A stretch of DNA of 64,000 nucleotides from Leptogorgia sarmentosa. Taxonomy: Eukaryota. Positions within the stretch are counted from its first letter, which is position 1, and the number at the start of each line of letters is the position of its first letter. The stretch spans positions 23,002,001 through 23,066,000 of the forward strand of contig OZ210885.1 of assembly GCA_964658305.1 (NCBI GenBank), given 5' to 3'. Below are positions 1 through 64,000 of the stretch, in pieces. The translations under genes and the position numbers were made by a program. The notes beneath the pieces are model-generated. The model did not search any database. It was not told where the DNA came from and worked only from the letters and a program-made list of their open reading frames with translations.

Positions 1-2429
1 TTTCTAAGTGTTTGCGTTCAAAAGCCGAGAATGTTCTTGTTTTTCGTGAAGCTAAGACATAGTAGCCATATTTTTCGGACTTGCGCAAGACAATATTTGG
101 AAGCACATAACTTTGCGAAAACGCAATAAAACATAAATCCGTCCGAGGAAGTTGAGGGGAAGTTACTTGAGAACAACATACCTCAATTTTATTTTAAAAA
201 AATTAAAAATGAGCCTCAGAACGCACTTTTTATGACACCCTCCGAATGTTTACAAATTTCGGCATTTGCGCATTCTGATTGGCTCAGAGCCTAAATGTCA
301 ACAAATGCGCTGATTGGCTGACAACGAAAATCGCCCTTGTTACACACTGCTTAATTCAGCCATATTGCCACTGCGAGAAAGAAAGGTCAAAGGTCATGGC
401 TTCCAGATATTGGAAGTCTGCCCTGATTGGTTATTGGAAAGCGAAAGGAATTTCACACTCGGATAAGCAGCCGGTGGTTGGGGGAGTGAGAACGTACACA
501 ACTGGCGGCTGCGAGGGAGACTTAAAAAGTTTACTTAAAAAACGGCAAAAACCATTTTTCCGTAATACATTTATATTGAAAATCGAACAAATGTACTTGC
601 CAGAAATCCGTGTTGACATGACGTAATGCGTAGGACAGCAAAATCGTAGGCAAATATCCCGAGTTGCACATCTATGTATAAGATTCAACAGCCGGGAAAT
701 TTGTTGCACATGCGCTAGATTGGCTTGCGTGGATCCCACGAATAATGAACTCGCGCACGAATTTCAAATGTCATGGAAGCATACAATAAGAAATTCCTAT
801 TTGCAAATAAGCGCACGCTTTTCAAAGCAAAGGTTTGCCTGAAGGCGCAACTTTTCATCCAAAATGGCTATTAATTTTATCTTCCCGGTACATATGCAAA
901 CTAAAATATGTGTGGTGGGATAGGCAAAATTTTTTGAAAACCGGCCTGGTATGGGGCCTTACGTACACACAGAATTAAAGGCTAAAATACGACATGACTT
1001 TCAAAATTTCAACAGTTTAAATTGTTCAAATCAATCAGATTTTTTTAAACAATTAAGAAAATATGTCTTGTACAGTAAAATAAATAAACCGACTACACAG
1101 CATACAAACTTTAAAAATGCTGGGCCTTAAAACATTGGCTGTCCGAACTAAACAAATGGCCATTAGGTTAGATATATTGCGAGATTTCATCACTGGGCGC
1201 AATTTTTCTAGACTCTCCTTATGGTAATTCGTAGTGCGTAAGTAGGATATGACTAGTCTGAGGCGAACTACATAACTTCCAGAAGCCACAGTAGTGACAG
1301 TACTCATTTTATACTTGGAATTTTTTGAAAAAAAAATTATTGGAGAGTGTACTTAAGGATTATGTCACTGACATCAAATTAAGATTTCATTGGTTTTTCT
1401 TTTTATTCGAGTAAGGGTTAATAACGGCACCATGGATATGAGATATCTATTGTTGGCACACACTGAACTCTAAAGCCCGTTTTCGAGTCCATTATTACTT
1501 TCATAGCTGCGGGCGAAAAATTTTGAAAAAGAAATCACTTTTTACATTCATTCGGCCTGAAGAAATTCTTTCTGAATTTTCAACTTCTTTATGACTTTTC
1601 GCTGATGAAGCTTAATTTTTCGGTGGCTAAATTTTTCGCTTGTTGTGGCCAAATATGTGAGTGGAAAACAGACATGAGAGACATCTCTTAAAGTTTACTG
1701 GGTTTACCTTACAATTAGCATTAAGGTGGGGAGCAAGTAGCGACATGGGCTTTAGCCAATCAGGTGGCATTATTTTTTCCAGCAGCGTGCATGTTGAGAA
1801 TCGAAGGGTTCCGTGACCACGTTTCACTCTCCTCTGGAAAGGTTTTGTGCCTTTTTTAGTTTTTAGTTGGTTAATTTAGTAGCAGGCAGAAGGGAACGGG
1901 CAGGTGCGGGCAGGTTGAGAGGAGAACAGAGTGACGTGCCTCATGCTCAACTGCTCATTTGTCGTTTTACAATGGATGCCACCAGTAGTTCGAAAGATGG
2001 TGAGTAGTATTAAATAGTTTTTTTATTAAATACACCGAACCTAATGTTAATGAGCCAAGTTCTTTGTTTGAGCTCATTTGCAAGGCCACATCTGTCAGCA
2101 CTGCTTTAATCAACAATAATTTTGCTATTTCCTGAAATTGTCAGCTAGTGTGTTGCTAAAATTAGTAAATTACTGTGTCACTCCGTGTGAGAATTTTAAA
2201 TAATGAAATTGTTGTGCGAGCAAGTTCGAAAATGTATAAATACTGTACTTTTGTAATTAGAAATGAAATCATAACAGGAATATGTGATTAGGGTTGTTAG
2301 CTGTCGCTCGTTGTTTCTGAGGAAAGTCTATGGACGGTAATAAACAACAGGGAGAAGCAGAAAATGACAATGTCGACCACTGGGATAGAACAAAGTTTAT
2401 CTCAACAACACAGCCATTCATAACTGCCA

Positions 2430-3548
2430 ATGCAACTCTCATCTCAGTTTGTAGTTAATCTGGCTTCAACAGCAGCAAATATTAAAATTAATTTTTTATT
2501 GTTGTATTTGTGCTTAACACAGGTTTGTTTATATTTTACTTGTTTAGGGAAGGGCTCAAATGAAGCAATAAAATGCTACATAAAGTGTGTTTCACCGATC
2601 AAAATTAAAGGAACATGCAAATATTTTAACTGTGACTTGCAAACAGCGGACGGTGAAAAACGTGCTGTTTGTTTTTCTCCGGAGAAGAAAAGTGCAATTG
2701 ATAATCTTGCCATCCAAAAAAGCCCGGTGAAAATTACGAAGTACAAATTAAGTACTAAATTTGACCGGGAAGATGTGCAAATATTCAAATTTACCGAAGT
2801 TGTACCTTTGCCAGTAGGTGAATAATTGGACTTTGAATGCCATCCACATGATACTGTAAACAGCATTGCTTCACTGTGTACCATTTCAACTGGACAACTT
2901 GTCAATGTTAAGGGAAAAGTATTTGAAATGTCACAGCCAAAAATAGTGTCAATGTCTGCTGGAACGCTTACCAAACAGGAGTGCTACATTGCTTATCCAT
3001 CAGGTTGTATCAAGGTTTTGCTTTGGGAAGAGCTAGTAGACCAAATGGAAACAGGGAAAACATATTTCCTGGAAGGTTTCCGGATTAGGAGGTATCATGG
3101 GGACATATATTTAAACAATCCAAAGGATGAAGATCAATGCAGTGTCAAAGAAGTTCCTGAATTTGCTGAACTGCAGCTTGATGATCTACATGCTGCTTTG
3201 CCTAAGCAGAAAAAGATGCGGGCAACAATCCTTGGAATTCAAACCATTACAAAAGTCATGTCATAAAGAACGTAATAAAGTGGTAAATGCACTAATAAAG
3301 AATGTAAAATGACACAAAAGTCTTCTCGATGCTGCTCTCAGTGGCATCTGAAATTGTTGATTGCAAATACCACTGACCCTAATGAGAAATACATGGTGAA
3401 TGTATACCATCATGTACTGCAGAAGTTGTTGGAATGCTGTCACATAGAAGTTGATCTCAGTACTTGCAGTGAATCTGATATTACCAGTGAGATATTAGAG
3501 ATTGATAGCGTCTATGTTGAAGTAGATCTAGGAAGTAAAAAGTTGTGA
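2430..3548 (+). pseudogene. Degenerate multi-OB-fold ssDNA-binding protein (RPA70/SSB-like)
   Basis: ORFs 2430-2825 and 2826-3266 are in one frame, separated by a single TAA. 'GQLVNVKGKV...TKQECYIAYPSGCIKVLLWEELVDQMETGKTYFLEGFRIRRYHGDIYL' has the OB-fold strand pattern of RPA/SSB DNA-binding domains. A Cys-containing third segment follows at 3270-3548. Confidence 0.6.
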
Positions 3549-4222
3549 AGAACTATGTAAACTGTTTCCTCAGCACTGATTACCACACATTCTCAGCATT
3601 GTTTAGGAATTTGCTTCCAATATCCCGTGCCTGCTGCTTTATACCTGAGTTGCCTTCTTTGGCTTCAGCACAAGCTTTGCACAGTAACTCACTCATTCCC
3701 TTTTGTGCCTTGGAAATGTACGAATCAATGTACATTGACAGGCATACACATCAAGCACATACTGAATGTCCATATTAGCTCTCCATGCTGAAAGACATGT
3801 TTGATCAAAAGTTGATCAAATGTTATGTCTAGACCCTCTTTTTGGTCATTGAGTTCTTTCTTTATTTGTTTCCATAAATCTTTCAGTATTTTAACATCAC
3901 CTTGAGAAACATTTTCAAGCGGGTGAAGTATCTGTGTTGATTGCAATTTTATGAAACAATGAAACTTTATGTCAACAAGTAAATATGTGTCCAAAAATGC
4001 GGATCTAAATCGTAATTAATCTACTTCGGACCTAATTGGGAACAAATCTAGTGATCAAAATCTAGTGATTTGAAATATTAATAGTATATTGTCAATATAT
4101 GAGCATGATGCATGTACATAGTACTTATCAGTGAAATTTTCACCTTTAGAATTCTTTGTTTTTAAATAGGAAAACTCTTAGAAAGAGCAAAGGAAAATGT
4201 TATTGCTAAAGGTTTTGAATTC

Positions 4223-4995
4223 ATGAAGGGAAAGTCTAGAGGGAAATCGGAAGGCAATAGCAGTAGTGAAGGCAACAACAAAAGAAGAAAAAGAGAAAAA
4301 GAAATTACCGATACGTCCCAAATCCTAAAAAATATTGAAGAGCAAATTGAATACAAACACCTGCGCTTGAAGAGACACAAATCCTTAAACAAGTATTTCA
4401 AATGCGATCAAATATTGGGAGAGATTATAAAGCTGCAGAATGAAAAGAAAATTTTAGAAAAACAGCTGAACAAGTGGGAAAAAAAGATGCCAAGTCGAAA
4501 TGGTACCACAACAGGAAAGACAAAGAGAACAAGACTACAGGAGAAAGCAAACGAAAAGGTGTGACAAAATCATTGGACATTGCACAAATGTTGAGGAAAA
4601 AGAGTGATGTTTCTACAAGCACATCTGCAGGAGTATCTGATTCGAATGAGTCCCTTCCAGACAATATAATTTTCAGTCCAGACGAGCGTGATGATGATGT
4701 GACCATTATTTCACCTTCAAAGTTTCCCTTAGATGATGCAAATCAGCCCCCAGCCTTCGTTGATCACGCTGATAGCGATAAAGCAGGAAGTGAATCCCCA
4801 GATTTGTTTAGCCAGCAAAATAAAGCAGCTTTCTGGGAGGAAGCAAGAAGTCGTTCCCCAGATTTGTTTGGCCAACAAATCAATGAGGATGCTTTGAATA
4901 TTGTTGGAGAGCATATTCAGGTTGAAAGCAAAGAATGTGATGATAATGGAGATAAAGAAGACCAAGTAGCAATGGATGATAAGGATTTTTCTTGA
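4223..4995 (+). pseudogene. Frameshifted uncharacterised gene (basic coiled-coil N-part, acidic tail), probable transposon accessory ORF
   Basis: Overlapping ORFs 4223-4564 and 4474-4995 join across the poly-A run near 4480. There is an internal SPDLF repeat with a 60-nt period. No family recognised. Confidence 0.35.
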
Positions 4996-5007
4996 AACCC
5001 CTTCATT

Positions 5008-6704
5008 GTGAATCCAAGAATGTTGAAGGGGAACAAATTGTTGTGTTTCGAAAGAGAGAAACGCAAGAGCTTGTCATTGCATGACAAGGTTACTGACAAC
5101 ATTTACGTTTCCAAATTTGAAGGATTAAGTCTTACTGAATATATTAATGTTTGTTGTTTCGTTTGTAATGCAAGACATAAGCAGCCATGTAAGGACTGTG
5201 AATTAAAGGTTAAAGTTGCAAAGTATATTGTTGAGCATGGCTTCATTCAATTAAGCGTCGCATTTAAGATGTCGAGTGCAAATGTTAGCTACAGCGCGAA
5301 AAATGCTCGAAGAAAACTTCTTCAGATGCTGTTGGCAGCTATTGGTGTTAGTGAGAAAAATGGGGACATATTGTATTTATCTGGTGGAAAAGAAAAGTCA
5401 CACAAGCTATAGAGTTTTCCAGACATTGCTAAACAAGACTGTAACTCGAGATACCAAACAGCACATAACAAGGAACGAAGTTAACAAGCTGCTGTATCTT
5501 GCTAAAAGCGAATCGGAGAGAGAACGCCTCAAGTATTCTATTGTCAAATCCTCTGGAATCTCCAGTACCAAAGCGAAGAAACGGTACGGTTTTGGTGACA
5601 TGAACAAGCGAATTAAACGGTTTCAGGATGCCGCCCAAATGGCACAAGATATTATGGAGTCAATAGCCAAAATTGCTCATCTCAAAGAAAAAGGATTGCT
5701 AGATGCACTGGGAATAGAACTATCTAGTGAAAGTTCGGAAAGTGATAGTGATGACGAGTTGCTAGATGACCCCAACCTGCCTGACAGAGAAGGTCCGAAA
5801 TCAGAAAATGATGATGCCATTGTCCTATCAACTGACAACCAGAAAGACGAAAGTTGTGAAGAGCTTCAAAACAATACAATTCAGCTATTGACTATTCCCC
5901 AAAATAGTGACTTCAATTGGCTCGATTTTATGAGGGTAGCAAGAGAATATGCCACAGACTTATCTGATTTTTTCTTTAAAGAACAAATTTTAAACTTCTA
6001 TCAAAAGCTACCTTTTCCTGGAATGTCTGATTCAGAGATAAATGCTGTGCTACAATCTCAAAGCATGGCGTCGGACAGGTGTTATTACGTTCGATGGGAA
6101 CAAGAAAATGGAAAAGAAAGCCACGTTCAAGAGGGTTAAAGAACATGTAGAAGAAAAATATCAAAGAAAGATTTCATATGGCACTGTGGTGCAATTATGA
6201 GCAGCCAGAAATAAAAGAAGAAGGTCAGCAGCAAGGTATCGTGGTGTGGCAAAAGTTCTTCAAAAGAGATCAAGAAAAGGATTTAACATTAAGTACAATC
6301 CGGATTTGCACTGGAGCAACGCGTTGTATTCCAGTTTAGATGCTTTACAATCTGAAGATGGAACTAATATTATCAACTTGGGGAGAGAGGATCAAGCGGG
6401 ATTTCGTTTAGACGCTCTAGCTACTCATCGTCTTCACGGCAGTCTCTGTGTCAAAGGCAAAGAAGCACTTGCAACAAGGACTGACTACGTGAATAAATAT
6501 CCATCCACCTTACAAACAACATCTTATAATTTCCCTGCAACAAAAACTACAGGAGAAATTTGCATGGGTGTGGTTAAGACCCCCGCATTATTCAGTAAAA
6601 ACTCTGCCCAACACTTAGTAGATTTAGAAGCTATTTCAAATAACGAGTACTCAAAAGCCACTTTTATTAATCCAACAACTGACAAAAGAAAAGAAATTGA
6701 TTAA
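5008..6704 (+). pseudogene. Zator/TP36-like DDE transposase remnant, 3'-truncated
   Basis: Across frameshifts it reads ISYGTVVQL*AARNKRRRSAARYRGVAKV...YNPDLHWSNALY...NLGREDQAGFRLD. This parallels the Zator/TP36 layout (basic segment, H/N-PD, then S-x-DD-x-A first catalytic Asp). The C-terminal catalytic region is absent. Confidence 0.4.
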
Positions 6705-7511
6705 TTTGATATTCTGTTTCCGCGTTTTACCCTTACCCATACACAGTACCACTTTTACATATTAAGTTTAATAAAAGCACAAACGAGATATAATAACAGT
6801 AATGTCTTTTACATTTACAAGTCAAGCCTTTGTGGTGGGCAGACATGCCTCCCACGTGAGGTGGATACACTTGTAAAAATCGCAGAAAAATTGGCGCAGA
6901 CGGCAGCTAGTAGTTCATCATCAGATTCATTTCCATTGCTGATTTCTTCTAGATCTAAACCTTCCACACAAAGATCTCGCTCATCTCTGAATACGATAAT
7001 TCAATAAGACCTTCATATATTTCTTCAGACAATTTTAGTTGGTCGCAAGTTGGCGAGAGTTGCTTCAATACTAGTTTAACAGCTTCTTTAGGGACGTTGC
7101 TACGAATTTTTTTTCCAAACAGAAATATGTCATTTTCTGATGCCTGGTAGATGAAGTTGATGTTGATCTGGAGCTATATTTACCGTAGTAACACCGAGAC
7201 AAAACGAAACTGAAGTTTGTGTCGGACATTCTTGACCCTCCCCTATACCAATATCAGAAACGGCACTCGGGTTCACTGCAAGAACTGTAAGAGGTGGAAA
7301 CAGAATGCCATTGTCAATGGGCTGACTGGGTGTTGCTGTATTGTCAGTACCATTCGTTGTGGGGATGTGCGAAGCTTGGGTGACGAGTAAAGGTTGAGGT
7401 TTTGGCTGAGGCTAAGTGTAGGCGTACAGTGGTAGTGTTCCAACATTGTCCTTTGTTGACTGGTTTCGTACTGTTACCTGTACAACAGGTTGACCATAAT
7501 TGTCCCACCAG

Positions 7512-10290
7512 TCACGAAGAACTAGTTGGTCGGACGAAGTCATCGACTTTCTTGGTAGTTGTGGAATGTTTGGAAACGTCAGAAAAGCGAAGTGTACCAC
7601 CTTCTGGCATCTCATAGTAAGATGCACGTGCTGTGTAGTAGTGGAATCTGGTATCTGTTAACTGTTTTACGTTCTCCTTCATGGCAGGACAAAAGAGATA
7701 TGCACACTCAAGGACAGTTGGAGTCTGATTCCTGGATCTCATTTTGCTAAAAAGGTGCTCCACAACCAAGGTAAGTAAAGATGCAAGGCGCACGTGAGGC
7801 ATATAATCCGCATTGATATATTTTATAGCTTTTTCAAGAGACATCAAGGAATTCAGCATCATCTCCAAGCTTCTGGCCGTTTTTGACGAAGGCACCCCTT
7901 GTGGACCTCGCAGTACACTTGTCCCTTTTCGAAGGTCGTCGGCGACTTTCTTCTCCCAGGTGTTCAATAAAGATGAAACGCCATGGACAGCTTCTATGGC
8001 TTTGTGGACAGAAAAGATTTCTGGAGGAACTGTGGGTAAATGAATAGCAAAAGTTTTACAAACAATGTCAAGTTGCTCCAAGTATTTGCTTAGCGATGAG
8101 GTAGGAGTCACTAAACACACTCTACCAACGGCGGTATCAGCAACATAAAGCGTGTTTCCCTCCATACATATGGCTGTTGGCTGCTGAAAGGAACACGAGT
8201 ACGAAGATCCGTCAAATGAAGAACTTTGCCCAGACCCTGCTACATCTCGAACTGTTCCCATGTGTAAAATGCGAACTTTGCAGGCACCTCTATCGGTAAA
8301 GAATATTGCCCCATTGTTTGCTGCTGCGATGCCATGGATCCATTCACAGCTTGATGATGCATTGGGAACAATAATGGTCGTTTCATTATTAGACAAATTA
8401 ACACAAATCAGTCCGCCTTTATCACTAGAATCAGCGAAATAGAGTTTCCCATCAGCAAATGAAATTCCATAAACTAGGGCAGAAACATCAAGTTTTATTT
8501 CTGAAAGTACTGTCCCTTTCAAAACTGTGCCATTGTTCATTACTGAAACTTGAAATATTGCATGTCTTTGCAGGTCTGATATGAACAGTAAGTCAGATGC
8601 ACATCCACAAATAGCAAGAGGAGAAACAATCGGAGCACTGATTGGGAGAGAAGTGAATTTGTTGGTAAGGCTAACATTGCAAGCGCGTTGCTTGTCAGAA
8701 ATCCATCGTCTAAGGAGATCTACTAGCTCTTTCTTTGGCATCCTGTTCATTGAAATTCCTCTTTCATTAAGAGCTTGTCGTAAGTCATCCACTCTCATGG
8801 CATTTGGCTTCAAAAAAACTGAAGAACTCAGCGGAATATAGCCAACTCTCTTGTTTCCCGTATCAGCAACGTACAGGACATCATTTACGACTGAAAGACC
8901 TTGTGGGTTCTTTAAATTAGTACCTAATTTGGTGACATCAACGGGGTAGTGCAATCTGCCTTGAAACACGCGGCATTTGGAGTTGTCAGATACGAAGAAC
9001 CTTCCTTCTGTTGTAATGCAAAGACCGGTCGGGTGCTCAATTACTCCTCTGGCGTTACCCTTATACCACCGAAGGGCCTCTGGGATCAAGGTTTGCACAA
9101 CTCATTCCACACTTGCAACCGCTACACGCACAGACTCTTTGCTGATTTTTAATAGATCTGGGGCCGGTTGTTCGTAGCCTGTTTAGCTTAAACGGCGGAT
9201 AAGTCAAATTTAAATTACACTCCCGTTCATCTTGTGAATAACTGAGCATGAATTTTAAACCCTAAACATGTAGTTGTGTACACAAGTGTTCTTTTCAGAT
9301 TGAAAATTTTTATTTTGATTGTTCAATGAACACATAGACGCGTTTGATATTTTGGACTTATCCACCGTTTAAGCTAAACGGGCTATGAACAACCGGCCCC
9401 AGGGACTGAAATTCGGTCACGATTTCTAACTGCAGACAATGTGACGTAACTTCTCATGTTACTTCGACAAGTTGAATCGTTCTCCATCTTTGTACAAGAA
9501 CCAGTTGGCAAAGCTACCCTTCAAGCATTTCCCAACATGCGTTGCTTCGGGTATTGGGAGAAGAAACTGCAACTGCGACGATAACGTGGAATCTTTCTTC
9601 ATTTGCGCAAGTTTAAGCATTGCTTGCTTGTTGCTCTCTTCACAATCAGCTGACCACATAGACACCAACAGTCTAACACACTGTATTCCCGCCGAAATGC
9701 AATGACTGCAGGCGCGGAGAGGCGCCTCAGAAAATTTATGACCATCTCATTCACAATTTTCGCACACTTCTCCACTTGAAATGCAATCTAAAAAAAAACA
9801 AGCACCTGTAAAAACAATCATTTTGACCACTGTGCTTCTACTATACCTAAGTCTATGGATGAGTCACAAGTTTGAGTTGATGAGTCTCAAATGTCACAAT
9901 ACGAGTATAATATAGCTGTAAGTCTTGTAATTTGTTTAGCAGGTCCACATCAACTTTTAGCTGCCATTTTGTAACCTGCATATCAAATAAATTATGTAAT
10001 ACTATGTATGTATGTACAAAAAAAAGCTACCGCAATTATAACGGCCCACCTTTGCAATGGCTAGCACACTCATCCCCTGATGACGTTATGACATTCATTT
10101 GCGTTTTTGTCAACGCGAGGAGGCAGTTGAGACAAATCTGCAGCTGTTTTGCTTCAGAACCCTCGAGTTGGCAGCATCTCCATCGGCCTTCTTACTGTTG
10201 TAATCGTTACCAACTGGTAATGACAACTTATTGTCAAGCGTTGTGATAACAATAGCATTAGCCTCTACGACAAAGGAATTACAGCTGCTA
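7512..10290 (-). pseudogene. Spliced P-element/THAP9-like DDE transposase with Cys-rich module and NHL-repeat beta-propeller + SAP insertion (decayed)
   Basis: Minus-strand reconstruction: exon ~10290-10050 (FVVEANAIVITTLDNKLSLPVGNDY...QLQICLNC...CASHCK), then a GT..AG intron 10049-9788 that keeps frame (K-D-CISSGEVCENC). Next come WSADCEESN, PEATHVGK and VRNRDRISVP|MITE|DLLKISKE. ORF 9098-7512 has NHL repeats (PQGLSVVNDVLYVADTGN, PTAICMEGNTLYVADT), a SAP-like MRVDDLRQALNERGISMNRMPKKELVDLL and the P-type glutamate box TLVVEHLFSKMRSRNQTPT. Confidence 0.6.
9161..9399. mobile_element. PIF/Harbinger-type MITE
   Basis: ~45-bp imperfect TIRs GGGCCGGTTGTTCGTAGCCTGTTTAGCTTAAACGG... / ...CCGTTTAAGCTAAACGGGCTATGAACAACCGGCCC, flanked by CTG (9158-9160) and CAG (9400-9402), a CWG target. 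Removing it restores the host reading frame (S-V-P-D-L-L). Confidence 0.85.
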
Positions 10291-10311
10291 CGTTTTGGTT
10301 ATCGTATATAT

Positions 10312-11002
10312 ATGTTATTTACCAGCTGGGAGGTCCGTACTGGAAAATATTTTCCAGTACAGACCGACCTAAATGGTAAATAACTTATTTCTTTTTTTCC
10401 CCTCAATGTTATGATAAAATTCGTCAAAAATTCCAGTGTTGCGAACTAGATTTTGAGATCAGTTGTGTTTGTTTACTTTGCTACTCTATCGCATGTATGG
10501 CTGCTAAACAGCCAAGACGAAGTGAGAAAAAACCCTTCAATATTGACGCATTTGCTTCAATATTGACGCTTTCCACTCAACATTACTACGAAAAAGGTAA
10601 ACTTATTAAAATTATTTATTTTCCCGTTCGTTTCACGATAGAAACATGGTTAAAATACGCTTTAGACACAGAAATATTTCACCGAGAATGTTTTGTTTTG
10701 TTCATACTGATAAGACTCTGTTGATACTTATGAGTTTTTGTCGCTGTAAATACCCCCTGAAATATCCCTTAGCATAATAAAATGAACTTTCATGTGTTCT
10801 TTATCGCCTAAATTCGTTTGGAATATTTTAATAAGCAGCCATTCAATTTTAAAAAACAAAAACATTGACTATATTTGTATTAAATCTACGAGAATACATG
10901 CGAGCGGAGCGGTTCGTACCGTAGGATACGGACCGCTCGGCAACCAATCAGAAAGCTCTATTTAGGTTACGGACCGGGAGTTACGGACCGGAAAAAAATA
11001 AT
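10312..11002. repeat. Probable non-autonomous interspersed repeat
   Basis: It starts after a TA run with TTATTTACCAGCTGGGAGGTCCGTA and ends with repeated TACGGACC motifs (reverse complement of GGTCCGTA) then AAAATAA. It truncates the P-like gene upstream. Family not assigned. Confidence 0.35.
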
Positions 11003-11084
11003 TTAATATAGTGAACAAATTTGAAATCGCTTTTAAATAAGTTCTGTCATGTTATCCACTCACTTGAGTTGTCAAATGTCAGTA

Positions 11085-11305
11085 TAGAGTTAGGATTGTT
11101 GTACTGTGGTTGTCATGCTAGGATTGTTGTGCTGAGGTTGTCATGCTAGAATTGTTGTGCTAGGATTGTACTGAGGTTGTTGTGCTGAGGTTGTCATGCT
11201 AAGATTGTCGTGCTAAGATTGTTGTGCAGAGGTTGTCGTGCTAAGATTGTTGTGCTAAGATTGTTGTGCAGAGGTTGTCTTGCTAAGATTGTTGTGCTGA
11301 GTATT
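11085..11305 (+). repeat. Minisatellite, ~14-bp units (GATTGTTGTGCTRAG / GTTGTCATGCTARG)
   Basis: Directly visible tandem variants. Confidence 0.9.
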
Positions 11306-11800
11306 GTACTTACAGTAAGTTGAATGCTGTTTATGGTTATTCATACATTACGAATATTCAATTTGGTTTCTTTTCACATCAAATAGTAGAATGTGGAATA
11401 GTTGTGGACATACAGTTGCACAAATTTATTTATTAAAATATTAGGTAAACTATCTAAGCACTATATGTATCTATATACATACACAGTTAATAAATATCAT
11501 AAAAGCTGAAGTATTTACTATTTACACTTATTTAATAATAATATAACTTTATTTAGAGAAGGTTTAAAGTATTTACAAAGAAATATGCCAGTTTAGCAAA
11601 TGCTAGTTCCACTGGGCTTTCTATAACACATAAAAGGCTAGTCTTTTTAATTCAAATTAGCCATATGGTATTGAATTCATCTGACAGGAATAATTGCTTT
11701 GAACTACTGATTGAACAATTTGAATTACAAGCCTCACTGGGACTTTTCTTTTGTAAATAAAACAAGTTTTGAGACATATCATATCGTATTCTAATAAAAC

Positions 11801-12030
11801 CTATTTGCATTTATCACAAATAAAAGTAGAGTTTTTGTTTAATTTCCTTGGAATTCGTTGGCATCCCCTGTGAAACCAATCCTGGCAAATGTCAAACTGG
11901 GCCATGAAAACACCCTTTGTGAATGGTTGTCTGCAGTGACAGAAAACTTCAAAGTTCTCCACTGTCGTAAAAATTTGGTGCTTAAGATGGGATGCTTGTG
12001 GGAAAAGGGTTAGTTCTCCTTCCCTGAAAC
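11801..12030 (-). pseudogene. PHD-finger C-terminal piece of the disrupted Ulp1-PHD gene
   Basis: FREGELTLFP...VFCHCRQP...MAQFDICQDWFHRGC...FICDKC is a C4HC3 PHD pattern with the third Cys replaced by Phe. It is fused to Pao pol sequence at ~12030. Confidence 0.75.
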
Positions 12031-15000
12031 GATTTGGTTTGCAAACAGACAAATATGGCAATGTATGCTTTATGGTAAGTTGGCTTTCGTTTCGACCCAG
12101 CTTTGATAGTCCAGCATAGTCAACTGATACCATGTCGTTTGCAAATGAGGGATTGACCCTTTCAACTGGAAGCTGACCCATTAGTTGTGTCGACACCTTC
12201 GGAGACACCCGTCGACAAATAACGCATTCACGTGTGCACTTTCTAACAATTCTTCTGGTGCTGATGATGTGATATCGCTGTTGAAGTGATCCCAGTAGCA
12301 GTTTGGGTCCTGCATGGCACAATCGTTTGTGTTCGACGATCAAAGTAGTTAGTCGATGTTTTCCGGGAAGGATTAACGGATGACATGAATCAAAGTCCAT
12401 TGGTGATTGTGAGAGGCGTCCACCTACTCTGAGTAGACCATCTGAATCAAGAAATGGATTTAGAGGTTTTAAGTAATGCTTGTTGGGAAGTTGTTTTCCA
12501 TTCCTTAGCAGGGAGATGATTCCAGAAAACAGTTTAGATTGCACATTCTTCAAACACCATATTTCTGCCTTGTGCAACTCATCAACAGTGAGAGGCGTTG
12601 AAGTGAATAGGTGTGTCTTGGTAACTACACGACGGACGAACGCAATGACCCTTATCAAGCGAGCGAAGCTAGAGTATCGATTGATATCTATAACCGTTTC
12701 TGATGGAGTGTTTACTGTGTTCACAGCCATAGAGACTTCTTTATTGTTTCTTAATTTTTGATCTTCCTCTCGAATGCCTGTTCTCAAAATAGCTTCAAGA
12801 GAAGGGGGGATGACCAATTTGGATTCCCAGGTTGATGGCTCCGATTTTAGCCAAAGTGGTCCAGACCACCATAAGTGATGATTGATAATATCCTTAGGAA
12901 GAACGCCACGAGAACCGGCATCCGCAGGGTTTTCGGTTCTTTTGACATGTTTCCATCTTTCCGGTGGCAAGATTTCCTGTATTTCAGACACCCTGTTCGC
13001 TTTGAAAGTTTTTAGTCGCTGACTGGTTCCATATATCCAATACAACACAATGGTACTGTCCGTAAAAGCATAGATATCTTTGGTGGAAATTTCTAGGACA
13101 GCCTTCACATGTTTTGAGACGAGCTAGCAGATGGGCGCCACACAACTTGAGGCATGGGAGTGACGCTTTCTTTATAGGGGCGACTTTAGTTTTGGCTTCC
13201 ACGAGAGCTACACGTACGCCGCCGGCCGTGTCAACACTTCGTAAATAGATTACTGCAGAATATGCCTTTTCACTTGCATCTGAAAAACCAATCAACTGTC
13301 GGTTAACAATTTCGCACTCAACGGGAGCATAACAACGTGGAATTCTCAATGAAGAAAGTTCAGTGAGCTGCTTCCTCCATTCTTTCCAATCACGTTCAAT
13401 ATCTGCAGGAAGTGGACTGTCCCAACCAATTCCTTGTTCCCATAAGCGTTGAAAGATTATCTTTACTACGACGGTGGCACAAGACAACAATCCAAGAGGG
13501 TCAAAGATTTTGGCTGAGTCTGACAATATTGAACGTTTGGTGAGTTTGATTCCTTCAAAGGGAAAGTCGGCGATAGAGAGCCTGAATTGGTCTCGTCGTG
13601 AATTGTACTCGATTCCAAGAGTTTTGGTAAAGTTGCCAGAGTCTGGTATACTCGTTGTCGCCTTGACACTTCGGATTTCTTCAGGGATGGCGTTCAGAAC
13701 TTCAGGTGAATTTGAGTCCCATTTGTGCAATTTAAAGGCACCTTTCTGGAAGAGTTGTTGTAGTTGATGGTACAGGCGAATTGCTTCTTCTTGCGTCTTA
13801 ACTGAGGGGAGCCCATTGTCAACATAGAATGCTTCTTTTACTGCTTTGGCAGCTTGGGGAAGTGCTGTTTGATTCTCTTCAGCTAAGTGCAGAATAGACT
13901 TAGTGGCTAAAAATGGGGCACAGCTTATTCCAAAGGTGACTCGATTCATTCGATATTCTTGTATCTCTTCATCTGGATTATTCCTCCACAGGAACCGATG
14001 GAAATCACGATCATTTGGATCTAGGCCAACAGCTCAATACATCTTTGAGATGTCGGTAATAAGAACGTAGGGATGCTTTCTAAATCGAATAAGCACGTCA
14101 TTCAACGGGGAATGAACAGTCGGTCCCACAAACAGACGGTCGTTTAATGAGATACCACTTGAGGATTTCATCGATCCATCAAACACCACTCTGATGGGAG
14201 TTGTTGTTGAATCTTTGTGGACTGCGTGGTGAGGCAGATAAAACGTTTCGGAAGGAGGTTTGGTAAGCTCGTTGTTGGGGATCTTTTCCGCGTGTCCGGA
14301 CGATATGTACTCATTCACTACGGCAGCATAATCATCGTAGACCTTCAGGTTGTGAAGACGTCGTTCAATGGACAGGAATCGCCTTAATGCTTGAGTTCGT
14401 GATTCGCCAAGAGGTGTAACATCCGATTTAAATGGAAGTCTGACGATGAACCGGCCATCAGCATCACTCTTGTGATTGAGGTTGAAATCATCAACTACAA
14501 GTTTTTCAACTGGTGACATTGTTTGCCTTGTTTCCGGAGCTTCTTCTAGCATCCAAAACCTTTGGAGGATTTCCTCACAGGATGGTTGCGACGTTGAAAC
14601 AAACATTGTAGCAGCTTCTCTGGGTATACTTTGGTTGTTAACGGGATCTCGAGTTGTGCTACCAAAGAGAACCCACCCAAAGATAGTGTCTTGGGCAGCA
14701 GGAGTTCCCTTAGGTTCCAAGATTAAACCAGGTTTCAAGATCTCATGGTAAACATCTACCCCTAACAAAATGTCAATTGGCTTTGAAATGTTAACGTTTG
14801 GATCTGCGAAGGATAATGATTCTAGATGTGGCCAGTTTCCCTTGGAGATGGACTGCAGTGGAAGACACTTTGTTAACGAGGGTAGAACAATGGCATTTAG
14901 TTCCTTGACTGAGGTTGCATCATGGGCTGATTTTACCTTGACTTCGACTACTTTGTTGTGCGTGTTCACACATTGTGTTTCTCCGATTCCATTGATGCAA

Positions 15001-17033
15001 ATCGCTTGCTTCTGTTTTGGTAGTTGGAGTTGATTGGCCAGCCTGTCAATGATGAATGAGGCGGTTGAAGCAGGATCTAATAACACTCTTGCAACAGCTT
15101 GGTGGCCTCGAGGTCCACATACAACCACTTCAGCTGTCATCATTAAGGCAGCATTTGATGCTGACGAACTTTGGGTGGAAAGATTGACTTGATCTTGGCT
15201 TGGCTCTGTAGTGGGTTTGGGTGGAGATGTTGAACTGGTGGTGGCAGGTTGGGTATTAGGATGTGGTGGATTTTGCAATGGACTCTTGAAGGGTGGTGGA
15301 GGTGGACCTGGGTTTTCCATGTCAAGATGTGGTGTTTCTTGCCACATTTCTGACAACAATATTGAGATGGACACTGTTTGACTGTATGTCCACCCTTTAA
15401 ACAGTTGAAACAGAGATTCTGGGCAAGTACAAAGCTCCGTTTCTCTTGAACAGATTTCTGCTTGAATATTTGACAATACGCAGCTCCGTGTTTCAGCTTG
15501 TTGCATGCAAAACATTTCCCACTGGTGTTTGTAACATGTGATACCACTTATGATGGACTCCTATAGCTCTTGCCTTTGTCGTTGAATTGTGGTGGTTTTT
15601 TCGGAGTCTCTGTTGCCTTTGCTCGCATGTCCAGGAACTCCAAGAACCTTTCGTAGTCAGGAACATCAGTTTCACTTTGAGTGAACTTCTGATATTCAAC
15701 CATGGTATTTGAGTCAACCTTTGTCTCTCCAAGAGCTGTGATAAACTGTCCAAAGTTTAATTTCTTTAAAGCCTCAAGAGACCTGAGATGATGTTAGTGT
15801 GTCATGTAGATTTCTTAGCTCTGAAGAAGATCCATCTTTAAGATATTTTGCTTTGAGCAGAGCTCGTACATGTGCACGATGAATGCCTTCTGGTCTGTCA
15901 AATCGAGCTTTCAGCGCTTCGATTGCTTCAGGATATGCTTCGGCAGTGGCATCAATACCCTCTACAGCATCTCTAGCCTTTTGAGTGGTGAGAGACTTCA
16001 GGAGGTATTGCATCCGTAATTGATCTGTGAGTTTAGTGGAATTGTGGATGGTAGCTTCAAATAGTTGCCAATATGATTTCCACTTTGTTGGTTCTCCATC
16101 AAAGGTTGGGATATTCAACTCAGGAAGTTTGATAGTTTTTTGTCGTTCAGAACAGGAGTTTGAGAAATGTTCAATAAGTTTGTTGATTTCATCTCGGTGT
16201 CGTTCATTTCTAACTTCCATTTCAGCTTCATGTCGCTTTCGTTCTTCTTCTTGTTGTATTATTAGTTCTTCACATTCCTTTTCTTGCTGACGTTGTTCAA
16301 GGATTAGGGAAGCTACTGTTTCTTGATTTGACTTCAATTTGCTATACATCTCTGAACAGATCTCCATCCAGTTACTGTCACCATCATCAATTTGTATGCC
16401 GTCAGGTTCATCAATTGAACTCTCGGTTTCACTTATCAATTGATCTAGGGATTTGATGAGTTCTGAAAGCCCAGCTTTATGTTCATCTAAATCTTCCTTG
16501 TGCAAGGCTTCTTTGTTTTGGGAAGCTGTTTCCACTTTAATAATTATATCTTTCACTTCCTGATCAAACCGCTTCCACTTACGCTCTATCAACTTCCGTT
16601 TCTTGACATCAATATCTTCATGTACATTTGGACTAGGATTTATACTTGTAGTATTTGGTTTAGAGCTTATAAAATACACGAGTTTGCTACAGTTTTCTCT
16701 CACTCGATCATCATGTATGTCCAATTCTTCGTTATCTTTTTCTTCTAATTCAGCATTTTCGAGACTAAGGGTTAGTTCACTAGCCCTTTCATGAATGCCT
16801 TGAAATTGCTGGTTTAGGCTGTGAATGTCGGCAAGAAATTGCTTAGCACATACCACATCATAGTCCTCGACTTCTTCTTTGTTTAGGAGCGAAGTTATCT
16901 TTTTTTCCAAGTTGGTAATTCGTCTTTTGATAAGACTACGTTTATGGAGCAGCGTTGCTCGCTCTTCTTGTACAGGCATATTTGTAAAGCGTGTCTAATC
17001 GATAGACGACGAAATACCCACTGATTCAACGTG

Positions 17034-17052
17034 AATCCGGCTCAAAGGACCA
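17034..17052 (-). promoter_or_regulatory. Primer-binding site complementary to tRNA-Tyr 3' end
   Basis: Minus strand TGGTCCTTTGAGCCGGATT has one mismatch to TGGTCCTTCGAGCCGGA, the complement of the eukaryotic tRNA-Tyr 3' end. It lies between the LTR and the gag ATG. Confidence 0.85.
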
Positions 17053-17225
17053 ATAAATAGATACGCCAACGGTACAAGAAGAGTTTATTTTGGTTTGATA
17101 AAATATATTTTGTAAGTTTACCAAGTTTTTTTTAAGCTCAGGCATGCATTCGAGCACGAGTTAAAACATGTACATATGCAACATACACTATACAATCCCT
17201 AAATGAAGTTCCGCGCGTGTCCACA
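17053..17225 (-). repeat. 5' LTR of the truncated BEL/Pao element
   Basis: Begins TGTGGACAC on the minus strand exactly where the Ulp1-like reading stops resembling a protease. Contains AATAAA and abuts the PBS. No second copy in the window. Confidence 0.65.
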
Positions 17226-17854
17226 ACCTGCTTTTGCATATCAGCCCATTGAATGGTGACATGCTTGGATGTTGGCATTAGCATATATGCTATTTGCCTC
17301 AAAAAGTTTGCCCTTGATGATGGATTGACATCACTGTACAATGAATCATATACAGTGATGGTGTGTTTAGGGCAGCCAATATTACTGACTGTTATCCAAT
17401 GATTCCCTGCAATATTCAAAATTTGGACAAATTCATTCGTGGGTGTGCCCACATACTGGCAACCCTCGGAAATAAACACCCACACAGCTTGAAGGCCTCG
17501 AATATATGGGAAATGCTGAGCAAGAATAGCTTGAGCATTATCGACATGTTCATCTGTCAGCCACTCTCCATTCTTAATTGGTTGCACTTTACAGCCATCT
17601 GAAAACGTTGCTGGTTTGACAGGGAGTGGTCCATTCTTTCTTTTCTTCGGTCGTTTCTGGCAAGTGACTATAACATCGTGCTCCAATGCAGTAGATGGAG
17701 CCGAGTTTTGTCCCATTGAAGGTGGTGGCTTTGTTGGCTGGTGGTGGTTCAATTCAGGTTTGGTTTCTGGTTGCTTTTTCTGGTTTTCAGATAAATGGTC
17801 AACTGCAGGGGTTGTGCCACGTAGGTGGTGCCATTTAGGATTTGCGTTAGCCAA
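17226..17854 (-). pseudogene. Ulp1/SENP-like cysteine protease, N-terminal part (interrupted)
   Basis: GEWLTDEHVDNAQ...QILNIAGNHWITVSN...VYDSL...MQKQ gives the His, Asp and oxyanion Gln of the C48/Ulp1 fold. The sequence switches to LTR just before the expected DCG catalytic Cys. Confidence 0.8.
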
Positions 17855-18458
17855 TAATATGTGCTTTAGCTGTGCTGTTATGATGTAATTTGGTCAAAAC
17901 AAACTCGCATTTGAACGATGACTCATCGCTAAAATAACTTATAAAAAATGATCCTGTATCAACAGTTATAGCTGAAAAGATATTCAAATAGAATGTCCAC
18001 ATTTCTGATTGATATCCCTTTTTATTTTGCACAATACGCAACGAAAAGCAACACTTAGATATTAAATTGCGAGTGACTGTCAGATAGCTCTTGACGATTC
18101 ACTGAAAGATCTAATATGCTAAATTGAGTCAACAGACGTGCTTGGCAGATGTCATTTTGTGCGGACATATTATTGATACATACATAAAACATACCCTTAC
18201 CTTTATTCAATGCAATGTGCAGATGGCTACAGATGACGCTAGTGTTCCAAATTTGTAGAAATTGTAGCAGAGAGATCAGTCAGATCACACACGTCTTTCC
18301 AAGAAAGCTGTCGCAAATGTTTTGAACTTTTGACCGAGTCAGCGCTTATATATAAGCGCCCTGGGCGCAATTAATGGTGGGTATGTTTACCGCAGACACC
18401 ACAGCGGGCGCATTTGATCAGTGCAGTCGCTGCGCATGTCGAGTGTCTGAGGCATACA

Positions 18459-18961
18459 ATGTCAATACAACATGAGTATGACAATTTCAGCATAACAATG
18501 TCGATACAACATGAGTATGACAATTTCGGCACAACAATGTCGATACAACATGAGTGACAATTTCAGGACAACTATGTCGATACAACACGAGTATGACAAT
18601 CTCAGCACAACTATGTCGATACAACATGAGTATGACAATCTCAGCACAACTATGTCAATACAACATTAGTATGACAATCTCAGCACAACTATGTCAATAC
18701 AACATGAGCATGACAATCTCAGCACAACAATATCAATACAACATGAGTATGACAATCTCAGCACAACTATGTCGATACCACATGAGTATGACAATCTCAG
18801 CACAACTATGTCAATACAACATGAGTATGACAATTTCAGCACAACAATGTCAATACAACATGAGTATGACAATCTCAGCACAACAATGTTGATACAACAT
18901 GAGTATGACAATCTCAGCACAACAATGTTGATACAACATGAGTATGACAATCTCAGCACAA
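18459..18961 (+). repeat. Minisatellite, ~13 copies of a 39-bp unit (TCAATACAACATGAGTATGACAATCTCAGCACAACWATG)
   Basis: Directly visible head-to-tail repeats with no spacers. They explain the repetitive ORFs at 18462-19019. Confidence 0.97.
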
Positions 18962-19168
18962 ATGCTTTGAATAAAATCTGACAATATTGCTTATTAATAC
19001 ATGACATTTCATTTCTCATTAAAGTTCTTACAGAGTTATTTTTTGTTTATATTTTCCCAGGAGGTTTGGCAACCTCTGTGGAACCAATCTTTGTATCTTT
19101 CACACTCAATCATAAACATGTCTTTTGGTGCATGATTATCTACAGTGTCAGCACTTTCCCAGTGTCAT

Positions 19169-21345
19169 TAGCCTGTGCTTTTATTTTTTCGAGTGTTGCA
19201 GGGGTGGGTTAAACGCGTGGCGAGAAAAAAAACGTGCGGGAAAAATAAGGCGCCTGCAACCATCCTTAACAAAAATCAATTCCCCGTTCAGATTCTGAAT
19301 GGAAAATACTGATTGGACAAAATCTCGCTGAAGACGTTTCACTTACGGAAAAATTTGTGGCATTTTAATTAAGCGAAATAAACATGGCGATGATAGGAGT
19401 GTGTTTATTGAACGAAGCTCTGGATCGAATTTTTCAAGTAACTGGTAAAACGTTAACCTTGAAAAACGAGCAGAAAGAAGCAGTTAATAGTCTTCTTTCC
19501 GGAAGGGATGTTCTTGCGATCATGCCAACAGGCTTTGGAAAGAGTTTAATTTTTCAACTATTTGCAATGGCAAAGTCAATTGAAGCAAAACGACACGGCA
19601 CAAGGCCAGGTACTTTTCTTGTGATTTGTCCCTCGGATAGTATCGTAAAAGATCAGCTAACAGAAGCTGAGTCGTATGGGCTTAAAGCCGTTTCCCTCAC
19701 AAGTTCGGATATGTTGGAACAAATGAATGATGTCCCTGATGTTGTATTCGCCTCTGCTGAAGCAGTGAGTCAAAGTACATTTAGGGAGTCGCTGAAGAAG
19801 ACACGAAATGTACACGCTATAGTCGTAGACGAGTCACATACCGTGGAAACGTGGACAGGAAAAAGGTAAGAATATTTCAGTCAGTATATAAAATCAGCTA
19901 TTGACGATGTGTCGATGTATTTAAAATCTCTGTAATTGTAAAAAAATAGTTCATATTATTGTTTCTTATGTGAGGTATTTTCTTGCAGAAACAAGAAAGA
20001 CAAGGCATTTAGAAGTGCTTATGGGGAGTTGTCAATTCTACGGTTCTTTTGTAAACAGGGTTAGTACTGTCTGTTTGATGGCACCAGTAACATGGTTTCA
20101 CGCATTCACATGGTCCTGCTTTATTCTTTTATAGCTTATACTCTCGTAATGCTACATTCTTTTACTGTTTAATGCAATATTCTTTTGCTCTTCCATAGAA
20201 GTGCAATACAAAATACACTTACAGTAGATTTTCACTCTCTGTTGCCATATGACATTTATTTCAAGGGGAACATTTAGTCTTAGTGGGTTAATAATAGTAC
20301 AGTGAACGTTTATCATCCTTTTCAAGCAAACTTAAGCAAACCTTTATTTGAGGCTAGATTATAAACTACAGGTTGTTTATTTACATTAAACATATTTTGT
20401 GTAGAAACACCTTTCCTAGCACTGACTGGCACTGCTGACAAGAAAACCCAGGCTACAATTATCAGTCTGTTCTCACTACGGGATCCGCTGAAGATTGTTA
20501 TCAGTCCTGAAAGGAAGAATTTGCTCATATTTGTGACAAAGTGCAAAAAGAAAAATATATTTGAAAAACTTGATTGGTTGGTTGCCTTAGCAGTGGAAAA
20601 TGGGGTGGATATGCCAAAAACAATATTTTGCAATATGATGAATGAAATTGCTTCAGTCTGCAACTACCTGCTTCTCAAAATGGGCAAAAATGCATACCTT
20701 GAAAAAGCAGATGGTTCAAGGTTCTGCATTGTTGGTATATACCATTCAATGACTTGGGCTGCCACTAAGCAAGATCTTCTTGCATCATTTAAAGGTTGAG
20801 GTGACAGCACTAAAAGAATTATAATAGCTTCAACAGCTCTGAGCATGGGAGTTAATTTTCCTGATGTGCGCCATGTAATAAACTGGGGCCCACCAAAAAC
20901 ACTCATAGACTATCATCAAGAGGCAGGAAGAGCAGGTCGAGATGGAGAGCAGGCTCATAGCATAATAATATACCATGGCAATCAGACTGCTCACTGTGAG
21001 GATGATGTGAAACAATTTGTACGTACAGAAGGATGCTATCATGTGGCAAGTTTAAAGCCATTTGTTTCAAATGTTGTTCCAGTAGAACCACGTCATGATT
21101 GTTGCAACAATTGTTGCATTAATTGCAAGTGCTGTGATAGCTGCATTAAGTCAAACTTTCCTTTTGAAAAGGATGTCACACCAGATCAGGAAGAACCACT
21201 GAGGAAGAGAGATATTAGTGACCAACAGAGTCAAGACTGTGTGATGGCCTAATGGAACTTAAGGACAAGTTTGAGCACCATTGTTCTCTGGAAGCACATG
21301 GCTTTTCTAATGAACTTGTTCAAGAATTAGTCGGCAATTGTTGCA
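19169..21345 (+). mobile_element. AcademH-like DNA transposon remnant (one end plus helicase gene)
   Basis: A TAGCCTG terminus at 19169 with a degenerate GC-rich hairpin region is followed ~215 bp later by a minimal RecQ-type helicase gene. AcademH elements are known to start with YAG and encode a RecQ-like SF2 helicase. The transposase and the other end were not found. Confidence 0.5.
19384..21345 (+). pseudogene. RecQ-like SF2 DNA helicase, 3 exons (19384-19865, 19989-20059, 20405-~21345), premature stop and frameshift
   Basis: MPTGFGKS (I), VVDESH (II), FRSAY aromatic loop, LALTGTA (III), ASTALSMGVNFPDVR (V), QEAGRAGRDG (VI), and a Zn-binding C..CCNNC. Both GT-AG introns keep frame. In-frame TGA at 20797-20799. 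Confidence 0.9.
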
Positions 21346-21808
21346 TAGTGCCGGATTATTGGGGGGGCAATGGTGGCATTTGCCCCCGGCCCCAGCTCAA
21401 AAGCTTGTTTACCGGCCCAAGAAAAACAATGTATAAAAAATTTTAGTTACTGTGGGTTTCGAAAAAACATAAATTTTGATTAAAAATTGGTCAATTGAAA
21501 GCCAGGAAGTTCTAGAGTCCTAAATTACTCAATAATTATCTGCGTCTATAGACAACGATAAGATAGCAAACTTCAACCTACTTAGCATCATAGGCGTACG
21601 AGGCGGGCGGCCCCAAAAAAATTCAAATTGGAAAATTCGGGCAACATGAGGAATAGGTTGAAGGAATAAGGTACATCCGTTTTGAGGAAAAACTACAGTT
21701 CAAGAAAAACTACAGTAAACGCACAAACATGAACCATTTAATTGCTATTACATTACATAAAAATGTAAAAAAATGCTAAAAGTTGCAAACAAAATTTATA
21801 AAGGAACA

Positions 21809-23839
21809 TCAACTGTCATAGGCATTTTTGTTCTCGTGGGAAAAAGAGCTAAAGTCAGTGAAGTGAAACTCCAAATTGTCGTCTTTTATGACAAGTTTAC
21901 TATCAAGTTTACCAGATGAGAGATCTAAGCAGGATTTGAAAGGGTGATAATACACCATCTCTGGCTTGCTTGAAATCCTCTTCTTTGTCTCACCAGGCCG
22001 ATTGTAGATTCTCGTCTCAGCATGACGTATGAACAAATCATACGGAGGGGAAGGAGGTGGAGACGATGGTTTGTCGTGTACCTGTCCCTTGCAACCATAG
22101 CACGTCGTAGCCGCTGTACTGCTTACGAAGATGACTTCGTGTGGGTTATTCCCATCATTAGCTCTTGGTACACTTGCGTTCACACGCTCTCCATAAGCAG
22201 AGACATCTCGAGGATCATTTTCCGCTCGTTTTCGCTTTCTCACTTTCTCGTTGTCTTTCTTCCCAGTTCGCGCAGGGATCCCCATTTGCACCATTTGACT
22301 AAGAGGGACTTCATAGGCTGTTACAAAATCGTCTAACTTGCCAGATGTATACGCAACGGCGATGGTATGTGCACATATGGAACATTCTTTGAAACGGGGA
22401 CAATTGGGGTCGCAAACGAACTTCTTGCCATCACCTCGTATTTCAACTGTGTGCACCGTTGGAGATGTGAGGGAAATGACAGTTCTCCTTTTGATGTTGT
22501 TTGGAAAAGCACCGACACTGCCTTGTTCCACAATTTTACATGCGTTGTTCCATGAACCTCTCAGGAACTCTGGTAGATTTGATGCGCAGACATTGTTAAT
22601 CATTTCACGAGAATCGGTAGTTACGATTGTCGAGGTTTCGACGTCTGATTCATCTGGGCATTTCGAATCACTAGCCATTTCATTGACTCTTTTGCACGAT
22701 GAATCCACTTTAGCAAGATGTGTCAGCTTCTGCTTTCCCCCCATTTTTGACCATTTCAACAAACTTACTTCCAAGTGCTTAAATTGCTCGGACAGTACGT
22801 AAGGACCCTTTTTTAAAAGAGCTCTTTGCTTATCTCGGTTAACGGCCTCCACCATCTCCTTGTAATGCGTTATCCCATCAACCCATGTACACTTCAAGCT
22901 TGGACGATATCCTGTAGCATCGAGCATCTTTGATTCCTTTATCTTGCTCTTGTACTTAAAATTAGAGCACTCCTGGGCATTATTGTACCAAAATTCGTCG
23001 TGCAGTCCGGCACTTCTTCTAACAGGGAGAATCATCCTGTGCTTCATGTCTTCTTCGATATTTTTTCTGAAGTAGGCGGCAAATTCTGGTTCTCTTCCAG
23101 GGCACTTACTTTTCTCCAGAGCATCCCATTTATCTGTAACACTGATGACCTTGGCGAGGAATTCCTCATCACTAGTGCTGTCAACAATGCCCTTTTCCTT
23201 GTTCTTCTCATTCCCAAATATATCTTTCATGACTTCATTCTTTATTTCACTCAGACCAAGACTCGTTAGCTTTCGCGAAATGTCGTCTTCGACATGCTTC
23301 TTGCAAGGCAGGAACGTACAGTGCTTCGGTGGTTTGATAAAGCCTTGTTGAGCTTTATCTCGGTCTCCGCCCACAAACGAAACGTCTTCCAACCGCTCGT
23401 CTATTTCTAGCAACGTATGACAGAAATATTTGAAATCTTTCTGACCCTTGTTTACATGAAACATGGCAGGTCCGGGAAGGGTTGCACGCTTTCCAGTCCT
23501 TGTATGAACAAACTTGCTACTCTGGTACGTGGTTGACGTCACGTAAAAGTCACTGACGTTATAGGTTGTGTCGATAGACAGGATACTTGGTGAATTACGC
23601 GAGCAGCATTCTTCAGCGATTTCTGCTAGTTGCTCGTCTGTCGCAAAAACCACTCTCGGGGATGGCGTCCACTGGAGATTCCGAACATCTGAGTCTTGTT
23701 TGGACAGATCTAAAAAGCTCGCAAACTGGTTTTTTTCTTTCTTCTCGTTTACATGTTGACGAGCGTTTTTTACTTGTTTGATATCTCTAGGCATGTCTGC
23801 CATGACATCGCAATGCAAAATACCACCAGTAGACTCCAT
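21809..23839 (-). CDS. Mutator-like (MULE) DDE transposase with SWIM finger and C-terminal Zn finger; N-terminal exons degenerate (23847-24552)
   Basis: LSIDTTYN (D), GPAMFH, VGGDRDKAQ (D), CKKH (CxxH), NNAQECSN (E), SWIM-like CDPNC...CAH, C-terminal CYGC...YYHPFKSC. The 3' end appears truncated near 21850. Confidence 0.8.
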   Translation of the reverse strand: MESTGGILHCDVMADMPRDIKQVKNARQHVNEKKEKNQFASFLDLSKQDSDVRNLQWTPSPRVVFATDEQLAEIAEECCSRNSPSILSIDTTYNVSDFYVTSTTYQSSKFVHTRTGKRATLPGPAMFHVNKGQKDFKYFCHTLLEIDERLEDVSFVGGDRDKAQQGFIKPPKHCTFLPCKKHVEDDISRKLTSLGLSEIKNEVMKDIFGNEKNKEKGIVDSTSDEEFLAKVISVTDKWDALEKSKCPGREPEFAAYFRKNIEEDMKHRMILPVRRSAGLHDEFWYNNAQECSNFKYKSKIKESKMLDATGYRPSLKCTWVDGITHYKEMVEAVNRDKQRALLKKGPYVLSEQFKHLEVSLLKWSKMGGKQKLTHLAKVDSSCKRVNEMASDSKCPDESDVETSTIVTTDSREMINNVCASNLPEFLRGSWNNACKIVEQGSVGAFPNNIKRRTVISLTSPTVHTVEIRGDGKKFVCDPNCPRFKECSICAHTIAVAYTSGKLDDFVTAYEVPLSQMVQMGIPARTGKKDNEKVRKRKRAENDPRDVSAYGERVNASVPRANDGNNPHEVIFVSSTAATTCYGCKGQVHDKPSSPPPSPPYDLFIRHAETRIYNRPGETKKRISSKPEMVYYHPFKSCLDLSSGKLDSKLVIKDDNLEFHFTDFSSFSHENKNAYDS

Positions 23840-25532
23840 AGATTCATCAAATATACTGGATGGGCCCTTGTGAGTTTTCGCTTTTTCTAAAATTGCTTTT
23901 CTTGTGGATGGTGCAGTCGGGATGAAAGGTTTCCCTTGTGATTAACCAATCTTCAGGGTGTTTGAGTTGACTGCGATCAATGACAAAACAAGCATTTTCT
24001 TGGACACCATTTGGCCTTTTGGAACAAACCTTTTTAGAATCCACATCCAAAAAAAGCACAGTTACTTTTTCTTGAAATGATAACGTACGTTTACCCTTGA
24101 AGAGGTATGGCGTGGATGGATTATTCTCAGAATAACATGTTTTTGCCCTAAAATGACAGAATTGAATAAGAGATAAAATAATTTTATTCAGCGCTTCATA
24201 ATCCTAACCACACCCATTGGAGGTGCAATCTGGAGGAATCTGAGATCTGAGAGGAATCTAACCCTTCTACAGTAGTTAATACTTACCCCTTAAACGAGTT
24301 TGCACTACGTCCCGTTGTTTCTTCATCAGAACTGCTTATTGTTGCATACATATCATCTATTTCCGCCGAACGTTTCCTGCAATCTTCCACCTTTACAAAT
24401 TGAACTTCATCATCACCTTCGTTAACTTTTACACTGTCAACATCGTCAACATCATTTTCTCCCACTTTTATGGAATGATGGTTTTGAACGTCATTCTCTT
24501 CAACATCAATGTTGAAGAATTCTATTTCTTCATCGTCACTGCGCTCAAACAAGAACTCCTAAACAAAAATTATTTATATATATATATTATATCTGTCACT
24601 GATCAGATTTACAATTATATTGTTGTACAGTAGGGCTACTGTGCATCATAATTCATGCCTTGTACTGACTGTAATGAAATTTACACCGGTTGACATAATG
24701 ATTGAAGAAGTTACAGGTCTGAAAAGCACCTCTGTCAGCTTTACTGGATTAATTAACTTCTTTTGTAGTAAATTCATAATATATGGTAATTGTCTGCTAA
24801 AGGACACAACTGCATTGTCTTGGATTACCAGGATTGGTTAGAAAAGCCCAGTCAGTGGTACAAAGGGTGTGTGATGGCAGTTGGATTTGACTCATGCATT
24901 CCCCATGAAGAAATAGTTTGTATTATTTAGACTTAGCCCTGAAGAATTTCAATTCAGAAATCTCTACCCCTAATAAATTTCATGGTTATTTTGAATTTGT
25001 GTACGTTTTTTAAATGGAATATTTAATAAAATATGAACATGATAAACGGAAACTTGTATTTAACTTAGTTTAAAGTTTTAACTCAGCAGGTCATATTATG
25101 AACTGCAGGTGGAAACCGGAAAGCCGCATACAGTAAATACAACTAGTACAAGAACGTTAACGCAAACAAGCTACATACGCCATGATATTACTTATTGTTT
25201 TAGCCTGCTGTTTGAAGTAGAACGTAAACCTTCACCAGGCAGCAGTATATTGCTGTATAGTAATAGTGTATGTATTTTAATATATGTACTCAGGACGATT
25301 TAAATTGCAAATTCGTACAAGAACGATTCGTTTTTAATAAATTCATTGCACAAGCATCACAACGTCGAATAAATCATTAATAATAAGGACCAGAAGGATA
25401 TTCATAATGGTTCTATCTATTGCTACATGTACTTGTTACAATATAGTTAGCACTTACCTCGTACGTGAAAGTATCCATCACTGCAATTTGCAAAATGCCA
25501 AAAGGCCCAAAATATGGCGGCGCATAGTGAAC

Positions 25533-25571
25533 GGACCCGCGACCACCCGCGACCCGCGTTTTAGACCCGCC
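25533..25571 (-). repeat. Probable terminal inverted repeat of the MULE at 21809-24552
   Basis: Minus strand GGCGGGTCTAAAACGCGGGTCGCGGGTGGTCGCGGGTC: a terminal motif followed by short tandem subrepeats, the same architecture as the TIRs at 31985/37669. Partner TIR not found. Confidence 0.5.
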
Positions 25572-26405
25572 GAGTCGCCGACCTTGCTGTGCCACTACCG
25601 CCATCTTGATCCGAAAGAATTTACCACTGAGCAGTCTGAGCTAAAGAAAGACTGAAGTAAAACTGAGCTAAAGTAATTCTTTAGCTCAGTGGAATCTACC
25701 TAGTCACCAGGCTCTCTTGTGAGTCTCATAATTTAATTTTTTATTTATTAAATATCAAAAGAAGAGAGAATATAATTAAAGACAATTCTTGGCTGAAAAA
25801 AAAATCGTCTTTAATCATTAAAGAAGATTAAAGAAAAAATGTTTAAAGACAATTTGCCATCCCTGCATCAGGGGCGTACGTCAGGGCTGTTTATGACATA
25901 TACCCCCTTGCCCTGGCTTTATCACTTACATACATTAACAACAACAAAAATTGCACACACAGGTTAAAATTCAGAATGTTTGTGTGTTATTGTGTAAACC
26001 ACAAATATAATGGTGGCTTGGTGACGAATAAGTGTGCTGCGTTAGAATGTTTTGTTCTCCCCCCTGTACTTCGCTCGAGCTATGGTTCCCATGGAAACAA
26101 TATTTGGGCGATTCTGCTGACAAAGAGCTATCTGCTGCTGCAAAAATAAGCAAAATCTGCTCACAGAAAGAGATTTTATGAGGTTTTTTGTGTTTGGGAT
26201 TTTAAAAGAAAGTGATACTTTATCGTAAATTGGTGAGTATATGCCATTTGAGCCTTGTTTTTTCTTCTTTTGTATAACTTTGAATTTCTGAAAATTTGTT
26301 TCAACAAATACTTCGACACTCATAGTACACTCGTATGTTTTTTGATTTTCAGGTTTGTTTTGTTTTGTTGGTAAATTTTGTGGATTTGTAACTTGTAAGT
26401 GAATT

Positions 26406-27702
26406 ATGGCGGCATGGAGACACAGCTTCGATGTTGACGCATTGATGAAGGCGAGGAAGGAGTCCAAGCAGCTGCATAAGGAAATTGTCAAAGGCAATGA
26501 ATCTGTTAAGGAGAAGATGGCGTGCTTACAAAATTTGCAAATGAAGGAAAAGCAACTGGATTTAATAGTTTTGAATCTCTAAATATTCCTGTTTATTGAG
26601 GTGGTATTTAAAAACATTTTCATGAAGTTTCTTATTATGCATGCAAATTATATAAATCATCACTTAAAGTTAGAAGCTCTTTGAAGAACTGTCAACCAGT
26701 CAATAAGCAAAATGCTAATACAAGAACTAGAAATAGAATTTAGTAATCAACACAAGCTTTTATTCATGGATGGAGTAATGTGTTTTGCTGTTTAGATAGA
26801 AAAGAGTGAAAGAGATAGAGCAGTTAAAGGAGATAGAGTATGATATTTCAGAGCCAGCTAGAAAGACATGGAAGTATTTATCTAACAGGTCAATAGAAAA
26901 TAGGAAAAAGATGCCAACAATGTTTGAAGCAGGTAAATTACAGATCAGTGAGAAGGTTGCCTGGTCTCGTAGGGAGGAAACATACCAGGCAGCACTAGAG
27001 GTACATGGTGGAGAGAGTAAGTCAGCAGAGGTTGGTTTAATTGATACTGTTCTAAGCAAATGCAGTAAAGCAACATTAGGTGAAGTTCTTTCTAGCTCTG
27101 ACAAATTTCAGAAATCTGTTTTGCCAAAGCTATATAAGGGTCCACTTAAGAATTTCGAAGCTTCGGAAGAAAACATGATCAGAAGTGTCTCCGTCTATTA
27201 TGATGGTGGCATCATGGGTAAGAGAAAGTATCGGCAAGTGTACAGGAATGTATCCTTTGAAAAATCACGGCAATGTAAGAAGTATCGAAAGCGCCTTACT
27301 GTAAACAACTGCCCTATCCCATTGCTAGTTCCGTACAATAAATTAATGCCTTTTATTAAGAGCATAGATATTGGCACTGTGTACAATACCAGTGACTTGT
27401 GTACTGACCTTGAAGAAGGTGATAAGGTACAGGGTTGTTATAGAGAACTAAAAGAATTGCTAATTATGCTAAAACTAGTTCACCGGTCAAATGAGCTGGT
27501 TTGGTTTGATGAGCCCAACAAATTTTATGTTGCTTTGGGTGGTGATGGTGCCCCATTTGGTAAATATGATACAGCATGTGCTTGGTTGGTGAGTATTTTA
27601 AATCTGGGAAAGGGTATCCTAAGCAGCAACGATAATTATTTGTTGTTTGGGGCTAATTGCAGTAAAAGTTGTATTACAGTTAGTACATTCATCCAAGGTT
27701 GA
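26406..27702 (+). pseudogene. N-terminal fragment of a DDE transposase (Transib/RAG1/CMC-like), truncated
   Basis: ORF 26806-27702 ends in FYVALGGDGAPFGK...WLVSILN...YLLFGANC: a beta-strand-DG first catalytic Asp followed by RNase H strands. The rest is missing. Confidence 0.4.
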
Positions 27703-28481
27703 GGTTGGACAACTTGAGAAACAAGTGTTTGAACAGGAATGGAATCATTGCAGATGATCCCTGAAGGTCAGAAGTTGTCTTCTGCTACGTATTGCCCTTA
27801 CCTGAAGAAATCCCTTGAGTCACGGTTGGATACACTTCCTTTAGCAACATTGAAGAAGATTACCTTAATGCATGTCATATGCAGCAAAGGCAACAATGGA
27901 ATCCCTTCAGTCGTTTGGTTTTGTGAACAAAATCGTAATGGTTTGGCAACTAAACTCGCCAAATTTGAACCCAATTGAGAACTTGTGGTGGATAATAAAG
28001 CATCATGTTTATATCATCATTGCAATATTGTTTCTACCATGAACCAAACAAAATTCACCTTTATTATGTTTAATCCTCTTCATATGTAATTGCTCAATGT
28101 ACTAATATCATACCAAACTTATATAAACAGTCAGTATACATGAATAATTACAAATAATAAATATTACCAATATTAGTTCATACTGGTTTTACATGATTTA
28201 AATACTTTTCATTCAAATCTTGCAAAAATTGGGTTTCTTTCCAGGAAATAGAAAATATTTTGAACGACACAGTACATGAAGATGATGCAGGTGATATGCA
28301 ATGCACTGAACAGGACCCAGCCAATTATGTTCCAAATTATGATGCAGGAACACAATGTGAACCCAGAGTTTTGCTGGATGCAGAGACCCAGTCTGACAAA
28401 ATATAAAAACGTAGCATTGGCATACAAACACTTGCACCACGTAAAAAGAAAACTAGAAAATCCCAAAGGCTACATACATCA

Positions 28482-29690
28482 TTGAGTCCAAATGCCAATT
28501 GTCCAGTTGATACACTGTCAACACCGATGGAAATAAAACAACACAAGCCATCCGCTGCTCGTGCTCTTTACAATAATGGTCCTGATTCAGCCCTAACTGT
28601 GATGAAAGAAACAGACCCATATGCAAAATATAACTCTGAGCCTGAGGAAACAGATAGTTTAGCAGATAACACATCAGACAGTGAATTCACTTCAAATACT
28701 GACAGTGATGAGGATTACTTGTGTTCTGAATCAGAAAGTACAACTGATGAGTCTGATGAGGAGGAACTAAAAAATGAAAGCAAATTTGTTGTGTTCGAAA
28801 GCATGCTTGACCAGCTTTTTATTAATTGCAAAACTTGTGGCTGTTTATGTGAGATTGAAAAGTCTGTCACTGGTAGCATGGTATCAGTCAAAGCAACCTG
28901 CTGTAAAAACCATACCTTTCACTGGAGATCACAACCCTGGAGATCACAACCCTGGTAACATTTAAATTCCTGCAGCAATTGTCTTTTCAGGTGGATCATA
29001 CAAACCGATGAAACAATTCTCAAATGCACTTAACTTGAAATTTGTGAATAAGGATCAGTTTTATGATGTGCAAGACAAGATAATTTTCCCAGTCATCAAT
29101 AATGCCTATAAAAAACAACAAAAGGATATCATTGAAACATTGAAAGATGAGAAAACTGCAGTGAATTTATGTGGTGATGGTAGATCTGATAGCCCTGGTC
29201 ATAATGCTAAATATGGCACATACTAATGGATGAAGCTACTGGAAACATAGTCGATTTCTCTCTTGTTCAAGTCTCCGAGGTTACTTCATCCAATGCAATG
29301 GAGAATGAAGGGTGTCAAAGATCTCTGAACAAAGTCCTTTCCCACGATGTAAACATAAGATCATTGGCAACAGATCGTCACACAACCATAACTGCAGAAA
29401 TGCAAAAAAATTGCCCTCCATTATTCATCAGTATGATGTGTGGCACCTGTCAAAGTGGGTTACCAAGAAGCTGAGCAAGAAAGCCAAGAAAAAAGGAAAC
29501 GAGCCACTTTTTAAATGGATAAAATGTGTATCCAATCATTTGTGGTGGTGTTCACAGACTTGTGGTGGTAATGCTGAAGCCCGGAGGGAGAGGTTGGTGT
29601 CCATTTTGAACCATGTGGTGAACAAACATAAATGGAAGAACAATAAACATTTCAAAAAGTGTGAACATGGTCCCATGTCTAGTATATGGT
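28482..29690 (+). pseudogene. Kolobok-type DDE transposase, frameshifted and truncated
   Basis: CKTC...CCKNH zinc motif with WRSQP (duplicated 15 bp), LCGDGRSDSPGHNAKYGTY, SNAME, LATDRH, HQYDVWH (DxxH), NHLWWC, HVVNKHKW. Confidence 0.75.
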
Positions 29691-29809
29691 TGTTCCTGTA
29701 CTAGAACGGTATTTTACCAAATCCGAAACTAAAACGCAAATGCCTTTGAAGGCTGTAAAAACACCTTCCTTTTGGCATATTCACAGTCTATTATTTTTGC
29801 TGACTTTCA

Positions 29810-31497
29810 TCAAAGTAGCTTATATGCAACTTTCGGCTTGGTACTCATTGGCCATGCTTCATGGCAAATAACACATTGAAAAATTGTCATTTTTATAGCT
29901 TTGTGGAATTTAGTCATATTTTGTTTTGCACACTGTTGTTCGTGAAGTTTACTGTACTTGGAAGTGCTTTCTGGACATGAAGAAACTACATTGTTTTCAA
30001 GTGATTTACTCTCAGTATCATGTATAAAAATGGACTCGGTTGTTTGTGTGTTACGAGCTTTATTTGAGGCACTATTAAATTGTACAATATTGTTTTGCAG
30101 GCTACCACTCAACTGTGCAACATTACGTTTGCGATTTTTGTATGCTTGTCTTCTTTTTTCTAAACGTTTGAGTTGCTGTTCTGGAGATTTGGACATCTTT
30201 TTCTGTTTGTAATAAGTTCTGTACAATAGCAAACGGTTTTTGCGCTGTTGCTGTGTCTCCTTCGCAAAACTATATTCACCTAAATTCTTCCTCCTCCTAT
30301 AGGCAAGTCTTTTCTTTTCAAGACGTTTGTTTCCCTGTTGTAAAGATTCTGACATTTTTCTCTTTTTGTAATTGTTCCTGCACGAAAATAAACGTTTATC
30401 ACGCTGTTCCTGGGTTTCTTTTGCAACTCTTTTGTAATTAAGTTTTCTTTTTTGTGATTGATGTTCTTTGGAGCTATTGTTGCATACAGGCATTTTGTTA
30501 CCTACTCCGGCTGCAACCTTGTTTGTGCTTATCTTATGGGTGTCCGTTTGAGTTGGTGATGAAATATCATGGAATGGACTCTGTGTGTCGTTGACAATGC
30601 TATTCCCGTATTGCTCAGTATACAGATTTTCAGTTTCGACCAATGTATAAATACTAAAGAACCAACCGTTTGGATAACGTAGAAATAGATCTTGGGAGCT
30701 GTGAAACTGTGATACGGAAGTGCACATGTCATCAAGAAAAATCCATTTATCGTCACTTAGTAAAGCACAAGTAAAGTGTCTATTATAGCAGTGAACTAAT
30801 CCCTTTAATGCATATGTTTTAGCCGAAATTATGATATTTTCCAAAAAGGGTAAATTACCAATAGCATCCGAAGCAAATTCAATAAATAAAATCTTCGCTG
30901 GGAGAAAGGCTTTTAAAATTATATCATTTCTGTTCCGGATATCACATAGATCGCAGTACAAAGACGTACAAAGTTTTGAATGGTTTAATGATACGTAGTC
31001 AGGCCAAAACATTTCACTGCAACCAGAACGTTGCAAGTCTGATATGGTGACATAGTTTACTAATATGATGCTATCGATGGCAAGAAGTTGGTTGCAGCGT
31101 GAGCAATTAGTTTCAAACTTGTACTGTGTTGTAAATATACCTTTTTCTTGTGTATTAATGTTAGTAAAACATTGCCGGTCCAATATTTCTGAAAACTGCG
31201 CATTACAATTTATTGCTTGAAATGAAGAACAGTATTGCTGTAAATAGGTCCATACTGCCTCTCTCGAATATCACGGAGTAACGAGTGATTTCCATCTTCA
31301 ATCGACTGATACTGAATACAAGCATTATAAAGTATCTCTAAAAATTCCGATCTATCTGTACATATTTGCAAGTATGATATGAGTATCTCTGCACTAAGCT
31401 CTATAAAACAGTCTACACCACATGAAAACATTCCTGGGTCATTATAACATGAATTCATTAAATGAAATCTCTCTGCAACCAAACGCTGTTGAAACAT
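29810..31497 (-). pseudogene. Helitron-like N-terminal region: USP-like cysteine protease + STPR-like repeats, truncated before Rep
   Basis: Cys box NDPGMFSCGVDCFIEL (31497-31210), then after a frameshift CxxC pairs and a His box HFTCA...WIFLDD. Four ET/ES-QEQR..RL basic repeats follow, then FHKAIKMTIFQCVICHEAWP, a motif seen ahead of Helitron Rep domains. Confidence 0.5.
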
Positions 31498-33057
31498 GAT
31501 ACCGACGTTGACATGTTTACAAATTAGAAATGAACAATCATATCAAATTTGCTACATATATGGGACAGGTGCAGTTCCAATGTTGTGCAAGACTTCCGTA
31601 GTGAGTGGTACCTTCTCATATCTTATTTTACCCCACCCAGACGTGCCTAGTTATTTAGCTACCCCACCATTTTCTCTTCAGCCCCCACCCCTGCCATAAA
31701 TAATGACTGGTCCCTAATGCAAATGAGCTCAATTATTGTTTTTTTCGTCACTGCCTAAAACTTTTCCCATTAAGCGAGGTAACTTTTCTCCATATGAAAA
31801 GAGACAATATTATTTGGCAAGTCGAAGTGCTTCCTCGTCAACCGGGATAACTTTTGCTCATATGTGACAATTGAGGATCGCAGATAATTGGGTCATAGAT
31901 ATCAGAATATATTTACATTTGTACAATTTGTACAATATAATTGGATGCATGGAATTAACGTATATGTTATTTCATAAATGCAATGAGTTTGACTAATTGT
32001 CGAGGGTGGGAGGTCGAGGGTCGAGGGTAACATGTCGAGGGTAGAAAAAAATGTCGAGGGTTGAAAAAATATTAAACCAGTTAAAAGTTAAAACAATTCT
32101 ACATTATGACGTGTAGAATGCAATATTATTATTCAGTTTTCGTAAACTAGTGTTCTGATTGGCCGATTTGTACCACGTGACTTCATTTTACATAACAACA
32201 ATGCACGGCTGGGCATTATAGCCATGCGTAAACTTTTTATTGCACTGCAAGATGGCTTCCGAGTGCGAGAAGTTTTTAGTTTTTTCCACCGACGATATAG
32301 AGGCAATAATTTCTGTTTTAATTATAAATTGTAATTATAAATGTTGTACTATAAAATTTATTTTTTGTAATAAATATGAATTGTGTGGCAGTGGCGTTTC
32401 TTTTTGCATATTTCTCTATGCATGTATATAACAATGTGAAATACTTGTTCTTTTGTGGTTTACTCAAATTGAATATTAAAACGTTTAAAGCACTCTTTTT
32501 GCGCCTCGTGCAGTGTTACATTTCTTGTTTCTTGTTCGCGAATTTGTGCTTGAAATGCCGATAATGCACTCAAAGAGTGCTGTAATCCTTAATTAAATAC
32601 GATCTGATCAGAAATTGCGCGTTTTGCCTGTCAATGAAATTAAAAGTGTGGTGTACTTTAGCTCATATATAGCAAGCACAATGCGGTGGATGCGCAAAAT
32701 TCACACGGGTGGATGCGTCGCGGGTTTTACTTTTAGTTATGGCGGAGCTGCATGTTCTTTGGAACAAGTTAACTTTTGAAATGTAGCAGGCGTAATCCCG
32801 TAACATTCGCCTCGACTGCAGGAATTTCCTGACTGGAAGTACCAGCTATTGTAAGTCACACCAAAGAGGATTTGTCTCAGTGTCGTAGTGTAATGTCCGG
32901 TGATAAACTAATATGTAAAAACTAGATTTGCATTTGTAGTGATAATTAGTTCCTGTAGATGTAAATTGTAATTTAACACTGATATAATGACAATGCATTA
33001 GTTATCTCATAAGTATGCTGTGTTTATTATTTTTTTGTGAACCAATCTTCATATATA

Positions 33058-33821
33058 CAGGGTGTATCAAAAAAAAGTTTACTGATGAAAAACATTCTCT
33101 AAACTAACGAGGGCTCAAAATTTCCAAAAACTTTCGGTTAGCATGGGTAGTTTAGCACCCTCTGGTATATCTAGCACTAAGTTTATTTTAAAAACAAACT
33201 TTTGTAGAATGGGAAATGTGGTTACTGAAAGGCCCATTAAAAACGACTTGCACGGAAAAAATAAGTTTTTTTCACACAATTTGATTTAATCGGATGAAAA
33301 TATGGAGTATGATATACAAGCTATTCAAGTTTTGAGAAAATTTGGTGCACGCCGAGACGAACATGCGATGTCCAAAAACTGGATTTTGCGTTCTTTCCTG
33401 CGTGATTACCGATTAATTTATACATAATTGGATATTTGCATTAATTACTAATGCAAATTGCAAGCTAATTCCCAAAGGTCCGTAATTACGCGAAGAATTT
33501 GCGGAAAATCCAGTTTTCGGACATCGCACGTTCGTCTCGGCGTGCACCAAATTTCTCAAAACTTGAATAGCTTGTATATTATACTCCATATTTTCATCTG
33601 ATTAAATCAAATTGTGTGAAGAAAACTTATTTTTTTGGCGCAAGCCGTTTTTAATGAACACATTTCCCATTCTAAAAAAGTTTGTTTTTAAAATAAATTT
33701 AGTGCTAGATATACCAGAGGGTGTTAAACTACCCATGGTAACCGAAAGTTTTTGGAAATTTTGAGCGCTCGTTAGTTTAGAGAATTTTTTTCATCAGTAA
33801 ACTTTTTTTTTATACACCCTG
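33058..33821. mobile_element. Tc1/mariner-type foldback MITE nested in the MULE
   Basis: TA|CAGGGTGTAT...ATACACCCTG|TA, with inverted arms of about 350 bp (33058-~33410 vs ~33480-33821) and a short spacer. Confidence 0.9.
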
Positions 33822-34162
33822 TATATATATAGGCTCCTGCTAATTGCACGTGTTTCGGAACAAAATGTTTACAATTGCTTTTTTGCCCATTAAATTGTTA
33901 AATTCAAGAATTTCAAACATGAAAGTCCAAAAAACGGCATGAAACGGAATTACATAAGACTGTAAAATGACACTGTTAAAAGTAAGGGACAGATAAAAAA
34001 GTGTGAACATTCCTTATTCTATCTCTTCTTGACCAAGTACTGTCAGGATACGAATCGCTGTCTGTCGCTTATCCAAGCTTTGAATTAATTACGCTTTACG
34101 CACACTCTTGTTGTGAGCTTTCACTCTATATCAGTCGGATAAAAACTCGAATCATTAAAAGA

Positions 34163-34327
34163 ATGGAAACACTGAAAATCAGAGCCGGTGAAAGTGGATT
34201 AAAGATCGCCTATAATCCTCCTGGTGATGGTTTATGTTTTTATTCAGCAGCTGGGCATCAACTTGGCTTGCCAGCTCTGGCGGTGCCAAAAATGATTTTT
34301 CAATATTTGAAAAGCAATCGATATGAT
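34163..34327 (+). CDS. OTU-like cysteine protease N-terminal exon inside the MULE
   Basis: ATG...NPPGDGLCFYSAAGHQL...YLKSN matches the OTU GDGxC catalytic loop and ends at the donor GTAAGT (34328). The His-box exon was not found. Confidence 0.6.
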
Positions 34328-34547
34328 GTAAGTCTCCTTGTTAATTTTGTGCCAAAAGTTTTCAAAAGGAAAAGTAAGTTCTTTTGAGAAAAAGTTATGG
34401 TTCTGTTGTTCGCGCGGCTAAATCCCACCTATGTAAACTCCATGTGCTAAATCCCGTACATTAGTAATAACCCAATAATTCCCGGCACAAGTTACATGTA
34501 ATTGCCTGCTAAGTGAAATTGAGAAATATTCTTCTACTCAATGTAGA

Positions 34548-36956
34548 ATGTACAGTCGTTTGAGCAGTACCAGTGATGATGCCAGTAGTGAAGGAGATCT
34601 TGACGTTTCCCAAATGCGAATGAAAGAAGAAAAGAAGAAGCAAAAAAAGGTTTCCATACACCACTGGTCGAATGTTACGCCAGAAACTGTTACCAAACTT
34701 CCAAATGGTATTGATGGCCTCAAGCTTTATGTCATCAAAAAGGGTGATAGCGACAAAGCTGATGGCCTTGAATTACAAGATGGAAGGAAGTGGAAGAAAA
34801 GCTGTCCAACACAGTGGGCGGGTCATCAACGCGTTTGCTTTGCTGATTGCAAAGGTTCACATAAATGCCTCAACGCGTCGTGTCCCTTCAAGGTACAGTT
34901 TGGTATTATAAACACTAAACAGTTTGAGAAGAAGAGACATCAGCCCCTAGTGTGCAAAGGATGTGGAATGGAGCCAACATTCGTAGAATGCTTTGCTCGA
35001 TGTTATATAAGTACGTCAACACAAGTGAAGAAGGTGTACCATTATGGCATTCATACCTGCCCTACGAACAAGACCGTGGTTAAAGACAGAGAAGAAATGT
35101 CACAGCTTATAAGAAGTAACCCGCAAATAAAACCGTCGGAAATACAATCAGCCCGTGTTTTGTCTGCATTTAGAGAAGGCGCAGATTGGCAAAGAGTGGA
35201 AAAAGAAGTCGAAGCCACGTTAGACAGAAAATGGCTTTCAAATTTAAAGAAAAAAATTAAAGATGATCTAGAGCCAGTTGGTCACGACTTTGAGTCTGTG
35301 GTCACCTTTAAGGAATACTGTGACAAGAAGGACGAGTATTATGTTTATAAAATAAATGACCACAGGGGAAATCCTGACCTACCTTCTTTTGTGTTTAAAG
35401 CAAGCAAACAAAAGGCTAAAATGGCAATACAAATGGACAAAGACGGTGAACATTTTCTAAGCGAAGAGTATTGCTTCTTTGATGGAAAATGCAAACAATG
35501 CCGTGGATTTGTGACACTAACTGCGAGTGTATATCATGCACTCTTACGCAAGCAAGTTCCTCTAGCTGTAATGGAAGCAGAAAGTGAAGACACCAAAAAC
35601 ATTTCATTATTTTGGACTCTTTTTAACGAGATCTTAAAGAAAATTTCGGGGAAAAAAGATTATATGTTTAATCCAATCGGATTCTGCACTGATATGGCAG
35701 GCGCTAACATTGGTGGCATTGCAAACATTTTTGGCAATGATATGAAATCGGCAATCAAAAGTTGCGAATTTCATTTCAAAGAGCAGCGTAATAAAAAGGC
35801 TAATAGGTTGCGAGACGAAAACAGTGTTACAGAATTCAAAGATCTTTGTGAACAATTGCTAAACAGCACCACAGAAGAAGCTTACAATGCCGCAAAGAAA
35901 GATATGGACGCATTTGTTAAAGGAGACAAAGACAGGGAATTTCTGGAGACGTGGGTAGCTTGGTGGCATGAAAGACGCGGTTTCATTTTCAGAGCGTTTG
36001 CTCCACAAAATGCTCCCCAAATGAATCAAGCTGAGGTGATCCACGCCAGCTGGGTTCATCGTGATCCGGCCAATCTAACATTGCTCTACGCCTGCCAAGC
36101 CGACGTTAGAGACAGTTTAATCTTGGATGTAGAATTGAAAGAATACGAACAAGGCTCCCTGTCAGTTGGAACTGGTCCGTCTTTTCAGAGCCGCAAAAAA
36201 AGGCAACATGATCGAGAAGTACAGAAAGCGCGACAGATGGGTAAAGAATTATTGGAAAGTTGTGGTGATGGTTTCCTAATAGACCCCAATTCAGCGCATA
36301 AGCCTGCCGTAAAGAGAAAAAAAAGGAACAGTGGAAAAAGAAAAGAAAAAGAGGACCCTCCCCAAAACACGGCATCAGCTTACGCACAACGGCAAAACCA
36401 TCACAACTCAACGCCCGCCCAAGACCCACCCCCTTTTAATCGACCGTATTTAGGTGGGCAGCCTCCTGTAGTGCCTTCATACTATCCACAAAGCCCCCAT
36501 CCTTTCTTCACCTCAGCCCATACCACTAACTATCCATGGACCTCTCCTGTCCCCCAACCACCAATGCCCCAACCTTGGTCTCAGGCTCTGCGTCAAGGAG
36601 TGGAATGGAACTCGGCTCAATCACCGCATGCTTATGAACTTGTGATTCTACAAAATAATGTAGAGAAGTGCTATGGTTGTGGGGCAGAGTTTACAGACAT
36701 GTTTCGAGGTCATCCAAACAATGTTGTCGTAAAACATATGGACAGAAGAGTAACGGGAAAAACTCCTAGCGGCCAGCTGATTTATAGCCACGATTTTTCA
36801 AACACATACTACCACCCTTCTGTCTTACACATAAAAAGAAAAAATCCGTCCTTTAATGGGACTGTGTTAATAGATAATGCCTTACTAAACATACTTGACG
36901 CCCAACAAAAGCAGGTCATTTCAACATATGGTTTTAACATTGTACCGAAACACTAA
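34548..36956 (+). CDS. MULE transposase, uninterrupted 802-aa ORF (WRKY/GCM-like Zn domain, DDE core, Pro-rich linker, C-terminal Zn finger)
   Basis: DGRKW...CKGSHKC...C...C..C...HYGIHTC; CFFDG (D), FCTDMAG (D), CEFH (CxxH), MNQAEVIH (E); C-terminal CYGC...YYHPSVLH. Confidence 0.88.
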   Translation: MYSRLSSTSDDASSEGDLDVSQMRMKEEKKKQKKVSIHHWSNVTPETVTKLPNGIDGLKLYVIKKGDSDKADGLELQDGRKWKKSCPTQWAGHQRVCFADCKGSHKCLNASCPFKVQFGIINTKQFEKKRHQPLVCKGCGMEPTFVECFARCYISTSTQVKKVYHYGIHTCPTNKTVVKDREEMSQLIRSNPQIKPSEIQSARVLSAFREGADWQRVEKEVEATLDRKWLSNLKKKIKDDLEPVGHDFESVVTFKEYCDKKDEYYVYKINDHRGNPDLPSFVFKASKQKAKMAIQMDKDGEHFLSEEYCFFDGKCKQCRGFVTLTASVYHALLRKQVPLAVMEAESEDTKNISLFWTLFNEILKKISGKKDYMFNPIGFCTDMAGANIGGIANIFGNDMKSAIKSCEFHFKEQRNKKANRLRDENSVTEFKDLCEQLLNSTTEEAYNAAKKDMDAFVKGDKDREFLETWVAWWHERRGFIFRAFAPQNAPQMNQAEVIHASWVHRDPANLTLLYACQADVRDSLILDVELKEYEQGSLSVGTGPSFQSRKKRQHDREVQKARQMGKELLESCGDGFLIDPNSAHKPAVKRKKRNSGKRKEKEDPPQNTASAYAQRQNHHNSTPAQDPPPFNRPYLGGQPPVVPSYYPQSPHPFFTSAHTTNYPWTSPVPQPPMPQPWSQALRQGVEWNSAQSPHAYELVILQNNVEKCYGCGAEFTDMFRGHPNNVVVKHMDRRVTGKTPSGQLIYSHDFSNTYYHPSVLHIKRKNPSFNGTVLIDNALLNILDAQQKQVISTYGFNIVPKH

Positions 36957-37800
36957 TAGCTTTTATTATTGTTAACTAATCATGCCAAATTAAACATGGG
37001 ACATATTTATAGATTTCATTGCTAGGACAGGAAATAATTTGAAACGGTAACGAGAAAGATTTATACTTCCACTGGAAGTTATGCTGCGATTTTTTTGGTT
37101 TTTCCTAATAATTTAATTGCTGCAAGGGCAATGTCTGACATATTTCCCATGTTATTTTATCACAAAATTCAATTTTCCAAAAAAAATATGCACTACTTAA
37201 TTCGAAATGACGAAACATAAGAGGACATACCTCTTCAAGATGCAAGGCTTTTGCTTGGTGTATTGACAGTCTATACGTATACATATTGACAGTCTTTATA
37301 CGGTCTAACGTTGAAATATATTTTAGTATTGTTTATTTGTTTGGGCATTGGACATGAAATACATATATACTGTGGCTCAAGTCCTTTTAATTAAGGATGA
37401 CACGCATATGCATTAACAGCAATCAATGATCTTTTGGTAATTATACATATATAACCATTTTTAAACTCGATCGTTGAATAAAGTCTTGTCGTAGGCTATA
37501 TATAGGCGCTATAAGTTTTATAGCGTCCGAATATAAAGCGACTGATGGTCTGTCAATATTCCACACTATCCCCACTGTAAACTTAATATTGTTTTCAACC
37601 CTCGACATGTTGCCCTCGACCTCCTACCCTCTACCTCCTACCCTCGACCCTCGACAATTAGTCAAACTCAAATGCAATATAATAATATTTTTCTTGGAAA
37701 TACCTTGGAATGCAGTTGAGTTATGGGTCGTGTGTCGTACAAGACAAGAATGTAATATTCAATGCTAAAATAACTGTTATATCTTAGACATTTAAATATT

Positions 37801-38751
37801 AGGTGGGTTACAGTCCCTTCTGCGCACATGCGCTGAGTTTGTTATGAGTAGGCTACTCATGTTAAAATCATAACAAGTTCCCAGTCCTACCGAGTAATAA
37901 CAACACGCACGGCCGTGGGCTGCAGGGAGCGATGACTACTTCAGGTGCGTCAAGTTCCGCAAAAAAACCTTCAAATACTAAGCGTCGTTGCATATCTGAC
38001 GCTAGAAAGGTATATGACAAGAAAAGAGACGCATCTTTTGAGAGGTGGAGAGCGTTCAAACAAGAACGCATCCTGAAGACTGACCAGAATGTGGCAGATT
38101 TTCTGCTCGATAATACACACGGAGAAACACGTTATGGTGAGTGTGTTGATAATATAACTAAACCTTTGACCTTTTATGATGATTTTACGCTTTTGGCCTT
38201 TGTCTTCACAAGAACAATCAACCCCTATTTGTAATTCATATATTTTGCTAAAAAGCTTTAACGAATATTGAATAAGTTTTGGGGTATTCTTACAAATACA
38301 AATTGAGATGTAATCGTAATGACTTGGGGGCGAATCGACTGGATTCCACACCAAATACATATAAAATATGTAAAGGAAAGTACATTAAAGCGTAAAATCA
38401 TCATAAAAGGTCAAAGGTTTAGTTATTTATCAACACACTCACCATAACGTGTTTCTCTGGTCAGTCTTCAGGCTGCGTTCTTGTTTGAACGCTCTCCACC
38501 TCTCGAAAGCTTCGAATAAAAATATCTTAGATGCGTCTCTTTTCTTGCGCTTAGTATTTGAAGGGTTTTTCTGCGGAACTTGATGTGCCTGGATCAGCCA
38601 TCGCTCCTTGCAGCCCACGACAGTAAAAACATTAGGTGGCTGCGCGTGTTGTTATTACTCTGTAGGACTGGGAACTTGTTATGATTGTAACATGAGTAGC
38701 CTACTCATAACAAACTCAGCGCACATGCGCAGAAGGGACTGTAACCCACCT
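37801..38751. mobile_element. Kolobok-type foldback non-autonomous element
   Basis: Ends AGGTGGGTTACAGTCCCTTCTGCGCA... / ...TGCGCAGAAGGGACTGTAACCCACCT followed by TTAA (left flank degenerate, TATT). Inverted arms extend ~360-400 bp (to ~38200 and from ~38390). Confidence 0.8.
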
Positions 38752-39261
38752 TTAAAACACCGTCTATGTATTCGCTCCTTGGTCCTTAGATCAACTTCAT
38801 TACTGTACCTTAAGATACTGTCAATCCTATTTCTTTAACGCTGCCTTTACAGTAGCTCAAAATTGATAAATTGTCCAATTCAATGGCTTCAAATGCTTCA
38901 AACTTTACTGTATTTCAACTTTTCGTCAAGTAGCGATCAGAAGGAGCAAGAATTTCGGGCTCAATGCTGCAAAACGTTGGCCTGAGCCATCATTGGTGAA
39001 CGCTTGTGAACGCTGTGATTGATAAAAAACATTCAGCCAATGGGAATGCAGAATTGTTTTTGAATAAGCCAATTGAATAGCCTGTATTCGAACTCCTCAC
39101 AGATCGCGCAAAACTCAGGCGTTAATTTTCGAAGGCCGAGCAACTGAATGAAATTGACTGGACTGTTAACTTTCAATGCAATTCACTACCTGAAGTTTAA
39201 CAACTGGAGTGCTATTGTGAATTGTGATTTCACAATTTTACCAATACAAGGGGAATAAGTA

Positions 39262-39346
39262 GCCTCATTAGCTCAGTGGTTGGAGCACTGGTCTTGTAAG
39301 ATGTCTAGTAAACCAGGGGTCCAGAGTTCAAATCTCTGATGGGGCT
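39262..39346 (+). tRNA. tRNA-Thr(TGT)-like gene with a 12-nt insertion 3' of position 37 (intron or local duplication)
   Basis: GCCTCAT/ATGGGGC acceptor stem, A box TAGCTCAGTGG, anticodon arm CTGGT-CTTGTA[AGATGTCTAGTA]A-ACCAG, T arm CAGAG-TTCAAAT-CTCTG. Confidence 0.7.
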
Positions 39347-39462
39347 GTATTTGCTTTAAAAACTTGGAAGAACGTCAAAGATTTGTATGCTGTTCAGTGG
39401 TTAAAAATAATAAAGCTTTTGAAAGCCTTCGAAAAAACATGCTTTGAAGATTTTAGCAGGTT

Positions 39463-39540
39463 GCCTCATTATTAACTCAGTGGTTGGATCACTGGTCTTG
39501 TAAACTAGGCATCCAGAATTCAAATCTCTGATGGGGGGCT
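39463..39540 (+). pseudogene. tRNA-Thr(TGT) pseudogene
   Basis: Same body as 39262, with insertions and mismatches in the D and T arms. Confidence 0.75.
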
Positions 39541-39766
39541 CAAAAGTATCGTTACCAAAAATTGGCCTGTTGGTCTTGAGAAAGGGAAATAATTTTGAAA
39601 GTGGTACTCAGAGTTCCGCTCACTTGTAATATATTCGTTATTATAATTCAATGAAAGAGTAAATGGTAACATTTTACAAAGAAAGGAAACAATTTTATAA
39701 TCTTTCCTATATTTACCATTTTGAAACCTGACAATAGTGAAGAATTCTATCGCAAACGCTTGTGCT

Positions 39767-39840
39767 GCCTCATTAGCTCAGCGGTTAGAGCACTGGTTTC
39801 ATAAACCAGGAGTCCAGAGTTCAAATCCCTGACTGAGGCT
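39767..39840 (+). pseudogene. tRNA-Thr-derived copy with CAT anticodon (probable pseudogene)
   Basis: Thr body; loop TTCATAA; one extra base in the 3' acceptor strand and a T-stem mismatch; followed by a T-rich run. Confidence 0.7.
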
Positions 39841-39975
39841 TTATTTTCTTCGGAAACGTGGAAGAACGTGGAAGATAAACGCCCCGAATTTCATTCATAT
39901 GCAGTTCAGGGTGTTAAAAACAATATTGGAAGAGTAGTATGTTGGAAAAAAACATGTGGAGGTTTTTAGCAGGTC

Positions 39976-40021
39976 GCCTCATTAGCTCAGGGGTTAGAGC
40001 ACCAGTTTTGCAAACCGGGGG
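39976..40021 (+). pseudogene. Truncated tRNA-Thr pseudogene
   Basis: GCCTCATTAGCTCAGGGGTTAGAGCAC..., 5' half only. Confidence 0.7.
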
Positions 40022-40180
40022 AACAAATATTCATCCAAACGAACTATTTTGATTTTATGACAAGTTAGTGTGAGCGGAATTCAATTTTTTGGAAAAGCTT
40101 ATTTTATGAAAAATTCCTGATAATGTGAGAAATTAATATGATGGTTATATTGTATTCTGAGTTTCAATGGAAAACATGTT

Positions 40181-40226
40181 GCCTCATTAGGTCAAGGGTT
40201 AGAGCACTTGTTTCGTAAACCAGGGT
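40181..40226 (+). pseudogene. Truncated tRNA-Thr(CGT) pseudogene
   Basis: GCCTCATTAGGTCAAGGGTTAGAGCACTTGTTTCGTAAACCAGGG, T arm missing. Confidence 0.7.
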
Positions 40227-40784
40227 AAGGTTGATACCAACTTGAAAGTTTTTTCAGGATGTTGCATTAATGTTATCGAATGTTTCAACATGGAATTAGC
40301 TTTGATCTTCTGATATCAATTGCCAACCAAAATTCAACATTGTCTCAACATTACTTCTGGGACGTTGCATGAACGTTATAGATTTGATGTTTTTTTAATG
40401 TGGAATTAAGCGGTGATTTTCTTTTTCTAGCAACTAAAATTCAGTTTCAACATTGTTTTTAGACGTTGGATCAACATTATAGAATTGACGGTGTTTCAAC
40501 GTGAAATCTGCATTGATTCTTCCACGTTACTTAATATTTGATGTTAACCGGCAATGTGAACGAGTGGTCTGAAGTGCTTCTGTTGACATTAATTTTGTAA
40601 ACAAATGATATTTTGCATAAAATACCAATGTCAAATATATGTTGGACATTTAGCTGCAAGACCAGAAACGAAAAAGCCTGGAATGGACAAGGCTCCACTC
40701 TGGGAAATTACCAACTTGCAAACATTGTCATTGCATAAAAAATTGACCACTAAGCATATGAACAGATATAGGATAAGAAAATAC

Positions 40785-41208
40785 TGGATTCTCAGGGTAG
40801 CAGCGCGGGTATTACGCGAGACGCGGAATCGGATAAATTAATTGATACCTCGTTCTTGATTTCAATTCTCAATCTTCAATTTTATTCGATCTATTTAAGT
40901 ATATGGTATGGTGTATAGTATAAGTGTAAATTAAATATTATCCGTGCGCTACATATAAATCTTACATTATTATTACAAACTTACTTCTTTGCCGGGTCTT
41001 CGCGATTACAACTATTTTTACATGAACAGAATAGCTAAACAGGTTAGCTACAACACAGGTTAGCATGCGCTTTCACTGTAAAACTAAACAGCAGTTCTCT
41101 CAATGCAATCATAATAACGTGCGTCAAATTACGTGTCAATCAAATCCCTTAATCATGCATAAATTAACTAAATTATTACTAACTAGTGTCCAGTCTCTCA
41201 ACAATCCA
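40785..41208 (-). repeat. 3' LTR (TGGATT...AATCCA)
   Basis: Near-identical to 46546-46982. Confidence 0.95.
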
Positions 41209-44200
41209 TCCTCCGCCTCCAAAAGAGAGTGTTCCTTATCATTTCTTTTCTTCTGCCGGTTGAATCACAGCGATCTTGGTCACCGGTCTCGAATACTCGC
41301 CTGAAGCCATTTTCACCTTGACGTTTCTGACCGATGCGTTTCCGTCAGCTACGAACACTACGTCCTCAACTCGTACGTTCCGATTTTCTGCGTTCCACTT
41401 TCTCTGTGGCACCAGTAGTGGAAATACGTCTCTTGTCCACCGTCTCCAAAAGGACTCCACGATTTTCTGTATAAACTCTACTCTTCGCCTAGGGTTTCTC
41501 GTCTCTTCGAATGGGCCTTGTGGTACTTGGGAAGACGCCCGACCCAAAAGCATATCGTTGGGGCATAGGTAGGAGTCGTCGTCGGGATCATTTGGTGCTA
41601 GTCCAATTGGTCTTTGGTTGACCAGGTTTGCCGCCACTTCCAGTAGAACGGTATACAATTCGAAAGGGGTTAGTACGTGTTCCCCAACTGCTTTCTTCAG
41701 GGCCAGTTTGCAGCTTTTGACTAGTGCCTCCGCACATCCGTTCTGATGGGGCGCTGCTGTGGTGATAAACATCCACTGAACTCCTCGTTCAGCACAGTAG
41801 TCCTTCAGAACCCTTTTGTCCGCTCCTTGGATCATCTGGCGCAGTTCGGTTAATGCGCCCACAAACTGGGTGCCGTTGTCGCTCAGTATTTCGGCTGGAT
41901 GTCCACGTATGGAAAGGAATTTTCGCAGCGTCTGGATAAACTCCATCGCCGAACAATCAGTGGCAATTTCTAGGTGGACTGCACGGGTATTTAGGCACGT
42001 GAAGATTACGCCGTAATATTTGGTGGTCTTGTTTCGTCCAACTTTGACAGTCAGTGGTCCAAAATAGTCGCACGATGTGTGGTGGAATGGAGGGGAATGG
42101 GGTTTGAGTCGCTGTTGCGGCAGACTCGCCATTATCTGTGTCTCGGTTTTTGGGTTCGATTTTCGACATGTCACACAATTCTACTTGATGGTCTTGGCTA
42201 AATCATGTGCACGAGAGATCCAGTAGCTTCTTCTTGCTTTTGCCACTGTAGTTGCTACGCCTGTATGACCCTTTTGATGATACTCTTCCATTATTAATTT
42301 GGCAACTCGGTGATTGTAGGGTAGAAGGGCTGGGTGTCGGGTCTCATACGAAACCAACGCATTATTGATTCTTCCACCAACTCTGATTATTCCTTCTTTA
42401 TCAGTGAATGGGCTAAGCGTTCGCAGCTCTTTTGCTTGTACTCTTGGGTTCAGACTCTTTTGAGCTTCTTTGATCCAGAATGTTCGACTCCTTTCGAGCT
42501 CCTCCGGTGTCAGACAATCTCCTTCTGGTGTACTCTCGTCTTTCAACTGTCTTTTTGCCAATATTTTCGCCTTTATTCTCGGGATCCATGCCGTAACTCG
42601 CACGAGTCGTTTCCAACTAGAGAAACTTTCTGCGTTGATGGGGCACGTCGGTGTTGTTCCGTTCGTCGTCACCGTTCCCACCACTTGGGTACTTCTGCAT
42701 TCCTTCTCAACCTCTCTCGGATCGGGTTTCGCGTTTTCAACCATTCTTCTTTCGGTTGGTGCAGAAACTCGGGGCCCTTCTTCCATCGACTTGATAACTC
42801 CGCAGCTGGTAAACCTCGGGATACATCGTCTGCAACATTATGCTCGGTAGGAATGTGTCTCCACTGAACAGGCTGGACGTTGTCTTGTATTTCTTTTACA
42901 CGGCTTCAGACAAACGGTTTGAGTCTTTTTCCTTGGCTGCGAATCCACGCCAGAACAATGGCGCTGTCAGTGAACAGGATGCTCTCCTTTAATTGTCTTA
43001 CATAATCGGCTGGCTAGCACGGCTGCTTGTAGTTCTAATCGGGGAATAGTCAGTTCCTTTAATGGTGCAACTCGTGATTTGGCTGCTACGAATCGTACGT
43101 TGACTGCTCCCGTGGGGTTTTCGCTTCCGAGGTAGGCACACGTTCCAAAGGCTTCACGCAAAGCGTCTGCGAAAACACACAAGGTTGGAGGCTCATTGGT
43201 TACAGTTGGGCATAGACATCTTTCCACCGAAGTTTGGCTTAACTGCTCCATTTCATTAAAATACGCTGACCATTTTGTTTGGTCACTTGGGGACAGTTCA
43301 TCATCCCAGTCAAGTCCTTTCTGCCATAACTCTTGCAACCCGATCTTCGCTCTTACAAGATAAGGTGCCGCAAAGCCAATGGGGTCATAGATTCTGACGA
43401 CCTGGCTGAGGATTTTTCTCTTGGTGAACTTTGGCTGCTGGGTTTTGCACATTTCCACTTCGACTTTGTATTTCACCAGATCATCTTTCGTGTTCCAAAC
43501 TAGGCCAAGTACCTTTGCATCTGGTTTTCCTTGTGGCACGTCAATTTCCTTTCTCTTTTCTTGTTCGTTTGTCTGGTGCAATTCCCCGTTTGATTGCCAT
43601 CCCTTTACTTGAAATCCACCTTTCTCGAGGATGCGGTCAATTGCTTGTGTCACCTCCGTGGCTTCTTCCTTTGTTGTAAATGAATCTAGGATATCATCCA
43701 TGTACGAATTATCCCTCATAGCTTGCGCTGCTCGTAGATTCTCATGTTCTCCTTCTTCTGCAGTTTTTCGCAACGCGACTTGAGCCATTGCTGGTGCTGG
43801 TTTATCTCCAAACGTGAGGACGTTCATAACGTACGTGTCCGGTGGTTTATCAATCTCCAAATCCCTCCACAGGAATCGGTGCACATGTTGGTCTTCAAGG
43901 GGAATAAGGACTCAATGATACATCTTTGAGATGTCCGCGGTGACTGCGACTTTATTCTCTCTAAAGCGAAGGATAACTCCAAAATAGACCGTTGAGAAGA
44001 TCAGGACCTTTCTTCCAGTAGTCGTTCAGCTTATGGCCCTGGTACGTAGCGGATGAGTTGAACACGATACGGACTGGCGTACTTGTGCTCTCAGGTCTCA
44101 ACACAGCATGGTGGGATATGTAGTGGACTGGTCCCTTGTAATCATTGATTTCCCGTTCAGACAGTTTACGAGAGAAACTCATCTTTTCCATCTCTGCCAT

Positions 44201-46545
44201 TTTATCACTGTATGCTGTTGCTTGCAGAGGATTCTTCATCAACCGATGTTCTGTTGACTCTAGGCGTTTCAGGGCTTGATTCTTGTTGTCCGGCAAGTCT
44301 CTTGGGTCTTTCTTCCATGGGTATGGAAGCATCCACTGATTCCCAACCTTTCTCGCCGACTCTTCTATCACTCGCTTTTCTTCTCTCTCAGACTGACTCA
44401 GCTTGTCTGCATCACAGGTACACGGTTTCACTGCCACTCCCATAGTTTCAGTCATCCAAAAGTCTGACAGATCAATATTTTCAGGGTATTTCACATGTAA
44501 GACGGTTGTAGTTACATGGTTTAACTGTCCGACTGATGAGCCAAATATGACCCATCCCAGTGGCGATTTTCTTGCAAGGAGGTGCTCTGCTTGTTTGGTT
44601 TGGCCAGTGTGCATATACGCGTGATCAATCCCGATGAGCAAATCGATTTGCCCTTTTCCGCGTTTGACTTGATCTTTTGGTAGGCCAAGCTTCTCAGTTA
44701 TGGTGCTGGTGTGGATTCCATTAACGTCCTCGCTGATACACGGTATGCCAATTGCTGTGATTGAGTACTTCTTTGTATCTCCGATTCCACTGACGGGAAC
44801 TCTGTAACTCTTTGTGCGAATTGTTTCTTCTTCACCTCCGACTTTAATCATATTTACCGAAATGTCTCTCCCTTTAAGACCGAGGCTTTCCGCGGTTTCA
44901 TTTCGAATCAGACTTATCTGTGCTCCAGAATCCAGAAGGACATTACCACGTTTGTACAATCCTTTTGGCCCGCAAATGGTGGCAGAGATCACTGGTAGAA
45001 GCGCGTCCTTTTGGCTGTTCACTGACGCCAGGGTTACACCCGCAGTGGTAGACTTGTGCAGTAAAGGATGGTGACTAAAGGTGCACTGATTCCCATTTTC
45101 CAACTTGTTGCATTGCTTTCTTCTACTACAATTTGCTTGGCGGTGGTCACGACCCGCTTTCTTCAGGCAGCTGAAGCACACGTGATTCTCCTTTGCAATC
45201 TTGAGTCGTTCATCGACTGTCATGGCAGCGAGCCTTTGGCACTGGTCCGGCCAATGGTTTGAATTCTTGCAAAGCCAACACCTGTGTCGGTTCTTGGTTT
45301 CTTCGTCGACGGCACTGCTGACTTGGTTAACTTTACGTCGGGTAGATATACCGCTTCTGACTGGGGACGTTGTGCGCATGCGCAACTTCATCTCAATTGT
45401 CATCCAATTCATTAATGCATTGAGCGTAGCAGGTGTTCGTTCTCTTTCTAGGTCTCTCGACCACACTTTCCGATCATCTGCGCACATTTTCTGCTCTATT
45501 ATCGATAACATATGGCTGTTATCCATGTCACTCGGGACCCCAACCTCTTTAAGTGTGTTATAACACCGCCTCACCAAGTGCACAAGGTCGCAAAAACGCG
45601 CGTCTTCACCCTCTTCTAACGCTTTAAATTTACTTATGTCCTGGGTAATGGTGTCTGAAACGAATCGAGGGTCTCCGTATATCGAATCTAAGTATTCCCA
45701 CGCTGCATCATAATCAGAACCAATTCCCTTTATTAGTTCAAGTGGCTTTTCTTTCAGGCAAGTCCGCAGTAATGTTATTGAATCTCTTTTCGTGTATCTT
45801 GATTCGATTGCATGCTTAAAATCCGTGCGGAAAATGGCATATTCCCGCACATCGCCAGAGAATTTCGGTAACTTGGGCTTTTCCATTTGGAAACTGCAGC
45901 TGTTTGGGCTTTGAACAGCGCTTACTTCACTCTTAATTTCATATTGGGAAGCAATTTGACTCGGAGACTGTTCAGTGTTAGTTGGGGTGATTTCAGCTGG
46001 GGTGTTGACGGATTCACCAGAAATTTCCGCAGGAGGGCTTTCGGCTACATTGCTCGCTTCATTGCCTACGCTTGACTGGGTTTCCTCAGCAACTAGTGGG
46101 CTCGTATTACTCTCGCTGTCTACGTTCTGCATTCTGATCATTCCTGAAGAATGTTGCTCGTTTTCACTAAGGCTGATCTCTGTAACCTTCGCTGAAATGT
46201 GTTCTACATAGCATTTAGCTTCAATGTCAATTTTCAGAAAGTAGTTCTGACATTCATCTAACCACTCTTCTTCATTTTCAAACAGTGTGTCATCGACAAT
46301 CAGGTTAGCGTATAGCTCGTGTTTCAACACCACGTTGTCAAATGCATTTTTTACTTTAACAAGGTACTTGCTTACCTCGTTCGCCGGTCGTTCACTTTGA
46401 CACAGATGCGTCAAAGCTTTTCCTAATCTTGTCAAGGACGCCTTTGCGGCTCGACGCTGTATCTTTGCGGCCTTCAGCGCTCCGTCTTCTTCACTCATGA
46501 TATCGGCTATCCACGCGTAAAATTCCTTCCAGAAATCGAATGTTG

Positions 46546-46982
46546 TGGATTCTCAGGGTAGCAGCGCGGGTATTATACAAGACGCGGAATCGGATAAATT
46601 AATTGATACCTCGTTCTTGATTTCAATTCTCAATCTTCAATTTTATTCGATCTATTTAAGTATATGGTATGGTATATAGTATAAGTGTAAATTAAATATT
46701 ATCCGTGCGCTACATATAAATCTTACATTATTATTACAAACTTACTTCTTTGCCGGGTCTTCGCGATTACAACTATTTTCACATGAACAGAATAGAATAG
46801 CAGAATAGCTAAACAGGTTAGCTACAACACAGGTTAGCATGCACTTTCACAGTAAAACTAAACAGCAGTTCTCTCAATGCAATCATAATAACGTGCGTCA
46901 AATTACGTGTCAATCAAATCCCTTAATCATGCATAAATTAACTAAATTATTACTAACTAGTGTCCAGTCTCTCAACAATCCA
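46546..46982 (-). repeat. 5' LTR
   Basis: Direct repeat of 40785-41208 with a 13-bp AATAG-type duplication and a handful of substitutions. Confidence 0.95.
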
Positions 46983-48878
46983 AATACAGAACATAACAAA
47001 ACTGTGAAACATATTGAACAAATCTTTTTAAAAACGCATTATGCAGAAAGTGTCTTCTTTTTTATTAGAACATCGATAATAACCATCATCATGCCCATGA
47101 TTTATGCTTACCATGAGGACGTATAGGGTCAGAAATCACACTGAATTTTAACTATGGTCAATTGTTAATTCACTGATCAATACTTATCCTGTGATATAGG
47201 AGATATAGACTAGGAGATTACTGTACTTCGAAAAGCCGTTGTATTTTGACGAGAAGAAAAAAAATTGTCCTAAAATAATCTAGCAAAATTATGATAAAAA
47301 AACGAGACAATAAGGCCAGGATTTAGAATTTTTGAAATTTATTGGAAATTTATTGTATAATACAAACTGGTCCGTCCCCTCTACATTGCATTATCTTACC
47401 ATGCTATTTCTATTGGGTTTTTGGGACTTTTTACCCAATTAATTTCTCAATGAAATTCTTGTAATATTATGTTCAATTGGTAATTCACTCATAAATAACT
47501 TATCGTTACTTTTTTCCGGAATGACTTAATGAGACATGCGTTTGGGAGAAATACAATAGACCCCACTGGATAGACAACGTTCAAATTAGGAAAAGCACCG
47601 CTGGGAAAATTATCATAAATTTAATTAAATTGTGAACCGGTTTGCAAGGTTACAAAATACAGGAAATTGACACGAAAATATAAGGTATATAATAACAGGA
47701 TTTCGAATGTGATTATCTTTTGCATAACGGGTGTTATAAAAAGGCAAACAAAATTATTTTCGCAATTTCATGACGAGATATTTACTATACCAAAACTTAC
47801 CAAACTTCATACTTTTACCACAATTTAGGATGCATTTTCGATTCAATTATACTAATGTAGGCTACGTGGGTTGTGAAAGAGTCTAGTATAGAAGTCTTGT
47901 GAAGAATAAAAAACATTTATTATGAAAGCTAATATATTACAATATCACAGACATTGTAAGAACATCTTTTTGGGCACCCTATAGCTAATGCATTTGGTCT
48001 GCATAAAGGCTTTTATGAGCTTTGATGAGCAGAATCGAATATACAGTATTTTTAAAATTTTGAATGCCCAAAAGTCGGTCGACAAATCAGTGTGATAAAA
48101 ACGTTCTATGTCGAGAAAGAAATTACAATATATAGCTATGTCAAAAGATGAAACAATAAAAACAATTCATATATTTAACCATTTATAATTAACTGTGACT
48201 TACTAAAAATGTAGTTTCAATGGCTACTAATGGAATTGAAGTTGATTCTCAGTCGATGTCGCTAGACTTGTGCAAGCAAGCTGTCAAGAAAATCTGAAAA
48301 CAGCAGAGATTTGGTTACTTTGGAATGGGATAACCCTATAGTTCCCTAATAAAACTGAAAAATATTGCCATACAAATTTTGGATTAAAATATTGTACATA
48401 TTTTTTAAAATAAAAAGTCAGAATATTTTATTTTTTATTTGAAAAAAAATAAAAAACTGGAGCTGCCAACGAATCTAACAAACCAGTTGCCAGGCATTTT
48501 CGTATAGTCAAAACATTTTTCAGTTGAAAATTCCGTTTTTGGTGGCAACGATAATGGTGAAAGAAACGAAATGCGTCTTATTTTTCTAAATTGAAACACA
48601 CATTCCCGTTGGCTTTGTGTTAATGGGCATTTTTCTTCAATTTATTGTGATCCTGCATGGTTAGAAAACAGAATTAATTAGTGGATGATTTGAGAAAAAT
48701 GATAAAACAGAGAGCTAGAACAAAATAATATGATCTTGATCCAGAGATATAAAAAACCTTTGTCGATCTCTTCATTTTTAATTCATATATTCAATGTCCC
48801 GGATGTATTCTCGCATTTTAATTGGTTTATATTTTACTTTGTGTATTATATGTTTTGCTTGCCTCGTTCGTATGCAGC

Positions 48879-51280
48879 ATGTCTTCTTCTTCGGCAGTAT
48901 TCCGCACCAGCAAAGAACGCCTTGAGATCGCAATGCAGATGCAGAGAGGTAATGGCCACCCGTTGGGAGAGGAGTTTTGTTTCATTGACGCAGAACACGA
49001 CAAAGTAAAAGGCATGAAGACCATCAACTTGTTTGTTCAACATCCTGTTCTAAAAGAATGCGTAACCATTGCAAGCCTGGACTGTGCGTCAGAATCCACT
49101 GAGACTTTGTGCGAGTTCTGGAGGCAACTAAACAATGTAAGTGATGAACATAACACACTATACGCTATTTTACAGACTAAATATAGCATACTGTTGTAAC
49201 AAACTGATATGAACTGTTCACAGGCTTTGCGGGAATATACCGGGGATATGACGTACATATTTGATCCAGAGGGAATTGTTACTGATGAGCATGGCAGAAA
49301 CCGTGAAAGCATTCGTCGCGAACTTAAACCTGGCATAGTGGAAAGATCGAAGTGCTGCGAGCTACACTTCTATGATTGTGCACACAGAGTGAGTAAAGCT
49401 GATTGGAGTGCGGAGTCTCGAAAGAAATTAATAACTCTAGCACATGGTATATACACAGCCGAGACGCCAGGGACATACAAAGCAAGGCGACATGGTCTTC
49501 TTGAATGGGCAGACAAACCGAAGCGACAACACGTGAAAGCTTGGTTCAATAATTTCTGGCACGTGAGATGGTGAGATGAAATATACAGAGTGTTAACATC
49601 TTTGTTTTCTTACAGTAAATTGTACCGCCAATAAAAAAATTAGATTGACTCTCATGCATGTGAAATTTTTCACACTTGCATGTTGTTTGGCCAATTAATC
49701 AGTTTTGGCCAATTGAGACCTTTTTGCGAACTGTGCAAACAAACATTTTGGCCATTTTGTCCATGCAACAACAATTAGGACACTGGTATTAGTGTAATTG
49801 ACTGAGGTCTTTGGTAATCACCATGAGTTTTACTTTTTGTTTAAACAGATTTCATGTCTTTCGCGTATTCAAGAAATCCACAGCACCCAACACCAATATG
49901 GCTGAGGTAGGTCATTCTCGGAATGCAACCCGGGGTGCTAAGAACGACAGTCTTTCCCGTGTGGCCGAAGACCACATCATTGAAAGTGCTTTGCTGAAGG
50001 CAAAAATTGAAAGGTAAATTAATTTAAAGCAAAGAAAGCTAAGATGCATGTACGGAAATTACATGTATGGACCATTTTGTATTATTTTTTTATATTGGGT
50101 ACACTCTTGACCTCCTATGATTTACTGTTTTAAGTCATGAAAATGGAAGTTACGCTGGAGGTAGGTGTATGGAGCAGAAACGAAAGGATGTCATTTCGTT
50201 GAGGAGGCAGTTGGACAGGGCCAGCAAATTTGCTAAGAATCTCAGAGAAGGTACCGTTGATGTTGATGATTATAATGTTCAACCATGCAGCAAAGAGTCG
50301 TCTAGTCATCGTGCAAGACAAGATGATATTCATATGGAAAGTTCTTCAGACGAGGATGCCCCACCGTCTCATAAGAACACAAAGAAAGCCTTCCGTAAGC
50401 GGTCGACTAGAAGTAAGAAGTTCAACGAATCTTTGAATCTTGCCAAAGTGGCTAAAATCCATTTGGTACAGATCCACGATGTCAATCCAACCAAGAAAAT
50501 ATTTGAAGTAGAACAGCATGGAAAGCTCTGCCTTGTTGAAATTTCAGAGAGTGTCTCGTGTAATTGTTCCTTTGGATCAAAGAAAGACATCTGTCTGCAT
50601 ACCATATGGGTACTGATAAACATCCTGAAAGTTAACGTAAATAACAACCTTTTGCACCAGAAATCACACTCGAAGGAAACTGTTCGTAAGTGGTTTAGAA
50701 CTTTGGTAAAGAGCAGTTCAAATGAAACCAACCCGTCAATGCATACTATGCAACCGTCACATACAATGTCAAGACCACTGGTAACGCGATCACAGCCGCT
50801 TGATTCTATTTCCAATACGAATGTAAATGGCCACAGCTCTTCCGATTCTGCCAGGTGGTATCCCTCTTCCCATACAATTCTGAGACCGCCACAGTCAGCA
50901 CCGTCATGTCATTCGAATGTATTGCAACCTGTGTAAATGCCGTCGTCAAGGGGATCAATGTCTGGTCCCTGTACTCCAACCGTGCCTTCTCCACCTACGA
51001 GACCTGTAAGGGAAGATATTTTCATCCCACGTCCGTCGCCAAAGCCAGGGCAGTACATCGTGACGTCGCTACTATACTGCCACCCCAACGTCAGTACATG
51101 CTTCGGTTGCAGTATTCCGCTGAAGTTTGGAGAACCACCAAACATACCACCACCACCAGAAAATCTTGTAGTGGTGTCCATGATGCCCCATCAATTCACA
51201 ACTGGCGGAGAAACCTGCACGTGAATAGGCAATGTGTATTTTCACGCAAACCAAGGATGCATCAAATGCAGGTTGCCTAA
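48879..51280 (+). pseudogene. Spliced MULE transposase pseudogene with SWIM finger; last exon interrupted by Harbinger, resumes at ~55360-55440
   Basis: CFIDAEH (D), VTDEHG (D), CELH, TNMAEVGH (E), SWIM CNC...CLH, C-terminal CFGC...VYFHANQGC. GT-AG introns 49137-49223 and 49571-49848, and one starting ~50014. Several in-frame stops. Confidence 0.8.
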
Positions 51281-51452
51281 AGCCTGGTTTCCATTAAATT
51301 GTAATTGTTGTAAAAGTCGCAATAGTCGGAGTGCAAAAATCGCAACGATTTGGCGATGTGGATGTTTCCATTAAAATCGCAGAAGCGTAGCCTGACGTGC
51401 CTGCCGTTTACTTTCCTGGGGGGCTTAGCCTGGACGCAGGCTAAAATGCAAA

Positions 51453-53203
51453 ATGGAGTCCGAGCTTGATGATGTATTCATGTTGTGTGGCCAATTTTTG
51501 GGCTTCATTAGCCTTTGGCTCTCGTACCAAAAAATTAGAAAGCGCAAACATAGATTTTGGGTTAGAGATATTTTTACGGAGACAAAACGCAGACGTTATG
51601 GCGACTATTATCATCTCGTTCAGGAGTTGAAATTGGGAGACAGAGAATATTACTTCAAGTATGTATGGTTACTCTCTCCATTGTGTTAATATTACAAAAA
51701 AAATGTCGTGAAGTTGGGATGATCCTGGGAAGCATTGGGTAAACTATGACAGTCAGTGGCCTGGCTACATTGGCTGATGCATTTGGCATCAATGGACGTT
51801 ATATATTATAATTATTATACAATTACAGGTTGTACTATTGCAAACTATATGCTCAAATACACAGAGTATTTCCTATTGTTAAAATGACTAAAATTGGTTT
51901 GATTTATCATGACAACTGAGAAAGAAAACTTTCTACTAAGAAGCAAGGAAAGCACTTAATATACTCTGTTAAAACCAGAATTGAAAAGGTGTTCAACTTC
52001 AACCTGCTCTTTTGCACATACGTAGTATACGGTACCTAATGTGATACCCATTGTGGCTTACAATATGTTGTATATCAACAAAATAGTAAATTTTTTTAAA
52101 TTTAAGTGCTTTTTAGGTACTTAAGAATGTCACCAGAACGTTTTGAACATTTGCTATCACTAGTTGGACCACTCATCAGAAAACCAATCTCACCCCAAGA
52201 GAAACTAATTTTGACACTGAGGTTTTTGGCTACAGGGGATTCTCAACAAAGTCAGTCATTCGCATTTAGACTGGGAAAAGCAACTGTAAGCAATGCCATA
52301 TTTGAAACAACCCAAGCAATTTGGATTGCTTTGAAGGATATTTATTTACAATGTCCATCATCGCAGAATGATTTTACAAAGATTGCAGAGGAATTTGAGA
52401 GGGAATGGAATTTTCCAAATTGCCTTGGGGCTCTGGATGGAAAACATGTACCAATAGAATGTCCCAAAGGAAGTGGATCTGCTTATTTTAACTACAAAAA
52501 ATGCTTTAGTATTGTCATAATGGGAATGTGTAGTGCAAATTATGCATTCACAATGGTGGATATTGGTGGCTATGGAAAGGACAATGATGCTGCTATATTT
52601 GAAGAATCCCAATTTGGACAAGCATTTGCACAAGGAAAAATGCCTATTCCAAATGCTACCACAAGAGGAGGATTTACGATGCCATATGTGATTGTAGGCG
52701 ATAACATCTTCCCATTAAAGTCATGGCTCATAAAACCATATCCCGGAAGCCCCCTATCAATTGAACAAAGAGTATTCAACTACAGACTATCTAGATGTCG
52801 ACGAACCATTGAAAATGCTTTTGGCATATTAGCTGCAAGATGGAGAGTGTACAGAAGGCCAATGAAATGTGGAATAGATCTTGCAACTAATGTTGTAAAA
52901 GCTACCATATGCCTACATAACTACCTAATAATGACAGATAATGCATTCTACACTCCACAAGGTTTTGTGGATTCAGAAAATGACTCTGGTGATATAGTTC
53001 ATGGTAATTGGCGAACAATTGCAGATGATGCAAGTGGCGGCTTAAATCCGCTTCCAAGCATGAGCAGAAACAGGTGTTCCTACAGTGCCACACATGTAAG
53101 AGACACATACTGTTCATACTTTAACTCCGAAGAAGGACAGGTTCCTTGGCAGTTGGCACATGTAACAAACGTAGGACCTTTGCTGCCAGAGCCAGAAGAA
53201 TAG
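51453..53203 (+). CDS. Harbinger (HARBI1-like) transposase, 2 exons (51453-51658, 52117-53203), 430 aa
   Basis: A phase-2 GT-AG intron gives EYYFK-YLRMSPERF. Motifs GALDGKH (D), YFNYK, VGDNIFP (D), RTIENAFG (E), LHNY. No stops. Confidence 0.92.
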
Positions 53204-54152
53204 ATAACAAGTGAATGACTTCTTCAATCTGATTATTAAAGTGCTACTGTTGTAGTTGAGTTCAATTATCAATGATTTATTAATTAGTTTTCAAGGCTAA
53301 AAAAGTGTTCATTAAATAATATCTTGTGTGTATTAAAATCATCATGATATTTATGTTATTGTAAGCTAAACTGTTGTCATAGCAAAAGGTCAAAGTATAC
53401 ATATGCTTTTTGGGTAGTTTGAGGACTGACATTAACATAAGGTTTATTCTGTAACAACACTGGGCCATGCAACTTAGAGGTGTGCATCAGTATTGCTCAG
53501 AAATTAACACCCCAACTGTCCTCTTTCCCTCCTCCTTCCCTTGAAAAACAGAACAGAGACTTGTCATTTTAATTAAGTTTTATAATGTCAAAGAACAAAT
53601 CTTTTTACAGCTCAAAAGCATGTACAAAAAACAAGAACAAAAACATGTAAAGTTTGAGAGAAGCATCACATATTGATTTTGAAATGTGGTTGGCAGCTGT
53701 GATGTTGCTCATTAATATTTTAGAATGATCTACAAGGTATAAAAATTTTGAATGTGTATTTATATTTTAAGTTCATTTTTATGCCAAACATTAGGTTCTG
53801 ACTTTGCCAGCAATTTCAAGATAAAGATTTTCAGTTATGTTGGGGACACACTTTCATGATGTATTGAGCTTCAACAAGATAGCCAACCTGATGATGATTA
53901 TTTATGGTACATAAAACATGTTAATTTCAATGTTTTCCAGTAGCCACACCAGATTTGAAAATAATGTGTAACATTTCTACTGTGGAGGGGAGGGTGGGCT
54001 CTCCAGAGAAATGTCCATGATATGTGATGCTTCCAGGTTCCCCTAACAACTATTCAACAAACATCCATTAAACATGCTTTAATGCCCACCCAGAATGACT
54101 ACAGTTTTTTATAGGTAGGAAATTCGTCAGATCCAACTTGTCGATTAAAAGG

Positions 54153-55037
54153 TTAAAAGTACTGACCAAATTCCCCCTGAGTAAAGGAGGAATTACTTGT
54201 TGAAAAAGGTACACTAAATGTAGAATGAGGCACAGTTGTTGGAAATGTACCAAATTCAAAACCTTGCAGCATTTGTAAAATCTGACATTTTGCTATACCC
54301 TTTCTTTCTTGGGGTATCCGTTTCATTTGGGCTGCTATACTTTTGCAGAATAATAAATCTTTTTCGTCTTGAGATTTTTCACTTAAAGTTTTAACATGTG
54401 AGCTGAAGGACTTTTCAAAGGTACCGATTGTTTTCAAAAATGCATTGTCAACATCACATTTCTTTACCTTTTTTGAGCCCTTCGCCCACGGTCTATTGTT
54501 TTGGCAGCTGTCTTCACCCCTGCCTCTCTTCAATGAGGTCAGTCCTTCGGGTTCGCCCGGCCCCAGTGAGGTTGAAGGCCCCTCAGGTAATGACGACTCA
54601 TCGCCTGGCTCCCCTCCATTGTCGTCCTCGTCGTTGTTCTCCTGTAGCTCGCTACCTGACAACCATGATTCTGTATCCGAAATTGAGCTTGTGTTTGATT
54701 GCAAAGGTGACAAACTTCTTGAGGGTACATTTGTGGCAGTCGGTCGATGCTCGATAAAAGTATCCAGCCACCGAAAACTGTGATAAGGATTATCGCCGCC
54801 ATTCGATGTTCTTCCTGAACCAGACGGTTTCATTTTCTTGCAATTTCGAACGTAATTTGTACGTATATTTTTATACCTTTTGATACAGTCTTCCACTGGC
54901 ATCTTTGCAGCTTCGGCGACTTCATTCCAAGCATTGTTTTTTTTGTGTTTATCTTTAAACTCTTTTGAAAAACGATCATATAATATTGGAAATTTTCTTA
55001 CTATTTCCATAAACACTTCGTTCGTGATAGCAGCCAT
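54153..55037 (-). CDS. Harbinger accessory DNA-binding protein (MADF/Myb-SANT N-term, BESS-like C-term)
   Basis: FMEIVRKFPILYD...KNNAWNEVA...RYKNIRTNYVR...SGSG...FRWL; C-terminal DLLFCKSIAAQMKRIP...KCQILQML. Confidence 0.9.
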   Translation of the reverse strand: MAAITNEVFMEIVRKFPILYDRFSKEFKDKHKKNNAWNEVAEAAKMPVEDCIKRYKNIRTNYVRNCKKMKPSGSGRTSNGGDNPYHSFRWLDTFIEHRPTATNVPSRSLSPLQSNTSSISDTESWLSGSELQENNDEDDNGGEPGDESSLPEGPSTSLGPGEPEGLTSLKRGRGEDSCQNNRPWAKGSKKVKKCDVDNAFLKTIGTFEKSFSSHVKTLSEKSQDEKDLLFCKSIAAQMKRIPQERKGIAKCQILQMLQGFEFGTFPTTVPHSTFSVPFSTSNSSFTQGEFGQYF

Positions 55038-56237
55038 TTTGTTTTGTGAAACACGTGGTTCAAAGATATTACATAATAGATATAAATGTATTTATGACGT
55101 CGTGCTGAAATACGCGGCAAGTTGAATTCTGGTATACTGTGCAAGTTGTAAAAGTCGCATTGGAAGTTTCCATAAAATCGTAAGCGCAAGAGTTGTGGCA
55201 GTCGTTGTCGCTAAAATCGCCAATAGCCTATTCTTGCGACTTTATCGTAAGTGTCGTAATTATTGCCACAACTGACGTTTCCATTGAATCGTTATAGTCT
55301 TGGCGACGTTTGCACTGCGACTTTTACGACAATTACGATTTAATGGAAACCAGGCTTAATTTTTCGAGCAGCCTCGTAACCATTCAGGCGGGATTTCCAC
55401 CATTGAAGCTTGTAGATAAAATCTACCTTTTATCCAACTGAAACTTCTCTATTTAATATTTAAAACTGTTGAACGTGATATCACATAGATACTATATACA
55501 CAGTCTGACACAGAATGTTTAGTTATGTTAACTGTTATGTTTGAACGAGACACAATTCACTGATGCTGTACTTGTTATTATTATTCTGTTACCTAACCTA
55601 ATTATTTGTATAGTCCCACTTACAATTGTGATTTTTACCGCGATTTTTGTCGCAAATTTATTACTTAGAACGATGTTAAATGAGCTGTAACACTGCAGTG
55701 GGCCAACATTTTAATTAATTGAAACTCCGACACTCTGAAACCGTCAAAATTCAAATCATTACACCTAATCTCCTGATATCTGGAGCACTCCCTGACAGTT
55801 TCTAACATGTCACAAAATTAAAACAATGTATGCAGGAAAGATGTGACACAGCTCCCTTCGAAAATAACTGACTGCATTGAAACATCGGCTGAGTCAGCGA
55901 CAACAATCACAGTGAAAATTGCTAGTGTACAGTAAATGGACCATATAATAATTCGTTAGAAAATGTATATGCTGTTCATCTTTCGTTTGTGTTTGCTTGT
56001 GCGAGTTTTCAACGAGGCATATTAACCGAAATTGGAGGTTGGGTGTGGCGTAGAGTATGGTAGGGGCTTAGAACCTGGAATCCACTGGTATTGGACTACT
56101 GTTATGTCACAGTATTTCACATCTGAATGCTCAAAAGAAGCGTTTACACGTTTTTCAAGCTCAAGTCCTGGCTCGAGTCCTAGCTCGATGTATAGTATAT
56201 CTCCTACAAATCAAGCAAATTCAAGGTAGCACAAGTT

Positions 56238-56827
56238 TATAATAATAATAATGATAATAATAATAATAATAATAGTTTATTCACAATTAATCACTATACA
56301 AGGAAAAATACATTACTATACAATACAAACAAATACGTGACAAATTGTGAAAGGAGGTGGAAGAGGTTATCCCTTTCTAGTCCACCTCCGGAACACTAAG
56401 CTAATAAAACATTAACAATGATATCTATAAAACTATGTGCAATATGTATAATTAGCATATTTTAATTAATTTAAAAAACATGTTTCTTTAGATACTTCTT
56501 AAAAGTTCCTAAGTTATCTGCTTCTGCAATATGTTTTGGCAAACTGTTCCACAAGTTTATAATACGTATAAAAAAAGAGTGTTTATAGCTGTTCAATTTG
56601 GCAGGTCTTGTTTTTAGCTTAAAACAATGGTTAGATCTTAATGGCCTAAATTGGTCGGCAAATATGAGAAGTTCTTGGGGATCTAAACCATTCAGCTTAT
56701 TAATCGTCTTATAGCATTCACATAGAGATGAGAAAAGCCTTCTTTTTTCCAATGTTGGCCATTTCAATCTGTTCAACCGTTCATCATATGGCATATCTTT
56801 AGCATCGCTACCAAGTGCAAGTTTATC
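56238..56827 (-). mobile_element. 5'-truncated CR1/L2-group LINE with 3' stem-loop and (ATT)n tail
   Basis: ORF2 C-terminus YDERLNRLKWPTLEKRR...SFFIRIINLWNSLP...FKK; hairpin GGAGGTGGA..TCCACCTCC (56353-56389); microsatellite tail 56238-56274. Confidence 0.85.
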
Positions 56828-59507
56828 ATTGCGTAAATGTAAAACTTACACAGCTGGAGACTTGAAGTCAGAAAGTTCAGTTAATAAGTTAATTAATTTA
56901 GATGAAGGCTTCAGAGTTTTCACGAATTTACGCAGTTCACCTCCATACTTTGAAAGATGCAAGAAAGATTTATTTGGAATGATTCGTCAGCTTGGTAATC
57001 CCACCTGGTTCTGTTCATTCTCAGCTGCTGAAACAAGATGGATTCACTTGATCAAAATTCTTGGCCGTCTTATTGACAATAAAGACTATATGGACGATGA
57101 AATCAAGGAAATGACTTGGCAGAAAAAAGCGGAATTGATACAGAAAAAAGACCCAGTCACATGTGCACAAAATTTTGAACACATGGCACAATTATTTATT
57201 CAAGGCTTTCGCTTAAACATAATACTCTCTTATTGAAACGATCGCCAGCTGAGATTAGAATTAACTGTTACAATCCAAATTTACTCAGAGCTTGGCGAGC
57301 TAACATGGATATTCAATTCGTACTAGACCCCTATGCTTGTGCTGTTTATATCCTTTCCTATATTACTAAAGGTCAAAGAGGAATGAGCAAGTTACTTCGT
57401 AAAGCTTGTGACGAAGCAAAGGAGGGCAATAAAAATATTGTAAACAAAGTAAGACATATTGATAATAAGTTTCTTAATGCTGTTGAAATAAGTGCACAAG
57501 AGGCTGTGTATTTAGTTCTGCAAATGCCTTTGAGAAGATCATCTGGAGAATTCCAATTTATTAATATGTCAGATCCAGATGAAAGAACATTCTTAGTTAA
57601 AGGTATGGATAAACTTAAGGAATTACCAGATCATTCCGTTGATATTGAGTTAGATAATGTTATTAAAAGATATCAGAGAAGACCAAAGCAATTGGAAAAT
57701 TTGTGTTTGGCAGATTTTGTTGCGTGGTTTAATTGTAAAAGTCAGAGTGATCAGGAAAAAACAGCTAAACCAAATGTTGATTCGACAGTTTTATCAGATG
57801 ATTGTCTTTTGGAAATTGATTTCAGTGATAATGTAGATGATGATGTCTCTGAAAATGACGAAACGTTGCACGAAGGTGATGAATATCAAATGAAAGTAGG
57901 AATAATACTCGCGAAAAGGCAAAAACCAAGCATAATACGGTCAGTTAGAACAAAGATCCGGAAAATTATTGGAGAGAACAAATTATGCCTTACACTCCTT
58001 GGAGAAATGAAAAGAAAGATCTTCTCAAGGATTTCCAAACCTACCAGGATCGACTTGAAGATGTTAAAGATCTGATTGAACAAAACAAAAAGCAATACGA
58101 GAATAATTCAGAAGTTCTTTATCAGGCAGTACAAGATATTGAAAGTGAGGATCTTTGTAATATTGTTGCTCCTAACGCACAATATAGAGATGAACAAGAT
58201 AAAAAAATTGGCACCAAAGCAAGTGAATTATTTGGATGTTTTGATCCTGGCAAAAATAAGCAACACACCGACTACGACTTGATAAATGACATTGGTATAT
58301 TCCCACGAACAAATGATAACGAAGAACTAGTTGTAAAATGACTAAAAGATGATGATTTTAGAAAGCTCGTCCGATCACTTAATATTGAGCAAAAGGAATT
58401 TTTTTACCATGTATTGAATTCTGTAAAAACTGGTAAAATGCCATTAAGGTTGTTTTTAAGCGGATGTGCTGGTGTGGGTAAAAGTACAGTTACAAATGCT
58501 TTGTATGAAGCACTTATTAGATATTTAAATGTTCAACTAGAAAATGATCCAGACGATCTCAGTGTTATTAAAGTAGCACCCACAGGAAAAGCTGCGTTTA
58601 ATATAAGAGGAAATACACTTCATTCCGCCTTTAAAATTCCTGCTAACAGAGGATTTAACTATTGCACACTTGGTAGAGACAGATTAAACACTATAAGATC
58701 GCAGTTAGACAGACTGCAAGTTATTTTTATTGACAAGATCTCTATGGTAGGCAGTGGTATGTTTAATTTTCTAGACCAAAGACTACAACAGATTATGGGC
58801 ACAAAAGAGCCATTTACTTCAACTGAAACCTGTATTTGATACTTACTTCGACTTACTTCAACTGAAACCCGTATTTGATAATTTGATATTTGAGAACTCA
58901 AAGGATGGTTATGCAACATTAGCAACAAATCTCTGGCAACAATATTTTCAAATGTTTGAATTAACAGAGGTTATGAGACAAAGAGAAGACAAAGACTTCG
59001 CTGAAATTTTAAATAGAATAAGAGAAGGTAAACATACTGAATCTGACATTGAAGTTTTAAAAGAAAGAATTTTGAAGCTTAGTCCAGAGCATCCTGATTA
59101 TCCAATGACTTCAACCCACTTATTTAGTACTAACATGGCAGTAGATCAACATAATCATAGCATATTTAATAAATCTGTAAACGAGAAGGTTGAGGTTAAA
59201 GCAATTGATATTGTCCTTGGAGATTTATCTGACGACTTAAAGAAAGAGTTAAAAAGCAAATCCCTAATGACCCTTCTAAAACAATGGGCTTGTACTCAGT
59301 TTGTAAAATACTGAAGGAAGCCAAATATGATCTTACGACAAACGTATCAGTTGTAGATGGTATGACTAATGGTGCTGAGTGTATAATTAAAAAAGTTGAT
59401 TACTGAGTACTAGGATCATCAAGACCAAGTATTATCTGGGTTTTATTTCAAGAACAATACATTGGAAACGATTATCGCGGAGAATACTCTCATCTTTATA
59501 ACCAAAG
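56828..59507 (+). mobile_element. Helitron/Helentron Rep-helicase remnant
   Basis: RSSPPYF...MIRQLGNPTWFCSFSAAE (Rep motif 1) and NMDIQF...YILSYITK (catalytic Tyr pair). PIF1 motifs SGCAGVGKS, APTGKAA, TLHSAF, IDKISMV, MRQ. The HUH region is deleted near 57200; many stops and frameshifts. Confidence 0.9.
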
Positions 59508-62500
59508 TGTGTTAACGTATATAGTATATAGTATTGCGGGCGCGGTAGGTCAACATGGCGACGTTATCCTAGCTATATTATAAATATATCCATTTATTAA
59601 CTTGGTGTCAGGAGTGGGATATATTCCAATAATCACCGTGTGGCAACGTAGAAGTTAGAATGTCTTGAATAAAGCGTCCAGAATTAAAATTAACGGGAAA
59701 TATATGTGAAAACTTTAAGAATTTTGAGCTTCGATTTAACGACTTTTGTATACAGTCAGACTATAGAGATTTGAGCAAGGATGAAAACACAGCGGAACAT
59801 TATAAAAAACCTCTCCTAGAAATATCAGCACTTTGTTCGGCAATGCCAGATGAAGCTTTACAGGTAATTCGATATTCAATCGAACCTCAGATCCCTGAAG
59901 GTGATAAGAAGAAACCCTGGGTATGGATGCAGAAGCTACGTACTCATTACACTGGTTCAACTGGAAGCACAGTTATGACAGATAGATTTAAGTTTTGGCA
60001 TTCAGCACAAAATATACATGAGCCAGTTCAAGACTGGGAAGTTAAGGTGCGACAAGCTGGTAATCTTTGTGAATATGGAGCAATCACCGATCAAATGTGT
60101 AGAGAAAGTTTGTGTTTGGCTTATGTGACAGCATTATCCGTACAGAACTTTTAAAAACTCATCTTAAATCAGATGGATCTGAGAAAAGCATGTCAGATGT
60201 TGTAGCTGAGGCAAAAACTTTAGAGTCAGCTCAACGCACGAACCAGTTGATTGTTGACACTTCAAAGAGCACAGAGGAACAAGTCCACTGGACAAGTCTA
60301 AAAAAGAGACACAATGAAATGTGCCTGAAGAGAGAACCAAATACATGCCATTGGTGTGGCAGTTCCCAAGGACCTCACCCCTGAGGATGGCACCAAGGAA
60401 CAGAGGCCGAGTTCAAGGTAGAGGGCGAAATTTCCAACATCGTCAAAATCAACGCAGACCCATACATTCACTGGAAAATACCAACCTTCTACAACAACAA
60501 TGCTTATTACCACCCCAGCAACAAGCAGATGGTCAACATCATGAGTTAGAAACCCAACATGAGTATTATATTGATGATTATCAAATTGATCCAACACCAA
60601 TATACTGTGTAACCCATGAAAAACTCAAGTCGAAGCACACTGGCACAAGGCAAGGAGGCCGGTATTTTGTCACATTGCATACATCGGCAACCGGACATAA
60701 CTTCCGTCATGTTAAATTTCAAATGGATACGGCAGCCACCTGCAATACTATTTCTGAACAAACTGTAAAGCAACTGTACCCGACCCTACGGCCGACAAAA
60801 TCGTCATTTTTGTTGTTTCCTTATGGAGACAGCAAACCAATTAAACCATTGGGACAGGTGGATTTGGTTTGTGAAAGGCAAAATAAATATTATTTGCTCA
60901 CTTTCCAGATACGTCCTGCAGATATTATGGAAAATAAGCCAGCCCTACTCTCAGGGAAGGATTGTGAAAGGATGGGTTTGATCAAAGTGTATGCTGACGA
61001 AGTACACTCTCTACAGCACCAAAACAATCCGTCACAGTCCCAAGCAGTTGAACGACCAACCAAAAAATTTCCCTTTCGAAGCGACCGTTAGAAAAGAGTG
61101 ATATAACAACACATTATGCTGAGAATTTCTCAGGAGTTGGTTGTCTCAAGCCCCCAGTTTCCTTCTTAACTAAGCCCGAAGTTACTCCTGTCCAGATGCC
61201 AATACATCGAGTACCAATAAGTAAGAGAGCTAAAGAAAAGGTTGCCATTGATCAGTATGTCAAAGCAGGAATACTTGTTAAAGTAGATGAACCAACGCCA
61301 TGGTGTTCCAATATTCTCTGTCGTGAATCACCATCGAAATTTCGAGTATGCATAGACCCAAGCCAAACAATCAACAAAACCATCAAACGGCCAATATGTC
61401 AAATGCCCACATTGAACGAACAATTACACAAATTAGAGAAGGCAAAGTGCTTTTCTCTAATTGACGTTAAAGACGGTTTCCTTCATGTACCTCTTGACGA
61501 AAGATCCTCACTAATGACAACCATGCATACATCATATGGAAGATACAGATGGACTCGCCTTCCATTTGGTGTTAATAGCGCTCCAGAAGAGTTCCAAAAT
61601 AGACTGCTGAGCGCTTCGGAAGGACTGGATGGTATTGCTATAATAGCTGATGATATCCTTGTATATGGTACAGGAGATACATATGAGGAAGCAGAAGAAA
61701 ACCACGATGCAAATGTTATTGCACTGATGGAAAGGGCCACTGCAAAAGATCTGAGGTTTGATCCAACAAAGTTTGAGTTCAAGAAGAAGGAGATGAAGTT
61801 TGTTGGACATATCATTACCGCGGACGGCATTAAGGCGGATCCGGAAAAAGTAGATGCAATTATCAATATGAAGGCACCACATGATAAAACAAGCCTTCTC
61901 CGTTTTTATCGGTATGATCAATTACCTTTCGCCTTATTGCGAGAACTTGAGCTCCATAATACGTCCACTGACAGAATTGACAAAAGAGAATATGGTGTTT
62001 ATATGGTCAACAATACAAAGCGATGCATTCAACAAGGCAAAGAATGTAATTGCTACTTCACCAGTACTGCAGTACTTCAGTTTACAGAAGCCAGTGACAT
62101 TGCAAGTTGATGCAAGTGATAACAGTCTTGGGGGAGCACTTCTACAACTGAACGACAAAAACAAACTGCAACCAGTTGCGTTCACATCGTGTACTTTAAC
62201 CTCAACAGAAAAACGCTATTCTCAAATTGAAAAGGAGTGTCTCGCGATCTGTAATGCATTTGCAAAGTTTGATCACTGGCTCTATGGTCATCCATGTATA
62301 GAAGTGCATACCGACCACAAACCCTTAGAAACTATATTTAAAAAATCCCTCAACAAGGCACCAGCGAGGCTACAGCGTATGTTGCCACGGTTACAAAGAT
62401 ACCAATTTAATGTTGTATATAAGAAGGGAACTTCGTTACATATAGCCGATACTCTGTCTAGAGCATCGTTGCCAACACTTTCCACCAATGATATGAGTGG

Positions 62501-63755
62501 ATTTGACGTTTTCCGGGTGGAAGCTGAGAATGAATATCCAAATCGTCATCCAAATCTTAAGACCGAAACGGAAGTCAACCTACGTAATGCTACACATGCA
62601 GATGATACGCTTAAGATGCTATATTTGACAATTCAAAAGGGCTGGCCTAATAATAGGGATGATATAAACGAATGTTTGCGACCATATTGGAATTACAGGG
62701 ATGAACTATCGATAAATGATGGTCTCATTTATAAAGGACATCAGACTGTGATACCACCTTCCATGCAATGCGGTATCCTTTAGGAGATACATAAAAACCA
62801 CTTCGGTGCTGCATCAAATGTCAGAATGGCGAAACAAGTGCTATTCTGGCCTGGTATGTCTAAAAGTATCAGCGATATGTGCAATTTGTGCGAGCAATGT
62901 GCTAAATATCAACACGCTGCTCCTAAAGAACCTATGAAATCATTACCAATACCCAGCCTTCCATGGCAGATAGTTAGTCAAGATATTTTTGAATTAGACC
63001 GAAAGTCCAAACCCCCACCACAACGCAAGGGACGACCCTGGATATATGGAAAGATTATTGATTAAAATAACAGCTCATACATCATACAGACACCACAGAG
63101 AACCATCAGGCGAAATCGAGTGCACATAAGACCGGCAGCTGCCCCCTCTTCACCATTTGTTTCACCAATACTTCGAATAGTCCAAACACCAGTTCCCGAC
63201 CTAAACCCTACAAGCTCACGAACATCGTATGAACGAGTTGATACTCCCACCGATGTTCCCACTGATGTTCCCACTGATGGTCGCATGGATACTCAAATTG
63301 ATGCTCCCCGATCTGTGGAGATGCAAGATGACTTGCCCGAACCAAATACGATAAGTACAGTTGGGTCAAGGCCCAAAAGAAATAAAAGACTACCATCTAG
63401 GTTTAAAGATTACGTTTTGACATAAGCAGTAGAGATAGTAGTATCAAGAGTAGTGTAATAGTATTGGGACGAGACGGTGATTGGACAGCATGGACTGCAT
63501 TGTAGGATAGTGAATTATTTAAGTTCTGCATTTTTTTTCATTTTATGTTAGTAGGTTTTTTTGTTTGGTTTTTTCAAATTTTTTTTGGGGGGGGGAAATG
63601 TTACATCACGTATATAGTATATAGTATTGCGGGCGCGGTAGGTCAACATGGCGACGTTATCCTAGCTATATTATAAATATATCCATTTATTAACTCATAA
63701 CTAGACTCAGATATGCATGATTGAACCGCTCAAGTTATTGTGCAACAACTACACA
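59508..63755 (+). mobile_element. Ty3/Gypsy LTR retrotransposon, degenerate, inserted in the Helitron helicase
   Basis: Shared LTR sequence at ~59510-59602 and 63599-~63755; PBS; PPT (G-run 63587-63598). Gag, PR FQMDTAA, RT IADDILV, RNase H QVDAS/EKE/TDHKPL and integrase HHCC occur in PR-RT-RH-IN order. The integrase core is deleted near 63003. Confidence 0.93.
59603..59620 (+). promoter_or_regulatory. Primer-binding site complementary to tRNA-Leu 3' end
   Basis: TGGTGTCAGGAGTGGGAT directly after the 5' LTR sequence. Confidence 0.88.
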
Positions 63756-63769
63756 AAGGGATAGAAAGT

Positions 63770-64000
63770 ATGTCGGATATCACCAAGGAAAATGTCGATG
63801 AACCTGGAGCATCAAAACCCAGTGATAAACGCAGAAGAATTCCTACTCGAAAAGGTTTTCAGAACACTTTGGTGGCTAAGACATCGGCCTTTAATAAAGA
63901 AACTAAATCTCTACAGAAGGCGATCCGTTTGGTCCATCTAGCATTGAGCGAACCTGAAGTGTCAAAATTAAAGAGTGCTATGGCTCAACAGGAAAGAAAC
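63770..64000 (+). CDS. ORF running off the window, possibly the N-terminus of another BEL/Pao Gag
   Basis: MSDITKENVDEPGASKPSDKRRRIPTRKGFQ... is open to the end of the window. An RxRxPTxKG motif followed by a helical segment is common at BEL Gag N-termini. Confidence 0.3.
   Translation, partial: MSDITKENVDEPGASKPSDKRRRIPTRKGFQNTLVAKTSAFNKETKSLQKAIRLVHLALSEPEVSKLKSAMAQQERN

What the first reader, a model, noticed from the sequence alone, without database searches (positions are those of the whole stretch)
7512..10290. P-element-like transposase with a built-in NHL beta-propeller and SAP domain
Seen: the 528-aa ORF looks like a plain NHL-repeat protein. Removing the MITE (9161-9399) and a frame-preserving intron (10049-9788) links it, across a few frameshifts and stops, to upstream motifs in this order: VEANAIVITTLDNKLSLPVGNDY, a Cys-rich module, WSADCEESN, PEATHVGK, RNRDRISV, [NHL repeats with embedded SAP], TLVVEHLFSKMRSRNQTPT. 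Known: P/THAP9 transposases show the same series: A.ealvF....wK.Pv.Y strands, second Asp (vcD..sN), DxxH, a KM.V-type motif, then QD.lEnfFs.iR...dnPt holding the catalytic Glu, with a GTP-binding insertion between DxxH and Glu. Inference: this lineage carries a beta-propeller + SAP DNA-binding module in that insertion region, plus an extra Zn module inside the RNase H fold. I know of no described DDE transposase with this architecture. It loosely recalls the RAG1/RAG2-propeller pairing, but in one polypeptide. This copy is dead, and its first catalytic Asp lies beyond the truncation at ~10300.
Basis: partly seen in the sequence, partly recalled or inferred. Interest (0 to 1): 0.88.

Follow-up and report, generated by a model that had tools for sequence, protein, structure and literature searches.

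The report
P-like transposase with built-in propeller
This is a broken copy of a jumping gene found in corals, mussels and priapulid worms, whose DNA-cutting enzyme is predicted to fold like the fruit-fly P element transposase but carries a propeller-shaped domain inside the part that in P binds GTP, so it likely handles its DNA ends in a way not yet described.

Summary
Confirmed and extended. The window holds a 5'-truncated, decayed copy of a P-related DDE transposase gene (about 10298 to 6815, minus strand). Contigs without the MITE exist and the intron site is shared with relatives. Intact 1.0-1.5 kaa relatives occur in cnidarians, mussels and a priapulid. In 35 near-full-length ones the D, D, (D/E)xxH and E are almost invariant, always with a Cys module and an NHL propeller with SAP. 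A homologue's N-terminal half folds best like Drosophila P transposase (Foldseek E 4.7e-6; Z 11.3, next 6.1). The match runs into P's GTP-binding domain, so the propeller splits that domain instead of replacing it. Related loci end in 5'-GAGGG termini; one whole element has a 7-bp duplication. Differences from P: no THAP found, terminal base C instead of G, and no conserved D444/N447-like residues, so GTP use is likely lost or changed (inferred). Ten paper searches found no description; Repbase could not be searched. This scan reported the same architecture once before, on another genome (e1-7583089).

The parts
10150..10298 (-). First surviving piece: RNase H strands 2-3 (EA..; LPVG.DY). The gene is cut off upstream, so the first catalytic Asp is absent
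   Evidence: 65% identity to homologue P0241; profile positions 198-242, E 5e-10
10050..10155 (-). Start of the Cys-rich module, after a frameshift near 10150
9788..10049 (-). 262-nt GT-AG intron, phase 1, inside the Cys module
   Evidence: homologue continuity across it; same site in 4 donor-side and 1 acceptor-side homologue fragments; splicing not seen in RNA
9465..9787 (-). Rest of the Cys module, strand 4 with the second catalytic Asp (codon 9647-9645), strand 5 with ExxH (9548-9537); in-frame stop at 9749-9747
   Evidence: 62% identity to P0002; conserved columns
9402..9472 (-). R-N-R-D-R motif, by spacing the counterpart of P transposase K400/V401; follows a frameshift and short deletion near 9470
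   Evidence: the equivalence is inferred from spacing
9160..9401 (.). High-copy MITE (about 239 bp plus a 3-bp duplication) inserted in the gene
   Evidence: inverted arms; empty-site joint in runs X1, X4, X8 and depth about 40,000
8106..9101 (-). NHL-type beta-propeller with a SAP-like helical pair looped out at about 8807-8697; an in-frame stop lies just before it (9104-9102)
   Evidence: Pfam; homologue model matches NHL propellers at Z 28-30
7575..8105 (-). Second half of the helical insertion domain (GPxG motif) and the helix with the catalytic Glu (codon 7760-7758)
   Evidence: Glu in 34 of 34 aligned homologues; ESM Atlas neighbours carry PF21788/PF21789 (homologue P0124)
6815..7588 (-).
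10305..11300 (.). High-copy repeats at which the gene is cut off
   Evidence: depth 80,000-290,000 in run X1; minisatellite 11068-11320

Best explanation
The window holds a dead, 5'-truncated copy of a cut-and-paste DNA transposon family of marine invertebrates whose transposase is predicted to have a P-element-type DDE core, with an NHL propeller and SAP motif inserted in the middle of the domain that binds GTP in P. Shown: conserved D-D-(D/E)xxH-E, the Cys module, propeller and SAP in one ORF, multi-copy families, GAGGG termini with short subterminal repeats, one 7-bp target duplication. Predicted: the N-terminal half has the P transposase fold up to the equivalent of P residue 428. Inferred mechanism: an N-terminal C2HC-type finger and helical region (in place of THAP) bind the subterminal repeats; the three acids hold Mg and cut and join DNA with a 7-base stagger; the helical insertion domain is kept (81 + 110 residues around the propeller, against 190 in P) but likely no longer uses GTP as P does, since the Asp/Asn of P's GTP site are not conserved and the terminal base is C, not the G that pairs with GTP in P. 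The propeller-SAP unit most likely adds a nucleic-acid-binding surface for transposon ends or target DNA; a host-protein docking role is the alternative.
For: Conservation in 35 near-full-length homologues: D141 34/34, D304 34/35, D/E337 35/35 (31 D, 4 E), H340 35/35, D394 35/35, E865 34/34, nine Cys at 33-35 (P0003 numbering). Fold: model pLDDT 95.8; Foldseek top hits 6PE2/6P5A E 4.7e-6 and 8.4e-6, the only two under 0.001; VIA-align Z 11.3, rmsd 3.5, 217 aligned, chain 199-428, the only Z over 8 among 48,161 chains, next 6.1. Pfam PF21787 above its cut-off in P0322 (26.7 against 24.6). ESM Atlas: N half next to PF21787 clusters (0.89, a lead only), post-propeller part next to PF21788/21789/22824 clusters (0.90). 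P's GBD is 339-528 with D339 as DxxH (PMC8230255, passages); GTP residues and the terminal G from PMC7776569, section 6. Mobility: clusters of 233, 141, 126, 68 and 64 members; L002/L003 are 99.4% alike with open ORFs and part at the terminus; 4 of 5 loci with 700+ bases after the stop carry the terminus; L024 has both ends, and removing 7 bases restores the interrupted repeat unit without a gap. Core and propeller trees agree (Mantel r 0.84; 17 of 21 supported core splits recur).
Against: The post-propeller half was not folded and searched alone, and no Pfam P-family model matched it. The 7-bp duplication rests on one old site with 5 of 7 bases alike; 5 bases match perfectly. L017 has 7.4 kb after the stop and no terminus. 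One of seven termini (L027) scored no better than chance in the leave-one-out test. Only 1 of 67 Pfam protein scans passed the PF21787 cut-off and five more gave sub-cut-off hits. Loss of the GTP site is read from a sequence alignment without a structural register. SAP passes Pfam's cut-off in 4 of the 31 long proteins. No activity or binding was measured. The window copy itself has no terminus left.
Confidence: 0.88

Rival explanations
1. An ordinary P-superfamily element that still uses GTP, with the propeller-SAP unit as a passenger loop.
For: The insertion domain keeps P's length (191 against 190 residues). The D-R-M motif lies 58 residues after DxxH (61 in P), and a Ser/Thr follows it ten residues on in 25 of 35 homologues, which could be P's K400/V401/S409 site. 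The 7-bp duplication is close to P's 8.
Against: No conserved Asp or Asn in the first helix after the propeller, where D444/N447 should lie, and Thr near D528. Terminal C. The propeller is kept in all 58 H+E proteins and follows the core tree, which a passenger would not.
Confidence: 0.25
2. A domesticated host gene (THAP9-like) that decayed in this lineage.
For: In run X1 the locus has the depth of one diploid locus, and a copy about 6% different lies in a second organism. It has an intron shared with relatives.
Against: Relatives form many multi-copy clusters with fragments, near-identical copies with different flanks, termini and a target duplication. The window copy has several stops and frameshifts and an inserted MITE.
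Confidence: 0.06
3. The GAGGG termini belong to another transposon family (such as Sola or Mutator-type miniature elements) lying near these genes by chance, so the ends of the element are unknown.
For: Such GAG termini are recalled for Sola2/3 and MuDR (from memory, not tested). One locus (L017) lacks the terminus.
Against: The terminus points outward 40-600 bases after the stop in three sequence families with no partner end in between, and points inward upstream of the ORF in L007, L022, L023, L024, L027 and L029. Six of seven termini score above every site in the 64-kb window.
Confidence: 0.1
4. Chance neighbourhood of an NHL gene and transposase debris in this window.
For: The window copy is in pieces amid many repeats.
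Against: Single open ORFs of 1.0-1.5 kaa hold all parts in the same order.
Confidence: 0.01

Closest known systems
Drosophila P element transposase (PDB 6P5A/6PE2), vertebrate THAP9 and zebrafish Pdre (P superfamily; Pfam PF21787/21788/21789)
   Same: Predicted RNase H core and first half of the insertion domain (Z 11.3); D-D-DxxH-E order, with D2-to-DxxH spacing 33 against 36; helical insertion domain of the same length; acidic C-terminal region; short TIRs with subterminal repeats; 7-bp against 8-bp duplication.
   Different: About 330 residues of NHL propeller plus SAP inside the insertion domain (H-to-E spacing 430-644 against 189); Cys module between D1 and D2 (spacing 147-190 against 73); no THAP found; N-terminal C2HC-like finger, PB1-like domain in some; termini GAGGG..CCCTC with terminal C; D444/N447/D528 equivalents not conserved.
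RAG1-RAG2 and ProtoRAG/RAGL transposons
   Same: A DDE transposase working with a six-bladed beta-propeller; RAG1 is the next Foldseek hit.
   Different: RAG2 is a separate kelch-type protein from a convergent gene (PMC7204232, passages); here the propeller is NHL-type and in the same chain. RAG1 match is weak (E 0.03; Z 4.6-5.2). An analogy only.
NHL domains of SOQ1/NHLRC2, TRIM71, Brat and teneurins
   Same: Closest solved relatives of the propeller by sequence (SOQ1 E 3e-27) and fold (Z 28-30); PDB titles list RNA complexes for TRIM71.
   Different: Those are host proteins; here the propeller is interrupted by SAP and sits inside a transposase. The donor lineage was not tested by a tree.
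Zisupton/KDZ transposases (carry SAP; recalled, not tested)
   Same: SAP motif in a DDE transposase.
   Different: Different catalytic signature (recalled); no Pfam hit to such families.

Membership tests
P superfamily | RNase H fold with DDE triad of P type | tested here: met
   N-half model best matches 6P5A/6PE2; triad near-invariant. The Glu helix was not superposed.
P superfamily | (C/D)xxH right after strand 5 (PMC8230255) | tested here: met
   D/ExxH at the end of strand 5 in the model; H in 35 of 35
P superfamily | Helical insertion domain between strand 5 and helix 4 | tested here: met
   Structural match to P residue 428; remainder 110 residues, helical, Atlas neighbours PF21788/21789; split by the propeller
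P superfamily | GTP-binding residues K385, K400, V401, S409, F443, D444, N447, D528 (PMC7776569) | tested here: inconclusive
   K400/S409-like positions plausible; no conserved D/N at D444/N447/D528-like positions; register from sequence spacing only
P superfamily | N-terminal THAP domain | tested here: not met
   No THAP hit, which include models with long N-termini (P0111, P0113, P0123, P0171, P0316, P0322); these show a C2HC-like motif by eye. Most other records lack their first exons.
P superfamily | 7-8-bp target site duplication (8 bp in PMC7776569; 7-8 recalled) | tested here: inconclusive
   One site, L024: 7-base overlap by alignment to the empty repeat unit, 5 of 7 identical
P superfamily | Short TIRs ending in a 3' guanosine (G-1 in PMC7776569; 5'-CA termini recalled) | tested here: not met
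   TIR-like ends are present but read 5'-GAGG.. / ..CCTC-3' in 11 ends of 10 loci
P superfamily | GTP-dependent cleavage with 17-nt overhangs | not testable with these tools
   needs biochemistry
Transib/RAG | RAG1-type core with separate kelch RAG2 | tested here: not met
   RAG1 and Transib score far below P; the propeller is NHL and in the same chain

The most novel reading that the evidence does not exclude
A separate superfamily-level lineage, sister to P, spread over at least three animal phyla: a THAP-less, GTP-independent transposase in which a built-in NHL propeller-SAP unit takes over the positioning of the DNA ends that GTP performs in P. It would be the first single-chain DDE transposase with its own propeller, a convergent parallel to RAG1-RAG2.
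Probability: 0.3. Interest if true: 0.85.

Novelty: new variant of a known kind. Interest (0 to 1): 0.68.

Why it matters
P transposase is described as the only transposase that needs GTP (PMC7776569, section 6). A widespread relative that keeps the insertion domain, splits it with a propeller, lacks the key GTP residues and ends in C offers a natural test of what GTP does and how insertion domains evolve. Intact, near-identical copies exist (L002/L003), so excision assays are possible. It would also name a transposon family now annotated only as 'uncharacterized' or NHL proteins in corals and mussels, and may identify the transposase behind GAGGG-ended repeats in those genomes.

Tried and rejected
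No whole genome is held. No relatives in viral contigs (0 of 50 candidate stretches); terminus patterns in viral and prokaryotic collections gave one unrelated match each. Fold searches with the full-length model listed only propellers: uninformative for the core. Sequence searches of PDB found only NHL and SAP relatives. No RNA holder listed. Laying four runs on the L024 left end gave one short piece. Complex prediction of the two halves of the catalytic domain was not available. The convergent plus-strand neighbour (4996-6704) was tested as a RAG2-like partner: no tblastn hit in the 31 related loci, rejected. P0321 and P0325 first looked propeller-less but hold propeller pieces and are internally deleted models. 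Ghanim 2019 (PMC6948148) is not held. Ten paper searches gave no description of this architecture; three that joined NHL or propeller terms with transposase terms returned 0 papers and one search returned four whose listings are on other subjects.

Full report
Observation. The motifs lie on the minus strand in the order given. The long ORF (529 codons, 9101-7515) has NHL repeats and a weak SAP/HeH hit. A profile built from 35 intact homologues matches six window segments in colinear order from 10298 to 7415 and nothing for the region of the first Asp. The intron 10049-9788 is GT-AG and homologue P0111 is continuous across it; four homologue fragments stop at the same donor position and P0002, the closest homologue (58-62%), starts at the same acceptor position. 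The MITE is real: 3 of 4 runs hold a contig that skips 242 bases at 9159/9402, and its depth is hundreds of times that of the gene. It is dead: at least three in-frame stops and four frameshifts, a MITE, and truncation at high-copy repeats near 10305. In run X1 it has single-locus depth. The host is not given; a cnidarian is likely from the named relatives, which is inference.

The family. Searches found many relatives: 12 with P0003, 142 representatives at E under 1e-30, 31 with the N-terminal half alone as query. Named sources are four Mytilus species, Priapulus caudatus, Porites lobata, Paramuricea clavata, Oculina patagonica and Exaiptasia diaphana, all 'uncharacterized' or 'hypothetical'. 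I chose 35 near-full-length ones for alignment. In P0003 numbering D141 is in 34 of 34 aligned rows, D304 in 34 of 35, D/E337 in 35, H340 in 35, D394 in 35, E865 in 34 of 34, and nine Cys in 33-35. Of the proteins held at that point, 58 show both the His and the Glu; their spacing is 430-644, plus 982 in P0002, whose propeller part is triplicated. In P it is 189. These came from queries that held the propeller, but the propeller-free query added 22 proteins; the 10 with both residues have spacing 476-531, and two that seemed to lack the propeller are deleted gene models. Trees of core and propeller agree (Mantel r 0.84, p 0.001; 17 of 21 and 14 of 16 supported splits shared), which fits one old acquisition; no outgroup was used.

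Fold. The full-length model of P0003 (pLDDT 72, pTM 0.69) gave only propeller matches (NHL, Z up to 30.5). The N-terminal 331 residues of the L002 protein folded at pLDDT 95.8. Its best matches are the P transposase structures: Foldseek E 4.7e-6, RAG1 next at 0.03; VIA-align Z 11.3 over 217 residues, next 6.1, among 48,161 chains (same result). The match spans P residues 199-428. P's insertion domain is 339-528 (PMC8230255, passages), so its first 90 residues are present before the propeller. After the propeller 110 helical residues lead to the Glu; 81 + 110 = 191, against 190 in P. The ESM Atlas places this part next to clusters with PF21788, PF21789 and PF22824 (0.90, each family on a third or fewer of members), and P0322 passes Pfam's cut-off for PF21787. 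Pfam itself did not match the post-propeller part, and it was not folded alone. The Cys module lies between strands 3 and 4; zinc binding is inferred.

Element ends. Of 31 metagenome loci, 7 reach the C-terminus and 5 hold 700 or more bases beyond it; 4 of the 5 carry a CCCCC..CCCTC end 40-600 bases after the stop. L002 and L003 are 99.4% alike and part right after it. Inward-pointing GAGG ends lie upstream of the ORF or its remnants in L007, L022, L023, L024, L027 and L029, followed by short repeats about 30 bases apart. In a leave-one-out score 6 of 7 ends beat every site in the window; L027 did not. L024 has both ends (1070-8156) inside a tandem repeat; removing 7 bases gives an ungapped match to the empty unit, so the duplication is 7 bases, 5 of them identical. 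This is one site. The window copy has no terminus left.

Mechanism. Shown: architecture, conserved triad, multi-copy state, termini. Predicted: P-type core. Inferred: cut-and-paste with a 7-base stagger. In P, GTP is held by D528, K385, K400, V401, S409, F443, D444 and N447 and bonds to the terminal G (PMC7776569, section 6, read whole). Here a D-R-M motif sits where K400/V401 should, but the first helix after the propeller has no conserved Asp or Asn, the column near D528 is Thr, and the terminal base is C. I therefore think GTP use is more likely lost or changed than kept (about 3 to 1), on a register that was not checked by structure. No THAP was found in the models with long N-termini; they show a C2HC-like finger by eye and one has a PB1 hit. 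The propeller-SAP unit most likely binds nucleic acid: SAP is a DNA-binding motif (established knowledge) and NHL domains such as TRIM71's are solved with RNA (titles). This is untested.

Comparison and novelty. It works like a P transposase, but fails two features of typical P elements (THAP, terminal G) and leaves the GTP site open, so I file it as a P-related lineage, not as a plain member. The RAG parallel is an analogy: RAG2 is a separate kelch protein (PMC7204232, passages). Papers seen: PMC7776569 (passages and section 6), PMC8230255, PMC10983969, PMC7204232, PMC5751038 and PMC10027918 (passages); others as search listings only; no supplements read. Ten searches found no description. 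Most subscription papers, Repbase and Dfam were out of reach, so the elements may be catalogued without the architecture being noted.

Verdict. A real, widespread, apparently undescribed variant of the P-type transposase; this copy is a relic. Interest 0.68.

Noticed in passing
window 4996-6704 (+): A second decayed, multi-ORF gene lies tail to tail with the transposase and is cut off near 6700. No convincing Pfam hit; about 80-93% similar pieces in another run suggest a repeat family, and in run X1 parts of it have half depth. Possibly another DNA transposon.
   Followed up: partly
window 11801-14033 (-) and beyond: ORFs that look like a BEL/Pao-type LTR retrotransposon pol (reverse transcriptase, RNase H, integrase motifs, by eye).
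   Followed up: no
window 11068-11320 and 18440-19022: Two related minisatellite arrays (14 and 39-nt periods) in inverted orientation 7.4 kb apart, enclosing the retrotransposon ORFs.
   Followed up: no
window 40785-41208 and 46546-46982: A pair of 96-99% identical direct repeats 5.76 kb apart around GC-richer DNA, likely the LTRs of a young retroelement.
   Followed up: no
window 39256-40228: Five degenerate tRNA-like repeats about 200-300 bases apart.
   Followed up: no
window 33051-33828 and 37801-38751: Two long foldback elements with 93-100% complementary arms.
   Followed up: no
protein P0002: The closest homologue has the SAP-propeller segment three times in tandem: an internal duplication or an assembly artefact.
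   Followed up: no
L022:248 and L023:927: Two 5' termini of one subfamily are both preceded by the same five bases, which may show a target preference or a shared old insertion.
   Followed up: no
proteins P0157, P0171, P0316: Extra domains in some members: C-terminal PHD finger, N-terminal PB1-like domain, ALS2CR8-like segment.
   Followed up: no
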